Shown here: one piece after another, positions 1 through 64,000 of the stretch | How positions within the stretch are numbered: the first letter of the stretch is position 1 | Layout: each line of letters begins with the position of its first letter | NCBI GenBank assembly: GCA_964542755.1 | Contig: CAZIWL010000001.1 | Span: 48,234-112,233 of the forward strand | Source of the DNA: an uncultured Anaerolineales bacterium | GTDB lineage: Bacteria > Chloroflexota > Anaerolineae > B4-G1 | DNA length: 64,000 nt | Direction of reading: 5' to 3' | Program-made: the position numbers and the translations under genes | The notes under the pieces: generated by a model | Databases searched by the model: none | What the model was told of the DNA's origin: nothing | The model's input: only the letters and a program-made list of their open reading frames with translations

Positions 1-2
1 AG

Positions 3-800
3 ACGGATGAGGATCTCTACGACGAGATCAGCGCGCTCAACAACGAGCTGGTGGCCATGCAGCGGGAACTGAACCGAAAGAACGCGGAGCTTCGCCGGCT
101 GAACGAGCAGAAGAACGAGCTGCTCGGCATGGCGGCCCACGACCTGCGCAACCCGCTCCATGCCATCCTCTCCTACAGCGACTTTCTGATCGAGGATCTC
201 TCGGACACACTGAGCGATGATCACCTGGAGTTCCTCTCCATCATTCAGTCCTCCTCCGAGTTTATGGCCGGGTTGGTGAACGATCTGCTGGACGTGGCGA
301 AGATTGAGTCCGGCAAGCTGCAGCTCAACAAAGCGCCCACAGACCTCCACGATCTCGTGGAGCGCGTGGTGGGGGTGATGCGGCCTCTGGCGGCAAACAA
401 GGAGATCACCCTGAGGGCGTCGCTGGAACAAGTGCCTGCGACGAGCCTGGACCGCGGGAAGATCGAGCAGGTGTTGAACAACTTGCTGAGCAACGCCGTC
501 AAGTACTCGTCGGCCGGCACGAAGGTGGACATCCGCCTCCGTCGAGAGGACGGATGGTCGGTGCTTGAGGTAGAGGACCGGGGCCAGGGCATCCCCGAGG
601 AGGAGCGGGGCGCGCTCTTCCAGCCCTTCCAGACCACCAGCGCGCGGGGAACCGCCGGCGAAAAGAGCACAGGTCTCGGCCTGGTGATCACCAAGCGCAT
701 CGTCGAAGGCCACGGAGGCTGGATAGAGGTCGATAGCGAGGTTGAGGTGGGGTCGACGTTTACCGTGAGACTGCCGGCGGATGGCGACATGGAGCCGTGA
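3..800 (+). CDS. sensor histidine kinase, C-terminal HisKA plus HATPase_c; 5' truncated by the window edge
   Basis: Frame is open upstream of the listed M at 51. H-box AAHDLRNPL and HATPase N/G boxes (NAVKYS, GLGL) are present. Confidence 0.85.
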   Translation, partial: TDEDLYDEISALNNELVAMQRELNRKNAELRRLNEQKNELLGMAAHDLRNPLHAILSYSDFLIEDLSDTLSDDHLEFLSIIQSSSEFMAGLVNDLLDVAKIESGKLQLNKAPTDLHDLVERVVGVMRPLAANKEITLRASLEQVPATSLDRGKIEQVLNNLLSNAVKYSSAGTKVDIRLRREDGWSVLEVEDRGQGIPEEERGALFQPFQTTSARGTAGEKSTGLGLVITKRIVEGHGGWIEVDSEVEVGSTFTVRLPADGDMEP

Positions 801-870
801 GGGGACATGGGTTGGGCGAGTGACTGGTCAGACGACGGGGCCTCGCGGGGGATTCTGTCCCGTCGTCTAG

Positions 871-1293
871 CCAACGGGAACGGGAATCGGCGAAGGGGCA
901 CTGGAGCACCTCTTTGAGCCCGTCTTCACTACGAAAGATGCGGTTGATAGAACTGGTCTGGGTCTGGCCCAGGTCTACGGGATCGGGGAGCAGCACGGGG
1001 GGCATATCGCGGTCCATACCGAGGTCGGAAGCGGAAGCTGCTTCCAGGTTTACGTGTCAGGTATGGAGGTGTCCGTGGCTGATGAGGGGGTGCGGATAGC
1101 GCCGGACGAAATGGACCATCTCTTCGACCGCCCTCACCAGATCGAGCGCGATGAGATGGAGCAAGGAGGGCTCGTCCTCTTCATCGCCCGCCGGCTGATC
1201 GAGCCGCAAGACGGCGAGATCACTGTCGAGAGCATCCCCGGCGAGGGGAGCACCGTCCTCATTCGACTGCAGCTGCTGGACACCGAATCGTAG
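871..1293 (+). pseudogene. orphan tandem HATPase_c 3' fragments, a degenerate histidine-kinase remnant
   Basis: A single frame-1 ORF after the TAG at 868 encodes two consecutive HK C-terminal ATP-lid modules (LEHLFEPVFTTK..GTGLGLAQV..HGGHI, then VADEGVRIAPDEMDHLFDR..GGLVLFIARRLIE). There is no HisKA domain, no start codon and no RBS. Confidence 0.4.
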
Positions 1294-1452
1294 GCGGTCC
1301 GGCGAGGCGCTGATCGGGCGGGTCAGCGCCCACCGCGTCCCCGCGCATTCCGAACTCCTGGCTTGACGACGACAAAGGTGCACGAACGAATGGCCGCAGG
1401 GGTACGGGCATCAAGTGCAACGCACCCCGAAGGTGCATCGCAGCTCACGAGC

Positions 1453-1504
1453 GTATGCCTGCCACGTATGCCTGCCACGTATGCCTGCCACGTATGCCTG
1501 TCAC
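1453..1504. repeat. perfect tandem repeat, 4 x 13 bp (CGTATGCCTGCCA), last unit with one mismatch
   Basis: Read directly from the sequence, in an intergenic position. Confidence 0.85.
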
Positions 1505-1675
1505 AACAGAACACCGGCGCCCGTTCTGCGCCAACCGTGTCCAACCGGCGACTGACTCCACGACAACCCGTTCGCGCGCCCCCGACCGCCTCACAGACGG
1601 TGCGCTAACGAACTATCGGGTGTGCACCTCGGCGCGATGCACCTGGTGGGCATGTGCCTACGACAACCCTTTACC

Positions 1676-1704
1676 TTGCAGGAATGCCTGATTTGGACTA
1701 TAAT
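1676..1704 (+). promoter_or_regulatory. sigma70-like promoter, TTGCAG-17-TATAAT
   Basis: Hexamers with 17-nt spacing lie 34 nt upstream of the fmdB start; an RBS GGGAGGG sits 7 nt before the ATG. Confidence 0.5.
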
Positions 1705-1737
1705 GGATTGTCGTAGAGTACACGGGAGGGAATAACT

Positions 1738-2022
1738 ATGCCATTGTATGAATATGAATGCGAGTCCTGCGGCGTGCGTTTCGAGCGGCGCCAACACATG
1801 GAGGATGAGCCGATCAAGACATGCCCCGAGTGCTGTGGAGACGTACACCGACTGATTCAGCCGGTGGGTATCATCTTCAAGGGATCCGGGTTCTATGTGA
1901 CGGACAACCGGGCTAAGTCGTCGACTGCGACACCTGGCAACTACAAGAAATCAGACGAGAAGCTGTCTGAGACATCAAGCGAGTCGTCGAAGGAGAGCAG
2001 CAAGACTGACTCGGAGGATTAG
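1738..2022 (+). CDS. FmdB-family zinc-ribbon regulatory protein
   Basis: MPLYEYECESCG...CPECCG double CxxC motif typical of the FmdB family; strong RBS. Confidence 0.85.
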   Translation: MPLYEYECESCGVRFERRQHMEDEPIKTCPECCGDVHRLIQPVGIIFKGSGFYVTDNRAKSSTATPGNYKKSDEKLSETSSESSKESSKTDSED

Positions 2023-2124
2023 GTCGGGTCGGTTTCCGTCGTAGTCCCCTGGTTAGGGACAGGCCGCTCGCGAACCGACTGCCGCACAACGACCGCAGAC
2101 TTCGCGGGAGGATCTACCAGAGAG

Positions 2125-2157
2125 GGCCCGGTGCAGCTAAGCCGGGCCTTCTTTCAT
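2125..2157 (+). terminator. candidate intrinsic terminator hairpin
   Basis: 7-bp GC stem GGCCCGG/CCGGGCC with a 10-nt loop, followed by TTCTTTCAT. Confidence 0.3.
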
Positions 2158-2226
2158 GGTGGGGATGGAGATCGTCTGGAGACTCCGGGACACCGTGGGT
2201 GTTTGTCACGGAGGAGACACGGCAGG

Positions 2227-2526
2227 CTAGAGCTGAAAACCCCCGCTGGCGCGGATCGTCTTCTGGCTGTAATCTGTGACGTAGGTCAAGAGCCCCAGCT
2301 TTAGCTCACGCCACTTCTTCGTCGCCAACGCTCGTCGTAGGCTTCCCAGGTCATCGGCCACGCCGCCCGTCAGGATCTGGGGGCGATTCCCATAGGCCGT
2401 GTACCATGCGTCCGTTGGCTGGATGCCCAGCTCTAGGAGCCCGGGGGCGAACTCCTCCATCACGAACTCGAAATACTCGTCCTCAAGTCCGTTGCGAATA
2501 TTCCAGGTCATTAAGAGTTTAACCAT
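2227..2526 (-). CDS. hypothetical small protein; start taken at the internal ATG (MVKLLMTW...)
   Basis: ORF 2227..2544. The listed start is GTG, and an ATG at 2526 has a weak AGGA upstream. No family recognised. Confidence 0.45.
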   Translation of the reverse strand: MVKLLMTWNIRNGLEDEYFEFVMEEFAPGLLELGIQPTDAWYTAYGNRPQILTGGVADDLGSLRRALATKKWRELKLGLLTYVTDYSQKTIRASGGFQL

Positions 2527-2693
2527 ACAGATCCTATGCTTCACTTCTCACTCCCTCCGGCACTGCGCTGGTCGCATCGGCACTACCCGGCACAGACAGT
2601 CTGGGCTTCGTGGGAAGCGTTTCCAACCGTACCAGTCTCTACCTACAGCCTTGATCTCTTAGGTTCGGTGTCGTTCGTGCGGACGGCTGCCCG

Positions 2694-3488
2694 CTACTCA
2701 CATCCCAGGGACATCATGGTCTGCTCGGCCTGGGTCTTCCAGGTGGCTGGGGGATCCAGAGCCAGGAACCGCTCATAGGTCTCGCAAGCTCCGTCGACAT
2801 CCCCGCTCTGTGCTAGAGCCCCCGCCAGGGCATAGTAGGCCTCCCGGGAGTCCGGGACCGATTCGATGGCCTTCTCGAGCATCTCGACTGCCTGGTCGTA
2901 ATGCCCCTCCTGGAGCCGCACGTTTCCCAGGCCGATCAGTGCCTCTGGCATGTTCTCTCTCAGCTCCAGGGCAGCCTCGAACTCGCTCGTAGCTTGGTCA
3001 AGGAGCTCCGGGTCGGCCGGCGCCGACGGGTCTCCACTGGATAGTGCCAGTGTCAAGAAGGCCGCCCCCAGTTGATAGTGTGTGTCGGAATCGTCGGGGT
3101 CGATCTCCAACGCTTTCTCGAACTCATCCACGGCGGAACGGAGGTCCTGCAGCTGGTAGTAGGTGACGCCCAGGTTGTGGTGGGCAGCTGCACTCTCCGG
3201 CTCTAACTCCAAGACCTTCCGAAACGCGTCGGCCGCCTTCGAGAGCTCACCACTCTGGTTGTAGGCCTGCCCCAGCAGAAAATGCACATCGCTGTTGGTC
3301 GATGTTTCTTCAGCCGTGGCCTCCAGCGCCTCAATAGCCTCCACGTAGTCCCCGGCCTCAAGATAGGCACGAGCCGAGGAGAGAAGCGCTTCCACATCGT
3401 CGGTTTGGGTCTCAGCGTCGCCCCCGCACGCCCCCAGGGACACCGCCACCGCCAGTGCCACGGCAACGAGTAGATAGCTCCTAGGCAT
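2694..3488 (-). CDS. TPR-repeat lipoprotein
   Basis: Signal peptide with lipobox LGAC, multiple TPR-like repeats, RBS GGAGG 8 nt upstream. Confidence 0.8.
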   Translation of the reverse strand: MPRSYLLVAVALAVAVSLGACGGDAETQTDDVEALLSSARAYLEAGDYVEAIEALEATAEETSTNSDVHFLLGQAYNQSGELSKAADAFRKVLELEPESAAAHHNLGVTYYQLQDLRSAVDEFEKALEIDPDDSDTHYQLGAAFLTLALSSGDPSAPADPELLDQATSEFEAALELRENMPEALIGLGNVRLQEGHYDQAVEMLEKAIESVPDSREAYYALAGALAQSGDVDGACETYERFLALDPPATWKTQAEQTMMSLGCE

Positions 3489-3510
3489 TACCCTTCCTCC
3501 AACTGATCAA

Positions 3511-4161
3511 TCATCCCAGGACGTTCTGCAGCACGAAGATGTCCGTCTCCTCAGACGGGCCCGGATCGCTCACCCGCAACGACGTTTGCCTTTCGGCCTG
3601 CTCCATGCCCATCTCTTTTAGGAAAGTATTGACGCTGTCCAGTTCCTCCTTCAGGCCCGAAATCTCATACCGCATAGGGATGACGATCTCTGGTTCAAAG
3701 AGGCCAATGGCCTCTGAGGCCTGAGTTGCGGTGAGGCTTCCTCCTCCGCCGACGGGCACCAGAAGCACGTCGACCGAGCCCAGGTTTTTGACCTGGGACT
3801 GGGTGGGGACGTGGCCTAACCGGCCCAGGTGACAGATGGTTGTTCCGTCAAAGTCGAAGGCGAAGACGGTGTTCAACCCGTGCTGTCTGCCGCGCTTGTC
3901 ATCTGCGAAGGTCGAGATGCCAGTGATGAACACGCCGCTAATCTCGTACTCACCCGGGCCATCGATGAGCTTGAAATCGCCCTTAACTGTGTCCAGGTAG
4001 TGGCAAGAAGCATTGTGGTGACTGACGGTCACGATCTCGGCCTGGAGCGGAGGAAGTGAGATGCCTAATTCTGGAGAATACGGGTCTGTGACGATGGAAA
4101 TGGATCCCTTTCCATCGAGTCGGAAGCACGTCTGGCCGTACCAACGGATCTCTACATCCAT
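3511..4161 (-). CDS. UPF0173-type MBL-fold metal-dependent hydrolase
   Basis: MDVEIRWYGQTCF..HHNASCHYLD beta-lactamase-fold motifs. Start moved to the ATG at 4161 because a promoter sits immediately upstream. Confidence 0.8.
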   Translation of the reverse strand: MDVEIRWYGQTCFRLDGKGSISIVTDPYSPELGISLPPLQAEIVTVSHHNASCHYLDTVKGDFKLIDGPGEYEISGVFITGISTFADDKRGRQHGLNTVFAFDFDGTTICHLGRLGHVPTQSQVKNLGSVDVLLVPVGGGGSLTATQASEAIGLFEPEIVIPMRYEISGLKEELDSVNTFLKEMGMEQAERQTSLRVSDPGPSEETDIFVLQNVLG

Positions 4162-4171
4162 ATCACTTGGG

Positions 4172-4200
4172 ATTATACTGTGAAAGGAGCGGAGCGGCAA
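4172..4200 (-). promoter_or_regulatory. sigma70-like promoter TTGCCG-17-TATAAT on the minus strand, likely giving a leaderless or near-leaderless mRNA
   Basis: The -10 ends 10 nt before the ATG at 4161 and there is no RBS. Confidence 0.45.
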
Positions 4201-4261
4201 CGCCCCGTCGCCCACCCTCCTGCCTTAACCGCCCTGCAAAGCCGTCGAAGGGGTGGCACGC

Positions 4262-4360
4262 CCCCCTGAGTTCGCCCTGACTCGTCCCCTTGAGTTCGGC
4301 CTGCGTCGCCCTCCTTGGGTTCGGCATGGCCCGCCCCACTTTGGTTCGGCCTGGATCGCC
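4262..4360. repeat. degenerate tandem repeat, about 4 units of roughly 24 bp (..GAGTTCGGCCTG.. core)
   Basis: Intergenic between the hydrolase and lpdA; units are imperfect. Confidence 0.5.
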
Positions 4361-4400
4361 AGATCCAGGCCTTTCCAACAGGACAACCTCCCTACTCACC

Positions 4401-5801
4401 CTACATGTGCAGCGGCTCGCCGAACACGCCGTGAGCCGCCTCCATGAGTGCCTCGCTGAGCGTGGGATGGGCGTGCACCGTCCGTGCGATTTCCTCCGGC
4501 GTCAGCTCCCAAGTCCGCGCAGCCACCAACTCCGGTAGCAGTTCGGTCACCTCAGGCCCCACCATGTGGGCGCCGAGGATCTCTCCCGTGGTCTCATCGG
4601 CAATGATCTTGACAAACCCCTCGCGCTCACCCAGCGCGAGTGCCTTCCCATTGGGCCTGAAGGGGAACGTGCCTACTTTGATATCGTAGCCCTCTTCGGT
4701 GGCCTGCGTCTCGGAAAGGCCAAAGCTTGCGACCTGAGGATGGCAGTACGTGCAACGTGGCACCGCGTCGTAATCCAGCGGTCGGGGATCTTCGCCGGCT
4801 ATCGTCTCGACCGCGATGATGCCCTGGGTCGAGGCCACGTGCGCTAGGGCCATCTTGCCCGTGACGTCACCGATGGCGTAGACGCCCGAGACGCTTGTTC
4901 TCATGGCCTCGTCGACCACGATGCTGCCCCGCTCCGTCTTCACGCCGACGGTTTCCAGGCCAATGTCGTTGGTATTCGGCTGCACGCCGATGGCAATCAG
5001 GGCTCGCTCAGCTTCCAGGACTTTCTCTTCGTCGTCCTCACCCATGACGGTCACCCGGACGCCGGCGTCGATCACCTCGATACCCTGGACTCGGGTGGAG
5101 GTCATCACCGTCACCCCCCGCCGACGCCGGAATGCGCGCTCGACGACCTTGCTGACCTCTTCATCCTCCAGTGGCACCGGGCGGGGAAGCATTTCCACCA
5201 CGGTGACCTCTGTGCCGTAGGCGTTCCAGACCTGGGTGAATTCCATGCCAATCGGCCCGGCGCCGACAACGACCACCGACTCCGGCAGATCGTCGAGAAC
5301 GATAGCGCTGCGATAGGTCATGACCCGCTCGCCGTCGGGCTCGATACCCGGTATCGTTCGTGCGTGGCCGCCCGTGGCAATGATGATGTTCTCGCTCTCG
5401 ATGGTGCGGGTGGAACCGTCATCCAACGCTACTTCGACGCTCGTGGGGGACTTCAGCACTCCGCGTCCCTCGATCACGTCAACGTTGTTCTTACGCATCA
5501 GGAGGCCGACGCCCTTAACCAGGCGCTCCGACACCTGCCGGCTCCGCTGAACAGCGGCGCCGAAGTCAAGCTCGACGTCGGAGACGGAGAATCCAAACTC
5601 CCGCCCCCGGTCTAGCAGCGAGACTACCTCCGCGTTGCGCAGCAGAGCCTTGGTGGGTATGCAGCCCCAGTTGAGGCAGACGCCTCCGAGATGCTCTCCC
5701 TCCACCAACGCAACCTTCATGCCCAGCTGGGCGGCGCGGATGGCAGCTACGTAGCCCCCGGGGCCCGCCCCGATGATTGTGATGTCATATGCTTCGCTCA
5801 T
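4401..5801 (-). CDS. lpdA: dihydrolipoyl dehydrogenase
   Basis: GAGPGGY FAD motif, redox disulfide GGVCLNWGCIPTK, a C-terminal dimerisation domain, and RBS AGGAGG before the ATG at 5801. Confidence 0.9.
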   Translation of the reverse strand: MSEAYDITIIGAGPGGYVAAIRAAQLGMKVALVEGEHLGGVCLNWGCIPTKALLRNAEVVSLLDRGREFGFSVSDVELDFGAAVQRSRQVSERLVKGVGLLMRKNNVDVIEGRGVLKSPTSVEVALDDGSTRTIESENIIIATGGHARTIPGIEPDGERVMTYRSAIVLDDLPESVVVVGAGPIGMEFTQVWNAYGTEVTVVEMLPRPVPLEDEEVSKVVERAFRRRRGVTVMTSTRVQGIEVIDAGVRVTVMGEDDEEKVLEAERALIAIGVQPNTNDIGLETVGVKTERGSIVVDEAMRTSVSGVYAIGDVTGKMALAHVASTQGIIAVETIAGEDPRPLDYDAVPRCTYCHPQVASFGLSETQATEEGYDIKVGTFPFRPNGKALALGEREGFVKIIADETTGEILGAHMVGPEVTELLPELVAARTWELTPEEIARTVHAHPTLSEALMEAAHGVFGEPLHM

Positions 5802-6414
5802 TGTCTTGCCTCCTAAGGTAGTCTGTCGCTCTGCGGAAGTCGCCCGCCTCATAATCACACTCTGGAGACGGACGATTCTCGGTTGTCCAACGCGGCGATC
5901 GTCGAGGGCGCGTCAGTTTGGGTTTCGTCAAGCATGGACCATTTCCCCAGTGGAGAGTGATCGTCCGTCGTCGTTTCTTCACATGCCTCTTTGGCGTCTG
6001 AAAGCAGGTGGTGAGACGCTGTGTCGATGGTCATTCTACTCTCACGGCATGAGGTGTCAAGCGGCGATTGTGCTGATCCTCGGAAGGGTGTGCCAACAAC
6101 TGGTCGTGTCCTACGGCTTAGCGATCGGTATGTTGGTCGATCGACAGGATGGGAGGGGCCGATAGATTGCGGGTGGTTCACGGCGACGACCGTGCATTGC
6201 ACAGGACACCTGCAACCCGCTGGGCGTGTGCCTGTGATAGGAAGTTGGCGCGCTGAGCGGCCCGCGGCTTACCCAAAACTGGGTCTTCATGCTACAATGA
6301 GCTTGGGCGAAAGAACGGCAAGGTGAGCGTGCTGAGCTCCGCCGCGACGACCACTCGGTCTCATCGCCGACGCCCGGCTTTCTGACGCCAATCCGTAGCC
6401 TATAGGGAGGGCCT

Positions 6415-7116
6415 ATGCCGAGAGAGATGTTTGACCGGGACTTGCAGGAGCTGGAGGACGAGCTGCTGACGTTGGGCAGCCGGGTCGAGCGGGCGATCAC
6501 TGACTCAGTCTCCAGCTTGAAGCGGAGGGATCGGGAGACCGCCCAGCAGATCGTTGAGCAGGATCGCCAGCTCAACGAGAAGCGGTACGAGTTGGAGGCT
6601 AAGGCCCTGACGCTCATCGCCACGCAGCAGCCGATGGCGGGGGACCTGCGTACCATTGCGGCAATCCTCAGTCTTGCCTCCGAATTGGAGCGTATCGGTG
6701 ACTACGCTAAGGGCATCGCTAAGATCAACGTGATGATGGGCGACGCGCCCCTCTTGAAACCTCTCATCGACGTGCCTCGGATGGCCGAGAAGACGCGTGA
6801 CATGCTACATGCCGCTTTGCAGGCGTTTGCCGAGAGGAACGTCGATCTGGCGCGCTCGATTCCGAAGCGAGACGACGAGGTGGACGGGCTCTACAACCAG
6901 GTCTACCGGGAGCTGCTCACGTACATCATCTCCGATCCGCGCACCATCGACCAGGCAACGTATCTGCTCTGGGTGGCCCACAACCTGGAGCGCGCGGCCG
7001 ACAGGGTGATCAATATCTGTGAACGGGTGATCTTCACCGTCTCCGGTAAGCTGGTTGAGCTCAAGGGGAGCGACGACGAGGGCGAGATCACGTACAAGAA
7101 CGAGGCACTATCATAG
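6415..7116 (+). CDS. phoU: phosphate-uptake regulator PhoU
   Basis: Two PhoU repeats (..ERIGDYAKGIAK.., ..ERAADRVINI..) and a strong RBS. Confidence 0.9.
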   Translation: MPREMFDRDLQELEDELLTLGSRVERAITDSVSSLKRRDRETAQQIVEQDRQLNEKRYELEAKALTLIATQQPMAGDLRTIAAILSLASELERIGDYAKGIAKINVMMGDAPLLKPLIDVPRMAEKTRDMLHAALQAFAERNVDLARSIPKRDDEVDGLYNQVYRELLTYIISDPRTIDQATYLLWVAHNLERAADRVINICERVIFTVSGKLVELKGSDDEGEITYKNEALS

Positions 7117-7190
7117 CGGCTGTCTCGCCCTAACCAGACGCTGTATGGACGAGGGTCTATCGATCCGCTGAAGACGCTCTCGTCTGAGGT

Positions 7191-8510
7191 CTATTCCTGC
7201 AGGTCCTGAACGGCGGCTGCGGCGGCTTCCGCGGGGGATGCCTGCCCCCGCAGGAGAGTTGAAACGGCCTGCTGCATCGGCAGTCCCACCGCCTCAAGGA
7301 CGGTGGCCCTCGGGGGCGGCATCGCCGCCTCCAGTAGATCGCGGAGTACCGTCCTCTCTGCCTCGGCTACGCGCCAGAACCTGAGGGCGCTGCGCGTGCC
7401 CGGCAGGTAGCCCGCGGCTTGAGTCCACGCGGCGTTCCGCGTGGGCGCCGTGAGCCATTCGGCCAGCCGGAGGGCCGATTCCTGGCGCTGCGGGTCGTCG
7501 GTGACGACGGCCAACGCCCACCCGCGGGCGATGCTGATGTGCCGCCCATCCTTGGTTGGCACGATTGCCGGGGCCATGGTTTCGTCGGCCTCAAGCCAGT
7601 ATCTGCTCGCTCGGACCAGGGTCATGCCGCCCTGCCCCTCCTTGAACCTCTCCCATACCTGGTCCACGTGGGTGGCGGTTAGCACCTGCGTCGGTGCGAC
7701 GACGGTGTGGGTGACGCAGCGGCTGTAGAAATCCAGGACGTCGACGAGCACGTCCTCATCCAGGGCGGGGTTCCCCTCGGCGTCCGTCAGTTTGCCACCC
7801 GCGCCGAGATACTGGAGAAGCGTGGCATCGTTCACTCGGCCGTCATAGCCTCCAGCGGGGAACAAGAAGGTCGTCGGGGCCGAGAGGACATCCGTCCATG
7901 TAGCCGGGGGCGACTCAAGAACCGCTGGTCTGTAGGCCAGATGCTGCATGTCGACCCCCAAGACAATGCCCATCGCCTCCCCTTCCACCTTTCCCATGGT
8001 GGCAGCAAAGGGGAAGCCGTCGTGGTCCGCGGACGGGGCCAGATACCCGTCGAGGGGTTGGATCAGCCCGGAGCCGGCCACGGTTCCCAGGTCGGACGCG
8101 TCCAGCACGACCAGGTCCGGCAGCACGGAGGGCGCTGCGTCCCGGGCCGTCCGCATAAAGTCGATCAACCCTCCCCGTCCGTGGCTTCTCTTCACGACGA
8201 CGTCGACCTGCAGGCTGGGATTCGCACCGCCGAAACGGGACAACTGCTCGGCCAGCACGCTCGAGCCGCCTCCACCTGCGTAGGGATCCAGCTCCTCGGG
8301 AAGCCATAACTCGAGTGTGGTGATCATCGGAGTAGGGTACGACGTCGCTGTGGCCGTGGGGGCCGGCGGTGGCGCAGTGGGCGTGTCCGTGGGCAAGAGG
8401 GCGACTGGTGGTGTCAAGGGCGGTCCCTCGCAGCCCATCAGGCAGAGCACGGCGAGACATACGACCAGCGCCTGCAGCCTCGGCATACGCTTGAACTCGA
8501 GCTTACTCAT
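7191..8510 (-). CDS. ABC transporter extracellular solute-binding lipoprotein, family 1, with a PT-rich linker
   Basis: Signal peptide and Cys lipobox, a PT-rich linker, then an SBP fold. The start is ambiguous between 8510, 8486 and 8549. Confidence 0.75.
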   Translation of the reverse strand: MSKLEFKRMPRLQALVVCLAVLCLMGCEGPPLTPPVALLPTDTPTAPPPAPTATATSYPTPMITTLELWLPEELDPYAGGGGSSVLAEQLSRFGGANPSLQVDVVVKRSHGRGGLIDFMRTARDAAPSVLPDLVVLDASDLGTVAGSGLIQPLDGYLAPSADHDGFPFAATMGKVEGEAMGIVLGVDMQHLAYRPAVLESPPATWTDVLSAPTTFLFPAGGYDGRVNDATLLQYLGAGGKLTDAEGNPALDEDVLVDVLDFYSRCVTHTVVAPTQVLTATHVDQVWERFKEGQGGMTLVRASRYWLEADETMAPAIVPTKDGRHISIARGWALAVVTDDPQRQESALRLAEWLTAPTRNAAWTQAAGYLPGTRSALRFWRVAEAERTVLRDLLEAAMPPPRATVLEAVGLPMQQAVSTLLRGQASPAEAAAAAVQDLQE

Positions 8511-8549
8511 AGTGGGTAGATTATAACACAATCCGCTGGAGCATCCCAC

Positions 8550-8578
8550 TTGTCAACGCCTGAGCGTCACGGTATGAT
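8550..8578 (+). promoter_or_regulatory. sigma70-like promoter TTGTCA-17-TATGAT for the glycosyltransferase operon
   Basis: Hexamers with 17-nt spacing lie 84 nt upstream of the first GT gene and are divergent from the SBP gene. Confidence 0.45.
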
Positions 8579-8661
8579 TCTTTCTACCCGCAGGAGGTTC
8601 GGCTCGCGCACGTCGACAGTAGCCAGCCTCCTCGATTTGTCTATGGGTATCGTCGAAGTGC

Positions 8662-10746
8662 ATGACTGGAACCGAGACTGACACTCAAGATGTCCTCCGC
8701 CGGCGTGAGCTAGTTTTCCTGGTTATCGTCCTACTCACGGCTACCCTCATGCGGACGTGGCGCTTGGACGCCATCCCTCCCGGGTTGACCCACGATGAGG
8801 CTGGTCACGGACACGACGCGATAGCCATTCTGGAGGGCGCGCGGCCCATCTACCAGACCGTCGGATACGGTCGCGAACCTCTGTACGATTACTGGGTTGC
8901 TGGTCTAATGGCAATTGCTGGACGCACTCGAGAGGTCCTCAGATTCTCTGCCGTTCCGCTGGGACTGGTAACTCTACTGACGACCTTCGCCTGGGCTCGA
9001 GCGGCTTACGACGGGACAGTCGCCCTAGCGGCGACAGCGCTCCAGACGGTTGCTTTTTGGTCGCTCGCGGTCAGCCGGCAGGCTTTGCGCTCCAGTCTGT
9101 TGCCTGTTGTTTTCACAGCAGCTATCTTCTTCTTCTGGCACTCGATCTACCCTACGAGGCGCAGGCTGAGCCCGTGGCGGCTGGGCATCTTCTCGCTGCT
9201 CGTGGGGGCGACGTTTTATACCTACGTCCCGGCTCGAGTACTCTGGATTCTGTTCCCCATTTTCCTTGCTTACCTGGCCATTTTCCATCGAAGGACGTTC
9301 CAGAGGGTCTCCGCGCCCATCCTCGCGGCCGTAGGTGCAGGGTTGCTGATGGGGGTGCCTCTCTTCGTGTTCCTGAAGCGCCATCCCGGAGCGGAGCAGA
9401 GGCTCGCGATGCTGGATGCACCCCTTAGGGCGCTCCTGGCTGGTGATCCCTCCGTCGTCCTCAACCGCGCTGGGCGTTTCCTGGCGGGTCTGACGATCCC
9501 TGGGCGTGGCGACAGTTTTCTAGCCTACACCATTCCGGGCCGTCCCATCTTCGGCCTGCTCACGGGTGTTCTCTTCCTGATCGGGGTTGGACTCTGTGTG
9601 GTACGGTGGCGCGAGCCGAAGAATGCCTTCTCGCTCCTCTGGTTCGCCCTCGGGGTCTCTCCCTCCTTGGTCACTGGTCCGGCCGCCAGTACGACGCGCA
9701 GCGTCGCTGCGCTTCCGGTGATCTTCCTGTTCCCAGCCATCGCGGTTGTCTCTGGGGCCCGATGGGCCTCTGAGCGTTGGGGGAGCGTGGCCTCCTGGGT
9801 GATCGGTCTGGCGGCTGGCGGTCTCCTGCTGGGTGTGGGCGGCGTCACCATCCAAGACTACTTCGTCACCTGGGGTGAGTCTCCCCACACACGCGCAGCC
9901 TATCAGCACACATTGGTTGAACTGGCGGCCTACCTGGACAGCCAACCGGAGGATGGGGTGGTGGGCATCTCAACCGACCAGCCGCTCGCGCCCCACGACC
10001 CTTACGTCTTCCAATTGAGTCTCAAGCGCAGGGATCTTTCTGTCCGCTGGTTTGATGCTCGGCGAGCGATTGTCGTTCCCGAGCGGGCGCGGGCTAGGCT
10101 CGTGATTCCCTCAAGTGCCACGCCCCCGCCGATCCTGGCCGAGCTGCCTGGCCTTCAATGCATGGAGCGTGTGCAAATGCGGACGGACGACCTCGATCCC
10201 TGGTTCGAAGTATTTGAGTGGCAACCCCGGATGACGCGGGCGGAAGTCACCGAGAGGATGGACGACAGTGCGAACGTGTCGGGCGAGGCGGTCCTGTCTG
10301 AAGAGGGGGGGCGAACCTCCCTCGGACTCCCTGCAACTTTTGGGGGCGCTCTGGAGCTTCTGGGCTACGACTTGCTGACACCAGTCGTCGGCGTGGAGGA
10401 GATCCAGCTGTTGACAGTCTGGAAGGCTACGAACCCCGACGCGATCAAGGCGGCGGATCCCGCGGATGTGGAGGACGAACCCGTGGTTTTTGTCCACGCC
10501 CTGGATGGAGAGGGGGCCTTGCTTGCTCAGGAGGACCGGCTCGATGCGCCTGTCTGGAGCTGGGAAGAGGGCGATATGATCCTCCAGATCCATCGCTTGG
10601 CGCTACCGCCCGACCCGGATCACGGCCCTCCCACCCTCTCCCTCGGCGTCTATCGGCGAACTGATATGAGACGACTCCCGGTGACCATCAAGGACAAGGT
10701 GGTCGGGGATTCCCTCTTACTCCCCACGGTGCGGGTCGAGGGCTAG
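8662..10746 (+). CDS. GT-C fold glycosyltransferase, PMT_2/ArnT-like (GT39/GT83-type), paralog 1
   Basis: Polytopic N-terminal domain with a loop-1 motif AIPPGLTHDEAGHG and an EPLY box, plus a C-terminal conserved roughly 120-aa domain. Confidence 0.8.
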   Translation: MTGTETDTQDVLRRRELVFLVIVLLTATLMRTWRLDAIPPGLTHDEAGHGHDAIAILEGARPIYQTVGYGREPLYDYWVAGLMAIAGRTREVLRFSAVPLGLVTLLTTFAWARAAYDGTVALAATALQTVAFWSLAVSRQALRSSLLPVVFTAAIFFFWHSIYPTRRRLSPWRLGIFSLLVGATFYTYVPARVLWILFPIFLAYLAIFHRRTFQRVSAPILAAVGAGLLMGVPLFVFLKRHPGAEQRLAMLDAPLRALLAGDPSVVLNRAGRFLAGLTIPGRGDSFLAYTIPGRPIFGLLTGVLFLIGVGLCVVRWREPKNAFSLLWFALGVSPSLVTGPAASTTRSVAALPVIFLFPAIAVVSGARWASERWGSVASWVIGLAAGGLLLGVGGVTIQDYFVTWGESPHTRAAYQHTLVELAAYLDSQPEDGVVGISTDQPLAPHDPYVFQLSLKRRDLSVRWFDARRAIVVPERARARLVIPSSATPPPILAELPGLQCMERVQMRTDDLDPWFEVFEWQPRMTRAEVTERMDDSANVSGEAVLSEEGGRTSLGLPATFGGALELLGYDLLTPVVGVEEIQLLTVWKATNPDAIKAADPADVEDEPVVFVHALDGEGALLAQEDRLDAPVWSWEEGDMILQIHRLALPPDPDHGPPTLSLGVYRRTDMRRLPVTIKDKVVGDSLLLPTVRVEG

Positions 10747-10760
10747 GGGGCAGTCACACG

Positions 10761-12830
10761 GTGCCACACGCTAAGCCCAGTGGATCACGCTTCCCGCCGT
10801 CGTACCGGCGTGCTGCGATTCTTCTGATCCTGGCCGTGGCCGTCTTCTTCCGTCTGTACCGCCTGGACGCCGTTCCCCCGGGCTTGACCCACGACGAGGC
10901 GGACACAGGCTACTTTGTCGCAGCAGTCCACCGTGGAGCCCCATCGAGAATTGACATTCCGTACGGGTATGCGTACAAACCCTTCACTCAATACTCCGGG
11001 GCTCTTTTCATGGCTTTGTTCGGGCCGACTGATCTTGCGCTCCGTCTACACTCCGCATTCTTCGGCACGCTGCTGGTCCTCTTCACGTATCTTTGGTGCC
11101 GGGAGGCGTTCGGCACGACGGTGGGACTGGGGAGTGCTGCCATGGTGGCCGTGTCGTTTTGGACTGTGTGCGATAGCCGTTTCGCCCTGAACTCAGCGCC
11201 GGCCCCGGCCTTGTTCACTGGGAGCGCGTATTTCCTGTGGCTCGCGCTTAACCGTGACGTTGGCAGGCCCCTCTGGTGGGCCTGGGGCCTCTTCGCTCTC
11301 CTGTTGGGCGGGTCTCTGTACGTCTACGAGGCGGCGTTGGCGGCAGCGTTGTCTCTCATCCTCCTGCTGCTCTATTTGGCCCTAACGGATCCCAAGCTCT
11401 TTCGTCGTCAAGGCCCTTGGTTTGGTGGCGCCCTTATCCTCGCCACGCTGCTAGCTGCACCCCATCTACTCGATTCCTCGTCATGGGGACGGACGAATAC
11501 GCTGTCCGGTCCGCTGCTGGCGGCCAGTCGCGGGGAGCTGGGCCCCCTGTTCAGAAATGCCGTCAGCGCGTTGGGGACCTTCAGTTTTCGCGGAGATACC
11601 CTGGTCACGTACAATCTGCCGGGGCGCCCGATCTTCGATCCGGTGACGAGTCTGTTCTTCTACGGCGGGTTGGCGCTATCGCTCTGGCGTTGGAGAACCC
11701 CTGCCTATGCTTTCCTAGTGATGTGGTTGATGACCGGGATTGTCCCCTCACTCGTCATCGGTGAGTGGACCAGTACGCTGCACAGCAAGGCTGCCGAGAC
11801 AGCGATCATGACCCTGCCCGTGGTCGGTGCTGTTGCCGCCGGTCGCGCCATCCGCGTACATCTCGGGCGGAACTGGTTCAGGCTGTTTGCCGGTGCTTGC
11901 ATCGTCTGGTTGGTCGTGATCGCAGGGCTGACGGGATACGACTATTTCGTCCGCTGGGGGCAGGCGCCGGAGACCCGTGCTGCGTACTTCAGCAATCTGG
12001 CGGCCATCACGGACTACCTGAATGAGATCGACTACAGTGGGCCGGTGTCTCTCTCGTCACCGTTTCCGGATCTCCCTCACGATCCCTTGGTCGCCCAGAT
12101 GCGCCTCCACCGCGAGGATCTGTCGCTGCGCTGGTTCGATGCCCGTCGTGCCCTTGTCTTTCCTCAAGCTGATCATGCGCTACTGATTATACCGCCGAAC
12201 ACGCCGCTGGCTGATCCGTTTGCTGGTCGGCTCGGTCTTCGGTTGGTGGAGCGTGTCGAGTTGAAGCCCGACGACATAGATCCATACTTCGACGTCTTTG
12301 AATGGCCTCCCAACACGGCGCTCTCCGAACTCTTGACGCCGGCATCTGGTATCGCACATGCGGGAGGTGAATCCCTTGAGCTGCCGGTCAGCCTGGGGGG
12401 GGGCGTTGAGCTGGTCGGCTACGAGGTAGCGGAACAACGGCTGGCGCCCGGGGAGACCATCGATCTGATCACTTTCTGGCGACTCAAGGTCGGCGCGGGA
12501 TCTTCATCAAGCCACCCTTTGGGAAACGTGCCTGAGGACGCGTTCGGCCACAGCCTGACCCTATTCACCCACCTGGTTGATGATGGGAACCACGTAGTCG
12601 CCCAGGAGGACCGGCTCGACGCCCCCGCCTGGAACTGGCACGGCGGGGAGACGGTGGCCCAGATCCACCGCCTACAAATCGGTCCCGACGTCGAACCCGG
12701 CGTGTATCATCTCCAGGTGGGGATCTACGACAACCACGACCCGGAACTGGCTCGTCTCCCCATCGTCGTCGACGGCGAAGTGGTCGGCGACAGCGTCCGT
12801 CTCCAACCGCTGGAGGTCACGGATTCGTGA
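10761..12830 (+). CDS. GT-C glycosyltransferase, PMT_2/ArnT-like, paralog 2 (GTG start)
   Basis: AVPPGLTHDEADTG motif, polytopic, with the shared C-terminal domain. Confidence 0.8.
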   Translation: MPHAKPSGSRFPPSYRRAAILLILAVAVFFRLYRLDAVPPGLTHDEADTGYFVAAVHRGAPSRIDIPYGYAYKPFTQYSGALFMALFGPTDLALRLHSAFFGTLLVLFTYLWCREAFGTTVGLGSAAMVAVSFWTVCDSRFALNSAPAPALFTGSAYFLWLALNRDVGRPLWWAWGLFALLLGGSLYVYEAALAAALSLILLLLYLALTDPKLFRRQGPWFGGALILATLLAAPHLLDSSSWGRTNTLSGPLLAASRGELGPLFRNAVSALGTFSFRGDTLVTYNLPGRPIFDPVTSLFFYGGLALSLWRWRTPAYAFLVMWLMTGIVPSLVIGEWTSTLHSKAAETAIMTLPVVGAVAAGRAIRVHLGRNWFRLFAGACIVWLVVIAGLTGYDYFVRWGQAPETRAAYFSNLAAITDYLNEIDYSGPVSLSSPFPDLPHDPLVAQMRLHREDLSLRWFDARRALVFPQADHALLIIPPNTPLADPFAGRLGLRLVERVELKPDDIDPYFDVFEWPPNTALSELLTPASGIAHAGGESLELPVSLGGGVELVGYEVAEQRLAPGETIDLITFWRLKVGAGSSSSHPLGNVPEDAFGHSLTLFTHLVDDGNHVVAQEDRLDAPAWNWHGGETVAQIHRLQIGPDVEPGVYHLQVGIYDNHDPELARLPIVVDGEVVGDSVRLQPLEVTDS

Positions 12831-14860
12831 CTGATCGTCGCCTGTGCAAATGGGCCTTTGTCGTCCTGCTGCTCCTGGTCGCCTGGGGCCTACGGATCGG
12901 TTGGCTGGAGGCAGTCCCTCCCGGCTGGCGTGACGATGAACTGATCAACATCCACGCTCTCTCCAACCGGTTGCTGGAAGGGGAGTTTCCCCTCTACTAC
13001 CTGGGGGCCTCCGGCCACGAACCGCTGTACCATCATCTCCACGCAGGGGTGCTGGGGGTACTCGGGTTCAACGTGTTGAGCGGGCGACTCCTGTCGGCGA
13101 TGTTCGGCACCCTGTCCATCTCCTTGACCTACACCCTGGCCCGCCGCCTCTTCCCCGATGCGCAGGCAGTGGCCAATGTCGCCGCGGCGACATTGGCAGC
13201 GTCCTTCTGGTCTTTGATGTACAGTCGCACGGCCATTCGACACATCAGCCTGCCCCCGTTCATCCTGGCGACGGTTTACGCCTTTTGGCGTCGGCTCGAC
13301 GGCCCGGGATCCAGGCCCTGGGCCTGGATCCCGGTGGGGTTGTTGCTGGCGGCAAGCCTTTACACGTACACCGCCTCGCGGCTTCTCCCTGTTCTTCTGA
13401 TTCTCTTCGTGGGGTACCTGGCGGCTGTCCATCGGCCGCATCTACGCCGGCACTGGCGGGGGATCGGGCTGGCGTTCCTGGTGATGACGGTTCTCGTCGC
13501 CCCGCTCGGCGTGGCCATTCAGCGGGGGCGAAGCACGCGTGCCTTGGAAGGCATCGGGGCCGACGCCCGAGTCACGGAGCTGGCGAAGCCCCTCCGCGCC
13601 CTTCGGGATGGAGATCCATCCCAGCTCTTGGCCTCAGTGGTGAAGACGCTGGGCATGTTCCACGCCAGCGGCGACCCTGAGTGGCTCTACAACATCCCGG
13701 GTCGTCCCATCTTCGGTGTGCTGGGAGGAATCCTCCTCTGGCTCGGCGTGGGGCTCTCTCTCTACCGCTGGCGCGAGCCCCGTTTCTTCTTCTTGATCGT
13801 CTGGTTGGGCATAGGCCTGACGCCGGCTTTCATCAGCACCCCGCCGGCCAGCCTGGGACACACGATCGTCGCGCAGCCGGTGGCCTATCTCATGCCCGCT
13901 GTCGCCCTGGTCGGGATTGGACGATGGGTTGAGGGACAGACGTCAACGCGTGTGTCTCGGGGCCGAGCTACTAGAGGGGCGCGGCGAGCGGCGATAGGCC
14001 TGGTGTTGATTGCCTTCGTGTGCAGCAACGCGGCCCGCGACCTCTGGGACTATTTTGTGGTCTGGCCCCGTCGTGGCATGGTCCGCCTCCTCTACCGCGC
14101 CGATCAGAGGAAGATTGCCGAGTATCTCAACGAGCAAGTCGGCTATACCGACATCGCCGTGGGAAGCGGACTGATGGGCCCGTGGGACCGGATCGCGCTG
14201 ACGGTCGATCTCGAGAGGCCGGATGTGGCACCGAGGCTTTTCCATCCCGAACGGGCCCTAGTCTGGAAGCAAGGAGCGAACCCGATGCCCGTCTTCCTGC
14301 CCGGCTGGCCGGAACCGTCCGACGCCATTGAGGACTCTCTGGCAGGAGGGCGGCTGATATCGGAACATGTGAGTGTCCATACGCCGAGGAAGAGTCTCAC
14401 CTCATCATTCGAGACCGAGGAGGTGACCTTTGCCAACGGGCTGACGCTCCTGGCGGCCCGTCCGTTGCAGCAAGGGCGCGAGCAAGAAACCGTGAGCATC
14501 ATCACCGCTTGGCGTGTCTCCGAACCCCTTGAACTGCCGCCTATGCCCGTTGTGGCGCAGCCTCCCCCGCCGAAGACGTACGCGGGGCCCCGTTTGGCCG
14601 TCTTCGCTCACCTGCTCGGGAAGCAAGGCGAGACGCTTGACGTTGATGATGGGCTATGGGTGGATCCCTTGACGCTTCGACCCGGCGACCGGTTCCTCCA
14701 GATCCACCGTTTCTCCGTCGCCTCGGAGGGTGCATCGGTGCCGTCCGCGCTGGTCGTCGGTCTCTACGACCCAAAGACGGGAGAGCGCTGGCAAACTGTG
14801 GGAGAGGACGGCGGGGCTGGTGCGCATCGAGTCACCATTCCGCTGGGGGACCCTCAGTGA
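12827..14860 (+). CDS. GT-C glycosyltransferase, PMT_2/ArnT-like, paralog 3
   Basis: GTG start overlaps the upstream TGA (GTGA). AVPPGWRDDE and HEPLY motifs, with the shared C-terminal domain. Confidence 0.8.
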   Translation: MTDRRLCKWAFVVLLLLVAWGLRIGWLEAVPPGWRDDELINIHALSNRLLEGEFPLYYLGASGHEPLYHHLHAGVLGVLGFNVLSGRLLSAMFGTLSISLTYTLARRLFPDAQAVANVAAATLAASFWSLMYSRTAIRHISLPPFILATVYAFWRRLDGPGSRPWAWIPVGLLLAASLYTYTASRLLPVLLILFVGYLAAVHRPHLRRHWRGIGLAFLVMTVLVAPLGVAIQRGRSTRALEGIGADARVTELAKPLRALRDGDPSQLLASVVKTLGMFHASGDPEWLYNIPGRPIFGVLGGILLWLGVGLSLYRWREPRFFFLIVWLGIGLTPAFISTPPASLGHTIVAQPVAYLMPAVALVGIGRWVEGQTSTRVSRGRATRGARRAAIGLVLIAFVCSNAARDLWDYFVVWPRRGMVRLLYRADQRKIAEYLNEQVGYTDIAVGSGLMGPWDRIALTVDLERPDVAPRLFHPERALVWKQGANPMPVFLPGWPEPSDAIEDSLAGGRLISEHVSVHTPRKSLTSSFETEEVTFANGLTLLAARPLQQGREQETVSIITAWRVSEPLELPPMPVVAQPPPPKTYAGPRLAVFAHLLGKQGETLDVDDGLWVDPLTLRPGDRFLQIHRFSVASEGASVPSALVVGLYDPKTGERWQTVGEDGGAGAHRVTIPLGDPQ

Positions 14861-17100
14861 CCCGCTCCCAATTTCGATCCCGCCTGGCGTTGGCCATCCT
14901 TCTGGTCGTCTACGTTGGACTTGCAGTGGCATACAGTCTGGTCAACCCGCTCTACGAGGCGCCGGACGAGCTACGCCATGTGCGGTACGTTCGCCACATC
15001 AGCGCGTACCGCAGCCTGCCGGTGCAGCGGGCGGGGGCGCCTCGCGCTCAGAGCCATCATCCACCACTCTACTACGCCCTGGGTGCTCTGGTCTCGGGTT
15101 GGGTCGACGTAGAGGATGACGTCTACTATCAGCCCGTCGAAAACCCGTTTTGGGCCTACCGCTACTGGGAAGTCGGCAACGACAACAAGAACCAGTACCT
15201 CCACGGGCCTACTCGTCGCTTGGGCCCCCTGTCCATCCCACGCATGACCGGCATTACCCTGGTCGTCTACCTGGTTCGCTGGATCACGGTTCTCGTCGGC
15301 GCCGGTGTTGTGTGGCTGACGTACCGAATTGGTGTCCATGTCTTTCCCGAACGGCCGGGGCTGGCCGTGGGAGGCGCCGCCCTTGTAGCCTTCAACCCGC
15401 AGTTCTTGTACCTGTCCGGAGCGGTCAACAACGATGTCCCTGCCGCGCTGTGGGGGGCGGCTGTGCTCGTCGTCTCGCTTGACGTCCTCTCTCAGGGGCC
15501 CAGACTGGCGACCAACATCCTACTCGGTGTGCTTTTCGGCCTGGCGATGTTGACCAAGATCCACCTCGTCGTCCTCTTCGTACCCATCGTGCTGGCCCAC
15601 GGCATGGCTCTGTGGCGAGACCGGGATTGGCGTGACTTCCTACGGACCAATATCATCGTGATTGGTCTGGCTCTGCTTGTCTCCGGCTGGTGGTTCGCGC
15701 GGAATCAGATGCTGTACGGCGATCCCTTGGGGGCCAGCGTTCACAGCCAGCTCTGGAACAGCCGCTCTCCCTCCGACGGCTGGTGGGCTCTCCGGCAGGA
15801 ACTGCCCTATCTGTGGAGCACCCTTTGGGGACGGTTTGGTTACGGTCAAGTGGCACTGCCCAGTTTGGTCTATCACGGCCTATTGGTCTTCTGTGGCGTG
15901 TCTCTGGCCGGATACCTAGTGCCGCGAGATAGGTCCCTGCGATCCCGTCCAGCAGGTCTTCTGGTGAGCACAGTCGCGGTGTTCGTGGCCTGGGTCCTTT
16001 TCTACACGCTCGTGCAGCCGGCCGGTGCTCGTGGGAGGTTCCTTTTCCCGGCTCTGCCCGCCTTCGGTATGCTGACCGTGGGTGGGCTGCAGCGATTCTC
16101 CCCCTTCCGCAACGGATGGTTGACGACGGCGATCACCGGTGTGGGCATGGCTGCCCTCGCCCTGTACGCATTGGGATGCGTTCTCGCACCGGCGTTCTCG
16201 CCGCCCCGCCCCTTGAGCGAGCCCCAGATCCAGGCCGTGCCGAATCCCGTCGGTGCCGACTTCCGGTCTAGCCACGGGAGCCCGGACGGAGCCGTCGTCA
16301 AGATGCTGGGGCACCAGGTGGCCCCAGTCGACATCACCCCAGGGGACGCGGTCGAGGTGACCGTGTACTGGAAGGTTATGACGCGCACCGAGCAGAATCA
16401 CGTGGTGTTCGTTCATCTGATGAGCGAGACGGGGGTCATCATCGCACAACGCGATACCTATCCCGGGCTGGGGCGCTATCCGACCAGTGTGTGGGACCCC
16501 GGAACCGTTTTCGCCGACACGTATCGGATCCACGTTCCAGAGACAGCCTATGCACCGGACCATGGTTACGTGCAGGTCGGCCTGTACGTGCCTGACGGGC
16601 CACGGCTGACCACGGAGGGAGGCGAGGACGCGCTTCAACTGGCTTCTGTGGAGGTGCATCCGCGGCCCGGAGACGTACCCAACCCCATGGAGTTGAACTT
16701 CGGTGACAAGGTGGCGCTGGTCGGATACAGCCTGGACCAGCGCGTCGTTCAGCCGGGTGAGACGATCGGCTTGACGCTGCATTGGCTGGCGCTGAATCCG
16801 ATGGACGTCAACTACGACGTGTTTGTCCACGTTTTGGGCGCCGAGAACCAGATCTGGGGAAATACCAACAGCCCGCTGACCGATCGTGCTGTGTGTACCA
16901 ATCGGTGGAAGCCGGGAACTCTGGTGAGGGAGGAACGGGAGCTCACCGTGTCCGAGGGCACCCCGGCAGGCTTCTATGATTTGGAGCTGGGCCTGCACTC
17001 GTCACCCCACGGACGTCTGAAGGTCCTCAATGAGGAGGGGCGTCCAGTGGCCAATCGCATGCTGTTGACCAAGATACGGGTTACCAATGGGGACAGGTGA
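14857..17100 (+). CDS. GT-C glycosyltransferase, PMT_2-like, paralog 4, with two copies of the C-terminal domain
   Basis: In-frame GTG at 14857 overlaps the upstream stop. APDELRH and HHPPLYYAL motifs. The listed ORF start at 14656 lies inside the previous gene and is rejected. Confidence 0.75.
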   Translation: MTRSQFRSRLALAILLVVYVGLAVAYSLVNPLYEAPDELRHVRYVRHISAYRSLPVQRAGAPRAQSHHPPLYYALGALVSGWVDVEDDVYYQPVENPFWAYRYWEVGNDNKNQYLHGPTRRLGPLSIPRMTGITLVVYLVRWITVLVGAGVVWLTYRIGVHVFPERPGLAVGGAALVAFNPQFLYLSGAVNNDVPAALWGAAVLVVSLDVLSQGPRLATNILLGVLFGLAMLTKIHLVVLFVPIVLAHGMALWRDRDWRDFLRTNIIVIGLALLVSGWWFARNQMLYGDPLGASVHSQLWNSRSPSDGWWALRQELPYLWSTLWGRFGYGQVALPSLVYHGLLVFCGVSLAGYLVPRDRSLRSRPAGLLVSTVAVFVAWVLFYTLVQPAGARGRFLFPALPAFGMLTVGGLQRFSPFRNGWLTTAITGVGMAALALYALGCVLAPAFSPPRPLSEPQIQAVPNPVGADFRSSHGSPDGAVVKMLGHQVAPVDITPGDAVEVTVYWKVMTRTEQNHVVFVHLMSETGVIIAQRDTYPGLGRYPTSVWDPGTVFADTYRIHVPETAYAPDHGYVQVGLYVPDGPRLTTEGGEDALQLASVEVHPRPGDVPNPMELNFGDKVALVGYSLDQRVVQPGETIGLTLHWLALNPMDVNYDVFVHVLGAENQIWGNTNSPLTDRAVCTNRWKPGTLVREERELTVSEGTPAGFYDLELGLHSSPHGRLKVLNEEGRPVANRMLLTKIRVTNGDR

Positions 17101-19639
17101 GACCGCAGGCGACCGGCTGCAAGGAGTGGACGGCTTGCTCGCGCTGGCGTATCTCGGGGTCGCGGCGGCGACCACCTGGCCCCTCGTCCGCCACCTGACG
17201 AACGCTCTCCCAGGGCGCACATTGGACGCCCACATCCACTACTGGAATGGCTGGTGGGTTGGGGAGGCGCTGCGCCAGGCACAGACCCCTTTCTTCACTC
17301 GCAACCTGTTCTTCCCCCGGGGTGTATCCCTGGTCTTTCACAACTTCGCCTGGATACACATCCTGGAGTGGCTCGGGCTGCGAACGATGGTTGGGGGCAT
17401 CACGGCCTACAACTTGGCCTTCCTCCTTAACCTGGCGCTCTGCGGCTGGGCCGCTTTCCTCCTCGTACGCCATCTCACCCACGACAGACGGGCGGCTTTC
17501 CTGGGAGGGCTGATCTACCAGTGCTGGCCCTATCGCATGGCCCAGCTCGACCATCCGAATCTGATCAGCACGTATGCCATACCCCTGTTCTTGTACTTCC
17601 TCCTGCGCACGCTTCGCGAACAGGAATGGCAGGCAGGTCTCCTGACCGGCTTCTTCTTCGCCCTGACCGGTTACACTCGATGGCAGCTTCTGATCCCAGC
17701 ATCCATCATTGGGACGTTCATCCTCCTGTTCACCGTCCCGCATGTCTGGGCCTGCCGCCGTGATTGGTTGCGTCCCATGCTCCTTGGTGCTGGGGTGACG
17801 TTGCTAGCCCTGACACCTCCGGCGCTGCTCTTCGGCACGGAGTGGCGGACCACCTCGACGGAGCTCGTGAAGGAGGTGGATGAAGCGGCACTCCAGACCG
17901 ATGTGATGGCATATCTGACGCCGGGTGCAGATCATCCGGTCTTCGGGGCTGTGACCGGGCCTGCGTACGAGCGTTACTATGGAGACCGCAGTGGAGGTCG
18001 GCGGTTTCCGGCATACTTGGGCCTTACGGCCATAGTGCTAGCGGCCCTGGGTGCTCTGCGGAGGCCGCGGGAGGCCCTTCCCTGGTTGCTTGCGGCGGCC
18101 CTGATGGTTGCGCTGGCTCTCGGACTCAATCTGCGCGTCAACGGGCGACTATACCCGGCACTCCCAATGCCCTATCGCCTGTTCAAAGAAGCTTTCATCG
18201 TACGTCTTGTACGCTTCCCGGATCGATTCAGCCTTTTCACGGCTCTGCCGATGGCCGTATTGGCCTCATACGGAGCCTCATATGCCATGGGTGTCTTCCA
18301 CCGCCGGACCGGGAGGTCGCCGCTGGTCGTTGCCGCCCTGGTCACGCTTTTGGTTTTCGGCGAGTTCTTGGCAATCCCTGTCCCGCTGCAAGAGTCTCGA
18401 GGGTCTCCAATCCACGCACTGCTCGCCGCTGACGTGGATGACTTCGGCATCTTGAACGTGCCCGTCGATGCGCAGACGTGCAAGCGATACATGTTCGAGC
18501 AGACGCTTCATCAGCGCCCGATCCTCCAGGGGCACGTATCCCGTCTGCCGCTGGACGCGTACGACTATCTCGATGGACAACCGCTGTTGAAGAAGCTGCG
18601 TCAGTTCGATGAGCTGGATCCTCGGCTCACGGACGTCAGCGGGCAGTTGCACTCCCTGGCCAGGGACGACGTGAATTACCTCGTTCTCCATAAGCGAGAC
18701 GTCGGGGCCGGCCGTCTGGCCCGTTGGCGACGCTATCTCCTATCAAGGCCCCGATACGAGGACGACGACATCGCTGTCTTCTCGACCTCCCCTGTCGGCG
18801 GCGAGGATTTCGAGCTGATGGAAGAGCTGGCGACCGGACTTGGGCCAGTTCGGATCGAAGGTGCAGAGGCGTGCGCGAACCCGGGTGACAGCCTGCCGAT
18901 CAATGTGGGTTGGGGGACCGCGGAGTCGCCCGGTCAGGACCTGGTTCTGCAATTGGCACTGCTTTCTCACGATGGCGAGGTGGCGCAGGCGTCTGAACAC
19001 CAGGTATCCTCTGGCTGGTCAACGAGTGATTGGCCTGCCCACACTCTAGTCTGGGGATATTACGTTGTGCCCCTGGATGTCTCGCTACCACTGGATTCCT
19101 ACCGAATGCGGCTCGGTCTAATTGACGGGCAAACCGGAGCGATGTCCGGTCCCTCAATGACCGTCGGCACGGTGAGAATCACGGAGTCCCAGTGCTCTGG
19201 CTCGATCCCGGCGGGGGCGATGCCGGTGAACGCTCTGTTTGACGACGCCCTGCGTCTGCTGGGTTACAGGATCCATCGAGAGGAGGGGCAGTTGCGGCTC
19301 ACACTGCACTGGCGCTCCCAGCGGACGATGGACGTGGACTACAAGGTCTTTGTTCACGTCTTCGATCTCACCTCCGGTCAGCCGGTGGCTCAGGACGACG
19401 CCATGCCCCGGCGGTGGCGGTTACCCACCACGCTGTGGTATCCTGGACAACGTGTGGAGGATGAGATCCCTATCGATATGCAGGGCGTCGTCCCCGGAAC
19501 GTACGGCGTCGCCGTGGGGGTGTATGACCCGGATACTACGGAGCGGCTGACGGTCGTGAATGCCGGGAGCGGCTTTGCTCAAGACGGGCGACTGATCCTG
19601 TCTGGAGAGACCGTCAGGGTTGTCGAGGAGGACAGATGA
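17087..19639 (+). CDS. large polytopic membrane protein, a distinct GT-C-like family (PTPS-related or YfhO-like), with two copies of the shared C-terminal domain
   Basis: Overlaps the upstream gene by 14 nt, has more than 10 predicted TM helices, and carries the recurring ..VFVHV.D...G..VAQDD.. domain twice at its C-terminus. Confidence 0.7.
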   Translation: MGTGETAGDRLQGVDGLLALAYLGVAAATTWPLVRHLTNALPGRTLDAHIHYWNGWWVGEALRQAQTPFFTRNLFFPRGVSLVFHNFAWIHILEWLGLRTMVGGITAYNLAFLLNLALCGWAAFLLVRHLTHDRRAAFLGGLIYQCWPYRMAQLDHPNLISTYAIPLFLYFLLRTLREQEWQAGLLTGFFFALTGYTRWQLLIPASIIGTFILLFTVPHVWACRRDWLRPMLLGAGVTLLALTPPALLFGTEWRTTSTELVKEVDEAALQTDVMAYLTPGADHPVFGAVTGPAYERYYGDRSGGRRFPAYLGLTAIVLAALGALRRPREALPWLLAAALMVALALGLNLRVNGRLYPALPMPYRLFKEAFIVRLVRFPDRFSLFTALPMAVLASYGASYAMGVFHRRTGRSPLVVAALVTLLVFGEFLAIPVPLQESRGSPIHALLAADVDDFGILNVPVDAQTCKRYMFEQTLHQRPILQGHVSRLPLDAYDYLDGQPLLKKLRQFDELDPRLTDVSGQLHSLARDDVNYLVLHKRDVGAGRLARWRRYLLSRPRYEDDDIAVFSTSPVGGEDFELMEELATGLGPVRIEGAEACANPGDSLPINVGWGTAESPGQDLVLQLALLSHDGEVAQASEHQVSSGWSTSDWPAHTLVWGYYVVPLDVSLPLDSYRMRLGLIDGQTGAMSGPSMTVGTVRITESQCSGSIPAGAMPVNALFDDALRLLGYRIHREEGQLRLTLHWRSQRTMDVDYKVFVHVFDLTSGQPVAQDDAMPRRWRLPTTLWYPGQRVEDEIPIDMQGVVPGTYGVAVGVYDPDTTERLTVVNAGSGFAQDGRLILSGETVRVVEEDR

Positions 19640-21627
19640 GCCGAGGAGGGACGTGGGCACTCCTCACCTTGATTCTGCTACTAGCGGCCGTGCTCCGCTG
19701 TTGGAGTCTCGGGGACGTGCCTCCGGGGCTGAGCCACGACGAAGTGGCCAATGGCTTGATCGCTCGCCAGATCCTGGGCGGCCATCACGCCATCTATTTC
19801 ACCCGGGCTTATGGACACGAGCCGCTGTATCAGTACGTCCAGGCAGGAACGGTGGCACTCTTCGGGGAGCATTGGCTCGGGCTGCGCTGGCCCTCCTTCG
19901 CCTTTAGCCTCCTGGGCCTGGCTTCCGTCTATTCGCTGATGAGGCGCTTGTTCAGCCGTGCCGTCGCGCTGATGACCATCTCTGGCCTGACCATCGGGTT
20001 CTGGCCTTTGTTCTACGCCCGGGTCGGTATCCGGGCCATCAGCCTGCCGTTTATCGGTGCCCTGGCTGCCTATTGCCTGGTTCGCACGTTGGATCGGGAA
20101 TCCGACACCTCTGTCCTCGGCATCCCTTGTCACGTCCTGGGAGGGCTCCTCCTGGGGTTGAGTCTCTACACGTACATGGCTGCGCGCGTGCTGCCCTTCG
20201 TCCTGGCAGCCTTTGTCCTCCACCGGGCCTTGATCTCCCGGGAGAGAGACCTCCCCTGGGTTCGAGTGCTCGTCCTCTTTCTGGCAGCAGCTCTGATTGC
20301 CTCGCCGCTTCTGGTGTGGCTGGCCCGTCATCCCGGCGCTGAGTACCGGATTGCCGAGGTCCGTCGGCCGCTGGACCAACTGCTGACCGGGGACCCCTCC
20401 CTGGTCTGGCACAATCTAGTTGCCAACTTCGGCTTTTTCGCGATCACCGGGGATCCTTGGCCGCACCAGGGCATCCCCGGACGACCGGTCTTCGCAGAGC
20501 CCGTGGGGGCGGCGCTCTTCTACATGGGGCTGGGTATCGCCATCTGGCGCTGGCGCACGCCGCGGTTCGGCTTCCTCCTCATCTTCCTGGTGGGTGGACT
20601 CCTGCCCAGCATTCTGAGCGCCCACGCGCCTCCCGGCCTTGTCTCCGACGCGCCCAGCTCGGTGCGGAATGTGCTGGCCCAGGTGGTCGTCTTCGTCTTC
20701 CCGGCGTTGGCACTCACTGAGAGCTGGCGGTGGCTTCGGAGACGGCTGGACAAGCAAGGGGCGGTGCTCTCCAGAGCGCATCGCGTGGCGGTGGTCGCGG
20801 CGTTGCTGCTGCCATCTCTGTTGCTAACCGTGGGTGACTACTACGTCCGGTGGCCGCGCCGCGAGGATGTCCAGTACTTCTACCAGGCTGACCTGACGGC
20901 TGTGGGCCACCATCTGGACGCCCTCGGTCACCACAGTGCCGTCACTGTTGGGGGACTCTCTGTCGACTCGATGGATCGACCGACGCTGGCCTTCACCGCT
21001 CGGGCGAGTGTGCAGGACGTACGACTCTGCGATGTCCGCGAGACGCTCGTGATCCCTGTTGGCCTGGGGGCGCACGTGCTAGTGCCCCACGTTGTCCCGT
21101 TTGGCGAGGGACAGCCCTTGCGTGACCGGCTGGCTTCGTGGTCCACGGTTCAGGTCGCTGACCGTTTCGACGCCTATGGGCTGGGGGACAGAGAGGTATT
21201 GGATCGCCACATTGGGGGCCTGGATCAGGGTGCGCACCTACCCGATGGCACGCCGGTGGCGCTGCCTGCCTTCTTCTCCAACCGACTTGCCCTGGTTGGA
21301 TATGAGCGAGTACCCCAGCTCGAGAGTGGCTCCGTCGGCCTGTTGACGTACTGGCGCGTCGAGGACCCCCCTTATGGTCAACTGAAGGCCTTCGTCCACC
21401 TGGTGAGAGAGGGGCAGCTGGTCGCACAGGATGACGGACTGGCCAGCCCGGCGGAGGGTTGGTCTAGTGGTGACCTTGTTGTTCAGCACCACGTGCTGAC
21501 GGCGCCGTCGGGTACGCCGCCCGGCCTTTACGCCCTGGAACTGGGATTGTATAATCCCTCGACCCTGGAGCGGCTTACCATCGCAGGTCATGATCGGGTG
21601 CTCTTGAATCCGGTGACCCTCCCATGA
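19636..21627 (+). CDS. GT-C glycosyltransferase, PMT_2/ArnT-like, paralog 5
   Basis: ATGA start/stop overlap, DVPPGLSHDEVANG and GHEPLYQY motifs, with the shared C-terminal domain. Confidence 0.8.
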   Translation: MSRGGTWALLTLILLLAAVLRCWSLGDVPPGLSHDEVANGLIARQILGGHHAIYFTRAYGHEPLYQYVQAGTVALFGEHWLGLRWPSFAFSLLGLASVYSLMRRLFSRAVALMTISGLTIGFWPLFYARVGIRAISLPFIGALAAYCLVRTLDRESDTSVLGIPCHVLGGLLLGLSLYTYMAARVLPFVLAAFVLHRALISRERDLPWVRVLVLFLAAALIASPLLVWLARHPGAEYRIAEVRRPLDQLLTGDPSLVWHNLVANFGFFAITGDPWPHQGIPGRPVFAEPVGAALFYMGLGIAIWRWRTPRFGFLLIFLVGGLLPSILSAHAPPGLVSDAPSSVRNVLAQVVVFVFPALALTESWRWLRRRLDKQGAVLSRAHRVAVVAALLLPSLLLTVGDYYVRWPRREDVQYFYQADLTAVGHHLDALGHHSAVTVGGLSVDSMDRPTLAFTARASVQDVRLCDVRETLVIPVGLGAHVLVPHVVPFGEGQPLRDRLASWSTVQVADRFDAYGLGDREVLDRHIGGLDQGAHLPDGTPVALPAFFSNRLALVGYERVPQLESGSVGLLTYWRVEDPPYGQLKAFVHLVREGQLVAQDDGLASPAEGWSSGDLVVQHHVLTAPSGTPPGLYALELGLYNPSTLERLTIAGHDRVLLNPVTLP

Positions 21628-21928
21628 GTGCAGGCGAGATTTCTCCCCGGGATGATATCCTTTCCGTGCTTCGGTATCCAGAGGTGTGCGCGACCAGAGT
21701 ATGGTGTGCGCGAGGGTGGAAGACCACGGATTCCTTTGAGGCCGTGAGTCGCCGGTCTCCGCGCTGCCGACGTAGAGGCTTTGAGCTCAATCGAGGGAGC
21801 GATGAGTCGTGGATCGATGATTGCGCTGTGGGAACCGCCGGCAAGGGGCGTCACAGAGAGGCTGCCTCCTATCCAAATGCCGGAACCCAGGTCGACGCAG
21901 GACGGCTGTCCCGGCACGGGGGCATATC

Positions 21929-23602
21929 GTGAGCCTTGAGAGATCGGAGAGAGAGCGAAGCAGCGGAATCCGCGTTGCGCAGCGCTTCGCACCCCGCTGG
22001 GCCGTGGTGGCGCTGCTGCTCCTCTCGTGGGGTTTGGGGTTAACCAGTCTGGTCCAGAAGTCGGCGACGATGGACGAGCAGAACCACATTGCCCGCGGCG
22101 CTGCCTACCTGGGCACTGGCGATCCCCGGCTCAGCGTCGAGCACCCACCCTTGGTCAATGTGCTCAGTGCCCTCCCTGCCCACCTGCTCCTCGATCTCCA
22201 TCTTCCTCTCGACCAGTGGTGGGAGGCTGGCGAATGGTATCACTTCGCCGACAACTTCCTTTGGCAGGCGAACCAGCGTGCCGATCTCATTGTCTTCCTG
22301 GCTCGCCTGCCCGTCATGGGCTTGGGACTGTTGTTGGTCTCCCTCATCTTCCGTTGGGGGCGAGATCTGTTCGGCCCCTGGGGAGGCACGCTTGCTGCCG
22401 CCTTCTGCGCCCTGGATCCCAACATCCTCGCTCACCAGCGGCTGTCGACAACGGACCTCGGGGGGACGTTCTTTGCCGTACTGGCTGCCTACGCCTTCTG
22501 GTGCCTCTCCCGTCGTCTAACGCCGGGTCGGCTGGTGGTCGCCGGTCTGGCACTCGGCCTTGCCTTCGCGGCCAAACTCTCAGCGCTCATCTTCGGGCCT
22601 ATCCTCGCCCTGTCCTTCCTGCTGGCGGGCCTCGCCGAGCGAGAGGAGCGTGTCCGGCGCCTTTCGGGCCGCGCGGCGATGGCTGCCGTGGCAGTCGTCT
22701 TCTCACTTTTCGTGGTCTGGGCCAGCTACCTCTTCCGGCTGGAGCCAGTTGAGGGACTCCGATGGCCCGTGCCAGCCCCCCCATACATCCGGGGCATACG
22801 GGCCGTACTCAATCTGGCGGGTGGAGGACGCCCCGGTTATCTGCTGGGCGAGACCAGCACAGAGGGCTGGTGGTACTATTTCCCGGTCGCCCTGGCCGTC
22901 AAAACGCCGCTGCCAACCCTACTGGGCTTGATTCTGGCTACGGTCGCGCTGGCACGCCGACCTAGATCGGGGGATGTGTTTGTTGCCGTCCCGCCGCTGT
23001 TGTTTTTCGCAGCCCTTACCACGGCGCGGCTCAACCTTGGTTACCGTCACCTGCTGCCTGTGCTTCCGTTTTTCGCGCTGCACATCGGGCGCCTGGCCGA
23101 ACCCTCGGTCTGCTGGTTCAGGCGACGCGACCCGGCTCGACTCGCCGCTCTCCTGCTCACCGCCTGGCTCGGCGTCGGAACGCTTGTGCTGTACCCTCAT
23201 TTCCTGGCTTTCTTCAACACCATCGGTGGTGGGCCGGAGAATGGCTGGCAGGTCTTGGTCGACTCAAACATTGATTGGGGGCAGGATCTGATCGGCCTCC
23301 GGCGGTGGATGGAGCAAGAAGGCGTCGATTGCGTCCGGCTCGGCTGGTTCGGGAGCGCCCCCCCGGAAGCGTACGGCGTCCGTCACGAGCTCCTGCCGGG
23401 GTTGCCCCACGGCTATGAGCTGTGGCGCGACCCACCGGTCGACCTTGACCAGCCCGAGCCTGGTGTATACGCTATCAGCGTCACCAATCTGGTGGGCGCC
23501 GTGCTTCCAGATCCCGCGCTCTATAGTTGGTTCTTGGGATGTGAGCCTGATGCTCGGATTGGCTATTCTATCTTCATCTACCGGGTGGAAGAAGGACGAT
23601 GA
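21929..23602 (+). CDS. GT-C glycosyltransferase, PMT_2-like, paralog 6 (short form without the shared C-terminal domain)
   Basis: EHPPLVNVL motif. A TM segment precedes the first ATG, so a GTG at 21929 (GGGGG RBS 6 nt upstream) is proposed. The start is uncertain. Confidence 0.6.
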   Translation: MSLERSERERSSGIRVAQRFAPRWAVVALLLLSWGLGLTSLVQKSATMDEQNHIARGAAYLGTGDPRLSVEHPPLVNVLSALPAHLLLDLHLPLDQWWEAGEWYHFADNFLWQANQRADLIVFLARLPVMGLGLLLVSLIFRWGRDLFGPWGGTLAAAFCALDPNILAHQRLSTTDLGGTFFAVLAAYAFWCLSRRLTPGRLVVAGLALGLAFAAKLSALIFGPILALSFLLAGLAEREERVRRLSGRAAMAAVAVVFSLFVVWASYLFRLEPVEGLRWPVPAPPYIRGIRAVLNLAGGGRPGYLLGETSTEGWWYYFPVALAVKTPLPTLLGLILATVALARRPRSGDVFVAVPPLLFFAALTTARLNLGYRHLLPVLPFFALHIGRLAEPSVCWFRRRDPARLAALLLTAWLGVGTLVLYPHFLAFFNTIGGGPENGWQVLVDSNIDWGQDLIGLRRWMEQEGVDCVRLGWFGSAPPEAYGVRHELLPGLPHGYELWRDPPVDLDQPEPGVYAISVTNLVGAVLPDPALYSWFLGCEPDARIGYSIFIYRVEEGR

Positions 23603-25659
23603 CGCTGTGGACGGATGCTGGAAGCGACGCCCGTCGGCGAGCTGAGCTCTGGCTGATGGTCGGTATCCTCCTCGTCGGCACCTTCTTTCGCTTCCTCTCT
23701 CCGACCACTGTGCCACCGGGCCCCTCGCATGATGAGCTGAGAATGATGCAGTTGGGTGAGCTAATCGTCGACGGCGAGCGTCCCCTCCACTGGAAAATCA
23801 GCTATAGTGCCGAGCCTCTGTACATGTACTTCCTCGCCTTCGCGATGAGGATCTGGGGTTTCACCCCGTTCGCCGCCCGCCTGGTAACCCGCTTCGCGGG
23901 ACTTCTCCTTGTGGCCGGAACCCATCACTTGATCAGACGGCTCTTCGGACGGCCGACAGCGCTTCTCACAAGCGGGGTCATGGCTATTAGCTGGTGGCCT
24001 CTCTTCTTCAGTCGGGTGGCCCTACGGGGTCTCACACTCCCTTTGTTCTTCACCGCGGCTGTCTTCTGCCTGTGGGTGGGCTTGGACCTGGGGCGACGCA
24101 CGCGGGGACACCGGAGTGCGCATCTGCGTTGGGGCTGGCTCGTCACGGGTGCAGCCCTGGTCGGGCTCACTTGGTACACGTTCACGGGGGCTCGCAGCAC
24201 CAGCCTCCTCCTGCCCATCCTGCTCCTCTATCTTGGGGCACTTGGGATTCTGCCCCAGCATCAGCTGTGGCGGGTTACTGTGGTGACGCTGGTCGTTGCG
24301 GGACTGGTAATCGCCCCTTTTGTCTATGAAGTGACAGTTCACCCGGGAACTGCTGAGACCCGCCTGGATCAGCTTGGCGGAATCATTGAGGCCCTAAAAT
24401 CTGGCAATCCTCTTCCATTCGCCAGAGAGGTGGCGAATACCCTGGGCGTGTTTGTGCTGACGGGCGATCCCAACTGGCGGTACAATCTGTCGGGGCGTCC
24501 GCCATTCGGTCCCGGTCTCGGTTTTCTCGCCTCGCTAGGTTTCGTGGTCAGTCTCTTCCGATGGCGGCAACCGCGTTTCTTCCTGCTCGTGGTCTGGACT
24601 CTGTTAGGGCTCTCTCCGGCCATGCTCACCCCCGAGGCTCCTAGTTTCGTTCGAGGGATAGGCGCGCTGCCGGCGATTGTCGTTTTCCCAGCCGTGGGGG
24701 CGATCGCGCTCTGGGATTGGTCCGTGTCTGGAATCGGGTGGAGAGTGCGTCGCCTCGCGATCCTGGTCGTTGTCCTTCTCCTCGCTCTCAACGGACTCGA
24801 CGTGTTCCGCGACTACTTCCTGACCTGGCGCACCCAGCCCCAGGTCCACGAGATCTACCAGACCGCGCTGACCGAGGCATTTCGAGATCTGAGTCACAGC
24901 CATCTGACGGGGGAGATATGGGTCTCTGAGCCCTTCCCCGACGATCGGCACCTGCTGCTGGCTGATCGGATGCTCCGTCGCGAGGAGATCGACCTGCGCT
25001 GGTTCGACGCAGAGCGAGGGCTCATTCTCCCGCCCGCGGAGGGTTCCCGACGCTATCTTATCCCTGGTTTCGTCGAGCCCGATGGAGCACTCTTCAGCCG
25101 GTGGATGGGGGAGACCGTCACGCTACTGCGGGGAGACCCACCCCCTGGGGCTCCCTCCTACCATCTCTATCAGGTCACGGGCGGGCCAAGGATAGAACGC
25201 GAACTGTCGGACATCGCGGTGCAATCCACGGCATCGCTCGATCTACAGGGAGATAGACCGCTGTCCCTGCCCATTCATTTCAGTGAGAGGGCGCATCTGA
25301 TGGGCTACGAGCTCGACGACGCGGTCGTCAACGTCGGGGGCGAGGTGCGGCTGGTTGTCTACTGGCGGGTCGCCGGTCCCGTGTATGAACCCCTGGCGAG
25401 CTTTGCCCATCTGATTGATAGCCAGAACGGCGTGGTTGGACAGTATGACGGCTTTGATGTCCCGCCCTGGCACTGGAAACCTGAAGCCATTGTCGCCCAG
25501 ATCTATCGCTTCCGCGTCGGGGAGGCAGCACAACCCGGTGAGCACTGGCTTGAGGTAGGGCTGTATCGCGCGGACACGATGGAGCGGGTGCCAGTGGTAG
25601 ACGACGCCGGCACCTCGCTGGGAGACCGTGTCGTGCTGCCTAGCGTGATGGTGAAATAG
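23599..25659 (+). CDS. GT-C glycosyltransferase, PMT_2/ArnT-like, paralog 7
   Basis: ATGA overlap with the upstream gene, TVPPGPSHDE and AEPLYMY motifs, with the shared C-terminal domain. Confidence 0.8.
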   Translation: MTLWTDAGSDARRRAELWLMVGILLVGTFFRFLSPTTVPPGPSHDELRMMQLGELIVDGERPLHWKISYSAEPLYMYFLAFAMRIWGFTPFAARLVTRFAGLLLVAGTHHLIRRLFGRPTALLTSGVMAISWWPLFFSRVALRGLTLPLFFTAAVFCLWVGLDLGRRTRGHRSAHLRWGWLVTGAALVGLTWYTFTGARSTSLLLPILLLYLGALGILPQHQLWRVTVVTLVVAGLVIAPFVYEVTVHPGTAETRLDQLGGIIEALKSGNPLPFAREVANTLGVFVLTGDPNWRYNLSGRPPFGPGLGFLASLGFVVSLFRWRQPRFFLLVVWTLLGLSPAMLTPEAPSFVRGIGALPAIVVFPAVGAIALWDWSVSGIGWRVRRLAILVVVLLLALNGLDVFRDYFLTWRTQPQVHEIYQTALTEAFRDLSHSHLTGEIWVSEPFPDDRHLLLADRMLRREEIDLRWFDAERGLILPPAEGSRRYLIPGFVEPDGALFSRWMGETVTLLRGDPPPGAPSYHLYQVTGGPRIERELSDIAVQSTASLDLQGDRPLSLPIHFSERAHLMGYELDDAVVNVGGEVRLVVYWRVAGPVYEPLASFAHLIDSQNGVVGQYDGFDVPPWHWKPEAIVAQIYRFRVGEAAQPGEHWLEVGLYRADTMERVPVVDDAGTSLGDRVVLPSVMVK

Positions 25660-25875
25660 GGCTACCGACACAACCACCTCGCCTCCCCCGCGCCTCCGAG
25701 CCTTGTTGTCGCTGGACGAGGACTTGTCGACCTTCAGGCGGAACCCCGAAAAAGTCAGAGAAAGAATGGGTCTGAAGCTCAGCAGCGGCACGCCACGGTT
25801 GTCGAACGCCGATCCGTACCCCTATTCGTGAGGCGTCGGCGAGCACGATGAAGCTGTGCCCGAATTCCTCGCACG

Positions 25876-25904
25876 TTGACAGGAGGCATGGTCCGTAGTA
25901 GAAT
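25876..25904 (+). promoter_or_regulatory. sigma70-like promoter TTGACA-17-TAGAAT
   Basis: Lies about 100 nt upstream of the DUF11/Fn3 protein gene. Confidence 0.45.
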
Positions 25905-26006
25905 CTCCGCGTTGAGCATACTGCCCAAGTTGGAGTGGCGTCGCGAAGAACGGCATCACATCGAAACCGCGCAGCGCCCCCGACACAGTCAAGGAGCTGA
26001 AATCAA

Positions 26007-28253
26007 GTGATGAAGAAAGCCAAGAATACGGTCGGTTCCGAACACCGTCTTGCATGGATTCTGCTGACTAGTCTGTCCGCTCTGGCCCTGGTTGCGGTCC
26101 TGTCCCTGGCCCTGTCCCAGGCGGATGTCCGCGCCGAGCCTGCGCAAGAGACGGTCGCGGCGGTCCTGGAGCTAAGCAAGCAGGTGAATGAGGACACGGC
26201 GGCTCCGGGAGATACGTTGACCTATACGCTCCGGGTGGAGAACGTCGGGGACGTGGCCGCAGATGCCTGGTTGACTGACACGCTGCCTGACGGCTTGAGC
26301 TACGTGGTCGGCACCTTCAGTGCCACCAGCGGGGATTGGGGTGTCCAAGGACGGACGCTCACCTGGACGGCCGAGTTGGTCGGCTATAGCTACGCGACAC
26401 TGACCTTCAATGCCGAGATCTCGAGTGAGCTCACGTATGCCGAAATCGTCAATACAGCCGTGGTCACGGGAGCAGGAGAGCTGGTTCAGGATTCAGCTTC
26501 AACGACGGCTGCGGCCGACCTGGGCAACCTCGACACGGGGGCTACGTTGAAGAGTGTCTCCTCTGAGGAGGGTGAACCCGGCGACGTCTTGACCTACACC
26601 ATTCGCATTGAGAATACGGACGTTGGCAACCCCTATGACGTCCCCAATGTTCGGCTCACCGATACGTTGCCTGCTCATCTGACCTACGTCTCCGGTAGCC
26701 TCAGTGTCCTCGACCCGACGGCAAGCATCGGTGTCCACAACAACGTCATCACGTGGATGAACACGCTGGATTACCCCTCTTGGGACGAGATCCAGTTCAG
26801 TGTCGAGATCAGCCCGGGCGCACCTCGTGACAGCTGGATCACGAACACTGTGGAAATCGTCGCGCCGCTCCAGGCTTTCACGCGAACGGCGGGGACCTAC
26901 ATCCGTCCCGACCTACAATACGTCTACTTGCCCCTCCTCACCCGACGCTGGCCGCCGGTGCCCTATAAGCCGACGCTGGATGATATCAACAACCCCGACC
27001 AGAATGGAGACTACGCCGTTAGCTGGTCCTATGATGCCGGCCATCCAGATGTGACGGAGCCGGTCACCTATACACTCCAGGAGGCGACGCAGGAGGACCC
27101 CAGTGACTGGACCACCGTCTACGAGGGCTCAGGTACGTCGCAACCGTTCACGGATAAGGACGGCGGGACCTACTACTACCGGGTGCGCGGTCACAACGCG
27201 TTTGGGGCTGGCGAATGGAGCGATGTCAAGTCGACGTCGGTGATCGGCGAGCCCTTCGCGCCGGACCTGGATGAGATCGACAACGACGACGAAGATCAGA
27301 GCTACCGGGTCAGCTGGTCGTATGACGACAGCTATCCGGCTGCCACGCAGCCCGACAGCTACATCCTCGAGGAGGCGGAGAACGACGCCTTCACCGAGGA
27401 CTTGAGGACCTACGACCCAGCCACCGATGAGGACTGCGAGTTCGATGCTACCGGTGGTTACTGCGATCTCGACAACGATAGCGGAACGTACTACTATCGC
27501 GTGCGCGGACAGAACCAGCACGGTGTCGGGCCGTGGAGCGACGTGGAGGACGTCTACGTCTGGGAGTACGAGGACGATTTCAGCGACGAGGAGAGTGGGT
27601 GGCCGCGGCTGTGGGAGAGAACCCGTGGAGCCCTTTACCAGGTGGCGCCTTACGAGCATCCAGACTGCGGGCCCAACAAGGACTGCAAGTACGAGGATGG
27701 TCATGGGTACATCGTCGCCCGTCGCGCCGAGGAGAACCCTAGGGCGCTGTTCACGCCGGACGTGGAGATCCCCTCCACCAAGTATGGGCTGGAGGTGGAT
27801 GCGCGATGGTGGGAGGCATCCGTGAATGCCACCTACGAGATCTTCTTCTCCTCGGAGGACGACTTCGACACGTACTATGCTGTGAAAGTCCGGATCGACA
27901 ATCCCGATAAGCCCGGTGGCGAGCGGCCGAAATGTGAGTATCGTGTCTATCAGCGGACCGACGAGGGGGACGAGATCTTCACGGACTTCTGGAACAGGTC
28001 GGACAGCATCAACTGCGGCGTCGTGTACTGCAACGGCGACGACAGCTGTGGGAACACGGCCTGGAACGAGTGGAAGATCCAGCGGGATGACAATTGGATC
28101 AGTGTGGAGGTGAACGGCGACCTACTCTACAGCGGGAGGCACGACGACCCCCTCGGCGCTGATCGGGTCTTCGGCTTCGGGGCCACCAACTACGAAGGCT
28201 TCACTCCAGCAAAGCCGGTGTTCGACAAACTAGAGGTCGAGCTCGAGGACTAG
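26007..28253 (+). CDS. secreted cell-surface protein with 2 DUF11 (conserved repeat) domains and 2 Fn3-like domains
   Basis: Signal peptide; two LTYT.RV.N.G repeats; two YRV.W.Y..YYYRVRG.N..G.G.WSD units; RBS AAGGAG. Confidence 0.8.
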   Translation: MMKKAKNTVGSEHRLAWILLTSLSALALVAVLSLALSQADVRAEPAQETVAAVLELSKQVNEDTAAPGDTLTYTLRVENVGDVAADAWLTDTLPDGLSYVVGTFSATSGDWGVQGRTLTWTAELVGYSYATLTFNAEISSELTYAEIVNTAVVTGAGELVQDSASTTAAADLGNLDTGATLKSVSSEEGEPGDVLTYTIRIENTDVGNPYDVPNVRLTDTLPAHLTYVSGSLSVLDPTASIGVHNNVITWMNTLDYPSWDEIQFSVEISPGAPRDSWITNTVEIVAPLQAFTRTAGTYIRPDLQYVYLPLLTRRWPPVPYKPTLDDINNPDQNGDYAVSWSYDAGHPDVTEPVTYTLQEATQEDPSDWTTVYEGSGTSQPFTDKDGGTYYYRVRGHNAFGAGEWSDVKSTSVIGEPFAPDLDEIDNDDEDQSYRVSWSYDDSYPAATQPDSYILEEAENDAFTEDLRTYDPATDEDCEFDATGGYCDLDNDSGTYYYRVRGQNQHGVGPWSDVEDVYVWEYEDDFSDEESGWPRLWERTRGALYQVAPYEHPDCGPNKDCKYEDGHGYIVARRAEENPRALFTPDVEIPSTKYGLEVDARWWEASVNATYEIFFSSEDDFDTYYAVKVRIDNPDKPGGERPKCEYRVYQRTDEGDEIFTDFWNRSDSINCGVVYCNGDDSCGNTAWNEWKIQRDDNWISVEVNGDLLYSGRHDDPLGADRVFGFGATNYEGFTPAKPVFDKLEVELED

Positions 28254-28274
28254 ACAGCGTCGCGACACGTGAAA

Positions 28275-28302
28275 GAGGGGGAGGCGATTGGAGCCTCCCC
28301 CT
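28275..28302 (+). terminator. candidate terminator hairpin GGGGGAGGC/GCCTCCCCC
   Basis: 9-bp stem 20 nt after the stop codon, with a weak U-tract (TTGCACTG). Confidence 0.35.
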
Positions 28303-28353
28303 TGCACTGTCAGCGACTCCTGACATCCATTCCACCAGTGCGACCGGGGGACC

Positions 28354-29337
28354 ATGAATAGGCGTGCGCTCAACATCCTACGTGTGGTGATCAGCGTCGG
28401 AGCACTGGTCTTCCTCTTCTGGAAGGTCGTCAATCCTGATGAGACGTTGGGTGCTCTCGGTCAAGCCAACGTTCGTTATCTACTGCTGGCCCTCGGTCTC
28501 TACATCTCCAGCCTCGTGATCCGCGCCTTCCGCTGGTTTCTCCTCCTGCGAGGCCTCCACCTTCAGGTCTCGTTTTTCCGCCTAGTACGCCTCTACTTCA
28601 TCGGGCAGTTCTTCAGCAGCTTTCTACCCACTCAGTTCGGCGGGGACGTGATGCGCGCCTTGGAGCTGACCGAGGATACTGAGTCACCGGCCGCCGTCGG
28701 CACCGTCCTGTTGGACCGGATGACGGGTCTTCTCGTGTTGCTCCTGATGGGGCTGGCGGCCCTCCCGTTCCTGGCCGGACGAATGGAGCCGTGGCTCGTT
28801 TGGTTGCTGGTGGGCGTGGCTGGCGGCGGTCTTGTCGGCGGTGCCTTGGTGCTGGAGGGACGTTTCCTTCGATATCTGACCTCGTGGCTTCCCTCTAAGG
28901 TCAGCCTGAGCGGTGAAGGGGCTCTGGCCCAAATCTACGCCGCAGTGACCGGGTGCGGATGGAGGGCCGTCGCTGGTGCCTTCGGGGTCTCTGTGGTATT
29001 CAACCTGATCAACATCCTCATCAACTGGCTGTGCGGCATGGCCGTCGACGTGGGAGTAGGTCTCGGCTACTTCTTCATTGCCAGCCCCCTTCTGTCCGTA
29101 TCCGGAATGATACCCTCTATCGGTGGATGGGGTGTCCGCGAGGCCGTGAGCGCCGCGGTATTCTCCCCAATCGGCGCCGATGCTGACGTGGCTACAGCCC
29201 TGGCCATCTCGATCGGAGGCGTGACCCTGGCCACGGGACTTCTAGGAGGGTTCGTCTACGGCATCGAGCAGGTCCGTGGACTGCTGGGATCGCGAGGCAA
29301 CAAGCAGGCTGATCCAGGTGATCACGAGCTCCGGTAA
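28354..29337 (+). CDS. lysylphosphatidylglycerol-synthase-TM-region / flippase-like (UPF0104) membrane protein
   Basis: About 8 TM helices and a conserved FRWFLLLRGLHL..GQF.S motif typical of TIGR00374-type proteins. Confidence 0.75.
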   Translation: MNRRALNILRVVISVGALVFLFWKVVNPDETLGALGQANVRYLLLALGLYISSLVIRAFRWFLLLRGLHLQVSFFRLVRLYFIGQFFSSFLPTQFGGDVMRALELTEDTESPAAVGTVLLDRMTGLLVLLLMGLAALPFLAGRMEPWLVWLLVGVAGGGLVGGALVLEGRFLRYLTSWLPSKVSLSGEGALAQIYAAVTGCGWRAVAGAFGVSVVFNLINILINWLCGMAVDVGVGLGYFFIASPLLSVSGMIPSIGGWGVREAVSAAVFSPIGADADVATALAISIGGVTLATGLLGGFVYGIEQVRGLLGSRGNKQADPGDHELR

Positions 29338-30100
29338 CGACAAGGTCAAATACGTACGGAAGCTCCAGACCCAGAGGGACCTTCGTCACGCGGATCGGCG
29401 GCTCGTCCTGGAGGGGGTCCGTCTCGTGGAGGAGGTTACCCGGGCCAGCCTGGTTCCGTCCCTGGTCCTGCATACGGAGGACCTGACAGAGGGCGGGCGG
29501 GGCAAGGCGCTGCTAGTGACCTTGCGCGCCATGGAAGCCCCGACCTTCCAGGTCACCGACGAGGTTATGGCGTCGTGCTCCGACACGATGACGCCTCAGG
29601 GCATTGTCGCTGTGCTTCCGTTCCCCGAGTTTGCGCCTCCCCAGCCGCCAAGCTTCGTCCTCATCGCTGACAGGCTCCGAGATCCAGGGAACCTGGGTAC
29701 CCTTCTCCGGAGCGCCCTCGCTGCCGGGGTCGAGCAGGTCCTGTTGGCGCCCGGCACCGTGGACTTCAGCAATCCCAAGGTGGTTCGTTCCGCGATGGGC
29801 GCCCATCTCTGGCTCCCCATCCTCCACGCTGACTGGGATGCGGTTGCTGAGATAGTCGCTAGCTGCAACACGTGGCTGGCGGCTGGCGGCGGTCAGAGGA
29901 CCTACACAGAGGTGGACTGGACGACGCCCTCGGCCCTCATCGTGGGCAGCGAGGCCCACGGCGCCGGCGATCGGGCCGCGTCGCTCGCTCAGGGACGCAT
30001 CTCCATTCCGATATGCCCAGTCGTCGACTCCTTGAACGCGGCCACGGCCGCGTCGGTCATCCTGTTCGAAGCTGTGCGCCAGCGCGGGGTACCAGCCTAG
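29318..30100 (+). CDS. TrmH/SpoU-family RNA 2'-O-methyltransferase
   Basis: SpoU_sub_bind-like N-terminus, then the SPOUT catalytic domain (LIADRLRDPGNLGTLLRSA, IGSEAHG). GTG at 29318 is preferred over the ATG at 29276. Confidence 0.75.
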   Translation: MITSSGNDKVKYVRKLQTQRDLRHADRRLVLEGVRLVEEVTRASLVPSLVLHTEDLTEGGRGKALLVTLRAMEAPTFQVTDEVMASCSDTMTPQGIVAVLPFPEFAPPQPPSFVLIADRLRDPGNLGTLLRSALAAGVEQVLLAPGTVDFSNPKVVRSAMGAHLWLPILHADWDAVAEIVASCNTWLAAGGGQRTYTEVDWTTPSALIVGSEAHGAGDRAASLAQGRISIPICPVVDSLNAATAASVILFEAVRQRGVPA

Positions 30101-30234
30101 AGTCTTACCCGGGCGAGGCGGAAGCGCTGACCCAGGCTGCGATGCTTCCTGCCAAGACACGCTCTGGTCGGAGTGGATACATCGTGAGAGCCTGCTCCTT
30201 TCCAGGGCTCCCTGGGTTGACCCAATGGTCGAGC

Positions 30235-30263
30235 TTGACAAGAGCATGGTTCTGGGGCATAAT
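30235..30263 (+). promoter_or_regulatory. sigma70-like promoter TTGACA-17-CATAAT driving the T-box leader
   Basis: Consensus -35, 17-nt spacer, near-consensus -10. Confidence 0.45.
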
Positions 30264-30269
30264 CGATCG

Positions 30270-30585
30270 ATATAGGAAAGTGTCAAACAACAAAGGCTGT
30301 GACGGAGAAAAGTAGGTAGATGGAAGCCTCCAGGGAGGCGGGGCCTTGGACTGAGAGCCGCGCCGGGCAAGAACACTACCGGAGTTCGCTCCTGAGCCGA
30401 CGGGTGAACGAGGGATTGATGCGCTCCCCCAAGTAGCTCGCTCCGCAGGTCCAGCGTTATCGGGACAGCTGATCGCGCCTCGGTGCTGTCGGCGAGAGAG
30501 GTGGACCCGGACTGGGTCAATCAGGGTGGTACCGCGGGAGAACGATGCTCTCGTCCCTCAAGGGACGGGGGCTTTTTTGTTTTTG
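30270..30585 (+). promoter_or_regulatory. T-box riboswitch leader with a Phe specifier, controlling pheST
   Basis: Canonical T-box sequence AATCAGGGTGGTACCGCGGG at 30519..30538, immediately followed by an intrinsic terminator. A UUC codon sits in a candidate specifier loop GGAGUUCGCUCC at 30381..30392. An aminoacyl-tRNA synthetase operon lies downstream. Confidence 0.75.
30547..30585 (+). terminator. T-box terminator, 11-bp stem plus TTTTTTGTTTTTG
   Basis: GCTCTCGTCCC/GGGACGGGGGC stem followed by a U-run. Confidence 0.75.
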
Positions 30586-30827
30586 TAGGAGGCGCGCAAC
30601 CCCTCAGGGGCGCGATGTCGTTCTGCCCTCCATGCCGTCAGATCACGAGTAGGCGAGGCTGAGGGGTGTCTGATCCGATTTTCTTGGGTGGCCAGAGGCC
30701 GGGCGGGGGGGAGCCCGTAGTCGACGATCTCCTCGATCATGGCGTCCGGACATCCGGTTCGGCCCGTCTGTCGCGTGCCGAGGCTGGACGGAGACAAGCA
30801 CAGAGGATGGAGCTAAGGAGTTGACCG

Positions 30828-31850
30828 ATGCTCGATGAGCTAGAACGCGTTGAGGAGGAGGCCCGGGCCTCCCTGGAACAGGCAAAGCGCGGGGAGGAGC
30901 TGGAGGCGTGGCACAAGAAGTACCTGGGGAAGAAGGGCGCCATCACACAGATGCTGCGCTCCGTTGGCAACTTGCCCCGGGATGAGCGCCCCGCCTTCGG
31001 GCGCGCGGCGAACGCGGCCAAGCAGGCCCTTGAGCAGGCCTATGAAGCGCGCGCCGAGAGGCTGGAGCGAGAGGAGATGGCGTCGGAACTTGAGGAGGGC
31101 GCCATCGACGTCTCGCTCCCCGGGCGGCCCGTGGACTACGGCCACCTCCACCTGACCACCCAGAGTTTGCGCCGCATCTACGATATCTTCGGCGACATGG
31201 GCTTCCAGGTCTACGAGGCTCCCGAGGTGGAGACCGACGAATTCAACTTCGGCCTCCTCAATATGCCGCCCCATCATCCTGCCCGCGACATGTGGGATAC
31301 ATTCTGGGTCGACGACGGCATCGTGCTCCGGACCCACACCTCGCCGGGGCAGATTCGCGCCATGCACGAGTATTATCCCGAGCCCATCCGGGTGATCCTG
31401 CCAGGCAAGTGCTACCGGTACGAGCAGATCACGGCCCGATCTGAGCATCAGTTCTACCAGGTGGAGGGCCTGGCCGTCGGTCGGCACATCACCATGACCG
31501 ACCTGATCGGGACGTTGACCGAGTTCGCCGGCCGCTTCTACGGGGGGGTGCGCAACCTCCGCATCCGTGGCTCCTACTTCCCGTTCACGGAGCCCTCCAT
31601 CGAGGCCGATATCGACTGCATCCTGTGCGAGGGCGCGGGCTGTCGGGTGTGCAAGTATAGCGGCTGGCTGGAAATCGCCGGCGCCGGCATGGTCCACCCC
31701 GCCGTATTGGAGAACGGCGGGTATGATCCCGATGAATGGAGTGGCTTCGCTTTTGGCTTCGGCGTCGAACGCCCGGCTATGCTGAAGCACGGCATCGATG
31801 ATATCCGCCTCTTCTACGGCAATGATCTGCGCTTCCTGAGGCAGTTCTAG
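30828..31850 (+). CDS. pheS: phenylalanine--tRNA ligase alpha subunit
   Basis: Class II aaRS motifs, FGLLNMPPHHPARDMWDTF, RBS TAAGGAG. Confidence 0.95.
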   Translation: MLDELERVEEEARASLEQAKRGEELEAWHKKYLGKKGAITQMLRSVGNLPRDERPAFGRAANAAKQALEQAYEARAERLEREEMASELEEGAIDVSLPGRPVDYGHLHLTTQSLRRIYDIFGDMGFQVYEAPEVETDEFNFGLLNMPPHHPARDMWDTFWVDDGIVLRTHTSPGQIRAMHEYYPEPIRVILPGKCYRYEQITARSEHQFYQVEGLAVGRHITMTDLIGTLTEFAGRFYGGVRNLRIRGSYFPFTEPSIEADIDCILCEGAGCRVCKYSGWLEIAGAGMVHPAVLENGGYDPDEWSGFAFGFGVERPAMLKHGIDDIRLFYGNDLRFLRQF

Positions 31851-32181
31851 GCAAAGCTAGCGTGCTGAACGGCTAACCAGACCTGCCCACGGCGATGCGG
31901 TGCCGGGAACGCTGGTCAGGGACTCCCGCCGCATCGCGTTGCCGCCAGATGGTTCGGACGTGAGGGGAGTTACGATACGTGAATGGACGTCTCTCATCCA
32001 CAGGACCTATAGGGGCGTCCGGCCTTGGAGGACCTGATCGTGCTACACTCGACGATGCTATGTCGAGCTGCACAATCTTAGCCCAGCATGCGATGCAATC
32101 CTCATGCGATGGCGGCGATTGAGAATCTGGACTTACGCGGGGTCTAGGTTGCCTAAGATGAGTACATGAAGGAGATGTCCA

Positions 32182-34686
32182 GTGAGAGTTCCACTGTCTT
32201 GGTTGAATGACTATCTGAAGACCGACGTTTCCGTCGAAGAGCTGGCCGAGCGTCTCACCCTGGCCGGCCTGGAGGTCGAGACCATTGAGTATATCGGGCT
32301 TCCGCAGGCCGAGCTGCCCTGGAGTCCCGAGCACTTCGTCGTGGGCCAGGTCCGGGCTGTCCATGGCCATCCTAACGCGGACCGACTGGTCCTCGTCGAG
32401 GTGGACCATGGGCGTCCCGAGATGGAGGTCGTCGTGACTGGCGCTCCTAGCCTGGTCGAGCGTGAGGGTGAGGATGGGCTTCACCTTAAGGTCGCCTTTG
32501 CTCGGGAGGGCGCGCGGCTCTATGACGGGCACGCCCCGGACAAACAGGTGATGACCCTTCAAAAGGTCAAGATCCGCGGCATTCCGTCCCGGGCCATGGT
32601 TGCCTCGGAGAAGGAACTGGGGTTGTCTGACGAGCAGGTCGACATCCTCTACTTACCTGACGACGCGCCGGTCGGCACGCCCTTGGCTGGCTACATAGGC
32701 GACGCTGTGTTGGAGTTCGACATCAAGGGGCCTTTCGCCCACCTCAACTCGGTGATCGGTGTCGCGCGAGAGGCCGCGTCCTTGCTGGACGTTCCCCTCA
32801 AGCGCGAGGTCCTCAAGGTGCTGGACCGGCGCCCTGCCGAGCTGGCAGCCAACCCTGATTTCTTGAAGCTAGAGATCGCTGACCCCGATCTCTGTCCGCG
32901 CTACTCCGCCGCGTTCATCAAGGAGGTGGATGTCCAACCTTCCCCCTTCTGGATGCAGATGCGGCTGCGGCGGGCGGGCGTGCGTCCCATCAACAACATC
33001 GTGGACGTCACAAACTACGTCATGCTTGAGTTGGGCCAGCCTCTCCATGCTTTTGACTACAAGCTCCTACGATCCTGTCCGGGCGGGGACCGCCCAGCCA
33101 TCATCATTCGACGGGCAGAAGCCGGGGAACGGATGAAGACGCTGGATGGGCAGATGCGCACGTTCGACGAGGAGATGCTCCTGATCACCGACGGCGGCGG
33201 CCCGGTTGCCGTGGCGGGCGTCATGGGTGGCGAGGAGAGCGAGGTCTCCGAGCACACGGACACCGTCCTTCTGGAGTCGGCCAACTTCCACTATCTGAAC
33301 GTCCGGCGCACCTCTCGTGAGCTCGGCCTCTCCACGGAGTCGGGCCAGCGGTTCGGTCGTCGAGTCGATCCAGAGCTCACGGTAAGGGCCGCGGCGCGGG
33401 CGGCGTACCTGATGGCCGAGCTGGCGGGCGGGCAGGTCGCCCCTATCATCGGTGATCTCTATCCAGGGCGAAAACCGCAGCCGGTGATCCGTTTCGATCC
33501 GGCGTATGCCGCTCGCATTCTGGGCGTGGAGGTCCCCAGGGATGAGGTCGTGCGCATCCTCTCCTCTCTGGATTTCGAGGTCTCAGAACCATCGAAGGGG
33601 GATGTGCTGACGGTCGCTGTCCCATCGCACCGCCAGGACGTGACCAGGCCCATCGATCTCGTCGAAGAGGTAGGACGGATCTGGGGCTACGATCGCTTCC
33701 CCACCACCTTGCTGCGCGACGAATTGCCGCCCCAGAGAGAATCCATGCGGCTCAAGGGCGCTGAGCAAGTGCGCGATGTGTTGACCGGGTGCGGCCTGGA
33801 CGAGGTCATCACCTACTCCCTGACCAGTCTCGAGGAGGAGGCGCGGCTCAGTCCGGGTCAGCCGTTCCCGGATCCCGATACCTATCTCCAGCTCCGGAAT
33901 CCACTCTCGTCTGAACAGCATGTCCTGCGGCAGGCGCTCCTGCCCTCGCTGCTCAACGCCACGCGTCGGAATCTGCGTTTCTTGGACCGCGTGTCCATCT
34001 TCGAGATCGGTCGGATCTACGTGCCCGTGGAAGGGGCGGAGCTGCCGGACGAGCGTCAGCGGTTGGCGGCGGTTATGACCGGTCCTCGCGAGGAACGGTC
34101 TTGGCTGGAGCATCAAGACCGCGCCTGGATGGACTTCTTCGATCTTAAGGGCGTGGTCGAGACGTTGCTCTCCCGGTTGAGGGTGGACGTGGTGTTTGAC
34201 CCCGGGGAGCACGCCGCCTTCCACCCCGGCCGGTGTGCAGACGTTCGAGTCGCGGACCGCTCCGCCGGCGTCGTAGGTGAACTTCATCCGCTGGTACGTG
34301 AGGCATTTGAGCTGCCGGACCAGCCTGTCGGTGCTCTGACCTTTGACCTGGATGTGCTGCTGGCGGACTGGGGTAGCCCACGGGAGATGGTGGGCCTATC
34401 AACTCATCCACCGGTCTACGAGGATCTTGCCGTCGTAGTCGAAGCGGAGGTCCCAGCGGAACGCGTGCGTCGCGTCATCCGGCGTGCCGGCAGTCCCCTG
34501 GTGAGATCGGTCGAGCTCTTTGACGTCTACCGAGGTTCTCAGGTGGACGAGGGTAAGAAGAGCCTGGCTTACCGTCTCACGTATCAGGCTGAGGATAGGA
34601 CGCTCACGGATGGCGAGGTGGCAGAGGTACGCGCTGCCATAGTGGACGAGCTGAAGGACGCACTGAACGCGAGGTTGAGAAGCTGA
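32182..34686 (+). CDS. pheT: phenylalanine--tRNA ligase beta subunit
   Basis: GTG start with GAAGGAG RBS; tRNA-binding, B3/B4, B5 and FDX-ACB domains. Confidence 0.95.
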   Translation: MRVPLSWLNDYLKTDVSVEELAERLTLAGLEVETIEYIGLPQAELPWSPEHFVVGQVRAVHGHPNADRLVLVEVDHGRPEMEVVVTGAPSLVEREGEDGLHLKVAFAREGARLYDGHAPDKQVMTLQKVKIRGIPSRAMVASEKELGLSDEQVDILYLPDDAPVGTPLAGYIGDAVLEFDIKGPFAHLNSVIGVAREAASLLDVPLKREVLKVLDRRPAELAANPDFLKLEIADPDLCPRYSAAFIKEVDVQPSPFWMQMRLRRAGVRPINNIVDVTNYVMLELGQPLHAFDYKLLRSCPGGDRPAIIIRRAEAGERMKTLDGQMRTFDEEMLLITDGGGPVAVAGVMGGEESEVSEHTDTVLLESANFHYLNVRRTSRELGLSTESGQRFGRRVDPELTVRAAARAAYLMAELAGGQVAPIIGDLYPGRKPQPVIRFDPAYAARILGVEVPRDEVVRILSSLDFEVSEPSKGDVLTVAVPSHRQDVTRPIDLVEEVGRIWGYDRFPTTLLRDELPPQRESMRLKGAEQVRDVLTGCGLDEVITYSLTSLEEEARLSPGQPFPDPDTYLQLRNPLSSEQHVLRQALLPSLLNATRRNLRFLDRVSIFEIGRIYVPVEGAELPDERQRLAAVMTGPREERSWLEHQDRAWMDFFDLKGVVETLLSRLRVDVVFDPGEHAAFHPGRCADVRVADRSAGVVGELHPLVREAFELPDQPVGALTFDLDVLLADWGSPREMVGLSTHPPVYEDLAVVVEAEVPAERVRRVIRRAGSPLVRSVELFDVYRGSQVDEGKKSLAYRLTYQAEDRTLTDGEVAEVRAAIVDELKDALNARLRS

Positions 34687-34719
34687 CAGGTCTGCTGCAG
34701 ATCACTCTCGACCCGCTCG

Positions 34720-34761
34720 GTTCTCGAGCTGTCGCCCCACTGCGGGGGGCAGCTCGAGAAC
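34720..34761. terminator. 12-bp perfect inverted repeat between convergent genes, a possible bidirectional terminator
   Basis: GTTCTCGAGCTG...CAGCTCGAGAAC with a GC-rich inner hairpin; flanking U-tracts are weak. Confidence 0.4.
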
Positions 34762-34803
34762 GCTCTTCTGAGGCTGGCGTGGCGCTTGCTCCGCCAACCT
34801 CAG

Positions 34804-35367
34804 CTACTGTCCACCCCCGATCAGCCTCGTACGAAAGCTCAACAGACCGCGGAGCGCCTTCTGGCCCGCCGATGGGCGCTCGAGAGTCTCCAATCCCGCC
34901 TGATAGGTCGCCAGGCCCGCCTGACGATCGCCCGACTTCCATTGTTGAACACCCAGGGCGAGCAAGGTCTCACCCTGACGCTGGTCGTCGCCCACCTCCG
35001 CGAAGATAGTGGCGGCCTCCCGTAGAGACGCCACAGCCCTCTCCCGCTGCCCCTGGCTGGCGTACAGGCCGCCCAGATTGCCCAGCACCTGGGCCTCTCG
35101 ATCAATGTCACCTAGAGCGGCAAACGCGGACTGGGCCTCCTCAAGAGCAGCCACCGCCTCGTCCCACTGGCGCCGCATGCGGTGGACGATGCCCAGGTTG
35201 TTGAGCATCTCCGCCGCCTCCACGACGTCACCCTCCGAGCCGAATGCCTGACGGGCCTGTTCGAATCGCTCAGCGGCCTCCAGGTAGAGACCCTCTTGAA
35301 AGAGCCGCAGGCCCTCTTCCTTCATCTCTTGAGCCGACCTCGTCTGATCGGACGTCGTTTGGTCCAT
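34804..35367 (-). CDS. TPR-repeat protein
   Basis: 3 to 4 TPR units; start at MDQTTS with RBS GGAGG 7 nt upstream. Confidence 0.7.
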   Translation of the reverse strand: MDQTTSDQTRSAQEMKEEGLRLFQEGLYLEAAERFEQARQAFGSEGDVVEAAEMLNNLGIVHRMRRQWDEAVAALEEAQSAFAALGDIDREAQVLGNLGGLYASQGQRERAVASLREAATIFAEVGDDQRQGETLLALGVQQWKSGDRQAGLATYQAGLETLERPSAGQKALRGLLSFRTRLIGGGQ

Positions 35368-35436
35368 CTTCGCGCCTCCAGTCTTAGGTGCGTCTTGCGG
35401 GCCGACCGCAAGTCGAAGCAGCCTTCTCATCGGACG

Positions 35437-36108
35437 CTAGTAGGTGATCTCCAGCAGGCCCTCCGCGATCTCGCGGAGTCTACTCGCCGGCATGTGAGAG
35501 AGCTTCATGGCTAGCTCAAGGTACTTGACGTTGATCGGCTTGGCGACGAACGCCTTAATGTTCGAGGGGAGGTCCTGGAATCGACGGTCGATCTCCCGCT
35601 GCTGTTGCCTCGCCGCGATGGGGCCGTTCCCCTCATCCCGAAAGTAGTCCAGCGGCAGCTCCAGGGATCGCGCCAGCGTCTCAAGCTGAGTCACCGGGAT
35701 ACTACGTTTCCCAAGCTCATAGGCCTCAACCTCGTCCGTGGTGCAGCCGAGCCAATCGGCCAGGTCGTGATGGTCCAGGTCTGCCTCCAGCCGTGCCTGT
35801 CGGACCAGGGTGCCTATGATCCGGCGTCTGAGGCTAAGGATCGTGGCGAAATCTGGATCCCTTTCGTCCGTCGTCAGCTGAGAATGAGGATCGATGAAGT
35901 GGCTTACCGGCGCATCCAACACGTATCCAAGCACCTCGAGCTCAGGCAGTGAGATCGGTTCGCGGCCCTCCTCGTATGCTTCGATGTCGCTCTTGGAGAC
36001 GCCGAGGGCTTCCGCGCATTCCTCCAATGTGCATCCCTCGCGGCGCCGGGCGTCACGCAGGAGCACGCCGATCATGCGATTGCGGAGCGCCAGCCTTCTC
36101 TCATCCAT
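35437..36108 (-). CDS. XRE-family protein with two HTH domains
   Basis: Two Cro/C1-type HTH_3-like segments (..LEECAEALGVSKSDIEAYE.., ..HHDLADWLGCTTDEVEAYE..). Confidence 0.7.
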   Translation of the reverse strand: MDERRLALRNRMIGVLLRDARRREGCTLEECAEALGVSKSDIEAYEEGREPISLPELEVLGYVLDAPVSHFIDPHSQLTTDERDPDFATILSLRRRIIGTLVRQARLEADLDHHDLADWLGCTTDEVEAYELGKRSIPVTQLETLARSLELPLDYFRDEGNGPIAARQQQREIDRRFQDLPSNIKAFVAKPINVKYLELAMKLSHMPASRLREIAEGLLEITY

Positions 36109-36319
36109 GGGTTCCTCCTCTAAGCGGCTTGGGTCCGACCCGATTATAGCATGTCGCGTTTCGGCAGCAACAGCGCGCCAATTCTTCCACGGCGCCCGGG
36201 AGCACGGAACTCAACAGATTGGGTCCTGTCTCACCCCAGGTTACCGCGTCGTCGTGCGACGCGATGACCAGGGCGCAGCCTCATGGGGATCTGCTCCAAA
36301 TTGCCGGACCAACCCGGGC

Positions 36320-37333
36320 TCATCTATCGGTGGCAGCCAGTCCGGCGACCAAGAGATCTAGAGCGACCTCGGCTTCGATCTTGCCCGTCTTGATCTCCAC
36401 GTCGATTTCTGATAAGTGACGATAGACTTTCTCCAACTGCGCCGACGTGAAATGGACCGCCTGGTTGTGGAGTTTGCGGGCTGGGAAGGGATGGATGCCC
36501 AGCACCTTGGCGATCTGCTGGGGAGAGGCTCCATCGCTCTTCAGGGTCTTGACCTGGAGCAGCAGGCGGAACTGCCGAATGATCATTCCCAACAGGCCCA
36601 GCGGATGCTCACCCTCCTCGATCAAGCGGTGGAGCGTCTTCGAAGCGGTGCGGCCGTCTCGTTGCCCCAGCGCATCGACCATGTCGAAGATTACCGCATC
36701 CTGGGAGTATGGCACCAGGGTTTGCACATCCTCTGCAGTGACTGACCTCTCCCCGCCGCTGAACGTCACCAACTTGTCGATCTCTTGATCGAGCAGTCGG
36801 AGATTCGCACCTACCACAGAAGCTAGATGATGCGCTGCCCGGGGTTCGAGGCTACCACCGCGCTTCTGGGCCCGCCTGCGAATCCACTGGGGGAGTGATC
36901 TATCGTCCGGTTGGTCAAATTGCTTTTCGTATCCCCGCTCCTCTTGTCTTGCAAGGCGGACCACAGGGTGCCTGGAGGAGAGGGGTTTGTCTTCGACCAG
37001 GACCAGTCGTGTGGTCGGCGGCAGCTTGGGAAGGTAGTCGACCAGGGCATCCAGGAGCTCCTGCCTCTTCTCCGACAACTTACTACCCTTGCGGGCAGTC
37101 AGCCTCGACAAGAGCCCCTCGACGATGACGAGTCGTCTGTCCGCGAGGAAGGGGATGGCATCGCAGGCGTGGCGCAGCTTGCCTAATGTCAGCCTCTTGC
37201 CATCGAACACGGTCGTGTTCAGGTCCGTGGTCTCTCCGCCTCCCAGCCGGCGCTTGAAGTCGGCCAGGGTCTCCGACCGAGTGAACTCATCCTCGCCGTG
37301 GAGGACGTAGAAGGTGGGTGCAGGTTTCGTCAT
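36320..37333 (-). CDS. holA: DNA polymerase III delta subunit
   Basis: The N-terminus FYVLHGEDEF is typical of HolA; length and C-terminal helical domain also fit. Confidence 0.85.
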   Translation of the reverse strand: MTKPAPTFYVLHGEDEFTRSETLADFKRRLGGGETTDLNTTVFDGKRLTLGKLRHACDAIPFLADRRLVIVEGLLSRLTARKGSKLSEKRQELLDALVDYLPKLPPTTRLVLVEDKPLSSRHPVVRLARQEERGYEKQFDQPDDRSLPQWIRRRAQKRGGSLEPRAAHHLASVVGANLRLLDQEIDKLVTFSGGERSVTAEDVQTLVPYSQDAVIFDMVDALGQRDGRTASKTLHRLIEEGEHPLGLLGMIIRQFRLLLQVKTLKSDGASPQQIAKVLGIHPFPARKLHNQAVHFTSAQLEKVYRHLSEIDVEIKTGKIEAEVALDLLVAGLAATDR

Positions 37334-37411
37334 CTTGCCATGGCAGTGCCGACTGGCGTCGAGCTACCCCGCGTAGCGAGAAGACCAGCTACTCTCCCCA
37401 TCGCGGTCCGT

Positions 37412-37948
37412 CTAGCCCTTCGTCCGCACCAGGTGGATCGTCGTTCCGGCTCGGCTGCTCTTGGTGGCGCTGGTGATCTGCAGGTTGCCTACGTCGGCCT
37501 TCGTCGTCACGCGAGCCTGGAACGCCGTGCCCAGGGGTCTCGATGCGATGACGCCCAATGTCCCGACAGCGCAGGCCAGGGGGAGCCTGGACAAACGCTC
37601 AAGCACACCTTCGTTCTCGTCCTTGGTCATACCCCCCAGCGCCAGGAACGCCCCCAGCCCCGCGATGACCCCGGCGACGGCGTAGTTGGAACCGCAGTTG
37701 GGGTGAACGGCCAGGCCTCGTTGTCCCGCTTTCAGCCGTCTGAGTCCGTCCTGAGCGGCCTCCAGGAGCTCCCGGGTGTCGACGTCCCCGTAGACCGTGA
37801 ACCCCCAGATGGACGAGCGGCCCATCAGTCTCACGTTTCCTCCCCGTTCAGCGAGAATCTGTAGCGTCGCGTGCTCCAGGGCATGATTCCTGCGCACACT
37901 GGAGATGGCGGGGAGATCCAGGAACGATGAGAGAAGTCCTCCACTCAT
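37412..37948 (-). CDS. conserved hypothetical protein, family not recognised
   Basis: Start moved to MSGG (RBS GGAGG). NHALEHATL and HPNCGSNYAV motifs are present. Confidence 0.5.
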   Translation of the reverse strand: MSGGLLSSFLDLPAISSVRRNHALEHATLQILAERGGNVRLMGRSSIWGFTVYGDVDTRELLEAAQDGLRRLKAGQRGLAVHPNCGSNYAVAGVIAGLGAFLALGGMTKDENEGVLERLSRLPLACAVGTLGVIASRPLGTAFQARVTTKADVGNLQITSATKSSRAGTTIHLVRTKG

Positions 37949-38794
37949 TTGTCCTCCGTTCGTCATACGACCCGACACCGGCGTGATCCATCTCTGGTTG
38001 GGAAAGGGGGCGACATGCGGCGTCACCGGAGATGTCTTGAAACAGCCGGTGCCCTCCCTATCCCAAACAGCTGCTCATACTGTGCGTACCTGGTGCGAAA
38101 CACCCCTGGTCGGGATCAGACTTCCCCGGCGGCGAACCCACCAGGCCCTCATCCGATGGCATGTTCCCTTCCCCCCGCATGCTCTTCCTCGGTCCCGAGG
38201 AAGCCACCGGTCGTTCGTAGCCGTCGCAGTCTGGAGCCGATCGACTCCCGCTCAGGATGGCCGGGACTCCCCCAGACGTGTCCAACGGAATCGATCCTGC
38301 GGCATGCACCTCATCTACAGGGAGGGCGCCAGGTCTGTCCAGCCTGCGGGCTGCAAGACGGCCCTCTCTCGCCCACCAGCGGAGATCCGCGTGCCACCGC
38401 TGCTCGGTCTCGCTCCTCCGGTGATTATACTCGGCGAGAACCGTTGCGACAAGAACTATCATGCGTCAGGTGCGCCCGAGACTCGTCAAGGTTTGCAGGA
38501 GTCCTGGGGTTCCGGATCATCCGACATCCTGGGAGGGGCCTATGCGTTGTAGGCGTCTCGCTGCGATCAGAGTGCATTGCGCGAGACACCTTACGCCCGG
38601 GGCTAGTGCTTGACGTGGGTGACAAGTCACCAGCGCACCGCTCGACGATGCCTTGTCCTACTCCGACCTCAGGCACACGTTCGCGACGCAGGGCGGGTCG
38701 ATGGAGGGAGCGGACGTGATGAGGGAGAGCCTGAGGCTCACCGCGTCTGGGACTGTTCGGCGGAGGACCCAGCGCTCGATTGCCTTGAGGGGCC

Positions 38795-38823
38795 TTCCCT
38801 GCCCTCTGCCTTGGTGTTATAAT
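38795..38823 (+). promoter_or_regulatory. extended -10 promoter (TGTTATAAT) with a weak -35
   Basis: TGnTATAAT lies about 50 nt upstream of the protease gene. Confidence 0.35.
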
Positions 38824-38875
38824 ACCTCCCTTGGCAAAGTGAAGATGTGCATCAAGAAAATGCGGGAGTGACAGA

Positions 38876-40888
38876 ATGGAGACGACCAAACTTCTGATTG
38901 TGGCAGCAGTCCTGGTTCTGCTTGTGGCCATCGTCTGCTGCTGCTGTGCAGGAGGCGCGTTTATGTTGACCAACGCGGGGGAATTCCCGAGCCTACCCGA
39001 GATCGAGGTGACCGTGCCCTCTCTCAACTTCGAGACGGCAACCCCCGCTCCTACACCGGAGGTCAATCGGGATCCGGCAGGCAATCTCGGTGAGGAGACA
39101 GAGGCCTTGCTGGAGGAGACGGTGATCCCGGAGCGCGATCTCCACGAGCTGGCGATCCGCTTGCGGGGGCTCCCGGCTGATACCCCCCGCGCGGTGGAGG
39201 CCTCGGAGGTGCGAACCTTTGAGGTGGGGGATCGTCGACTCTTCCACGCCTCGAACGTCGACACGGAGGAACAGTTTGACCTCTACGCGACGCTCAGGTA
39301 CAGGACCGACCACGTCTATATGTGGGTGGAGGAAGGCGAGCCGATCAACGAGGCAAATCTGAAGGCAGCCGCTGACCTCTTCGAGGAACAAACGTATCCA
39401 ACGAACCGGGCGTTCTTCGGTAGCGAGTGGACCCCAGGGGTCGACGGCGACCTGCGCCTGAGCATTCTCCACGCCACGAATCTGGGTAACTCCGTCGCCG
39501 GATACTACTCCAGCGCCGACGAGTTCGTGTCTGAGGTTCGCGATGACTCGAACGAGATGGAGATGTTCTACATCAATATCGACAACGTCTCGGTGAACAG
39601 CGCCTTCTACAACGGGGTCCTGGCGCACGAGTTTCAGCACATGATCCATTGGCACAATGACCGGAATGAGGAGACGTGGCTGAACGAGGGCTTCTCGGAG
39701 CTGGCGACCTATCTGAATGGATTCGACGTCGGAGGTTCTGACTATCTCTTCGCGGATGCGCCGGACACGCAGCTGAACTCGTGGCCTTCTGGTCCGGGCG
39801 CGGCAGGGCCCAATTATGGAGGAGCCTATCTGTTCACGTCCTATTTTCTGGATCGATTCGGCTCCGATGCCACGCAGGCGCTTGTCGCCCACCCGGAGAA
39901 CTCCTTTGCCAGTGTAGAGATCGTGCTGCGCGAGCAGGGGAGCGATCTGACGTATGAAAACCTGTTGGGCGACTGGGTCGTGGCCAACTTGTTGGACGAT
40001 CCAGACATCCTCGACGGCCGGTACGGGTATGAGGACATCGATCCGCCCGCTGTCGACGTCGAGACGACCTACTTCGACAACGCCTACCCGGTGTCGGAGC
40101 AGGCGATGGTCCATCAGCACGGCACGGACTACATAGAGCTTCAGGGACGTCAGCCGCTCACCCTCACCTTCACGGGGTCGACGCAGGTGGGCCTCGTCGA
40201 CACGTCGGCGCACAGTGGGCAGTATGTCTGGTGGTCGAACCGCGGCGATGACTCCAACATGACGCTCACGCAGGCCTTTGACCTGTCAGGGCTCGAGGAG
40301 GCCACCCTCTCCTACTGGACCTGGTACCACATAGAGAAGGACTGGGACTACGCCTACGTGGAGGCGAGCACCGACGGTGGGGCGACCTGGGATATCCTGG
40401 AGACCCCCTCGGGGGTGGGGACGAATCCTAACGGCAACTCCTTTGGCTGGGCCTACACGGGCAAGAGTGGCGGGGGTGACACACCCGAGTGGATTGAGGA
40501 AGAGGTGGACCTCACCGACTACGCGGGCCAGGAGGTCGTCATTCGCTTCGAGTACATCACCGATGACGCGGTGACGCAGCCGGGCTTCGTCCTGGACGAC
40601 GTGTCCATCCCCCAGATTGGCTACTTCAGCCACCTTGAGGAGGACGGAGGAGACTGGGAACCCGCTGGTTTCATCCGCCACGCCAACGTGCTCTCGCAAG
40701 AGTGGCTGGTTCAGATGATCCTCTTTGGCCCGGATGCGACGGTAACCCGCCTCGAGCTTGGGCCAGATCAGACCGGCGCGTGGAGCGTCCCTCTGGCCCG
40801 CGACACAGATCGCGCGGTCATCACCGTGACCGGAATGGCGCCGGTGACGACGGAACGGGCGTCGTACAGCTACGAGGTGACGGAGTAG
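38876..40888 (+). CDS. membrane-anchored zinc metalloprotease (gluzincin HEXXH...NEGFSE; InhA/MAM-like C-terminal domain)
   Basis: N-terminal TM anchor containing CCCC; HEFQHMIHW...WLNEGFSELA; C-terminal DWDYAYVEASTDGGATW beta-sandwich motif. Confidence 0.7.
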   Translation: METTKLLIVAAVLVLLVAIVCCCCAGGAFMLTNAGEFPSLPEIEVTVPSLNFETATPAPTPEVNRDPAGNLGEETEALLEETVIPERDLHELAIRLRGLPADTPRAVEASEVRTFEVGDRRLFHASNVDTEEQFDLYATLRYRTDHVYMWVEEGEPINEANLKAAADLFEEQTYPTNRAFFGSEWTPGVDGDLRLSILHATNLGNSVAGYYSSADEFVSEVRDDSNEMEMFYINIDNVSVNSAFYNGVLAHEFQHMIHWHNDRNEETWLNEGFSELATYLNGFDVGGSDYLFADAPDTQLNSWPSGPGAAGPNYGGAYLFTSYFLDRFGSDATQALVAHPENSFASVEIVLREQGSDLTYENLLGDWVVANLLDDPDILDGRYGYEDIDPPAVDVETTYFDNAYPVSEQAMVHQHGTDYIELQGRQPLTLTFTGSTQVGLVDTSAHSGQYVWWSNRGDDSNMTLTQAFDLSGLEEATLSYWTWYHIEKDWDYAYVEASTDGGATWDILETPSGVGTNPNGNSFGWAYTGKSGGGDTPEWIEEEVDLTDYAGQEVVIRFEYITDDAVTQPGFVLDDVSIPQIGYFSHLEEDGGDWEPAGFIRHANVLSQEWLVQMILFGPDATVTRLELGPDQTGAWSVPLARDTDRAVITVTGMAPVTTERASYSYEVTE

Positions 40889-40948
40889 AACGCCGTACGA
40901 TGGTCCGCGGCGGACCCCCGGGTGTCCGCGTGGGTTGGGCCGCGGGTA

Positions 40949-42079
40949 CTAGTAGTGGATATTGACCAGCGTGCCCACCGAGGACCATTGGAAGAGCCAT
41001 TGAGCCTCAGGGGTGGGTAGGTTGATGCACCCGTGGCTCATGGGATGGCCGAAGTTGCTGTGCCAGTAGGTGCCGTGGATGCCGTAGCCGCGATAGAAGT
41101 ACATCGTGTATGGGACATCGCGGAGATAGTAATCGGGCCCGCTCATATCGTCGTATCGCAACTTGATGTAGATCTTGTACTGTCCTACCGGCGTCGGTGT
41201 GTTGGGCAGACCGGTCGAGACGGGGGTCGAGCGCACGGGCGTCTGTCCCTCGTAGGCCGTTAGCACCTGACGGCTCAGGTCGACGTCGATCCAGCGCACG
41301 TTGCCGCCTAGAGAGGACCGCGCCGGCGACAGCTCGTCGGGCGTGGGCGTGGGGGGTGGGTCCGTCGGCTGCGGCGTCGCCGTTGGCTGAGGAGAGGACG
41401 TCCGGGAGGGCGATGGCGTCGGCGAAGGCGTAGCGGTCGGTGTCGAGCTTGGTGTCGGTGTGGCTGTCGGCGAGGGCGTGCTGGTGGCCGTCGGCGCGGC
41501 GGATGGCGTGGAGGTAGGTGTCGAGGTTGGATTTGGAGTTTGGGTCGGCCTCGGGGAGGGCGTTGGCGTGGCCGTTGCAGTCGGTGTCGCGCTCGGCGGT
41601 GCGGCCTTGGCTGCGATGATGGGCAGCTCTTCGGGCGAATACCAGGCCACCACCAGGAACACGCCCAGAACAAAGGCGATGATGGACCCGATGGCGGCCA
41701 GCGGCAGCAGACGACGCCACCCAGAGGGGGTATTCTCTTGCGATGGCTCGGGCGGTAAAGGATGCAGTGACCCTGATGCCCCCGGTGGTGCAGAGGGTAC
41801 GACGTCCGATGGGTGGTGTGGTGTATGCCTTGAGGCCGCCCACTCGCGGGCTGCGAGTGCTCGCTCGTCATCGGGGGCGATTTTCAGAGCACGCTCGACG
41901 TATGCCAGGCTTGCGCCAGGGTCCTCACTCAGCCAAGCCATCCACAGCAACGCCGGTAGGTTGGAGGGATCCCGCTGCAGCGCGTCACGAAAGACTCGTC
42001 GGGCCTCGGCCTTCTCCCCCGATCGTGCAGCTTCCTCTCCTTCTCTCAGTAGCGCGCTAGTTTCTAGCTCCATAGGCAC
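40949..42079 (-). CDS. L,D-transpeptidase (YkuD domain) with N-terminal TPR, a TM segment and a long PT-rich linker
   Basis: Catalytic HGCINL motif at the C-terminus and a PT-rich low-complexity spacer. Confidence 0.8.
   Translation of the reverse strand: MPMELETSALLREGEEAARSGEKAEARRVFRDALQRDPSNLPALLWMAWLSEDPGASLAYVERALKIAPDDERALAAREWAASRHTPHHPSDVVPSAPPGASGSLHPLPPEPSQENTPSGWRRLLPLAAIGSIIAFVLGVFLVVAWYSPEELPIIAAKAAPPSATPTATATPTPSPRPTQTPNPTSTPTSTPSAAPTATSTPSPTATPTPSSTPTATPSPTPSPSRTSSPQPTATPQPTDPPPTPTPDELSPARSSLGGNVRWIDVDLSRQVLTAYEGQTPVRSTPVSTGLPNTPTPVGQYKIYIKLRYDDMSGPDYYLRDVPYTMYFYRGYGIHGTYWHSNFGHPMSHGCINLPTPEAQWLFQWSSVGTLVNIHY
41329..41587 (-). repeat. low-complexity Pro/Thr/Ser/Ala linker-coding repeat (ACN/CCN/GCN codons)
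   Basis: Seen in the sequence; lies inside the L,D-transpeptidase CDS. Confidence 0.6.
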
Positions 42080-42279
42080 CTGTCTGGATCAAGGTGTTGC
42101 GACTCGCCATCCGACTGCGTTGGCCAACCCTCCGATCAGGACGGCTTTGGGTAGCCGGGCGGCTGGACCTGTGGTCTCTCCAGTGACTGGACGCAAATCC
42201 GAGCATCGTCGGGGCGAGTGTAACACCGCAGACCGAGGGTGTCAATCGGTGGCTGTGCGGTGTCCGGAAGGAAGTCGAC

Positions 42280-43224
42280 GTGATACCTAGGCCTGTTCAT
42301 TCGTCAGCGCCCGGCAAGGTCATCCTCTTTGGCGAGCACGCCGTGGTGTACGGGGAACCGGCTGTCGCCGTGCCGGTGACCGAGGTAGAGGCTAGGGCAT
42401 CCGTCGTCCCCGCCCAGATGGGGCGTGGGCTCACGTTGGTGGCCTCCGACCTGGGTGAATCCTTCGCCTTGAACCGGGCGCCCGAAGGCGAGCCTCTCGC
42501 GCTGGCGGCCCGATTGACCCTGGACTTCCTAGGCGTGTCGCCCCCTGATGCTACGCTCACCGTTCGTTCCACGATTCCCATCGCGAGTGGGTTGGGCAGC
42601 GGCGCCGCGGTCTCCACGGCCCTGGTAAGGGCCTTGGCGCACTTTTTGGGGCAGGCGCTGGAACCGGCGGAGGTGAGCACTCTCGTCTACGAGGTCGAGA
42701 AAATCCACCACGGCACACCCAGTGGGATCGACAACACCGTTATCGCCTATGGGCGGCCGGTCTACTTCGTCCGTGGGGTTCCGTCGGGGCCCATGCCCCT
42801 GTCCGTGGGAGCGCCCTTTTCTCTCTTGATCGGGGATACAGGGCTTCCCAGTCCCACCAGGCGGCTGGTCAGCAGCGTTCGTGCGCGCCGGGAGCAAGAT
42901 AGGACTGAGTGCGACGCTATCCTCAAGCGAATCGGGTCCATCGCACGGCGAGGCCGCCGGGCTGTGGAGGCGGGACAGGTCAGAAAGCTTGGGCCTCTAA
43001 TGACGGAGAATCATCGACTCCTTGTCGAGCTGGGCGTCTCGTCGTCCGCGCTGGACGCGCTAGTCGATGCTGCGCGTGAAGCCGGCGCACTGGGTTCCAA
43101 GCTCTCCGGGGCCGGTCAGGGGGGGAATATGCTGGCGCTGATCCCACCGAGCGCCGGAGGGCGTGTTGAACGCGCTCTGCGGGAGGCGGGCGCTGTGCGG
43201 GTCATCCGGACCGCTGTCGGCTAG
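42280..43224 (+). CDS. mvk: mevalonate kinase (GHMP kinase)
   Basis: PGKVILFGEHAVVYG N-terminus and the GHMP ATP motif PIASGLGSGAAV. Confidence 0.85.
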   Translation: MIPRPVHSSAPGKVILFGEHAVVYGEPAVAVPVTEVEARASVVPAQMGRGLTLVASDLGESFALNRAPEGEPLALAARLTLDFLGVSPPDATLTVRSTIPIASGLGSGAAVSTALVRALAHFLGQALEPAEVSTLVYEVEKIHHGTPSGIDNTVIAYGRPVYFVRGVPSGPMPLSVGAPFSLLIGDTGLPSPTRRLVSSVRARREQDRTECDAILKRIGSIARRGRRAVEAGQVRKLGPLMTENHRLLVELGVSSSALDALVDAAREAGALGSKLSGAGQGGNMLALIPPSAGGRVERALREAGAVRVIRTAVG

Positions 43225-43263
43225 GCGCGATCCGCCGTGCCGGCGGGTCACGCCTCCACCCAC

Positions 43264-43968
43264 TCACGCCTCCCGAAAGCGGGCTTCCAGCTCTTCCAAC
43301 AACTGGGCGGCTTCCACCAACTTGTCGAGGGGATTCTTCTCACCGGCGAAGTACCGGTAGTCGCACGGCATGATATCGAGCGTCTCAACCAGGTCATCGT
43401 GGCGGTCCCGAAGGGCACTTTCGCTGACCCCATAGAGATGTGCGATGTCCGACCGCTCCACGGGGCGCAAGTTCACCTTCCGCACGACGTAGTCGAGCGC
43501 AGCTGCCCACGCCCGTGGCTTCTGGATAACCAGGCTCCCGCGACCGTGCGCCACCCGGTACTCCAACCACATCTGCAGGGCAGCACCGATCTCCTCCACG
43601 GGCACATCGGCCTCAGTCATCCTATCCGTGAGAACGTGCTCTACGTCGTCCATCCCGCTGGAGAAGAGTTGCTCAAACCGCTCTGTCACGTCTGAGTCGG
43701 GCTCAAGCCTGATGAATTCTGCCAAGACGCGCAGGGCGTGGTCGTAATCACCACTCCGGGCCAGGGCCTGTGCGAGCGCCAACTGATGGTCAGGATTGTC
43801 GGGGTCAAGATCGACGGCGGCCTGGAGCTCCTCCACCGCCCGATCTACGTTCCACGCTCGGTAAGCCCCCATGCCGGCCGCTTGATGCTCCAGGGCCCGG
43901 CGGAGATCCTTGCGCTTGGTCTTTTCTCTGGCCATCACGTGTGCCCCCGTCGATATCTGGTAATGCAT
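43264..43968 (-). CDS. TPR-like hypothetical protein
   Basis: Start at MHYQ with RBS GGGAGAG; TPR-like helices. Confidence 0.5.
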   Translation of the reverse strand: MHYQISTGAHVMAREKTKRKDLRRALEHQAAGMGAYRAWNVDRAVEELQAAVDLDPDNPDHQLALAQALARSGDYDHALRVLAEFIRLEPDSDVTERFEQLFSSGMDDVEHVLTDRMTEADVPVEEIGAALQMWLEYRVAHGRGSLVIQKPRAWAAALDYVVRKVNLRPVERSDIAHLYGVSESALRDRHDDLVETLDIMPCDYRYFAGEKNPLDKLVEAAQLLEELEARFREA

Positions 43969-44248
43969 CGTTGGCTCTCCCGAAAAAAGGTGCTCACGGT
44001 GCCTGGCACTTGTCGAAGACGCCGTTGAAGTGCCTGGGACCTGCCCTTCGAAAGCTTCTTTCAGTAGAGCCATCGTTGCGCCACAATGGACGCTGATGCC
44101 GGATTATATCACGGCGAGGGAAGATGGACAAAGCCCAAAGCTGTTCCGGCACCGTTGTCCCTGGAATGGAATGATGTTATAATCGATGGTCCAGTTGACC
44201 ACCACGACATCAACGATTCCCCGCGGGTAGTCATCCGAGGAGTTAGCC

Positions 44249-45466
44249 ATGGTAACGAAGATCACGGATACGATGGACCTGTCTCAAGCGCTCCAGACGC
44301 TCAAGTGGCTGGATCAGGAGCGGCGCAAGGACAGGGCTATGATTTCGAAGCTGGAGGAGCGTCTACAGGAGCAAGAACGGAGGATCGCCAGAAAGACGGC
44401 CCAGATCGAGGAGCTTCAGGGGGCTCTCACGCGGCTTGAGGGCCGGCTGTCCAAAATCGACGAGTTTGAGCAGATGGTCTCCAATTACAAGAAGGAGATG
44501 ACCTTCCAGCTTGAGCGGCGCGACGAGGCCTCGCACAAAGAGCGCGCGGAGGCCAAGCGGCTCCGCCGACTGGAGCACGAGGCCATGAAGGAGCACCTCA
44601 ATCGCCTGGAGAAGGAGCTCCGCGTCCTGCCACGTTATGATGAGCAGTTGAATGCCCGTCAGGCCGAGGAAGAGCGCATGAGCGGGAAGATCCAGTCGCT
44701 GGAGTCCATAGTGGCCGACCAGGATAAGCGGATCGAGGATGCGACCAACGCTGTGGCCTATCTGGAGGAGCGGCGTCGCTCAGATCATCGTCGCTTGATT
44801 GAAGCTGAGCAGAGTTTTCCCAAGATTCACAAGAAGATCGATACCTTGGCCCAGAAGTTTCCACTTCTCGAGCAGAGCGTGCAGAAGCTGGCCCCCCGCA
44901 TCGACGAGGCTATTCAGATGGCGCGGAAGTGGGAGAAACCCATCGAAGAGCTCCGAGTCTCCGACTTCCAGCGCGAGCAGAAGATGCAGTCCTACGTCGA
45001 TCAGGCCGAGGCGGTGGCGGAGGAGCTGGAGCGCGTTCGGCAGCAGACCCATGGGTTTATCGAGCGTCGAGAACAGGTGAAGCGGGCGCTGAGTGCCCTG
45101 GAGAAATTCCGAACCCGGATCGAACGCCGTCAGGACGAGATGTCGGAGAGACAGCGCATTGCCGAGGAACGCGTCGAGCGCGAGTGGGAGGAGTGGCAGT
45201 CCGAGCGATCGAAGGAGCGTAAGAGGCGGGAGCTGGTCATCGAACAGCGGTGGCAGGCCCAGGAGGAGGTCGATACTGAGCAGGCCGGCCGCCTGGGCGC
45301 TCTCGAGGATCTGACAAAGCTGCAACACGTGCAGTTGGGCTCCCTATGGGAGGTCCAACGCGCTGATGCTAATGCGCTGTTGAGCGCCGCGCAGGATGTC
45401 TACGAGCAGTTGGTCGCCCCGATCGACGACCAGCTGGCGAGCCTACGCGGCGAAGGGCAGGAGTAG
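44249..45466 (+). CDS. coiled-coil protein
   Basis: Heptad-rich, E/R/K/L-rich throughout; RBS GAGGAG. Confidence 0.65.
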   Translation: MVTKITDTMDLSQALQTLKWLDQERRKDRAMISKLEERLQEQERRIARKTAQIEELQGALTRLEGRLSKIDEFEQMVSNYKKEMTFQLERRDEASHKERAEAKRLRRLEHEAMKEHLNRLEKELRVLPRYDEQLNARQAEEERMSGKIQSLESIVADQDKRIEDATNAVAYLEERRRSDHRRLIEAEQSFPKIHKKIDTLAQKFPLLEQSVQKLAPRIDEAIQMARKWEKPIEELRVSDFQREQKMQSYVDQAEAVAEELERVRQQTHGFIERREQVKRALSALEKFRTRIERRQDEMSERQRIAEERVEREWEEWQSERSKERKRRELVIEQRWQAQEEVDTEQAGRLGALEDLTKLQHVQLGSLWEVQRADANALLSAAQDVYEQLVAPIDDQLASLRGEGQE

Positions 45467-45471
45467 CGGCG

Positions 45472-47412
45472 ATGCGAGTCATAGGTACGGCCGGTCACGT
45501 CGACCATGGTAAGTCGGCACTCGTGCTCGCGTTAACGGGGATCGACCCCGACCGTCTACGGGAGGAGAAAGAACGCGGTCTGACCATCGATCTCGGGTTC
45601 GCCTGGTTCACCCTCCCGGGCGGCGAACCCGTTGGGGTGGTTGACGTGCCCGGGCACCGAGATTTCATAGAAAACATGCTGGCCGGCGTCGGCAGTATCG
45701 ATGCCACACTCTTCGTGGTAGCTGCTGATGAGAGCGTCATGCCGCAGACGCGCGAGCACCTGGCAATTCTGGATCTCCTGGAGATCGACACCGGCATCGT
45801 CGTCATCACCAAGACCGACCTGGTGGAGAGCGAGGAATGGCTGGAGTTGGTCGTCGACGATGTGGCCGAGACGTTGACGGGCACGGTACTCGAGGATGCT
45901 CCCGTCGTGCTGACCTCCGCACGGACAGGGCGCGGTCTGGATGAGCTGCTGAACGTTTTGGAACGCATCCTTGCCATCCCGCAACGTCACCCGGATCGTG
46001 GGCGTCCTCGATTACCTATCGATCGCGTCTTTACCGTCAGTGGTTTTGGCACGGTTGTCACGGGCACCCTGATCGACGGCATACTCGAGACCGGGCAGGA
46101 AGTCCGAGTCCAGCCTCAGGGTCTGAAGGCGCGCGTTCGGGGCCTCCAAACGCATAAGGAGAAGATCGATCGTGCGGTGCCCGGCAGCCGCGTGGCGGTC
46201 AACCTGAGTGGCGTGGACATGGATCAGGTCGCCCGGGGGGACGTCGTGGCGTCTGGCGATTGGCTGCAGGGCACGACGCTGGTGGACGTGCGGATGCGCT
46301 ATCTCCCCGACATCCTTTGGCCGGATCTGGGGCAGTTTGCTCAGCGGCCCCTCCGGCACAACACCCGACTTAAGTTCTACACCGGCGCCGCCGAGGTTAT
46401 GGGGCGAGTCAGGCTCCTTGGGCAGAACGCTCTCCTTCCAGAGCAGGTCGGTTGGGTCCAACTCGAACTCCAGGAGCCAATCGCTATGGTGCGCGGCGAT
46501 CACTATATCGTCCGGCTGCCGTCTCCGCCGACCACCGTAGGGGGCGGTATCATTGTCGATCCACAGCCGAGGCACAAGCACCGCCGCTTTCGATCCGTCG
46601 TGGTCGACCGCCTTGAGACGTTGGCTGAGGGAAGCCCCGCGGATATCCTGCTGCAGACACTGGAGCGAGAAGAGGTCGTATCCGTGGAGGACTTGCTGGA
46701 GATGGGCGGGCTTGAGGAGCGTGCCCCCAGCGCCCTGCTTGATCTCCTCGCTGAGGGACGCGCGCTCGTGCTCAACGATGAGCGTCCTGAGGGGATAAGA
46801 CTGACCGAGCTGCCCAGATCTGCTGGAGCCTTGATCGTCAGCCGTGCGAGGTGGTCATCCCTGATCGACCACATCCTTGATGCTCTTTCGTCTTACCACG
46901 AGAAGTTGCCGCTGCGACCGGGAATGCCTCGAGAGGCCCTGCGCAGCCGCCTCCAGCTCGCTCCACGGATCTTCGACGCGGTCGTGGCTCAAGCAGAGCG
47001 TGAAGGACTCATCGTCGACGAGGGAGCGTCGGTGCGGCTTTCGTCCCACACCGTTGAGTTGACGCCTCAGCAAGGGGAACGGGTGAGTGTGCTGCTGGAC
47101 CGTTTCCGACGGGATCCCTACGCCCCTCCCTCGGCCAAGGAGGCCACCGAGATGGTGGGGGAAGACGTCTACCGGGTGCTCATCTCCCGAGAGGACCTGG
47201 TGCAGGTCTCCCCGGATGTCGTCTTCCTGCCAGAGACGTACGATGTCATGGTTACGCGCATCCGGGCTCAGATCGAGCGAGAGGGCAGCGTCACGCTGGC
47301 CGAGGTGCGCGATATGTTCGACTCCAGCCGAAAGTATGCCCAGGCTATGCTGGAGCATCTGGATGAGCAAGGTGTGACGAAACGGATGGGGGACAAGCGA
47401 GTCCTGCGTTGA
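45472..47412 (+). CDS. selB: selenocysteine-specific elongation factor
   Basis: GTPase G1 GHVDHGKS, DxPGH, NKTD; EF-Tu-like domains II/III; C-terminal winged-helix extension; length 646 aa. Confidence 0.85.
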   Translation: MRVIGTAGHVDHGKSALVLALTGIDPDRLREEKERGLTIDLGFAWFTLPGGEPVGVVDVPGHRDFIENMLAGVGSIDATLFVVAADESVMPQTREHLAILDLLEIDTGIVVITKTDLVESEEWLELVVDDVAETLTGTVLEDAPVVLTSARTGRGLDELLNVLERILAIPQRHPDRGRPRLPIDRVFTVSGFGTVVTGTLIDGILETGQEVRVQPQGLKARVRGLQTHKEKIDRAVPGSRVAVNLSGVDMDQVARGDVVASGDWLQGTTLVDVRMRYLPDILWPDLGQFAQRPLRHNTRLKFYTGAAEVMGRVRLLGQNALLPEQVGWVQLELQEPIAMVRGDHYIVRLPSPPTTVGGGIIVDPQPRHKHRRFRSVVVDRLETLAEGSPADILLQTLEREEVVSVEDLLEMGGLEERAPSALLDLLAEGRALVLNDERPEGIRLTELPRSAGALIVSRARWSSLIDHILDALSSYHEKLPLRPGMPREALRSRLQLAPRIFDAVVAQAEREGLIVDEGASVRLSSHTVELTPQQGERVSVLLDRFRRDPYAPPSAKEATEMVGEDVYRVLISREDLVQVSPDVVFLPETYDVMVTRIRAQIEREGSVTLAEVRDMFDSSRKYAQAMLEHLDEQGVTKRMGDKRVLR

Positions 47413-47431
47413 GACAAGAGGAGGCAAGCAC

Positions 47432-48058
47432 GTGAGCCCGATCAAGCTGCTGGGTATCTCTGGGAGCCCACGACGGGGGGCGACGGCCTACGCGGTCCAG
47501 GAAGCGCTGGCCTATGCCGAAACCCTTGGCGACGTGGAGACGGAGTTTGTCTCGGTGCGCGGCAAAGAGATCAAGTTCTGCATCCACTGCGACTACTGTG
47601 TGCGGAAGAAGGAGGGCTGCGTCTTCGAAGATGATGTCGCCAAGATGTATCCCAGCATGGAGGAGGCCGACGCGTGGGTCCTCGGCACTCCTGTCTATCA
47701 GGGAACCATGTCGGGACAGCTGAAAGCTGTCCTTGATCGTTGTCGAGCCATTGTCGCCAGGGACATCGACGCGCTCAAGGACAAAGTTGGGGTGGGGATA
47801 GCCACGGGTGGCGATCGAGTTGGGGGCCAGGAGCCGGCCATCACGGCCATCCACGCCTTCTACCTGGCGAACAAGATGATCCCCATCAGTGGAGGGCCAT
47901 TCGGCGCAAATCTGGGCGGCACCATCTGGTCGCGCGACAAGAAGGGTGCGGGTGCCGAGGCTGACGAGGTCGGGATGGAGAGCGTCCGGCGGTCAGTCAA
48001 TCGTCTTGTTGAGGTGACCTCGACGATCAAGGGCTCGAAGTTGCATGACGATTCTTGA
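47432..48058 (+). CDS. NADPH-dependent FMN reductase / iron-sulfur flavoprotein-like
   Basis: Flavodoxin-like fold LLGISGSPRRG and a Cys cluster CIHCDYC. Confidence 0.7.
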   Translation: MSPIKLLGISGSPRRGATAYAVQEALAYAETLGDVETEFVSVRGKEIKFCIHCDYCVRKKEGCVFEDDVAKMYPSMEEADAWVLGTPVYQGTMSGQLKAVLDRCRAIVARDIDALKDKVGVGIATGGDRVGGQEPAITAIHAFYLANKMIPISGGPFGANLGGTIWSRDKKGAGAEADEVGMESVRRSVNRLVEVTSTIKGSKLHDDS

Positions 48059-48083
48059 CAGATGCCATCGTACAGTGTATAAT
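48055..48083 (+). promoter_or_regulatory. perfect consensus sigma70 promoter TTGACA-17-TATAAT (leader A)
   Basis: Exact hexamers with a 17-nt spacer; the -35 overlaps the TGA stop of the reductase gene. Confidence 0.6.
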
Positions 48084-48089
48084 AGAAAG

Positions 48090-48195
48090 CATAATTAGAA
48101 TAATCTGAGCTACCCTACGGATGGGATTGTGAAGCTGCCAAATATCCGTCACGACGCAGCTTAACTGCCGAATCATTTATGATTCGGCGTTTTTG
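48090..48195 (+). ncRNA. candidate structured leader or sRNA A of about 105 nt (conserved motif plus terminator), unclassified
   Basis: Predicted TSS, a motif GCTACCCTACGGATGGGATTGTGAAGCTGCC at 48109..48139 that is shared with leader B, and a terminator. Confidence 0.5.
48167..48194 (+). terminator. intrinsic terminator GCCGAATCA-TTTA-TGATTCGGC plus GTTTTT
   Basis: 9-bp perfect stem, 4-nt loop, U-tract. Confidence 0.8.
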
Positions 48196-48795
48196 GTCTT
48201 AGGGGCCAACCGGTCCGCCTAGGGGGCCAGCCTAGTAGCACATCTTCCACAACCGGGGCACCACGCGCCCCGCCGCGATAGAAGGTCAGCTCGTACCAGA
48301 ATCGTGGTACAGTCTGCTTGAGAGTTGATGCCGTTACGATGCTGTTGAGCCGTAGCCAGCAACTTGCCTTCCGGGTATATTGTCGATGCCAAAAAGGCGA
48401 TCTCGCGCTTTCTTGAGTCATTGGTGGGCTTCACCCGCAATAGGCTTCGTTTCGGCGCGATCGACCCGAAACCCGTTCTGTGACGCCGTGGCCAGTGGGG
48501 CCGTGAGGCCTACTCTCTAAACGCCGTCTATGCTCATACGAGTACTGGATGACCATCGGCTGTTCTTGTTGCACACCGTTAGCGGTCTACCGGCCTTCTC
48601 TGGCAATCGCCTGATCGCGCGCACCAACCTCTCTCAAGGTAGACGATACATTTACCGGCGGGGGGCTGTGCATCGCTGCGGGGTCCGGCAGAAGAAAGGG
48701 GGTGACGACTGAACCATTAGCCTGGATGTTGTATGCGTCTCCTACAGATAGGACAACACAGACGGATAGATCAGATTCCAAGGAGGAATACTCAG

Positions 48796-50328
48796 ATGTC
48801 GTTGTACGAGAAGATGGTGAACGAGGCCGTTGGCGCCGCAAAGTCGGTTCTTGGCGTCATAAGGGAGAAGCGTGGCGGGACCTTCAAGATCGCCGACGCA
48901 AAGCCATACGTCGATGCCGTCAACGCGATGGAGCCCGGTGACGGGCAGTCCAAAGAGGTCTTCGACCTGCACGTCGAGTCGGTGAATACCCACTACAACA
49001 CATTGATGGAGCTCACCGACACCATTCGCCCCGAAGACGACCCCTTCGTCGAGCACTACCAGACTCCGCCCATCCTGGAGATCCTCTACGAGGAGGACTC
49101 AGAGTTCAAGGACTCGATGTGGCAGTTCATCGACGCGGTCGCCGAGAACAAGTCCTTGATTGGGCTCGATGCGGTTCGTCGCTACGGCGGCATGTACGGC
49201 ATGACCTGTGTGGTCGACTTTGCCTTCTCTGTCGGATCGGTACCCAATACAGTCAACCGTATCCTCCGGGAGATGGACATTCCGAAGGAGCACAAGCAGA
49301 CAATCCTGGCTTCGAAGTCATGGGGGATGAACACCTCATACGGCTTTGGCGCAGCTTTCCGGGGGGCACTCGAGTCCGGCAAGACGGCAGCCGAGGCAGA
49401 GCAGGCCGAGGTTGACCAGATTCAGCACATCTACCGCGACCCGGTGGAGGCCCAGGCTGAACTGATGGACACCCACAACCTGGGTGGGCACGGTGGACAT
49501 ACCTCGTTCGACACCCGCAAGTACATGGCCCAGTACAAGGAGGCCATGCGACCTCACGTGGTGGCTGCTATGGAGGCGGGCGTGCATCCTGCCAACATCA
49601 CAGCCGTGCCCGCCTACTGCGTGGGTGACATTGGTCATCACATCGCCCAGTCCGCGTACAATATGTTCAAGGACGACATGTCCTTCGGCATCTACGAAGC
49701 AGTGATGGGCGTCTTCGAGAATACCATGCGCCGTGGCGTCGAGCAGGACGCCTATGGCAGCGAGTGGGACGTTCTGGCCGTGGCGACTGGTGCGCCCGCC
49801 TGTGCCGCCGCGTACATCCTCTGGCTGGACAGCTTCACTGTCCCCATGGTGATCGATCTGTTCAACAAACGGTTCCACAACTACTGCTCGATGCACCCGG
49901 ACCGCGGTGAGGCGGACGAGCTGCACAATGTCGACACCATCGACATCCTGATGCGCGGTGAGTCGATCCTAGAGCCGAAGCCGCGTGGTGCCGGTCGCAA
50001 GGTCAAGGGCATCGAGGTCGATCTCAGCCCGGTTGAAAACCACGAGGTCGTCATGAATCCGCAGCGTTACACCTATCCGGCGTGCGCCATCACCCAGCGC
50101 TTTGCGGCGTTGATGCATATGGCTGACTTCCCGTGCTACATGACGCCCGAGTGCGTAACGGCCACGTTGATGACCAATGCCGTGGCGCTCAATCCGGACC
50201 GCCCCGGCGCCCCGGTCAGGGGATGCAAGGACTGCGCTATCTGCACGCTGAACAAGCGCAACGCGCCTATGGCGACGGGCCGTCTGACGGGTGATCAGGG
50301 TTATTGCGAGTGGCACCTGGCGGTCTAG
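48796..50328 (+). CDS. uncharacterised 510-aa protein, paralogous to the 609-aa protein at 51767; C-terminal Cys-rich segment
   Basis: RBS AAGGAGG. A shared segment AAMEAGVHPANITAVPAY matches [19 protein letters not shown] in the paralog. No known family recognised. Confidence 0.75.
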   Translation: MSLYEKMVNEAVGAAKSVLGVIREKRGGTFKIADAKPYVDAVNAMEPGDGQSKEVFDLHVESVNTHYNTLMELTDTIRPEDDPFVEHYQTPPILEILYEEDSEFKDSMWQFIDAVAENKSLIGLDAVRRYGGMYGMTCVVDFAFSVGSVPNTVNRILREMDIPKEHKQTILASKSWGMNTSYGFGAAFRGALESGKTAAEAEQAEVDQIQHIYRDPVEAQAELMDTHNLGGHGGHTSFDTRKYMAQYKEAMRPHVVAAMEAGVHPANITAVPAYCVGDIGHHIAQSAYNMFKDDMSFGIYEAVMGVFENTMRRGVEQDAYGSEWDVLAVATGAPACAAAYILWLDSFTVPMVIDLFNKRFHNYCSMHPDRGEADELHNVDTIDILMRGESILEPKPRGAGRKVKGIEVDLSPVENHEVVMNPQRYTYPACAITQRFAALMHMADFPCYMTPECVTATLMTNAVALNPDRPGAPVRGCKDCAICTLNKRNAPMATGRLTGDQGYCEWHLAV

Positions 50329-50385
50329 TCGAGCGGTGTGTCTAACGTCGTAGATCAGTAGCCCTGCAGCATCGTATCCGTAAAG

Positions 50386-50426
50386 GAGCTCAGGGAGGGA
50401 GGACTGAATCCGCTCTCCCTGAGCTC
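50386..50426 (+). other. 12-bp perfect inverted repeat hairpin (GAGCTCAGGGAG/CTCCCTGAGCTC) after the 531-aa gene
   Basis: Seen in the sequence; it lacks a clean U-tract. Confidence 0.5.
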
Positions 50427-50450
50427 TTCATTATCCTAGAGAGGGACGCT

Positions 50451-50666
50451 ATGTCGCCGTGCATCAGCTGTGTGATATCGAGCCAAGACGAGTACGGTCA
50501 CGACAGGACCTGGCAGTCCAAATGGATAGACACACGCTGCCCAGTCTGCGGCACAGGGTTTGAGGTTGGCGATCACGTGCTAGTCGATGAGGATACGATA
50601 ACTGCGTATCATGTCGAGTGCTACGATGGTTCCGGGGCCGCGCTTGAGGAAGGCGTCGTCATCTAG
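50451..50666 (+). CDS. small zinc-ribbon-like Cys protein (71 aa)
   Basis: CxxC...CxxC spacing and an RBS GAGGG. Small-ORF caveat applies. Confidence 0.45.
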   Translation: MSPCISCVISSQDEYGHDRTWQSKWIDTRCPVCGTGFEVGDHVLVDEDTITAYHVECYDGSGAALEEGVVI

Positions 50667-50777
50667 GGCCGCGCTGGATAGATCCGGTGGGACACCGCCA
50701 CGAGAGCCAAGTGAAGCGCCGGTGATCGACCATGGGGCTCGTCGGTCGAGTTGTCTCGTCCTTATCAGGGAGCTAGC

Positions 50778-51344
50778 ATGTCCGAAAAGGTGAAGGTGGC
50801 GTGGGGAATCACGGGCGCCGGAGACTACCTCAGAGAGTCCCTGGACGCAATGAGAGACCTGACGCGGGACTTCGGCGTCGAGGTTACCGTTCTGCTCTCC
50901 ACGAACGGGGAGCTGGTGGTGAAATGGTACGATCTGTGGGATGACCTGAATGCGAGTTTCGACAAGGTTAGGTCAGAAAAGGGCCCCAACCTGCCGTTCT
51001 TGGCGGGGCCTCTTCAACTCGGCCATTATGCCTTCCTCTTTGTGTCGCCGGCGACAGGGAACACTGTGGCGAAGATCGCGTATGGAATAGCGGACAGCCT
51101 TGTCACCAACTGTGTCGCGCAGACGGTCAAGGGGGGCACGCCAGTCTTTGTCTATCCGGTTGATCAGGTGGCGGGCAGCCAGGAGACGGAAGGCCCTCGC
51201 GGGGAGAGAATCACCATCAGCACCAGACAGATCGATCTGGACAACGTCGAGAAACTCAAGGCCATGCCCGGCGTTGAGGTTCTGGGGCATCCGGGCCAGA
51301 TAAGCTCGGTAGTGAAGGACACGCTGTTTTCCGAGGTGTCCTGA
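50778..51344 (+). CDS. flavoprotein of the HFCD family (UbiX/PPCDC/AfpA-like)
   Basis: VAWGITGAGDY flavin-binding start and a ..PATGNTVAKIAYGIADSLVT.. motif; start at the internal ATG with RBS AGGGAG. Confidence 0.7.
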   Translation: MSEKVKVAWGITGAGDYLRESLDAMRDLTRDFGVEVTVLLSTNGELVVKWYDLWDDLNASFDKVRSEKGPNLPFLAGPLQLGHYAFLFVSPATGNTVAKIAYGIADSLVTNCVAQTVKGGTPVFVYPVDQVAGSQETEGPRGERITISTRQIDLDNVEKLKAMPGVEVLGHPGQISSVVKDTLFSEVS

Positions 51345-51421
51345 GCTCCCTCGGGACTGTCCAAGGGACCCGCGGCACGGACCTGTCGCCGATCCAGTCT
51401 TAGCCCACACTATGTGCAATC

Positions 51422-51450
51422 TTGACATAGTCTGCCTGCTTGTGTATAAT
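51422..51450 (+). promoter_or_regulatory. perfect consensus sigma70 promoter TTGACA-17-TATAAT (leader B)
   Basis: Exact hexamers; shares the GTGTATAATAG context with promoter A. Confidence 0.6.
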
Positions 51451-51456
51451 AGCTGA

Positions 51457-51637
51457 CACAAATCGTTTCGAGCCAGCTGAGTGCCGCATCTATCTTCACA
51501 GTCGTTGGCTTCCAACCGAATATCGCGAACCCGCGAATGGTGCTACCCTGCGGATGGGACTGCGAGGTTGTGAATGATCTGCCCTAGTACAACCGAGCTG
51601 CCGAGACTTTGGTCTCTGTGCAGCTCGGTTCTTTTTT
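51457..51637 (+). ncRNA. candidate structured leader or sRNA B (conserved motif plus terminator), paralog of A
   Basis: Motif GCTACCCTGCGGATGGGACTGCGAGGTTG at 51542..51570; a GGTTGT/ACAACC hairpin; a terminator; and 130 nt to the GTG start of the 609-aa gene. Confidence 0.5.
51593..51637 (+). terminator. intrinsic terminator CCGAGCTGC...GCAGCTCGG plus TTCTTTTTTT
   Basis: 9-bp outer stem plus 5-bp inner stem, with a long U-tract. Confidence 0.8.
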
Positions 51638-51766
51638 TGGGAGGTGATACCAGGACATACAGGTGGTCGTGGGGCGTTCGGCAGATAGAAGGATCGTTGT
51701 TGACGAGCATCCCTCGCTATGAGGGATCTTGGGGGCCACATATTCAGACTATCAGGAGGTACTGAC

Positions 51767-53548
51767 GTGGAGAAGGAAATCCTTGCAACAATCGCAGCTA
51801 TGACGTCCAACATCGAGTACACGACGAGTGACCGGATCGAGGCGCTTACCAAAGGTCACGGCATGCTCAACATCGCGGCACTCTGCGCAGAGAACGCGAT
51901 GACGTGGGAGGTCCTCCAGGGGCGAGATATCTCCCTGACGGATGCGAATATAGAGAAACTCCCGCTGGATCACGTCATTGAGGCTGGGGTCAACGCCGCC
52001 ATGGAGGCGGGCGCTTTCCCGGCCAACGCCGCTGTGATTACGGCGACGCTGCTCCTCATCGCCGGCACCTCCCCCCGCGCAGGTGTTCCCGCCGGCAACC
52101 GAAAGCTCGGCGCTCTGGCACGCATGAAGGCTGGAGCGGGCCGGACCGGCGTGGTGTCGATTCCGACATCGAAGCTTACCAACAAGCTCTCTGGCTTCGC
52201 GGCCGTCCAGGGCCTCTATAACGCCATGATGGACGGTAATGTGGTCCGCATCGACGGCGCCCACGTCCCCGCGTTCGTCGCCGGCGGCGCGCCTATGGGT
52301 CACAGTGTCCTCGGCGAGGATATGGTCTACCCGGACATCTGCCTGAAGGGTGGTAAGGCTGCCGTTGACGCCATGATGAAAGCCTACCGGGGGGCCGGCA
52401 TCAGTCCCAGCCCGATCCAGTGCGCTATCCTGGCCGCCGCTGCCGTTCTCGAGGTTGTCAACCCCGATGGTATGATCGGCGCTGAGTACGGCGACTTCTT
52501 CGTGCAGGGGACCGGGTACCTGGCCGGCAAGGGTGCTGCCGACGCCGCCGGTCTCCCCGAGAAGCTGCACTTGCGGGGCACGGGCGACGAGTACGACACG
52601 GCGAGTCTGGTTGGCGGAATGGGTATGATCCTCAAGGATGTCGGAGCCCCCTCGGTGATCGGCATGATGACGGTCAATGAGATCCTGGCCGCCTTCGCTG
52701 AAGGTCCGATGATCGGCGCCGGCTTCGGTGGCGGTCCGGTCAACCCCCCGTTGGCTCACCTGGCTGCCGACGGCGTCATCGCGATGAAGGCCCTGATGAA
52801 CAACAAGGGCGACGTTGAGGCCGCGGCCGATATGCTTCACGAAGTCAAGATGACCCAGTGGATCGACCCCGAGATTGCCGCTTTCTCCACAAACACCATC
52901 ACCCGGAAGGCGGAGCAGGTCCGCCGTGGTCCTGTGACCGAGACGATCATCAAGGCCACCGACGGGATCCGGACCAACGCTCTGCACCGCCGCGCCAAGT
53001 TCGCTTACGACCAGCTGAACGAGGGTAAGGACCTGAAAGAGATCTGCGGTGCGCTCGACCAGGCACGCAAGGCGCGGGTGGAGGAGAACGCCGGCAAGAT
53101 CCTCAGCGGCTTCTTCGGCAAGGACATCACCATCACATTCGACAAGCTCGAGGGTGGTGCCCGCCGCGACCATCCCTTCGCACAGGCCTTCTGGGGCTTC
53201 GACGCTGACATCGATGCGACGGTCACCGTCGACGGCGAGGTATTCGAGTTCGAGGGCCTCAGCCACACGGTCATCCCGGACGCTGTCTTGAATCAGAAGT
53301 CCGAGCTGTCGTTGCCGATCACGGTCGCTGCCGCGGTGGCCCAGGAGCTGATGTACGTGGGCTGCTGCACGATCGACGCCGTGGTCCCCGCTGTGGTGGC
53401 TGCCGCTATGGGTACGTACACCTGGAAGGACGCCGGTAAGAAGGCTGAGAAGGGCGCCAATATCACCTGCTCCATCCCTGGAGCGAAGAACACGGCCCGC
53501 GAGGCTGCCCGGCTGGCAATTCGGATCTTGCAGGACCTGGAGGGCTAG
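51767..53548 (+). CDS. uncharacterised 593-aa Gly/Ala-rich protein, paralog of 48796..50328
   Basis: GTG start with AGGAGG 7 nt upstream. Head of a run of overlapping genes to the window end. The 666-aa antisense ORF is rejected. Confidence 0.7.
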
Positions 53549-53552
53549 GCTT

Positions 53553-53623
53553 CCTGGTCCCAACACGTAGGGACCAGGCCATGGATCAGGTAGAGGGCAG
53601 GTGAGAAAGCTCTCTACCTGATC
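53553..53623 (+). other. two consecutive perfect hairpins (9-bp CCTGGTCCC/GGGACCAGG and 12-bp GATCAGGTAGAG/CTCTACCTGATC) in an intercistronic gap
   Basis: Seen in the sequence; no U-tracts. Confidence 0.5.
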
Positions 53624-53650
53624 TCCTCTGTCAGGGAAGGGGCCTCTGTC

Positions 53651-54169
53651 ATGCTGATTCTGGTAAATGTAGATGACGTCCCGGGCGAACTCCTCCCACA
53701 CGTCATCAGCGGTCTGATGGCGCGTGGAGCCGAGAACGTCCACGCCGTTCAATCGATTACCAAGAAGGGGCGGCTGGGCTATATGATCTTCGTCGACGCA
53801 CCATCCGAGAAGCTGAACGAGCTCGGCGGATTCCTCGCGTCCGAGGTAGGAACGATCGGCATGCGGGTGCTTGAGTCACGTCACGTTTGTTTCGACTATC
53901 GGGTGCGGAGCATGCGCCTGACGGCGGGCGAAGCCAGCGGGCAAACCCAAGCCATCATTCGCGTGAAGGAGGTCTACGACGACGAGCGGGTCGTTTCGGT
54001 CAAAGCTGAGTACGAGGACTTGCGGTCCGCCCTTGACCGATTTGAGGGTTCGGGTGTGAACACCTCGCTCGTTGCACTCAAGCGCCTTGTGGAAGAGGCG
54101 GCGTTGGGCCAGGCTCAGATAGATCATTCGGGCATTCGGATCGAGAGGGTTAGGGAGGTTTCCACGTGA
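53651..54169 (+). CDS. standalone LarC C-terminal-domain-like protein (DUF111 family, nucleotide-binding half)
   Basis: LILVNVDDVPGE...TKKGRLG...EVGTIGMRV matches the LETNIDDMSGE...MKKNRPG...TTTLGVR pattern of the nickel-pincer cofactor protein LarC. Confidence 0.55.
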   Translation: MLILVNVDDVPGELLPHVISGLMARGAENVHAVQSITKKGRLGYMIFVDAPSEKLNELGGFLASEVGTIGMRVLESRHVCFDYRVRSMRLTAGEASGQTQAIIRVKEVYDDERVVSVKAEYEDLRSALDRFEGSGVNTSLVALKRLVEEAALGQAQIDHSGIRIERVREVST

Positions 54170-55026
54170 AGAAAATTCTGGTGCAACTCGACAACGACGA
54201 ATCCGCGAGCGTCTTCGATACGGTAGCGGCCTACGATTCTGGCGTTGACAGTGTCCTCCAATATGCCAGTGTGGCACCGGAGGACGTGCAGAACCTGGTC
54301 TACGGGGCGATTTTCACTCGTGGACCGCAGGACTTGAAGAATTCCGCCGTGTTCATCGGGGGATCGGATGTCGCGGTTGGAGAGAAGATGCTGAAGATCG
54401 CTCAAGATTCCTTCATCGGGCCTCTGAAGGTCTCGGTGATGCTCGATGCCAACGGCTGCAATACTACAGCCGCTGCAGCCGTCGCTAAGATGCTCTCGTC
54501 GGCAGACCTCTCGGGGGAAAAAGTGGTCGTTCTGGCGGGAACGGGTCCCGTTGGGATACGGGCTGCAGCTCTCTTCGCCCAGGAGGGCGCGGAGGTTACA
54601 CTGACGTCACGGGATCAAGCGCGAGCGGAGGAGGCTGCGGCTTCCGTCAGCGCCCGGTTTGATGTGAAGGTTGCGGGTGTGGCAGCTGCGGAAGAAGAGG
54701 ACCTTCGTGCAGCCCTTGAGGGGGCACGCGGAGTACTCTCAGCCGGTGCCGCTGGTGTTACCCTGCTGCCGGAATCGGTCTGGATTGAGCACCCAACCCT
54801 TCAAGTGCTTGGCGACGTGAATGCGGTTCCACCCTTGGGCATAGAAGGCATCAAAGTCCACTGGAAGGCCAAGGAGAAGCATGGCAAGATCATCTACGGT
54901 GCCATCGGTATAGGCGACTTCAAGATGAAGGTCCATCATGCCAGTGTTGCTCGCCTCTTCGAGCAGAACGACTTGGTCCTGGATGCCGAAGAGGTGTACG
55001 CGACAGCGAAAGAACTGTCGAGCTAG
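54166..55026 (+). CDS. mtdA: NAD(P)-dependent methylene-tetrahydromethanopterin/tetrahydrofolate dehydrogenase
   Basis: GTGA overlap with the upstream gene and RBS AGGGAGG. About 286 aa. Motifs FDTVAAYD, DANGCNTTAAAAV and VVLAGTGPVG resemble Methylobacterium MtdA. Confidence 0.75.
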   Translation: MKKILVQLDNDESASVFDTVAAYDSGVDSVLQYASVAPEDVQNLVYGAIFTRGPQDLKNSAVFIGGSDVAVGEKMLKIAQDSFIGPLKVSVMLDANGCNTTAAAAVAKMLSSADLSGEKVVVLAGTGPVGIRAAALFAQEGAEVTLTSRDQARAEEAAASVSARFDVKVAGVAAAEEEDLRAALEGARGVLSAGAAGVTLLPESVWIEHPTLQVLGDVNAVPPLGIEGIKVHWKAKEKHGKIIYGAIGIGDFKMKVHHASVARLFEQNDLVLDAEEVYATAKELSS

Positions 55027-56210
55027 TGCGCGTTCTCATCGTCGGCCTTAGCACTCGAGCGATCGCCCAGTCCGCGTACGAGGCCGGCCATGACATCGTG
55101 ACGCTCGACTACTTTGGAGACAGCGACCAGCGAGCTCTCGTAGAGAACCACTCCCTGCTCCGCGACTACGATCTGGCATACGGCCCTGAAGCGTTGGTCC
55201 GGGTAGGCCGGGAGCTGGATGCTCAAGCCGTCGTCTACACCGCGGGCTTGGAGAATGATCCTTGGGCGGTTGCGGACCTGGCGGAGGGCCGAACACTTCT
55301 CGGAAACGAGCCCGATGTCCTCTGCCAGGTCCGCAACTGGGATGTCCTACGGGGATTCTTCCGGGACGCAGGGATCGGCTTTGCAGAGACACTTCTGCCG
55401 GGCGAGGAAGGATTGGCAGAGCACTGTGAGCGCTGGGTTCGCAAGCCGGTTCGGAGCGGAGGCGGTCGCGACGTTGACTACTGGGACGGCAGCGCGCTAG
55501 CCTGTCATCAGATTCTGCAGGCCTACGTCGATGGCGTTCCGGCGTCAGCTGCCTTTGTCGCCGACGGCGAGGATAGCCTCGTTATCGGCGTGACCGAGCA
55601 GTTGATCGGGCGTGAGGAGCTGGGAGCCGCCGGTTTCGCCTGGTGCGGCAATATGGTACCCTTGGAGCTTGCAAAGGCTGACCGGGAGATTGTGTGGCAC
55701 GACATCGCCACTGCCGTCTCGCGCTTGACGAAGCACTTCGGCCTACGGGGAGTGAACGGTGTGGACTTCGTCCTTCACCGGTGTGCTGATGGGCGTCCGC
55801 AGCCGGTTGTCGTGGAGGTTAACCCTCGCTACACGGCCTCGATGGAGCTTTTCGAATCGGCGTACGACGAGAGCATTTTCTCTCTCCACGTTGAGGCTGT
55901 GAAGGGTCATCTGCCAACCAGCCAGGATCAAGCACGCTGGAAACGGACGGATGGTTACCTCGGCAAGGCAATCGTCTTCGCAAAGCGGCCCGTGACCATG
56001 CCCGACACCGGGGGCTGGTTTGGCCTGGGCAGGCACGACGTGCCGCATACTGGGGAGCGGATAGAGGCCGGACATCCCGTATGCACGGTGTTCGCGCGGG
56101 GTGACGGACGTCGTGGTTGTTGGAGCGGTCTCCTGGAGGCGGCTGAAAGTGTACGTCGCGAAATTGGAGACCAGATTGGAGGAGTGACTTGGACGCAACG
56201 TTCAAGCTAG
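55026..56210 (+). CDS. ATP-grasp ligase (MptN- or MfnD-like, H4MPT or methanofuran biosynthesis)
   Basis: ATP-grasp fold in a C1-cofactor context; GTG start overlapping the mtdA stop. Confidence 0.55.
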   Translation: MRVLIVGLSTRAIAQSAYEAGHDIVTLDYFGDSDQRALVENHSLLRDYDLAYGPEALVRVGRELDAQAVVYTAGLENDPWAVADLAEGRTLLGNEPDVLCQVRNWDVLRGFFRDAGIGFAETLLPGEEGLAEHCERWVRKPVRSGGGRDVDYWDGSALACHQILQAYVDGVPASAAFVADGEDSLVIGVTEQLIGREELGAAGFAWCGNMVPLELAKADREIVWHDIATAVSRLTKHFGLRGVNGVDFVLHRCADGRPQPVVVEVNPRYTASMELFESAYDESIFSLHVEAVKGHLPTSQDQARWKRTDGYLGKAIVFAKRPVTMPDTGGWFGLGRHDVPHTGERIEAGHPVCTVFARGDGRRGCWSGLLEAAESVRREIGDQIGGVTWTQRSS

Positions 56211-56551
56211 TAACTGGGCGAACGCGCAGCCAGGCTGATGGGCTGCACAAAGGCAAGGGCACCGAAGCCTATCGACAGGCGACGGAACGCGTGGAGATGA
56301 ATCAGGGCGACATGGGTGCCTTGGGCCTCAACGAGGGGTCTACCGTGCATCTACGGACGGATGCTGGGAGCGTCGATGTGATGGTTTACCAGGGCGAGCT
56401 CCCGTCCGGTCTCCTGTTCATGCCGCTGGGTCCTGCGGCAAACCGTCTCATCGGCGTCGAGACGGACGCCACGGGCACCCCCCGCTACAAGGATCTTCCT
56501 GTCATCGTAGAGCGGTCGGTCCGGGAAGGAGAAGCGGCAAGCGATGGCTAA
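56189..56551 (+). CDS. formylmethanofuran dehydrogenase subunit D-like protein (small beta-barrel subunit)
   Basis: TTG start with GGAGGAG RBS; KLVTGRT..Q N-terminus typical of FwdD/FmdD. Confidence 0.65.
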   Translation: MDATFKLVTGRTRSQADGLHKGKGTEAYRQATERVEMNQGDMGALGLNEGSTVHLRTDAGSVDVMVYQGELPSGLLFMPLGPAANRLIGVETDATGTPRYKDLPVIVERSVREGEAASDG

Positions 56552-57818
56552 GGTAGTGGAGAACGCCGTCTGCACGTTCTGCGGTTGTCTATGTGACGAC
56601 ATCACTGTGGAGGTCGAGGGCAACGCCGTAAGCCAGGTCCGTCGCACGTGCGCCAATGGCCGAGGCGTCTTCATGCACTACGACCCTGCGCCCCGACAGC
56701 CAACTGTCCGCGGCGAGGAGGTCACCTGGGGCGAGGCAGTCGAGGAGGCGGCGACAATCCTCTCGGAGGCCCATAGTCCCCTGATCTATGGGCTCAGTTC
56801 GACGGCTAGCGAAGCCCAGCGGAAGTGCGTTGCGCTGGCCGACTACCTGGGCGCCGTGATCGACACAACGTCTTCGGTCTGTCACGGCCCTACCGGACTG
56901 GCGATGCAGGCCGTGGGTGAACCCACTTGCACCCTGGGCGAGGTGCGGAACCGCGCAGACCTGCTCGTCTTCTGGGGCTGCAATCCGGCGGCCGCCCACA
57001 TGCGCCACTTCAACCGGTACTCGGTTACCGCCCGCGGGCGACTTACACCGAACGGGAAGAGGGACCGGACGACCGTGGTGGTCGATGTCCGCCCGACGGC
57101 CAGCACGCGGATAGCCGATCAGTTCCTCCAAGTTGAGCTTGGAAGTGACTTTGAGGTGCTGACTACCCTGTTGGCCTTCGTCCAGGGCAAGGGGGACAGG
57201 CTCACGGCGGAGGAGGTCGGTGGAGTGCCCATGGCGGAGCTGGAAGCACTGGCCGAGCACATGATGAGCTGCCGGTTCGGGGTGGCCTTCATGGGTATGG
57301 GGTTGACCCACACCCCGGGCCAGGACTTGACCGTGAGCGAGTTGTTCAAGCTGGTTGCAGCCCTGAACGACCACACCCGATTCTCCGTGATTCCGATGCG
57401 CGGACATGGCAATGTCGCCGGTGCGGACCAGGTGATGAGCTGGCAGTGCGGTTATCCGTTTGCGGTCAATTTCGCCCGAGGGTATCCGGTTTATGGGCCC
57501 GGGGAGTTCACGGCGGTCGACGTGCTCGCCCGCCAGGAGGCGGACGCCGCTTTGATTCTGGCCTCTGATCCCGTTGCCCATTTCCCACGCAGGGCGGCTG
57601 ATGAATTGGGGAAGATACCGGTCGTGGTCCTAGACCCGATGCCGAGTCTGACGACTGAGATAGCCTCGGTTGTCTTCCCCACGGCGTGCTACGGGGTAGA
57701 GGCGAAGGGTACGGCCTACCGCATGGACGGCGTACCCATTCAGCTACGGGCGGTGCTGCCGACCACCCGTCCGACCGATGAGGAGATCCTGGATCAGATT
57801 ACTGAGGCGGTGAGATGA
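56544..57818 (+). CDS. fhcB: formyltransferase/hydrolase complex subunit B (FwdB homolog)
   Basis: CTFCGCLCDD N-terminal motif and a molybdopterin-oxidoreductase-like fold. Confidence 0.8.
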   Translation: MAKVVENAVCTFCGCLCDDITVEVEGNAVSQVRRTCANGRGVFMHYDPAPRQPTVRGEEVTWGEAVEEAATILSEAHSPLIYGLSSTASEAQRKCVALADYLGAVIDTTSSVCHGPTGLAMQAVGEPTCTLGEVRNRADLLVFWGCNPAAAHMRHFNRYSVTARGRLTPNGKRDRTTVVVDVRPTASTRIADQFLQVELGSDFEVLTTLLAFVQGKGDRLTAEEVGGVPMAELEALAEHMMSCRFGVAFMGMGLTHTPGQDLTVSELFKLVAALNDHTRFSVIPMRGHGNVAGADQVMSWQCGYPFAVNFARGYPVYGPGEFTAVDVLARQEADAALILASDPVAHFPRRAADELGKIPVVVLDPMPSLTTEIASVVFPTACYGVEAKGTAYRMDGVPIQLRAVLPTTRPTDEEILDQITEAVR

Positions 57819-59455
57819 TGTTGGGGATTTTGAACGGGCGCGTTTACGATCCGATCCACGAGGTTGATGGGGAGGTGCAGGATGTGTGGATGGACGACGG
57901 GAAAATCGTCCCTCCCCCCGCAACCGAGGAGGCGAGACGCCAGGCCAGGACCATCGACGCTACAGGCCTCGTCGTTATGGCCGGAGGCGTGGACGTTCAC
58001 AGCCACATCGCGGGCGCCAAGGTCAATGCCGGCCGAAAGTTCCGGCCGGAGGACCACCGCGACCACGTCCGCGCGCGCACCCCTCTGACGCGCTCTGGCG
58101 CGGGCTACACCACACCGACCACGGCGATGATGGGCTACCTCTACGCCGAGATGGGTTACACGACCGTGATGGAGGCCGCGACGGCCCCACTGGTGGCGCG
58201 TCACACTCATGAGGAGCTGGAGGACATACCGATTCTGGACACCGGGGCCTATATCACCATGGGCAACAATCACTTCATCATGGAGTCCATACGCCGCGGG
58301 GAACGGGAGAAGGCTAGGGACTACGTGGCATGGCTGTTGCGGGCGACGAAGGGATATGCGATCAAGATCGTCAATCCCGGCGGTGTCGAGAACTGGAAGT
58401 GGCGCGGCAACGTCAAGGAACTGGACGACGAGGTGATTGGTTTCGAGGTCACCCCGCGTCAGATTCTGGAGACGCTCGCCTGGGTCAACGATGAGCTAGG
58501 CCTGCCGCACGTCCCGCATATCCACGGCCTCAATCTGGGGCAGGGTGGCAACGCCCGCACGACGGTCGAGACGATCAGGGCCCTCGACGGGCGCCCGTGC
58601 CACTTCTGCCATCTGCAGTTTTTGAGCTATGAGGGAGAACCCGATACGTTGCCCCGCTCGGGGGCGGTACAGGTGGCTCAAGCGGTCAACGAGCATAGGA
58701 ACGTTACGATCGACGTGGGACAGGTCGTCTTTGGTTCTGCCACCACAATGACGTCCGACGGCCCTCTCCAGTACCATCTCCACCGGCTCACGGGGGACAA
58801 GTGGCTCAACGATGATGTGGAGGCCGAGACCGGCGGTGGCCTCGTGCCAATGGAGTACGCGCCGAGGAACGCCGCCAACGCAACCCAGTGGGCCACAGGC
58901 CTGGAGTTGTTCCTGCTCATTGATGATCCCTGGCGGGTCTTCCTGACCACCGATCATCCCAACGCCGGTCCTTTCTTCCGTTATCCTTACGTCATCAAGC
59001 TGCTCATGGATCGTCAGGCACGCGCAGAAGCTTTCGAAGAGATCAGCCCCAGGGTCCGGAAGCGCTCGACTCTCGGGCAGCTGGAGCGAGAGTATTCGCT
59101 CTATGAGATCGCCATCATTACTCGGGCTGGTACTGCGCGCGCCCTGGGTCTGGACAACAAGGGGCACCTGGGCGTCGGTGCGGACGCTGATGTGGCTGTC
59201 TATGTCGACTTGGATGATCGGGAGGAGATGTTTGCGTCGCCGCGGTACGTGATCAAGGATGGGGAGATCGTCGTCCAGGATGGCAAGGTGGTGCGCGAGC
59301 AGCAGGGCCGAACCCTCTACGTTGAGCCTGCGTACGATCGCGGCATAGAGAAAGAGCTGCGGGATTACTTCCGGGACTACTACACCATCCAGTTCGATAA
59401 CTACCCGGTGTCACCTGACTATGTGCCCCGCGGGGAGGTCGTCGCGTGTCGCTAG
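57815..59455 (+). CDS. fhcA: formyltransferase/hydrolase complex subunit A (FwdA homolog, amidohydrolase)
   Basis: ATGA overlap; amidohydrolase metal motifs GGVDVHSHI...HIHGLNLGQGG. Confidence 0.8.
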   Translation: MMLGILNGRVYDPIHEVDGEVQDVWMDDGKIVPPPATEEARRQARTIDATGLVVMAGGVDVHSHIAGAKVNAGRKFRPEDHRDHVRARTPLTRSGAGYTTPTTAMMGYLYAEMGYTTVMEAATAPLVARHTHEELEDIPILDTGAYITMGNNHFIMESIRRGEREKARDYVAWLLRATKGYAIKIVNPGGVENWKWRGNVKELDDEVIGFEVTPRQILETLAWVNDELGLPHVPHIHGLNLGQGGNARTTVETIRALDGRPCHFCHLQFLSYEGEPDTLPRSGAVQVAQAVNEHRNVTIDVGQVVFGSATTMTSDGPLQYHLHRLTGDKWLNDDVEAETGGGLVPMEYAPRNAANATQWATGLELFLLIDDPWRVFLTTDHPNAGPFFRYPYVIKLLMDRQARAEAFEEISPRVRKRSTLGQLEREYSLYEIAIITRAGTARALGLDNKGHLGVGADADVAVYVDLDDREEMFASPRYVIKDGEIVVQDGKVVREQQGRTLYVEPAYDRGIEKELRDYFRDYYTIQFDNYPVSPDYVPRGEVVACR

Positions 59456-59491
59456 ATAACCAGGGGGTCGCGAGTGTGCTGGTGAGCACGG

Positions 59492-60862
59492 ATGCGAGGG
59501 CCGGCGGTTTCCGGCCGAGGCGTCGTGGCTGATTACCTCTTCGTCACAGGCAAGCTGGCCGCCGACGCGCTCCGGGATACGTTGGAGGGAATGGAGCCGG
59601 GATTCGACTATCGGATCGAGGAGCTTCCCCTCTCCGTGGCAGCCCTGATGCACGCCGGCTGGATCGCCCGGCACCTGGATGGAGCCCGTGGGTGCGACAA
59701 GGTCATGCTCAGCGGCTGGGTGCAGGGCGACCTTGCGGTGATCGAGGAGAAGGTCGGCGTCCCGGTGATCCTGGGCCCCAAGGACCTCAAGGATATTCCC
59801 GTTTTCTTCGGCGGCGAGCGCGTGCTTCCAGGGTACGGCGAATATGATGTGCAGATCCTGGCCGAGATCGTCGAGGCCTACCAGATGTCGTGGGAGGATG
59901 TCCTGGCCCGGGCCGAGTACTTCCGGGACAGCGGCGCGGATGTCATCGACCTGGGCTGCCCGGTGGGGATGGATGAGGGATTCCCCGGTGTGGGCGGGGT
60001 CGTCCGTCAGCTGAAGGCGCACGGTTTCACGGTCAGTCTGGACACCTTTCACCACGAGACCATCCGCCGCGCTGATGAGGCCGGGCTTGATATGCTCCTC
60101 AGCGTGAATAGCACAAACATGCATCTGGTGCCGGAGCTGGACTGCCGAGTGGTCGTCATACCGGATTTCGACCAGGGTTTGGAATCGCTCGAGCGCAATA
60201 TTGCCCAGCTTGAGGCTTGGGGCGTATCCTATATCATCGATCCCATCGTCAATCCCATCAATTTCGGCTTTGCCGAGTGCTTGCAGCGGTTCTACGAGAC
60301 ACGTCGACGCCACCCGGATGCCGAGATGCTAATGGGGGTGGCGAATCTCGTGGAGCTGACCGACGCCGACAGCACGGGCGTCAACGCTGTCATGGCTGGT
60401 TTTGTCCAGGAGCTGGGTATCGACTACGTCCTGATGACCGAGGTGATCAGCTGGGCGCGGGGCGCCGTCCGCGAGTTCGACCTGGCGCGGAAGCTGATGC
60501 ATTACGCCGCCCGGAACAACGTGCTGCCCAAGCACGTGGACGATGGCCTGATCACGGTCAAGGACCCGCCCTATGAGCCCTATACGGAGCCCGAGCTCCG
60601 GGTCATGCAGAAGCGGGTGCGCGACAAGAACCTCCGAATCTTCGTGACCGAGGACGCCATATGCATTTTCGACCGCTCCCGATTCGTTCAGGGCACCGAT
60701 CCGCAGGCACTCTTCGACCAACTGGAGATTCGGGACGGAGGGCACGGTTTCTACGTCGGCCGTGAACTCGAGCGGGCGGCCCTGGCGCTCCGACTTGGCA
60801 AGAAGTACACCCAGGAGATGCCCCTACGGTGGGGCTACCTCTCCGACGGCTGGGGTGAATGA
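59492..60862 (+). CDS. dihydropteroate-synthase-like protein of H4MPT biosynthesis (archaeal MJ0301-type)
   Basis: Pterin-binding TIM-barrel-like core (DVIDLGC, GFTVSLDTFH) plus a C-terminal extension. Start is uncertain; GTG alternatives lie downstream. Confidence 0.6.
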   Translation: MRGPAVSGRGVVADYLFVTGKLAADALRDTLEGMEPGFDYRIEELPLSVAALMHAGWIARHLDGARGCDKVMLSGWVQGDLAVIEEKVGVPVILGPKDLKDIPVFFGGERVLPGYGEYDVQILAEIVEAYQMSWEDVLARAEYFRDSGADVIDLGCPVGMDEGFPGVGGVVRQLKAHGFTVSLDTFHHETIRRADEAGLDMLLSVNSTNMHLVPELDCRVVVIPDFDQGLESLERNIAQLEAWGVSYIIDPIVNPINFGFAECLQRFYETRRRHPDAEMLMGVANLVELTDADSTGVNAVMAGFVQELGIDYVLMTEVISWARGAVREFDLARKLMHYAARNNVLPKHVDDGLITVKDPPYEPYTEPELRVMQKRVRDKNLRIFVTEDAICIFDRSRFVQGTDPQALFDQLEIRDGGHGFYVGRELERAALALRLGKKYTQEMPLRWGYLSDGWGE

Positions 60863-61422
60863 TCATCGAGACCTTGTTCGCAACGTTTAGCGACGCGGGA
60901 GAGCCCAACTTCGCACCAATGGGTGTGGTGTGGGGAGAGGACGAGGTGACCGTGCGGCCCTTTCGCGATACTACCACGTACCGAAACCTCGTCAGCACCT
61001 CGTGCGGCGTGGCGAATCTCACCGACGATGTCCTGCTCTTTGCCCAAGCCGCGCTCGAGGACGTCGAGCCTCCCTGGCGTCCCGCTTCTCACGTCAGAGG
61101 CGCCGTGCTCCGCAGTGCATGCGCGTGGAGAGAGCTGGAGGTCATCGATGAGAGAGGCCAGGGCACGCGGGCAGACATCAGATGCCGTGTCGTGGGGCGA
61201 GGGAACCAGCGCGAGTTCGTGGGTTTCAGTCGAGCGCGGAGCGCCGTGATCGAGGCAGCCATCCTCGCTACTAGACTCCATCTGTACCCACGGAAGGACG
61301 TTGAAGGGGCCCTCGAGCGGTATGATGATGTCGTAGCCAAGACTGGCGGGGAACGAGAACACGAGGCTATGCGGTATCTGCAGAGTTACGTGACAAGGTG
61401 GTACGGTGAGAATAAGGATTGA
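60859..61422 (+). CDS. DUF447-family protein (H4MPT-linked)
   Basis: Overlapping start; size and context match the DUF447 proteins found in methylotroph H4MPT clusters. Confidence 0.5.
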   Translation: MIIETLFATFSDAGEPNFAPMGVVWGEDEVTVRPFRDTTTYRNLVSTSCGVANLTDDVLLFAQAALEDVEPPWRPASHVRGAVLRSACAWRELEVIDERGQGTRADIRCRVVGRGNQREFVGFSRARSAVIEAAILATRLHLYPRKDVEGALERYDDVVAKTGGEREHEAMRYLQSYVTRWYGENKD

Positions 61423-62374
61423 GACTGCAGCCCGTCTACACATGGGCTTCTTGGACATGCACGGGGGCCTTGGGCGCCGTTTCGGTAGCCTGGGTGTGGG
61501 GCTGGAAAAGCCTCGACTAGTCCTCGAGGCAGCACCTGCGCCAGAGTTGACCTGTGAGGGACCCGGCGCCGAAGCCGCTCTAGAGTTCGCAGAGTGCTAC
61601 TGCCAGGCTTTCTTGTCCTGTGGAGGTGAAGTACCTGTCAAAGCGCACATACGAATCGTGGAGATGATTCCTCGCCACGTCGGCCTTGGGTCGGGCACGC
61701 AGTTGGCGCTGGCCGTGGGAACTGCCCTGGCCCGGCTCGGCGGCATCGAAGCCGGGGTGAGCAACCTTGCCCTGGCGATGGGTCGTGGACGCCGCTCCCG
61801 CGTGGGGATCGGTTCCTTTGAGGCTGGCGGCTTCATGGTGGATGGGGGAAGGCGTGTGGGCGAAGAGGCGCTTCCGCCCATCCTCCTGCGCCGCGCTTTG
61901 CCCCGTGATTGGCGCTTCGTCGTTGTCACGCCGGAGGTGGAACCCGGCCTATGCGGTGAGCACGAGGATCAGGCCTTCGATGAGTTGGCTCGACCCTCTG
62001 AGGAGCGCGCCGGTCGGATCGCCCGTCTCCTGGTGATGAGTATGCTCCCCGCACTGGTCGAGAACGACATTGAAAGCTTCGGGGCTGCCCTGACGGATAT
62101 CCAGCGGCTGGTCGGGGATAGCTTCTCGCCTGTTCAAGGCGGCCGCTACGCGAATCGGGTGTCGGGTAGACTCATAGATGATCTCCTCGCACTGGGGGCT
62201 GTGGGGGCCGGTCAGAGCTCCTGGGGCCCAACGGTCTATGGCCTGGTGCGCGGAGAGAACGCGGCACGCACTCTGAAGCAGGAGTTGGAGAGGGGGTCGG
62301 ACGGGAAGCAGTTGACGATCCATATTAGCGGGGCCTCTGAACGCGGAGCGCGCGTGACCGAGCTTCTGCGCTGA
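61406..62374 (+). CDS. mptG: beta-ribofuranosylaminobenzene 5'-phosphate synthase (GHMP-kinase fold)
   Basis: GTG start; GHMP motif IPRHVGLGSGTQLALAVGTAL; H4MPT biosynthesis context. Confidence 0.7.
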   Translation: MRIRIETAARLHMGFLDMHGGLGRRFGSLGVGLEKPRLVLEAAPAPELTCEGPGAEAALEFAECYCQAFLSCGGEVPVKAHIRIVEMIPRHVGLGSGTQLALAVGTALARLGGIEAGVSNLALAMGRGRRSRVGIGSFEAGGFMVDGGRRVGEEALPPILLRRALPRDWRFVVVTPEVEPGLCGEHEDQAFDELARPSEERAGRIARLLVMSMLPALVENDIESFGAALTDIQRLVGDSFSPVQGGRYANRVSGRLIDDLLALGAVGAGQSSWGPTVYGLVRGENAARTLKQELERGSDGKQLTIHISGASERGARVTELLR

Positions 62375-62452
62375 TAGTACTCATCGTGTATGGTGTGCCC
62401 GTCGAGTTCAATGGGCAAAGAGGCCGTAGACTGGGATTGGAGATGGAGTAGG

Positions 62453-63346
62453 ATGTACGTGAACGACGTCGAGATCATAGATACTTTTGCCGAGGCCTTC
62501 GACATGTGGGGGGCTCGACTCATCGTCACGGCGGCCAACGAGAAGTGGGCGCGGATCGCTGGCGAGAATGCCACCGGATTCGCCACGTCCGTCATCGCCT
62601 GTGGCGCCGAGGCCGGCATCGAGCGGTCGGTCCCGGCGGCGGAGACTCCAGATGGTCGGCCCGGAGTGAGTCTTCTCGTCTTCACGATGGGACCGAAGGG
62701 TATGAAGAAGCAGCTGATGGGACGGGTAGGTCAGTCCATCATGACCTGCGCGACAACAGCCTGTTTCGATGGGCTGGAGGATGGTCAGAAGACGGTGGAG
62801 GTCGGCGGCGACCTGCGCTACTTTGGAGACGGGTATCAGATCAGCAAGCTCCTCGAGGGGCGTCGGCTGTGGCGCATCCCCGTCATGGAGGGTGAGTTTG
62901 TCGTCGACGAGAGCTTCAATATCCAGCAGAGCGTCGGGGGCGGCAACTTCCTCATCCTAGGCGAGAACCCAGCGGTTACACTGGAAGCGGCCGAGGCAGC
63001 TGTGGAGGCTATCGCGGATATCCCTGGTGTCGTGATGCCCTTCCCGGGTGGCATCGTGCGCAGCGGGAGCAAGACGACGTCGAAGTACTCGTTCCTGCGC
63101 GCCTCCACCAACAGCCCCTACTGCCCTGTGCTCCGCGGGCAGGTGGAAACTGCCCTCCCGGAGGGCGTCAACTCGGTGTTGGAGATTGTGATCGACGGAC
63201 TGAGCGAGCGGGACATTGCGCGGGCGACTGCTGTGGGCATCCGGGCCGCGTGCCGGCCCGGGGTCAGTCGCATCACGGCTGGGAACTACGGCGGCACTTT
63301 GGGCCGCTACCAGTTCCATCTACACGACGTTCTCAACCGCTGGTAG
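62453..63346 (+). CDS. ftr: formylmethanofuran:tetrahydromethanopterin formyltransferase (Ftr/FhcD)
   Basis: MYVNDVEIIDTFAEAFDMWGARLIVTA closely matches the Ftr N-terminus. Confidence 0.85.
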   Translation: MYVNDVEIIDTFAEAFDMWGARLIVTAANEKWARIAGENATGFATSVIACGAEAGIERSVPAAETPDGRPGVSLLVFTMGPKGMKKQLMGRVGQSIMTCATTACFDGLEDGQKTVEVGGDLRYFGDGYQISKLLEGRRLWRIPVMEGEFVVDESFNIQQSVGGGNFLILGENPAVTLEAAEAAVEAIADIPGVVMPFPGGIVRSGSKTTSKYSFLRASTNSPYCPVLRGQVETALPEGVNSVLEIVIDGLSERDIARATAVGIRAACRPGVSRITAGNYGGTLGRYQFHLHDVLNRW

Positions 63347-63461
63347 ATGGGCGGTCGATTCTGGGCCCGTTGCCCCGGGCAGACCGCGATTCAGGTTTCG
63401 TCCGCCCTCTCTAGTCCGGGGGCGCTGGCACGGGCCGTCGTGAGCAGCAAGGAGAGCAGCT

Positions 63462-64000
63462 TTGTTTTCAGGTACTGAAGATAGTCACGAGACGCGCAAG
63501 ACGGCGACGACACTCACGCGTCGGGAGTCGACGACGATCCCCATTGAGGCCGATGCCATCTCTCCCGATCACTTTGTCGGTCTCGAGCTTGCGGAGATCG
63601 AACGCCTGCCGCTCTGGTATGGGCGACGCAAGGTACCCTTGGGCGAGCTCTTCTCAGTCGAGCTCGGCGACCCCAACGATATCCATATCCAGGGTGACCT
63701 TGATCACGTGAAGCGCGTCGGCCAGAACATGAGCCATGGTCGGATCACAGTGCACGGAGATGTTGGGATGCACCTGGGCGCCGGGATGACCGGGGGCCAG
63801 ATCGTCGTCCAGGGCAACGTCGGCGCTCGGGCAGGAGCCCACATGATCGATGGCTCGATCTGGATCCATGGGGATGCCGGGCCGATGTTGGGAGGGGCAT
63901 ACGCCGGCGAGAAACTGGGCATGAAAGGCGGCGTCATCATTGTGGATGGGGATGCGGGCTCCAGGGCTGCCGAGAGGATGCGGCGGGGCATCATCGTGGT
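63462..64000 (+). CDS. fhcC: FwdC/FhcC-like subunit (GXGXG beta-helix repeats); 3' truncated by the window edge
   Basis: TTG start with AAGGAG 7 nt upstream; repeats GDVGMHLGAGMTGGQIVVQGNVGARAG...GDAGPMLGGAY. The ORF runs off the end of the window. Confidence 0.7.
   Translation, partial: MFSGTEDSHETRKTATTLTRRESTTIPIEADAISPDHFVGLELAEIERLPLWYGRRKVPLGELFSVELGDPNDIHIQGDLDHVKRVGQNMSHGRITVHGDVGMHLGAGMTGGQIVVQGNVGARAGAHMIDGSIWIHGDAGPMLGGAYAGEKLGMKGGVIIVDGDAGSRAAERMRRGIIV

Follow-up and report, generated by a model that had tools for sequence, protein, structure and literature searches.

Seven of the eight GT-C glycosyltransferases encoded by a gene array of an uncultured Anaerolineales bacterium carried nine homologous copies of a C-terminal domain of 120-145 aa. 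This domain was genuine and mobile, and it had no named family in any library searched. The analysed DNA, referred to below as the window, was a stretch of 64,000 nt from assembly GCA_964542755.1 (contig CAZIWL010000001.1, positions 48,234-112,233 of the forward strand), and all coordinates are positions within it.

Eight GT-C genes and their nine domain copies

The array occupied positions 8662-25659 and consisted of eight tandem genes (A-H) on the + strand, with neighbours abutting or overlapping by a few bases. It was followed by a gene for a cell-surface protein and another for a membrane protein:

Gene A: 8662-10746, + strand, 694 aa, PMT_2-like GT-C glycosyltransferase with one C-terminal copy of the domain
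Gene B: 10761-12830, + strand, 689 aa, GT-C glycosyltransferase, PMT_2 match at 1.5e-10
Gene C: 12827-14860, + strand, 677 aa, GT-C glycosyltransferase, PMT_2 match at 2.4e-9
Gene D: 14857-17100, + strand, 747 aa from a GTG at 14857, a different GT-C subtype with two copies, PMT_2 and PMT matches
Gene E: 17087-19639, + strand, 850 aa, a third GT-C subtype with one diverged and one canonical copy, PMT_2 match at 1.5e-6
Gene F: 19636-21627, + strand, 663 aa, GT-C glycosyltransferase with one copy, the protein modelled at full length
Gene G: 21821-23602, + strand, open reading frame of 593 aa from a TTG, GT-C protein without the domain, PMT_2 match at 1.1e-10
Gene H: 23599-25659, + strand, 686 aa, GT-C paralog with one copy, no Pfam match
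DUF11 cell-surface protein: 26007-28253, downstream of the array
LPG_synthase_TM family membrane protein: 28354-29337, after the DUF11 protein

The host proteins belonged to the GT-C fold by their multi-helix membrane module. According to Pfam, B, C, D, E, F and G matched PMT_2 (PF13231) above its cutoff (29-44 bits against 26.1 bits), A scored 22.9 bits, which was under that cutoff, and H had no PMT_2 match, yet it was paralogous to A, B, C and F over its full length. These five proteins were paralogous along their entire length (28-35% identity in BLASTP), and therefore their shared tail was part of a whole-protein paralogy. In D and E, BLASTP likeness to other proteins was confined to the last 120-290 residues. 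Since D and E had only the domain in common with the other five, the domain was modular, and the architectures found in the databases agreed with this. Protein G gave no BLASTP match to the other seven array proteins at E values up to 1e-3.

We collected the copies with phmmer, using the last 135 aa of E as the seed, and then iterated the search. The seed retrieved D (two matches), F, H, B and C, and A was added on iteration. In order to remove circularity, each protein was scored by a leave-one-out HMM that had been rebuilt without it. The leave-one-out scores were 44-101 bits, as compared to at most 11.4 bits for 500 shuffles of each tail. Single copies were present in A, B, C, F and H, two clear copies in D, and one clear plus one diverged copy in E, and the HMM searches gave no domain match in G:

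Copy A: 10324-10743, + strand, residues 555-694, leave-one-out score 87.2 bits
Copy B: 12390-12827, + strand, residues 544-689, 95.2 bits, with an insertion of about 20 aa after the second long strand
Copy C: 14423-14857, + strand, residues 533-677, 49.2 bits, the most diverged of the single copies
Copy D1: 16285-16659, + strand, residues 477-601, leave-one-out score 44.5 bits
Copy D2: 16684-17097, + strand, residues 610-747, leave-one-out score 66.7 bits
Copy E1: 18839-19186, + strand, residues 585-700, diverged, HMM score of only 0.5-3.5 bits
Copy E2: 19223-19636, + strand, residues 713-850, leave-one-out score 62.4 bits, the copy that was modelled
Copy F: 21259-21624, + strand, residues 542-663, leave-one-out score 83.2 bits
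Copy H: 25270-25656, + strand, residues 558-686, leave-one-out score 101.4 bits

An earlier note on this DNA had described a conserved module at the ends of six of the eight proteins. These scores bore out the recurrence of the module, and the count rose to seven of the eight with G as the only protein that lacked it. The range given there for the module (10380-19639) spanned the copies of A to E only and left those of F and H outside. As for the proteins starting at 14857 and 17087, each of which was said to carry two copies, both copies were clear in D, and in E one was clear and the other strongly diverged. The conserved motif proposed in the note was reproduced by the consensus of 128 sequences.

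The assignment of E1 was supported by three comparisons and makes this segment a probable diverged copy of the domain. Namely, hhalign matched an alignment of E1-like segments collinearly to a canonical profile from which E2 had been left out (probability 91%, P 9e-7), BLASTP aligned residues 474-747 of D with residues 571-850 of E collinearly across both copies (E 2.9e-13), and the orthologs of E in two other genomes had the same pair of a weak and a strong copy. For the array as a whole, the idea that there was no real domain and that the similarity was compositional or due to chance was hardly conceivable. It was refuted by the separation of the leave-one-out scores from the shuffled ones and by the 23,855 sequence clusters that matched the domain profile at E values of 1e-10 or lower, and the confident fold prediction also spoke against it.

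The gene order of the array and the number of copies per gene were kept in two relatives. One was a JGI contig (62% identical to F) and the other an Anaerolineales MAG (54%), the single MAG found by a scan of genome contigs with F. In both of them the copies numbered two in the D-type protein and none in the G-type protein, and the E-type protein had one strong and one weak copy. Both also possessed an extra paralog of 694-695 aa between F and G. The conservation of the array in relatives showed the paralogs to be old and individually maintained. In the relative L002 the D ortholog had 745 aa and the identical 4-base overlap with the preceding gene. The true start of gene G was probably later than the TTG, and its ortholog in L002 had 552 aa and likewise lacked the domain.

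The genes that came further after the array were housekeeping ones, for PheS/PheT, a SpoU methylase and the delta subunit of DNA polymerase III. In the rest of the window we found neither a GT2 donor synthase nor any other glycan gene, and no acceptor was identified in the window.

Predicted fold, membrane topology and known relatives

The E2 copy was modelled by AlphaFold2 from the 128-sequence alignment (pLDDT 94, pTM 0.87). The model was all-beta, with about 9 strands and one short helical turn, in line with the earlier description of the tail as a soluble beta-rich module attached to a GT-C protein. According to this prediction the module, about 125-140 residues long, was a two-sheet beta-sandwich of the Ig-like (E-set) type. 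A second model, of the full-length F protein, was built from an alignment of 124 sequences (A3) that comprised F orthologs together with A, B, C and H (pLDDT 92, pTM 0.89). Its membrane helices, 11 transmembrane helices in all, extended to about residue 408. An alpha/beta domain along with short helices came next, at about residues 410-540, and the same beta-sandwich appeared at residues 545-662.

The short loops of the F model had 14 Lys and Arg residues on the cytoplasmic side and 3 on the outer side. Both long loops were on the outer side, as expected for GT-C enzymes, and the nearly invariant residues H34-D35-E36 (124 sequences), a candidate for the acidic catalytic motif, were situated in the first outer loop. 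From the model and the positive-inside rule, the last 255 residues of F, and hence the module, would be extracytoplasmic. This would put the domain outside the cytoplasmic membrane, at its outer face, with the alpha/beta domain as a linker before it.

The earlier note could not name the domain, and the libraries supplied no name either. Pfam-A 2025, searched with copies D1, D2, E1, E2, F and H singly at E values up to 10, returned only a chance-level match to Imm7 (E 0.14, copy F), and in the eight full-length proteins nothing C-terminal was matched. Nothing in NCBIfam 20.0 matched the tail. A sequence profile search of the PDB gave chance-level matches only, to an obscurin-like Ig domain (E 0.027) and to anosmin. 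Precomputed annotation of the F-type orthologs listed PF13231 (in one case also PF04886) and nothing on the tail, and the database names of the orthologs were 'glycosyltransferase family 39 protein' or 'ArnT family glycosyltransferase'. When the 128 members of the alignment were compared with Pfam, the sub-threshold matches were scattered among E-set families (TcfC 9, DUF4832 8, Wzt_C 4, ML 4 and NPCBM_assoc 3). In the literature we found no description of the domain or of GT-C arrays in Chloroflexota.

The best fold matches were the Ig-like beta-sandwiches of GH2 glycosidases (PDB 7rsk, 6hpd and 3cmg, among others), at 7-18% identity and with no match to Pfam Glyco_hydro_2 among the six single copies and the 128 members. 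In GH2 enzymes, which are soluble hydrolases, such domains lie within the chain and no ligand of them is known, whereas the module described here was located at the C-terminus of GT-C proteins. The top Foldseek matches in the PDB also included the carbohydrate-binding domains of Wzt (8dl0 and 6o14 at E 4-5e-4, and 2r5o at TM 0.59). The Wzt C-terminal domain (Wzt_C, PF14524; PDB 2r5o, 5hno, 6o14, 7k2t and 8dl0) was 9-14% identical to the module. None of the 128 members matched Wzt_C at the curated Pfam threshold. The profile picked up four of them (best E 0.0063), with no match for E2 and none for any of the six singly scanned window copies (D1, D2, E1, E2, F and H). The Wzt domain binds the capped O-antigen terminus, and it is cytoplasmic, dimeric and placed behind an ATPase (PMC9445017), unlike the domain described here, which was predicted to be extracytoplasmic and was located behind a GT-C module.

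Other GT-C enzymes have accessory domains of different kinds: in PMTs a MIR beta-trefoil is placed in a loop, and TPR repeats are present in TMTC and TMEM260. To our knowledge, the characterised ArnT and PMT enzymes do not have a tail of the type described here. The host proteins resembled the PMT_2, GT39 and ArnT-like GT-Cs in their membrane module and predicted topology, and also in the candidate acidic motif of the first outer loop. A relationship to the MIR domain of PMTs was rejected, since there was no MIR match in Pfam and the module was a C-terminal two-sheet sandwich and not a beta-trefoil inserted in a loop. Accessory carbohydrate-binding tails on GT-C enzymes are known from EmbC (PMC3044687). 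[quoted passage not shown] Homology to these domains was rejected, as the lectin-like CBM fold of EmbC subdomain II and AftD was not found in the module. Thus, out of the resemblances to Emb/Aft and to PMT MIR domains that the earlier note had pointed to, only the architectural logic of Emb/AftD held, and no relation of fold was seen to either group.

Distribution of the domain and its copy-specific residues

We searched 1.84 billion cluster representatives (50% identity) with a profile of 208 positions that included some sequence upstream of the domain. The search gave 32,583 clusters at E values of 1e-3 or lower, the 23,855 clusters mentioned above at 1e-10, and 8,957 clusters at 1e-30. The best 150 matches had two to four tandem copies that ended at most 20 residues from the C-terminus (median 2), and across the family as a whole the tandem copies numbered one to four and the GT-C hosts were of several subtypes. 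The hosts of the domain were PMT_2, TMEM260-like/DUF2723 and PTPS_related GT-C membrane proteins. The few matches with a taxonomic name, all of them top-ranked, were from Chloroflexota (Anaerolineae, Anaerolineales and Caldilineales). In metagenomes of this phylum the domain was very common. Since this named sample was drawn from the top of the rankings, the domain may also occur outside Chloroflexota. A tblastn search of 72,556 plasmids with a consensus-like last copy gave no match.

The alignment of 446 domain copies from 150 multi-copy proteins revealed a near-invariant set of residues (H45, Q57, D59, W72, E76, D80, Y101 and R108, in the numbering of the E2 segment) that was kept in the last copies and lost in the middle ones. 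The frequencies at these and two further positions were as follows:

F43: 0.98 in last copies, 0.21 in middle copies
H45: 0.95 in last copies; in middle copies Q was commonest, at 0.32
Q57: 0.97 in last copies; in middle copies E was commonest, at 0.30
D59: 0.99 in last copies, 0.27 in middle copies
W72: 1.00 in last copies, 0.99 in middle copies
E76: 0.93 in last copies, 0.66 in middle copies
D80: 0.99 in last copies, 0.60 in middle copies
G99: 0.99 in last copies, 0.37 in middle copies
Y101: 0.99 in last copies, 0.26 in middle copies
R108: 1.00 in last copies; mostly gapped in middle copies (gap 0.53)

The middle copies retained W30 (0.96), W72 (0.99), G92 (0.94) and Y94 (0.77), so that both tryptophans were present at 0.96-0.99 throughout the copies. 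The first copies were intermediate in their retention of the residue set. One conserved copy accompanied by degenerate ones is what would be expected of a binding module on a stalk.

In the window, copy E2 retained the residue set, and E1 was without it, having lost the equivalents of H45 and D59. Copy D1 had the full set, and D2 was partly degenerate, with the equivalents of Q57, D59 and Y101 replaced. In D it was therefore the first copy and not the last that had the full set, which counts against a division into a binding copy and spacers. The copies of A, B, F and H possessed a variant set in which Q and H replaced D80 and Y82, and copy C had lost the equivalents of Q57 and W72. In the 124-sequence alignment A3, the residues W573, H588, D600, Q617, G637 and R646 (F numbering) were invariant or nearly so. 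The eight positions of the residue set correspond in F to H588, Q598, D600, W609, D613, Q617, Y639 and R646.

Candidate functions and their meaning

We propose that the copy retaining the residue set would bind the ligand. The acceptor, likeliest a glycan or glycoconjugate of the envelope, would be captured or positioned by this copy for the active site within the membrane, and degenerate copies such as E1 may be spacers by which the distance to the membrane is fixed. The host enzymes would be polyprenyl-phosphate-sugar-dependent GT-Cs of several subtypes, to which the domain became fused singly or in tandem, and the eight paralogs, each having a tail of its own, may catalyse successive or alternative steps in the synthesis of a single envelope glycan. 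The proposed parallels were the CBMs that serve Emb/AftD and the Wzt C-terminal domain that recognises the end of the O-antigen. The hint of binding came from the repeated matches to Wzt carbohydrate-binding domains and from the conserved polar and aromatic residues that set the last copy apart. The best fold matches to GH2 Ig-like domains count against a carbohydrate-binding role. The window, in which neither a GT2 donor synthase nor an acceptor was identified, also counts against the proposal. In our judgement, the chances were about even that the domain served to bind an acceptor or glycan and that its degenerate copies were spacers. A carbohydrate-binding or ruler role of the tail, which the earlier note had suggested, was plausible.

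The same GH2 matches favoured a purely structural role, in which the module would be an Ig-like spacer or stabiliser, as in GH2 glycosidases, that braces the periplasmic alpha/beta domain or determines a height above the membrane and has no ligand of its own. We considered this somewhat unlikely, because eight near-invariant polar and aromatic residues (0.93-1.00) in one copy per protein would be needless in a spacer, and each domain-bearing protein of the window had at least one copy holding most of the residue set. Another role could be in contacts between proteins, which Ig-like domains commonly make. In this case the module would recognise a protein acceptor, for example the DUF11 cell-surface protein encoded directly after the array, or would join the paralogous GT-Cs into an assembly line. 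The co-encoding of eight paralogs with overlapping stop and start codons was in favour of this explanation, as was the fact that PMT-type GT-Cs are protein O-mannosyltransferases. Moreover, the eukaryotic TMEM260 mannosylates Ig-like IPT domains (PMC10214176). On the other hand, G belonged to the same array yet lacked the domain, many GT-C subtypes carried the domain in differing contexts, and there was no evidence of co-variation with a partner. Thus, a protein-contact role was judged unlikely.

The Foldseek matches in the PDB also included NPC2, MD-1, MD-2, the GM2 activator and RhoGDI (E 4e-4 to 3e-3), and four of the 128 members had a sub-threshold match to the Pfam ML domain (PF02221, best E 0.068), with no match of profile grade. 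They suggested an ML-like lipid-binding sandwich that would hold, at the outer leaflet, the polyprenyl chain of either the donor or an acceptor linked to a lipid. However, TM values of these matches were 0.37-0.46 for most and 0.49 for bovine NPC2, and the conserved residues were polar or charged, unlike the lining of a hydrophobic cavity. In addition, the conserved copy of tandem proteins was the one separated from the membrane domain by the longest stretch of chain. This lipid-holding role was accordingly very improbable.

Returning to the acceptor-binding module, a bolder form of this proposal would make the domain the founding member of a large, so far undescribed glycan-binding family specific to Chloroflexota envelopes. 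As a distal site of acceptor capture, the conserved copy would bind a wall or sheath polymer during its growth, and the degenerate copies (0 to 3) would serve as a molecular ruler, their number fixing how far this site lies from the GT-C active site in the membrane. We regarded this form as a long shot. If the ruler were real, each paralog of the array would have its own defined depth or chain length at which it works.

The domain did not introduce a new principle, since accessory beta-sandwich domains on GT-C enzymes were already known. What was new here was an unnamed, abundant and well-defined domain, with more than 30,000 sequence clusters and no name in Pfam or NCBIfam, in a phylum with poorly known envelope chemistry. 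It merits a family entry, with which thousands of 'glycosyltransferase family 39' annotations would cover the whole protein. How GT-C enzymes, which make glycoproteins and the glycans of the envelope, choose an acceptor and keep it in place is in many cases poorly understood. As a soluble and confidently modelled module, the domain may be expressed as a probe for its ligand and, hence, for the product of this conserved array of eight or nine genes.

Variation within the array and the domain

The copies of the C-terminal Ig-like domain at 12390-12827 (gene B) and 14423-14857 (gene C) had an insertion of 10-25 residues that was less marked in A. In the alignment, the insertion followed a Trp that is conserved in the second long strand, and the remaining copies lacked it. 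It may form a variable loop close to the putative binding face.

We also found that two related arrays, L001 and L002, one on a JGI contig and the other in an Anaerolineales MAG, had an additional GT-C paralog of 694-695 aa with the domain, which was missing from the window array.

Extra GT-C paralog between the F and G orthologs
L002, 12056-14140
L001, ORF from 5640

The sole sizeable gap within the window array was at this F-G spot (21628-21940). Since the G ORF counted from TTG was longer than its ortholog (593 vs 552 aa), the true start of G was probably later than this TTG.

Short ORFs bearing the domain

In the Anaerolineae MAG locus L004 (DATDPU010000048.1, 4005-6474), a PMT_2 gene of 668 aa lacking the domain was followed by an ORF, P0043, that encoded the domain alone (157 aa, 109.8 bits) and overlapped it by 11 bases. 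This pair was either a frameshifted gene or a case where the domain was supplied as a separate protein. A second short ORF with the domain, P0035, was located in a Caldilineales MAG (L003, 6001-6555), with TMEM260_N and DUF2079 genes nearby.

Other genes of the window

The GT-C array was immediately followed by two genes (26007-29337) encoding a DUF11 protein and then a membrane protein of the LPG_synthase_TM family. Because the DUF11 protein (748 aa) had a hydrophobic N-terminal segment, two DUF11 repeats and weak Ig-like matches, it can be considered as a candidate surface protein and a possible acceptor. Two envelope-related genes were located further along (38876-42079).

Envelope-related genes
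38876-40888, InhA-like MAM domain protein, 670 aa
40949-42079, opposite strand to the InhA-like MAM gene, YkuD L,D-transpeptidase with TPR repeat

Additionally, this Anaerolineae-like genome had a cluster of C1 genes of the tetrahydromethanopterin/methanofuran type at 48733-63346 on the + strand.

C1 gene cluster
48733-50328, +, DUF2193 gene
54166-55026, +, Mpt_N (methylene-H4MPT dehydrogenase N-terminal domain) gene
55026-56210, +, ATP-grasp_3 gene
56544-57818, +, molybdopterin-oxidoreductase-like protein resembling formylmethanofuran dehydrogenase subunit B
57815-59455, +, Amidohydro_3 protein resembling formylmethanofuran dehydrogenase subunit A
59492-60862, +, DUF6513 and pterin-binding protein
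61406-62374, +, GHMP kinase
62390-63346, +, Ftr (formylmethanofuran-H4MPT formyltransferase)

Finally, the window encoded a SelB-type selenocysteine-specific elongation factor with GTP_EFTU and SelB winged-helix domains (45472-47412), and thus its organism probably uses selenocysteine.

Follow-up and report, generated by a model that had tools for sequence, protein, structure and literature searches.

Two operons in the 64,000-nucleotide stretch analysed here (the window) are each preceded by a leader module, in which a strong promoter is followed by a conserved RNA motif of about 60 nt and by an intrinsic terminator. The motif, of which 26 distinct copies were collected, is a new candidate cis-regulatory RNA class. 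Given its recurrence in related uncultured bacteria and the lack of a match to any described RNA family, a new riboswitch class is its most likely identity, and we favour, with moderate confidence, the reading that each module is the 5' leader of its operon and attenuates transcription through an RNA sensor of its own. The transcription-attenuating, riboswitch-like architecture proposed in the first-pass annotation of this DNA is supported on the three points named there as possible refutations: homologues with covariation were found, the element does not look like a protein operator, and no Rfam family matches it. The elements of the two modules are as follows.

48055..48083, + strand: module 1 promoter, TTGACA-17-TATAAT, 12/12 (window promoter scan)
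48109..48169, + strand: motif copy 1, A-type aptamer (covariance-model match of 73 bits, E = 3e-17; alignments, pair counts); 5' GCUA 48109-12; P1 48113-15/48123-25; L1 kissing strand ACGGAU 48117-22; P2a 5' strand 48127-32; P2 5' strand 48133-38; L2 48139-55 with kissing strand AUCCGU 48144-49; P2 3' strand 48156-61; P2a 3' strand/tail UAACUG 48162-67; CC 48168-69
48166..48194, + strand: module 1 intrinsic terminator, 10-bp stem (48166-48189) with loop UUUA, then U5
51422..51450, + strand: module 2 promoter, TTGACA-17-TATAAT, 12/12 (window promoter scan)
51542..51602, + strand: motif copy 2, B-type aptamer (covariance-model match of 81.9 bits, E = 9e-20; alignments, pair counts); GCUA 51542-45; P1 51546-48/51556-58; L1 kissing strand GCGGAU 51550-55; P2a 5' strand CUGCGA 51560-65; P2 5' strand GGUUGU 51566-71; L2 51572-88 with kissing strand AUCUGC 51577-82; P2 3' strand ACAACC 51589-94; P2a 3' strand/tail GAGCUG 51595-51600; CC 51601-02
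51591..51638, + strand: module 2 intrinsic terminator, AACCGAGCUGC.../...GCAGCUCGGUU stem 51591-51630, -27.9 kcal/mol, then CU7

Promoters and terminators

The exact TTGACA-17-TATAAT promoters reported earlier for both modules were confirmed at 48055-48083 and 51422-51450, as was their common context, GTGTATAATAG being present in both. They are the only 12/12 consensus promoters in the window, where four sites with at most one mismatch were found compared to 0.04 expected. In module 1, the -35 box overlaps the stop codon of the FMN-reductase gene that precedes it (47432-48058). Of the 26 copies, 19 have a promoter with 10 or more of the 12 consensus positions 6-150 nt upstream of the motif, and in 10 of these the match is perfect; in tandem pairs, the second copy lacks a separate promoter. 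Since the -10 box ends 6 nt (loci L006, L093, and L094) or 8 nt (L038) before the first G of the motif, this G or a nucleotide close to it is the probable transcription start.

The strong intrinsic terminators described for the two modules were likewise recovered, as a hairpin and U-tract at 48166-48194 and 51591-51638. A hairpin and U-tract follow all 26 copies, the U-tract being weak in the high-GC loci L038 and L042.

Fold and covariation of the motif

The conserved element of roughly 30 nt seen in the first pass corresponds to the 26-nt sequence GCTACCCTRCGGATGGGAYTGYGARG, which occurs exactly twice, at 48109-48134 and 51542-51567, with 0 occurrences expected by chance. The equation of AAGCTGCC in module 1 with GAGCTGCC in module 2 did not hold, because the positions are not homologous: in the alignment, AAGCTGCC is the 5' strand of helix P2 (48132-48139), and the module 1 counterpart of GAGCTGCC (51595-51602) is TAACTGCC at 48162-48169.

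The motif is a folded RNA of about 60 nt, composed of a small hairpin (P1), a long irregular hairpin (P2a/P2), and a 6-bp loop-loop kissing interaction. A conserved single-stranded GCUA forms its 5' end. P1 is a 3-bp hairpin (CCC/GGG); its 7-nt loop, U-RCGGAU, makes the kissing contact with AUCCGY, which belongs to the loop of the second hairpin, and a single A links the two hairpins. The P2a/P2 hairpin comprises 12 positions: P2a consists of C-G, U.U, G-C, and C-G, then tandem sheared G.A/A.G in a CGAG/CGAG context, and P2 of six variable Watson-Crick pairs.

Homologues with compensatory changes, named beforehand as a test of the proposal, were found: the 26 distinct copies exhibit such changes in P2 and in the kissing pair. 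For P2, double compensatory changes were seen at four of the six pairs. For the kissing interaction, pair 12:56 is G-C in 14 copies, A-U in 8, and G-U in 2. For P2a, the three Watson-Crick pairs are canonical in 26/26 copies, with CG<->UA and CG<->UG changes, and the U.U pair is replaced by G-C in L042. P1 is invariant but for one variant (L042) and therefore has no covariation support. The observed covariation score was reached by none of 500 shuffles, although some of the covariation may stem from few evolutionary events, since the sample is phylogenetically narrow. When the pairing register was slid, the paired cells fell to 22-42%. RNAalifold independently predicted P1, P2, and two of the P2a pairs.

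Distribution and gene context

The 26 copies, from the window and from public MAG and metagenome contigs, were collected with two covariance models (R1 and R2), for which true matches scored at least 38 bits and noise at most 18.6 bits. The named sources are mostly Anaerolineae, together with one deltaproteobacterial MAG. An exact-pattern scan that ignored gene context gave seven matches in 185,579 species genomes; five of these are full motifs, each of them located upstream of a DUF2193 or gene-2 homologue, and the remaining two are the bare core inside coding sequence. All 26 copies lie upstream of, and co-oriented with, operons of the tetrahydromethanopterin (H4MPT) module. In the window, these are operons A and B.

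48195..48795, + strand: long, non-conserved spacer before DUF2193 (spacer alignment, 9 loci)
48796..50328, + strand: gene 1, DUF2193 protein, first gene of operon A (PF09959, E = 2e-225)
50451-50666: Prok-RING, operon A
50778-51344: AfpA-like flavoprotein, operon A
51639..51651, + strand: extended SD-like box GGGAGGUGAUACC, directly 3' of the module 2 terminator and 115 nt before the real start
51767..53548, + strand: gene 2, conserved 593-aa protein, first gene of operon B
53651-54169: LarC2-like, operon B
54166-55026: MtdB-like, operon B
55026-56210: ATP-grasp, operon B
56544-57818: FhcB, operon B
57815-59455: FhcA, operon B
59492-60862: pterin-binding, operon B
60859-61422: DUF447, operon B
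61406-62374: GHMP kinase, operon B
62390-63346: Ftr, operon B

The module-to-gene distances given earlier, roughly 600 nt before 48796 and roughly 130 nt before 51767, are correct. The two genes are not paralogues as had been supposed, and belong to different families: BLASTP aligned only 22 residues (E = 0.039), and the hhalign probability was 0.6%. DUF2193 is a [4Fe-4S]-binding family (PMC12375889). Gene 2 has no match in Pfam, NCBIfam, or the PDB, and its family elsewhere accompanies nickel-pincer cofactor genes.

Two operon types are found downstream of the motif, one with DUF2193, an FMN reductase, and AfpA, the other with the 593-aa protein, the LarC2-like and MtdB-like proteins, Fhc, and H4MPT biosynthesis genes. 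Their arrangements are (a) DUF2193-FMN_red-AfpA, (b) gene2-LarC2-MtdB-ATPgrasp-Fhc..., (c) MtdB-ATPgrasp-gene2, and (d) GHMP kinase-LarB-LarC1-gene2. The motif is absent from the nine retrieved loci in which larB/larC and nickel transport genes are the only partners of gene 2, and most gene-2 loci (about 55 of 80) are without it. In loci L002 and L044, the motif is present in tandem, and each copy is followed by a separate terminator. The conserved gene context and the tandem copies fit a cis-acting attenuator.

The A-type copies are separated from the start codon by a non-conserved spacer of 340-690 nt. In module 1, an SD-like box, AAGGGGGUGACGAC, is present in this spacer at 48696-48709, and the real SD, AAGGAGG, follows at 48780-86; in the nine-locus alignment, only the SD-like box and the SD are conserved. 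No start codon follows the extended SD-like box GGGAGGUGAUACC of module 2, and the same box recurs in almost every gene-2 leader, whether or not the motif is present.

Overlap of aptamer and terminator

In about 21 of the 26 copies, including module 2, the 3' strand of the aptamer doubles as the 5' strand of the terminator, and the two structures are mutually exclusive. For module 2, the terminator 5' strand comprises the last 4 nt of P2 and the entire P2a tail, and the terminator state, in which P2 is destroyed, lies 15 kcal/mol below the aptamer-enforced state. Twelve leaders were folded. In nine of them (the modelled B-type copies, L003, and L044a), the unconstrained MFE structure has the complete terminator and no P2, and its energy is lower than that of the aptamer-enforced state by 6.7-20.9 kcal/mol. 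The shared strand implies that a stabilised aptamer should block termination, which predicts an ON switch.

For five A-type copies (module 1, L011a, L099, L002a, and L002b), the overlap of terminator and aptamer is just 1-2 nt, being 2 nt in module 1. The aptamer and terminator coexist in the MFE structures of module 1, L002b, and L099, and no secondary-structure switch is therefore visible there; for L011a and L002a, the two are compatible by inspection.

Proposed mechanism and alternative explanations

According to the proposed mechanism, transcription would start at the strong sigma-70 promoter and the sensor of about 60 nt would soon form, the P2/P2a 3' strand (..AGCC-GAGCUG-CC) also being the predicted 5' strand of the following terminator. 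Stabilisation of the sensor, for which a small ligand bound to the invariant unpaired and non-canonical nucleotides is the presumed cause, would keep the terminator from forming, and RNA polymerase would read into the operon. In the absence of such stabilisation, the far more stable terminator would strip P2 apart and transcription would stop. The roles assigned to the 5' GCUA and A18 within this scheme are a guess.

A protein operator in the DNA, raised at the outset as a competing reading, is opposed by the evidence: about 28 G.U pairings would be C.A mismatches on the other strand, and the element lies downstream of the promoter, 6-150 nt past the -10 box, always co-oriented with the downstream genes and always followed by a terminator. 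A protein could also act on the RNA, with the same fold being stabilised or melted by an RNA-binding regulator, as in PyrR, TRAP, or LicT/ANTAR-type antitermination. Conserved hairpins overlapping a terminator suit protein-mediated antitermination equally well, operon A often includes a 71-aa zinc-ribbon (Prok-RING) protein, and other lineages use proteins for the same operon, a NikR or PocR-HTH regulator adjoining gene 2. We nevertheless regard such a protein-dependent attenuator as unlikely. No candidate RNA-binding protein is common to all copies, Prok-RING being absent from L002, L044, and all loci with only the B-type operon; the ANTAR signature of two hexaloop hairpins is missing; and invariant unpaired or non-canonical nucleotides in a compact kissing fold are typical of small-molecule aptamers.

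The compatibility of aptamer and terminator in module 1, L002b, and L099 would also suit a stand-alone sRNA, especially for A-type copies such as module 1, in which the product of a gene of about 105 nt would act in trans or by sequestration and DUF2193 would be transcribed separately. The strong terminator, the perfect-consensus promoter, as in many abundant sRNAs, and the 340-690-nt spacer before DUF2193 agree with this. However, no second strong promoter was found in the module 1 spacer, where the best candidate is a 9/12 match at 48353, and the bona fide T-box leader of the window likewise has a spacer of about 250 nt. The position and orientation before the same operons are kept across lineages, tandem copies share one leader, and the mutual exclusivity of the B-type structures would be superfluous for a plain sRNA; we consider an sRNA quite improbable. 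A processive-antitermination element of the HK022 put or B. subtilis EAR type, which would sense nothing and would modify the polymerase to ignore the terminators of the operon of about 12 kb, is very improbable. An element of about 60 nt with two hairpins, placed immediately behind a strong promoter and followed by a terminator and then by a very long operon, does resemble one, but put and EAR share no strands with the terminators they suppress, whereas the overlap is systematic for the motif; tandem sensor-terminator units (L044 and L002) make little sense for a constitutive element, and no similarity to EAR was found in Rfam.

Under the riboswitch reading, the regulon would be the tetrahydromethanopterin module: genes of H4MPT biosynthesis and reduction, the C1-oxidation genes for Mtd, Fhc, and Ftr, and the gene for the 593-aa protein. 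The gene context thereby suggests, as a guess, that the most likely ligand is an H4MPT-pathway metabolite. An ON switch would be unusual were the ligand the end-product cofactor of the pathway. It is conceivable, though doubtful, that the methanopterin branch of one-carbon metabolism has its first riboswitch class in this motif, an ON switch binding an H4MPT-pathway metabolite. Candidate ligands would include H2MPT/H4MPT, a C1 adduct (methylene-H4MPT, for instance), and a precursor, which would accumulate when the cofactor is short, by analogy with ZTP. Such a riboswitch would co-induce the AfpA/DUF2193 reductase module, the Mtd/Fhc/Ftr formaldehyde-oxidation module, and the 593-aa family, which is genetically tied to nickel-pincer-nucleotide biosynthesis.

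Comparison with known RNA families

The failure of the first-pass annotation to place the motif in a known family was upheld by comparison with Rfam 15: no model matched the motif in the whole-window scan at the gathering score, nor even at E <= 10, where the region 47900-51900 gave only three weak, unrelated matches outside the motif. No covariance-model match was obtained for ZTP, THF-I/II, Moco, NiCo, guanidine-I/II/III, SAM/SAH, fluoride, pistol and other ribozymes, or EAR, and we found no paper describing the motif. A kink-turn (L7Ae-type site) was rejected, since the tandem G.A/A.G (CGAG/CGAG) is symmetric, with no bulge between P2 and P2a.

The ZTP riboswitch (pfl motif, RF01750) resembles the motif in that a short pseudoknotted aptamer in a 5' leader captures, when folded, a strand of the intrinsic terminator (an ON switch) and controls one-carbon cofactor metabolism. 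The motif differs in its fold of kissing hairpins and a tandem-G.A helix and in its H4MPT, rather than folate/purine, regulon. THF-I and THF-II (folE motif), leader RNAs that couple pterin-cofactor genes to a pterin metabolite, would be the nearest functional analogy if the ligand were an H4MPT-type pterin. They differ in acting mostly as OFF switches for genes of folate transport and synthesis, and in architecture: THF-II folds as one hairpin interrupted by an internal loop, and THF-I as a pseudoknotted three-way junction.

The guanidine-II (mini-ykkC) and purine riboswitches depend for function on the kissing of two hairpin loops, as the motif would, and L1 has ACGG in about a third of the copies, recalling the ACGR loops of mini-ykkC. 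Guanidine-II, with two short GC-rich hairpins and ACGR tetraloops, was rejected, as L1 is 7-8 nt with GCGG in most copies and L2 is 14-20 nt without ACGR. The three-way junction and closing P1 of the purine class are both absent from the motif.

An identical overall layout, which serves as an internal control, is found in the same window in the pheST T-box leader, with a near-consensus promoter at 30235 and the T-box at 30290-30561 (87.6 bits, E = 1.5e-19), followed by a terminator, an SD-like box, and the spacer before the start codon. Both this leader and the modules combine a promoter, a structured sensor, an intrinsic terminator, an SD-like box, and a long spacer, whereas the T-box is about 270 nt and senses tRNA, and the motif is about 60 nt with no specifier or T-box sequence.

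Two leader modules in the window

Reading of positions 47800–52000 confirmed that, as the first-pass annotation had described, the window carries two modules on the plus strand, each consisting of a perfect TTGACA-N17-TATAAT promoter, a core, and a terminator. Module 1 precedes gene 1, and module 2 precedes gene 2.

48055–48083, plus strand: promoter of module 1, perfect TTGACA-N17-TATAAT
Start at 48109, plus strand: core of module 1, GCTACCCTACGGATGGGATTGTGAAG
48166–48189, plus strand: terminator hairpin of module 1, 10 bp, followed by T5
48796–50328, plus strand: gene 1, DUF2193 protein (E = 2e-225)
51422–51450, plus strand: promoter of module 2, perfect and the same as that of module 1
Start at 51542, plus strand: core of module 2, GCTACCCTGCGGATGGGACTGCGAGG
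51591–51630, plus strand: long terminator hairpin of module 2, followed by CT7
51767–53548, plus strand: gene 2, 593 aa

Beyond the promoters of modules 1 and 2, no 12/12 match to this pattern occurs in the 64 kb, and with one mismatch allowed the pattern is found at four sites in the window versus 0.04 expected. The 26-nt core is found at two sites only in the window, even at three mismatches, where none is expected. In the whole window, no Rfam 15 family matched at the gathering score, and a search of 47900–51900 at E ≤ 10 returned nothing relevant; in the first-pass annotation, too, the motif had matched none of the riboswitch consensuses considered. A description of the motif was not found in the literature on DUF2193, on riboswitches and methanopterin, or on orphan riboswitches in Chloroflexi.

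Recurrence and gene context of the motif

An exact-pattern scan with GCTACCCTNCGGATGGGAYTG, using one genome per species, returned seven loci. Two of these (L001 and L004) contain the bare core within coding sequence, which is about the number expected by chance, and the other five, of which four are from MAGs of Anaerolineae/Anaerolineales and one is from a MAG labelled "delta proteobacterium", contain the whole architecture upstream of DUF2193 or a gene-2 homologue. Further loci were collected through gene-2 homology (80 metagenome loci) and exact-protein look-ups (17 loci), and all loci were searched with two covariance models, R1, built from 17 sequences, and the broader R2, built from 26. 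The search yielded 26 distinct motif copies, establishing that homologues exist beyond the window. Identical contigs are present in the Ga0180432 and Ga0180434 metagenomes. The R2 scores fall into two separate groups, with members at 38–85 bits and noise at ≤18.6 bits, and R2 found no members beyond those of R1. The motif is truly missing from the majority of gene-2 leaders, and most of the lower-identity gene-2 loci retrieved and searched with R1 and R2 do not carry it. The L020 and L021 leaders contain GCUACCCUGCC, which was judged coincidental because its hairpin context differs from that of the motif.

All 26 copies lie upstream of one of four gene arrangements and have the same orientation as its genes.

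A-type: DUF2193-(Prok-RING)-FMN_red-AfpA, 340–690 nt downstream of the motif
B-type: gene2-LarC2-MtdB-ATPgrasp-Fhc..., 130–250 nt downstream of the motif
Third arrangement: MtdB-like-ATPgrasp-gene2, in L082
Fourth arrangement: GHMP kinase-LarB-LarC1-gene2-LarC2-MtdB, in L054

L002 and L044 carry tandem copies, with a separate terminator after each copy. The motif was absent from all nine retrieved loci in which gene 2 lies only beside larC2-larB-larC1, indicating that it tracks the tetrahydromethanopterin (H4MPT) context rather than gene 2 or nickel in themselves.

Several loci showed additional features. In L054 (2905–2960), a second terminator-like hairpin immediately follows the terminator of the motif and repeats the conserved tail (GGCCGAGCUGCCGAAUCGAUUUUCAGCUCGGCC-U7) with no aptamer before it, resembling what is left of a tandem copy that has been lost. 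In L018, L102, and L103 (DUF2193 region) and in L002 (3223–4766), the DUF2193 gene is fragmented or frameshifted with the upstream motif and terminator intact, which could reflect assembly error or pseudogenisation. In L093 (8929–9678), the gene for a PocR-domain HTH regulator lies immediately 5' of the motif-bearing gene-2 leader, and a protein and an RNA may both control this operon there. In L056, L058, L060, L062, L067, and L070, the motif is absent and another conserved leader of ~180 nt (…AGAUCUCUCGCCCUACACAGCCCUCAUCUUUUGGCCUGGGAGAUU…GGCUGUUUCCAAGGUGAAGGGGGGUG) is found about 300 nt 5' of gene-2 homologues of ~62% identity; this leader may represent another RNA, unrelated to the motif, that serves the same operon.

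Fold of the motif

The fold was derived from alignments and pair counts over the 26 copies. The 5' GCUA is invariant and unpaired, and a search for a general partner found none, UAGC being present in loop L2 of L003 and L005 only. The first hairpin, P1, is an invariant CCC/GGG, with L042 (CACC/GGUG) as the sole variant. Its loop, U-RCGGAU, pairs with AUCCGY in the loop of the second hairpin to form a kissing helix, in which the first pair is G-C in 14 copies, A-U in eight, and G-U in two; the two copies in the window differ by a compensated kissing change (ACGGAU/AUCCGU versus GCGGAU/AUCUGC). Compensatory mutations, as anticipated in the first-pass annotation for a regulatory RNA, are present in P2, which comprises six Watson-Crick pairs of freely variable sequence with double changes in four of the six.

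Unexpectedly, a further helix, P2a, is formed between the "joining" segment C-U-G-C-G-A and the conserved tail, G-A-G-C-U-G, and this helix accounts for the conserved "GCTGCC" of the earlier description. Three P2a positions are canonical in 26/26 copies (CG20/UG6, GC26, and CG22/UA3/UG1). The helix is interrupted by a conserved U.U, replaced by G-C in L042, and continues with tandem G.A/A.G in a very stable CGAG/CGAG context, which in individual copies is sometimes C-G, A-U, or U-A.

None of 500 column shuffles gave a covariation score as high as that observed, and sliding the register lowered the pairing from 83% to 22–42%. RNAalifold, run independently, recovered P1, P2, and two P2a pairs. 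About 28 paired cells are G.U, and therefore the structure exists on the plus-strand transcript only.

Promoter, terminator, and predicted switching

A promoter matching at least 10 of the 12 consensus positions lies 6–150 nt upstream of 19 of the 26 copies (ten of these promoters are perfect), and the second copies of tandem pairs lack a promoter of their own. The end of the -10 box is separated from the first G of the motif by 6 nt in L006, L093, and L094, and by 8 nt in L038, suggesting that the transcript begins at or near this G, which would mark the 5' boundary of the motif.

Every copy is followed by a hairpin and a U-tract. In about 21 of the 26 copies, a count that includes inspection of L003, L011b, and L077, the last 3–7 nt of P2 and the whole P2a tail form the 5' strand of the terminator. 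Twelve representative leaders were folded, with the kissing term left out of the energies. In the B-type copies, and also in L003 and L044a, the minimum free energy (MFE) structure obtained without constraints contained the full terminator with P2 destroyed, and lay 6.7–20.9 kcal/mol below the aptamer-enforced structure, in which the functional terminator was gone. A stabilised aptamer would act as an antiterminator and allow read-through, as is usual for ON riboswitches. Inspection and an all-against-all column scan found no other antiterminator in which the GCUGCC tail pairs with another aptamer segment, which would need GGYRGY; the scan paired the tail with J1/2, that is, P2a.

For five A-type copies (module 1, L011a, L099, and L002a/b), the terminator begins at the last 1–2 nt of P2a, and in the three of them that were folded (module 1, L002b, and L099) the MFE structure contains the aptamer and the terminator together. 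The switch in these five copies, if any, is invisible at the level of secondary structure.

Alternative explanations

The G.U pairs and the position of the element rule out a DNA operator, which the first-pass annotation had considered. The A-type copies, including module 1, could possibly encode a stand-alone sRNA: the spacer of 340–690 nt between their terminator and DUF2193 is not conserved, which keeps this reading alive for module 1. The 600-nt spacer of module 1 also contains no conserved element and no good promoter, the best match being 9/12 at 48353. However, an sRNA is disfavoured by the conservation of position, by the occurrence of tandem copies, and by the mutually exclusive aptamer and terminator of the B-type copies, as well as by the layout of the pheST operon in the same window. 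There, a near-consensus promoter (TTGACA-17-CATAAT, 30235–30263) precedes a T-box leader (30290–30561; 87.6 bits, E = 1.5e-19), which the default scan missed because its score is just below the Rfam gathering score of 93, and a terminator near 30541–30578 is followed by ~250 nt of further leader before the start codon (region 30235–30828). A genuine riboregulator of this organism therefore has the same layout, in which a promoter, a sensor, and a terminator are followed by a long spacer.

A protein-dependent attenuator would fit the architecture of the element, although no RNA-binding protein is evident alongside the copies. A processive antiterminator of the put/EAR kind is unlikely, since the element and the terminator that follows it have strands in common. 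We classify the element as an orphan riboswitch-like attenuator with an unusual regulon.

An extended Shine-Dalgarno-like box (GGGAGGUGAUAC, GGAGGUGAGA, AAGGGGGUGACGAC) was observed 60–130 nt 5' of the start of gene 2 and DUF2193 (window 51639–51651 and 48696–48709, respectively, and most gene-2 leaders in L010–L087), usually right after the terminator and with or without the motif. The pheS T-box terminator is likewise followed by GUAGGAGGCG (30577–30590). A leader peptide after the GGAGGUGAU box was rejected, as no start codon lies at a workable distance. Possible roles for the box are those of a ribosome standby site or an anti-Rho site.

Downstream genes

Gene 1 is followed by genes for a Prok-RING zinc ribbon and an AfpA-type flavoprotein, and an FMN reductase gene lies directly 5' of module 1. 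DUF2193 proteins bind a [4Fe-4S] cluster and have MIP channels as frequent neighbours (PMC12375889). Just 5' of the FMN reductase gene, the region 44249–47412 encodes the selenocysteine elongation factor SelB (45472–47412), preceded by a 405-aa coiled-coil protein without family assignment. Elsewhere in the window (8662–25659), eight consecutive co-oriented genes encode membrane proteins of 590–850 aa, six of them with PMT_2 domains (dolichyl-phosphate-mannose-type glycosyltransferase), forming an unusually long tandem paralogue array.

The two large genes had been regarded as paralogous, but they are not (BLASTP E = 0.039 over 22 residues; hhalign probability 0.6%). Gene 2 has no match in Pfam, NCBIfam, or PDB and is extremely conserved: of 643 relatives in the database, the best 120 show 73–94% identity, and the relatives are called "hypothetical" wherever the source gives a name. 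Its AlphaFold model (mean pLDDT 57.9) is not good enough to support a fold search. Gene 2 does not belong to the NphT/AKR nickel-pincer family (PMC13524815), as that family is PF00248.

Gene 2 is followed by genes for a LarC2-like protein, an MtdB-like dehydrogenase, an ATP-grasp ligase, FhcB, FhcA, a pterin-binding protein, DUF447, a GHMP kinase, and Ftr, and these genes, from LarC2-like through Ftr, are an H4MPT/methanofuran one-carbon (C1) module. The LarC2-like gene always follows gene 2 (window 51767–54169; L088–L092, L095–L098, L101, and L054), and in genomes without H4MPT genes gene 2 occurs in gene2-larC2-larB-larC1 clusters, some of which adjoin nikR and the cbiMQO nickel uptake genes. 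The LarC2-like partner and the larB/larC1 clusters suggest that the gene-2 family is a new nickel-pincer-nucleotide-dependent or nickel-pincer-nucleotide-biosynthetic protein family.

Candidate ligand and comparison with known riboswitches

The regulon is coherent: AfpA-type flavoproteins are related to dihydromethanopterin reductases (a hit to TIGR02700), and the controlled operons include GHMP-kinase-like genes, which, judged from N-terminal sequence, we take to be beta-RFAP-synthase-like. Mtd, Fhc, and Ftr act in the oxidation of C1 units bound to H4MPT, and the methanopterin-dependent C1 pathway serves formaldehyde oxidation in bacteria. From this gene context, our best guess for the ligand is an H4MPT-pathway metabolite. 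The predicted ON polarity suggests that the candidate ligand would be a substrate or a deficiency signal, as for ZTP riboswitches, and not the finished cofactor.

If validated, the ligand would reveal the signal by which uncultured Anaerolineae turn on the methanopterin-dependent C1 pathway, would define a small (~60-nt) metabolite sensor, and would provide a functional handle on two orphan families, DUF2193 and the 593-aa LarC2-linked protein, the latter of which may be a new nickel-pincer-cofactor enzyme tied to H4MPT chemistry. The kissing hairpins, with the conserved CGAG/CGAG tandem G.A and U.U pairs, make up a compact fold that lends itself to structure determination.

Folate-type pterins, Moco, and ZTP all have known riboswitches, whereas the literature searched yielded none reported for C1 metabolism that depends on methanopterin. 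In function and layout, the element resembles the ZTP riboswitch, a pseudoknotted ON switch acting on C1 metabolism, and the THF riboswitches, which sense pterins, whereas its loop-loop architecture recalls the guanidine-II and purine classes. The motif has none of the defining sequence or structure features of these classes and matches no Rfam model.

Follow-up and report, generated by a model that had tools for sequence, protein, structure and literature searches.

The two large proteins encoded just upstream of the H4MPT/methanofuran C1 genes in this 64,000-nt stretch of DNA (the window) are best explained as parts of two separate modules, each placed behind a separate copy of the same riboswitch-like RNA, with the second protein, of 593 aa (P593), being the apoprotein of a nickel-pincer nucleotide cofactor (NPN/NPMN) enzyme built on a new scaffold. 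We give this joint reading, which for P593 draws on gene neighbourhood and conserved residues, an even chance of being correct. Module A (48796-51344) comprises a DUF2193 protein, a small protein of zinc-ribbon type and an AfpA flavoprotein, and is directly preceded by an FMN reductase gene, while module B (51767-54169) comprises P593 and a stand-alone LarC2-like protein; both would feed or serve the downstream H4MPT/methanofuran C1 oxidation operon.

An earlier note on this DNA had described two long plus-strand ORFs, and both are real: one of 510 aa (48796-50328, +) starts with ATG, which follows AAGGAGGA, and the other (51767-53548, +) starts with GTG, which follows AGGAGG, and has the same length as its 593-aa homologues. 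The note's statement that neither protein matches a family holds for P593, whose family is unnamed, but not for the 510-aa protein, which matches Pfam PF09959 (DUF2193; 749 bits, E 2e-225) over its full length. Its proposal that the two are paralogues had to be given up, as a single BLASTP comparison yielded a 22-residue patch alone (11 identities, E 0.037) and profile-profile comparison of the family alignments by hhalign gave a probability of 0.6% (E 0.099, 28 columns), indicating that P593 and the DUF2193 protein are not homologous. The smaller genes that the note had placed around them were found, with a 71-aa zinc-ribbon-like ORF and an HFCD flavoprotein between the large ORFs and a LarC C-terminal-like protein behind P593, and Pfam matches bear out that P593 heads the run of Mtd-like, Fhc-like and cofactor genes.

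The suggestion that each large gene has its own leader also proved right, beyond what chance would give. Sigma-70-type promoters, read from the sequence, lie upstream of each module (48055..48083, +, with TTGACA at 48055-48060, a 17-nt spacer and TATAAT at 48078-48083; 51422..51450, +, with TTGACA at 51422-51427, a 17-nt spacer and TATAAT at 51445-51450); both leaders have the extended -10 GTGTATAATAG, a terminator hairpin and the 18-mer GCTACCCTRCGGATGGGA, of which the window has two copies (0.16 expected; 0 of 100 shuffles). Each leader carries a pseudoknotted RNA motif that was recognised by covariance model R1, upstream of the DUF2193 operon (48108..48170, +; 69.5 bits, E 3e-15) and of the P593 and H4MPT operon (51541..51603, +; 80.3 bits, E 4e-18). 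Strong matches to the motif numbered 62 (56 distinct), and the 58 with identifiable downstream genes all lead DUF2193, P593 or H4MPT genes or operons. In the alignment, 93.9% of cells were paired compared to 21-49% in slid controls, all six pairs of helix b covary, and the end pair of the pseudoknot occurs as GC (35), AU (11) or GU (6). No match was obtained among the 4227 families of Rfam 15, even at E 10, and we consider the motif a candidate aptamer, that is, a previously undescribed riboswitch-like RNA.

The conserved 3' nucleotides of the motif double as the 5' arm of an intrinsic terminator. In leader 1 (48167..48194, +; GCCGAATCA/TGATTCGGC followed by a T run, from sequence and RNA fold) this arm overlaps the conserved GCUGCC at the motif 3' end, and in leader 2 (51591..51638, +; from sequence, with an RNA fold of -45.3 kcal/mol, z -4.1) it overlaps GCUGCC together with the 3' strand of helix b. 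Binding of the putative ligand would probably turn transcription on. Like the H-type pseudoknot transcriptional riboswitches (fluoride, ZTP, preQ1, guanidine-III), the candidate aptamer is compact (~63 nt), has invariant joining nucleotides, an intrinsic terminator over its 3' end and tandem copies now and then, and governs a narrow, coherent regulon, although no described class has a regulon like this one (DUF2193, P593, H4MPT C1 genes).

Downstream of module B, Pfam matches identified genes for Mtd-like (54166-55026), ATP-grasp (55026-56210), FhcD-like (56189-56551), FhcB-like (56544-57818), FhcA-like (57815-59455), DUF6513+pterin-binding (59492-60862), DUF447 (60859-61422), GHMP kinase (61406-62374) and Ftr (62390-63346) proteins, all on the plus strand. 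The ORFs of this run (54166..63346) overlap or abut and are co-transcribed with P593, and their order is repeated in other loci (L014-L017, L021, L035, L042, L047 and L138). An FhcC-like (GXGXG) gene, truncated where the window stops (63510..64000, +), was detected by tblastn with the representative of cluster c25 (50% identity, E 4e-45). As had been noted before, neither Fae nor Mch is among the ORFs scanned in the window; synteny with related loci would place Mch just past its end. The proposed link to C1 metabolism is a conserved one: at least two H4MPT C1 genes lie within 10 kb of a P593 homologue in 23 of 80 species-level loci (Chloroflexota, Desulfobacterota, Bacillota, Synergistota), the leader RNA is common to both modules, and DUF2193 holds the first-gene slot of H4MPT C1 operons in other bacteria, a slot identical to that of P593 in L091, from Caldiserica, and in L092. 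These H4MPT/methanofuran operons, for C1 oxidation of the formaldehyde type, have P593, DUF2193 or both as first gene in at least four bacterial phyla.

The constant partner of P593 is a stand-alone 172-aa protein (53651..54169, +; Pfam Ni_insertion, E 3e-21) that resembles the LarC C-terminal domain (LarC2, CTP-binding domain). Its match to the Ni_insertion/LarC profile is limited to positions 248-363 of 375, and its PDB matches are MK0293 (3c19) and the LarC of M. thermoacetica (12bi). The earlier note had named this neighbour, yet the lar link was not drawn there. P593 and the LarC2-like gene occur together in all 84 informative loci (in the other 7 of the 91 P593 loci the contig stops less than 300 nt from the gene), adjoining on the same strand in 81 and sharing a lar cluster in 3 more, and these loci, from bacteria as well as methanogens, include family members with as little as 38-43% identity. 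Other lar genes stand near P593 as well, namely those for LarB (37 loci) and LarE (5 loci), and larC was also seen; a role of P593 as a LarE substitute was rejected, as LarE co-occurs with it. In Methanosarcinales, a compact P593-LarC2-LarB-LarC cluster includes a full-length LarC, and the small LarC2-like protein is therefore an extra paralogue. The Thermoleophilia cluster also contains NikR and CbiM/Q/O nickel/cobalt uptake genes, and two loci (L033, L047) hold lar genes, P593 and H4MPT genes in one contiguous block. The window has no larB, larE or N-terminal part of LarC, which we assume to be encoded elsewhere in this genome.

Predictions describe P593 itself as a soluble, largely alpha-helical protein, and no known fold relatives were found. 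Over its 120 closest homologues (metagenome bins of Chloroflexota and Thermoleophilia) identity is 73-94%, with near-invariant Lys and His residues and about a dozen invariant charged residues. Lys and His are required for NPN tethering and Ni ligation in LarA and NphT (PMC13524815).

The constant LarC2-like partner, often accompanied by larB, larC and larE, points to a nickel-pincer nucleotide cofactor. Since roughly 15% of genomes encode larBCE but lack larA (PMC11796402), cofactor users other than LarA are to be expected; all users known so far have the LarA fold or an AKR fold or are an ornithine cyclodeaminase (PMC13524815). P593 would be the functional counterpart of LarA, with an unrelated and mostly helical fold not seen before, its cofactor being made by LarB, LarE and LarC, and the dedicated LarC2 paralogue may act in the last cytidylylation or in the hand-over step that loads it. 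Akin to the LarA superfamily (lactate racemase and other NPN-dependent 2-hydroxyacid racemases/epimerases), P593 is found beside larB/larC/larE, occurs sporadically in anaerobes and archaea with subfamilies in different substrate contexts, and has conserved Lys and His that may serve in cofactor tethering and nickel ligation. It likewise resembles NphT and other NPMN-dependent enzymes of the aldo-keto-reductase fold (PMC13524815) as a non-LarA scaffold found via lar adjacency for which hydride transfer is the expected chemistry, but it is about twice their size and has neither a PF00248 match nor a TIM-barrel prediction.

One caveat is that the neighbourhood of P593 could equally mark a maturation factor. 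It is possible, but unlikely, that P593 is an accessory of cofactor synthesis or delivery instead of a user, serving as scaffold, storage protein or carrier, or working with LarC2 on a cofactor variant, for instance one in cytidine-dinucleotide form. P593 is always beside a LarC-domain gene, frequently within larB/larC clusters in which no other client is evident, the Methanosarcinales cluster being confined to P593, LarC2, LarB and LarC; LarC2 is a CTP-binding, cytidylylating domain (PMC13510736), and a natural dinucleotide form, NPAD, exists (PMC13524815). However, LarB, LarE and LarC are enough for NPN synthesis in L. plantarum, cyanobacteria and E. coli (PMC11796402), P593 is missing from most lar-positive organisms and heads catabolic operons in several phyla, and the strong conservation and invariant charged residues described above look catalytic.

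Decidedly improbable is a nickel-independent pair, in which LarC2 uses CTP to activate a substrate or an H4MPT/methanofuran precursor and P593 carries out the next step, as a cofactor-modification or salvage enzyme. Here the pair does lie among H4MPT biosynthesis-type genes (ATP-grasp, GHMP kinase, DUF447, DUF6513+pterin-binding, AfpA) with no larB, larE or LarC1 near it in the window, and the stand-alone LarC2-like fold is also found alone in Methanopyrus (PDB 3c19). The recurrent LarB and LarE genes and the Thermoleophilia nickel genes argue against it, as does Sporomusa, where the examined locus of 21.8 kb combines the pair with a full lar set and sugar-acid genes and lacks H4MPT genes. P593 is, moreover, missing from many H4MPT-containing organisms. 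Its presence in some methanogens only and its sugar-acid surroundings in Sporomusa make participation in core H4MPT biosynthesis improbable.

The DUF2193 protein of module A is all-alpha and retains the three family-wide C-terminal cysteines, C477, C480 and C504. The NADPH-dependent FMN reductase-family gene before it (47432..48058, +; Pfam FMN_red, E 1e-32) belongs to a family that recurs in DUF2193 modules, after DUF2193/MIP in L092 and in many riboswitch-led operons. The 71-aa Cys-rich zinc-ribbon/RING-like protein behind it (50451..50666, +; sub-threshold Prok-RING_1 match, E 3.5e-6) is kept 3' of DUF2193 in L012, L013, L094, L121 and L154; its assignment to DUF2180 was rejected for want of similarity. 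The archaeoflavoprotein AfpA-type HFCD flavoprotein (50778..51344, +) scores 208.9 bits against TIGR02699 (cut-off 192.45) and 138.5 against TIGR02700 (dihydromethanopterin reductase), under the cut-off of the latter; it is probably an Afp/DmrB-type reductase of H4MPT biosynthesis, Afp being among the H4MPT-linked genes (PMC5020050).

In the homologue MvoDUF2193 of Methanococcus voltae, each subunit binds one [4Fe-4S], and the protein changes between a tetrameric and a monomeric state depending on cluster loading; the published hypothesis casts it as an Fe-S carrier or sensor rather than as an enzyme (PMC12375889). The protein studied here is likewise a full-length member with the C-terminal cysteines, and like the archaeal systems it comes with FMN-binding proteins, a small Cys-rich protein and, in relatives, a MIP channel. 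It differs in being bacterial and in cysteine spacing (CX2C...C504, with a longer loop, compared to CX2CX6DX2(H/C)X2C), and neither the H4MPT C1 operon-head position nor the riboswitch-like RNA, both present here, has been described for archaeal DUF2193. That DUF2193 is an iron-sulfur carrier or a redox/iron sensor placed in these operons for regulation or cluster supply, P593 perhaps being structural likewise, would fit the cluster and the retained cysteines, but we regard it as more doubtful again: some 190 positions, numerous His, Asp, Glu and Cys distant from the C-terminal tail among them, are invariant in sequences of several phyla, and DUF2193 is constantly paired with the MIP channel, FMN reductase and AfpA and comes first in a catabolic operon behind a metabolite-type RNA switch.

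Least probable is the earlier proposal of a novel two-subunit enzyme, or of diverged paralogues, that would supply the H4MPT pathway with C1 units, for although the two genes are neighbours in three phyla (Anaerolineae, in the window, L012, L013, L018, L094, L117, L121 and L154; Thermoleophilia, L031 and L032; a deltaproteobacterium, L037) and have the regulatory RNA and a short AAxEAGxxPAN patch in common, homology is not detectable, DUF2193 lies within 10 kb of P593 in only 8 of 91 loci, each alone heads otherwise identical operons (L091, L092 and L133 against L014-L017 and L138), and in the window promoter, leader and terminator are separate for each.

If P593 is a nickel-pincer enzyme, its likeliest job in this operon follows from the chemistry of the cofactor. 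NPN enzymes carry out reversible hydride transfer to the pyridinium ring C4, suggesting a hydride-transfer step at pathway entry, and the most likely task of P593 would be to produce or transform a C1 unit at the level of formaldehyde/methylene-H4MPT, before Mtd acts. Against this counts that the condensation of formaldehyde with H4MPT needs no redox cofactor. In methanogens and Sporomusa P593 does not adjoin H4MPT genes, and its C1 role may thus apply to one subfamily only. The genes of P593 and DUF2193 sit at the entry of the Mtd-Mch-Ftr-Fhc route, a place usually filled in bacterial H4MPT clusters by the gene of the formaldehyde-activating enzyme Fae, but these clusters are without fae, and the two proteins are not similar to Fae, much larger and apparently cofactor-dependent, which suggests redox chemistry and not simple condensation. 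DUF2193 and its flavoproteins may provide a non-homologous, iron-sulfur/flavin-based alternative or complement to P593 at the same entry point, which would explain why P593, DUF2193 or both stand at the heads of these operons.

The gene for the 593-aa protein P593 (window positions 51767-53548, plus strand) is best started at a GTG at 51767 that lies behind AGGAGG, which gives a product of 593 aa, the length of all its homologues. Upstream on the same strand lies the DUF2193 gene (48796-50328; 510 aa, ATG preceded by AAGGAGGA), and the two large genes are separated by a zinc-ribbon-like Cys-rich ORF (50451-50666, plus strand; 71 aa) and an AfpA-type flavoprotein gene (50778-51344, plus strand) whose product passes the curated cut-off of the archaeoflavoprotein AfpA model TIGR02699 (208.9 bits vs 192.45). 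SelB and an FMN reductase are encoded 5' of DUF2193, while P593 is followed by genes for a 172-aa LarC-like protein, Mtd-like, ATP-grasp, FhcD/B/A-like, DUF6513 plus pterin-binding, DUF447, GHMP kinase and Ftr proteins, after which FhcC starts at the window end. The earlier note's description of this neighbourhood was thus accurate, since the gene content found here agrees with it. Similarity between the 71-aa zinc-ribbon protein and DUF2180 was absent, ruling out homology. A 666-aa antisense ORF (51752-53752, minus strand) covers the whole P593 gene, and ORF clustering revealed similar ones in eight related loci; we take it to be a GC-rich artefact because the sense ORF is conserved in hundreds of homologues.

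Other features of the window are recorded here in their own right. The gene for SelB, the selenocysteine-specific elongation factor (45472-47412, plus strand; region 44249-47412), is preceded by a 405-aa ORF that lacks a credible Pfam match and occupies the place where one might expect selA. At 8662-25659 on the plus strand, eight large ORFs in a row (593-850 aa) form an unusual tandem paralogue array, seven of them with PMT_2/PMT-type domains (GT-C glycosyltransferase, ArnT-like), and are followed by a DUF11 repeat surface protein (26007-28253). The nearest named relatives are uncultured Anaerolineae/Anaerolineales (84% identity). On contig Ga0180432_10000944 (locus L154, with which L094 was grouped) the DUF2193, zinc-ribbon, AfpA and P593 proteins are 100% identical to those of the window and both leader RNA copies described below are present, and the two sequences probably come from one population or very close ones.

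Sequence searches with P593 gave no match in Pfam, NCBIfam or the PDB, and the protein represents an unnamed family without known fold. Against a library of 1.84 billion representatives we obtained only 168 matches, about 16 of them full-length clusters at 35-52% identity; the 120 closest homologues (73-94% identity), which derive from metagenome bins of Chloroflexota and Thermoleophilia, all carry the annotation ‘hypothetical’. Scanning a single genome for each species, we located the family in 319 species, with hosts in the Anaerolineae, Thermoleophilia, Desulfobacterota (including Dethiosulfatarculus sandiegensis), Clostridia (Gracilibacter, Syntrophaceticus), Sporomusa acidovorans, Halanaerobiales and Synergistota, and in the methanogens Methanosarcina, Methanolobus, Methanococcoides, Methanohalobium and Methanobacterium. 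The AlphaFold2 model built from the 33-sequence family alignment (A2) is mostly helical (pLDDT 92.7, pTM 0.92), and hydropathy speaks against a membrane protein. Near-invariant in this alignment are N111-R112-K113, H179, E184-D185, E229, H268, K290-D291, E312, H331, E369, K381 and R466, with three lysines (K113, K290, K381) and three histidines (H179, H268, H331) conserved at at least 90%; there is no conserved cysteine. P593 has neither the Lar_N/DUF2088 domain (PF09861) nor the LarA alpha/beta fold, which places it outside the LarA superfamily, and it has no match to aldo/keto reductase PF00248, which sets it apart from the NphT type (NPMN-dependent AKR).

The most constant companion of P593 is the 172-aa protein encoded directly downstream (53651-54169, plus strand). 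It matches LarC PF01969 at profile positions 248-363 of 375 (E 3e-21), i.e. only the C-terminal third that corresponds to the CTP-binding LarC2 domain, and lacks the histidine-rich nickel-site domain LarC1; such small LarC2-like proteins are 31-34% identical to residues ~250-400 of full LarC proteins. The nickel-pincer nucleotide cofactor is made by LarB, LarE and LarC, LarC2 being the CTP-binding, cytidylylating domain (PMC13510736). When the ORFs of 91 P593 loci were clustered and recounted with HMMs, a LarC C-terminal-like gene was found at most 900 nt from P593 on the same strand in 81; three further loci have it in the same lar cluster as P593, and in the remaining seven, which are uninformative, the contig stops less than 300 nt beyond the gene, so that the partner accompanies P593 in 84 of 84 informative loci. 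LarB occurs in 37 of the P593 loci and LarE in five, and in Thermoleophilia the P593 cluster also carries NikR and CbiM/Q/O uptake genes. P593 therefore shows the genomic association with larB, larC and larE expected of enzymes that use NPN or NPMN, forms of the nickel-pincer cofactor. The Methanosarcinales order is P593, small LarC2-like, LarB, full-length LarC; because a full LarC is also present there, the small protein is an additional paralogue, and the idea that it is simply the C-terminal half of a split LarC does not hold in general. It may nevertheless double as that half in Gracilibacter, Sporomusa and Thermoleophilia, which encode LarC1 separately.

Apart from LarA, the only NPN users known so far are a family with the AKR fold and an ornithine cyclodeaminase (PMC13524815), and further client proteins are expected because about 15% of genomes have larBCE and lack larA (PMC11796402). 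From its gene context and its conserved Lys and His residues, which would be candidates for tethering the cofactor and ligating nickel, respectively, we infer that P593 fits the profile of such a nickel-pincer client. P593 could alternatively be a maturation or carrier factor for the cofactor, a reading that shares the lar context and fits fewer of the observations; the idea of a LarE substitute is ruled out, as LarE co-occurs in five loci and a conserved cysteine is missing. A second alternative makes P593 and the LarC2-like protein a nickel-independent, CTP-dependent cofactor-modification pair. The 64-kb window holds no LarC1-like sequence, larB or larE, and other P593 loci do contain lar genes; this reading, too, accounts for fewer observations than a nickel-pincer client.

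Among the lar clusters, that of a Methanosarcina locus (L090; P593-LarC2-...-LarB-LarC) includes an aldo/keto reductase whose C-terminus bears a 4Fe-4S dicluster domain (13461-14660; ORF cluster c52, also in L071, L072 and L084), which by analogy could be a second nickel-pincer client, of the AKR type like NphT (PMC13524815). In Methanobacterium (L062-L070, L077-L083, L087) the P593-LarC2 pair lies amid what appeared, from cluster representatives assessed by eye, to be metal-handling genes, namely for an ABC importer of the FecCD type along with its binding protein and ATPase, a cation diffusion facilitator, an ATPase resembling Mrp/NBP35 and a protein with a metallo-beta-lactamase fold.

In 23 of 80 species-level loci, all 23 bacterial, two or more of Mtd, ATP-grasp, FhcD, FhcB, FhcA and Ftr are encoded within 10 kb of P593, and 19 of these 23 belong to the 41 homologues that share 60% identity or more with the window protein. 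The link to H4MPT C1 metabolism proposed in the earlier note is thus conserved, but it is the property of a P593 subfamily. In a Desulfobacteraceae (L033) and a Thermovirgaceae (L047) locus, lar genes, P593/LarC2 and H4MPT genes form a single block. In Sporomusa acidovorans (DSM 3132; locus L051, NZ_CP155571.1) the P593-LarC2 pair is found with LarE, LarB and LarC1 and adjoins a GntR regulator, an MFS transporter and an enolase-superfamily enzyme; by analogy with LarA, the P593 family probably has several substrates. Our literature search found nothing that links nickel-pincer enzymes to H4MPT and, on lar genes in Methanosarcina, turned up only reviews.

The two large proteins had been proposed to be paralogues of no recognised family, and neither part of this proposal held for the 510-aa protein. 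BLASTP between them gave a sole match of 22 residues, the patch quoted in the earlier note (E 0.037, single comparison), and profile-profile hhalign of A2 against the 22-sequence DUF2193-family alignment (A3) gave a probability of 0.6% over 28 columns, so that sequence or profile similarity of domain size is absent. The 510-aa protein belongs to Pfam PF09959 DUF2193 over its full length (749.3 bits, cut-off 25; E 2e-225), with residues 2-488 matching profile positions 2-487 of 498. DUF2193, independently of P593, behaves alike in that it heads H4MPT C1 operons: in a Caldiserica genome it lies immediately 5' of Mtd-ATP-grasp-FhcDBA-Ftr-FhcC-Mch, and another bacterium has the arrangement DUF2180-DUF2193-MIP-FMN reductase-AfpA-GHMP-DUF447-Mtd-.... 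The region comprises two non-homologous modules within one regulon, either of which can head an H4MPT/methanofuran oxidation operon, singly or with the other. The two-subunit enzyme of DUF2193 and P593 envisaged in the earlier note would suit their proximity in the window, and it fits fewer observations than two separate modules.

DUF2193 was a family without assigned function as of a 2025 study, in which the Methanococcus voltae protein was found to bind one [4Fe-4S] cluster via C-terminal cysteines, a MIP-type channel adjoined 91% of methanogen homologues, and FMN-binding and rubredoxin-like proteins were predicted partners (PMC12375889). C477, C480 and C504 of the window protein are invariant across 22 bacterial homologues, and the protein thus retains the three family-wide C-terminal cysteines, putative [4Fe-4S] ligands, although the spacing to the third differs from the archaeal motif (Cys477, Cys480 and Cys493 in M. 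voltae; PMC12375889). A role of DUF2193 as an Fe-S sensor would be in keeping with such a cluster and accounts for fewer of the observations than a part in the C1 pathway itself. The ~600 nt from the terminator of the first leader to the DUF2193 start codon (48195-48795) hold no convincing ORF; elsewhere this gap carries a 75-aa DUF2180 gene or has similar length.

Both modules are preceded by a leader with a copy of the same RNA motif (48108-48170 in leader 1, before DUF2193; 51541-51603 in leader 2, before P593). Each leader has a promoter of the form TTGACA-17 nt-TATAAT and a terminator, and the GCUACCC...CGGAUGGGA core is invariant between them; 15 related loci also carry the motif 5' of P593 or DUF2193. 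The alignment shows an H-type pseudoknot in which helix a (GCGGAU/AUCCGC) is interleaved with helix b (GGCUGU/ACAGCC). Pooling a covariance-model search with a pattern scan of metagenome contigs yielded 62 strong matches, 56 of them distinct, over which pairing held in 93.9% of cells as compared to 21-49% in slid controls. Compensatory changes were seen in eight pairs, including the pseudoknot pair, with covariation in six of six helix b pairs, and the end pair of the pseudoknot helix, outside the search model, was GC in 35, AU in 11 and GU in 6 copies. All 58 copies with identifiable downstream genes lie 5' of DUF2193, P593 or H4MPT genes, the transcription units being (DUF2180)-DUF2193-MIP-...-FMN reductase-AfpA-GHMP-Mtd-ATP-grasp-Fhc, P593-LarC2-Mtd-ATP-grasp-FhcDBA or, rarely, Mtd, GHMP or FhcD straight after the motif. 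A further 34 weak covariance-model matches (<36 bits, pattern scan) were discarded as mostly chance, lying inside coding regions with unrelated downstream genes.

Intrinsic terminators follow both window copies. The conserved 3' GCUGCC of the motif is part of the terminator 5' arm in both leaders, and in leader 2 the arm also takes in four helix b bases; because of this overlap, ligand-stabilised folding should prevent termination, and we infer an ON switch. Rfam 15 gave no gathering-score match in the whole window and none on the leaders up to E 10, and we found no riboswitch for H4MPT genes in the literature. The leader RNA is, on comparative grounds, a well-supported new riboswitch candidate, riboswitch-like, over both modules. 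Tandem copies (two to three, 113-191 nt apart) precede some DUF2193 operons (L123, 941/1132; L127, 492/623; L133, 3763/3894; L142, 11487/11600/11713), an arrangement known for some riboswitch classes. A near-identical 55-nt sequence resembling the 5' half of the motif (CGCTACCCAGCGGATGGGACTGCGCGATTAATGATCC...) recurs in L102, L109, L139, L148, L150, L156, L158 and L170; no DUF2193, P593 or H4MPT gene lies downstream of it in these eight loci, and it represents either a variant of the motif or a repeat.

In light of these data, the best-supported mechanism for P593 would be a LarA-like role on a new fold. P593 would be loaded with the nickel-pincer cofactor, helped by its private LarC2 paralogue, and would then catalyse a hydride transfer, which in this lineage would form the entry step of the C1 pathway; DUF2193 and the flavoproteins may be an iron-sulfur/flavin alternative at the same entry point. 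P593 might oxidise methanol or formaldehyde, or act as the nickel-pincer counterpart of the methylene-, methenyl- or methyl-H4MPT oxidoreductases, and an H4MPT derivative or a formaldehyde adduct could be the ligand of the leader RNA. As a whole, the proposal that P593 is a new fold with a nickel-pincer cofactor that transfers hydride on a C1 substrate of the H4MPT pathway, that the leader is a new riboswitch class sensing a pathway metabolite and that DUF2193 is the iron-sulfur/flavin analogue for the same step is tentative, and we judge it rather unlikely to hold in its entirety.

If true, it would explain why larBCE is kept without larA in many methanogens and anaerobes. The gap in nickel enzymology is the cofactor user in the ~15% of genomes that make the nickel-pincer cofactor but have no LarA (PMC11796402), and so far the list of scaffolds beyond LarA has only two entries (PMC13524815). 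P593 offers a concrete candidate whose structure is confidently modelled, whose fold has no known relative and which occurs in cultured organisms (Sporomusa acidovorans DSM 3132, Dethiosulfatarculus sandiegensis, and strains of Methanolobus and Methanosarcina). The ligand of the leader RNA, once found, would name the metabolite around which both modules are organised. The orphan family DUF2193 gains a metabolic context that it had lacked. We saw no fae gene in these P593/DUF2193-H4MPT clusters, and the fact that P593 comes first in H4MPT/methanofuran operons of four bacterial phyla bears on how C1 units enter the pathway in anaerobes without Fae.
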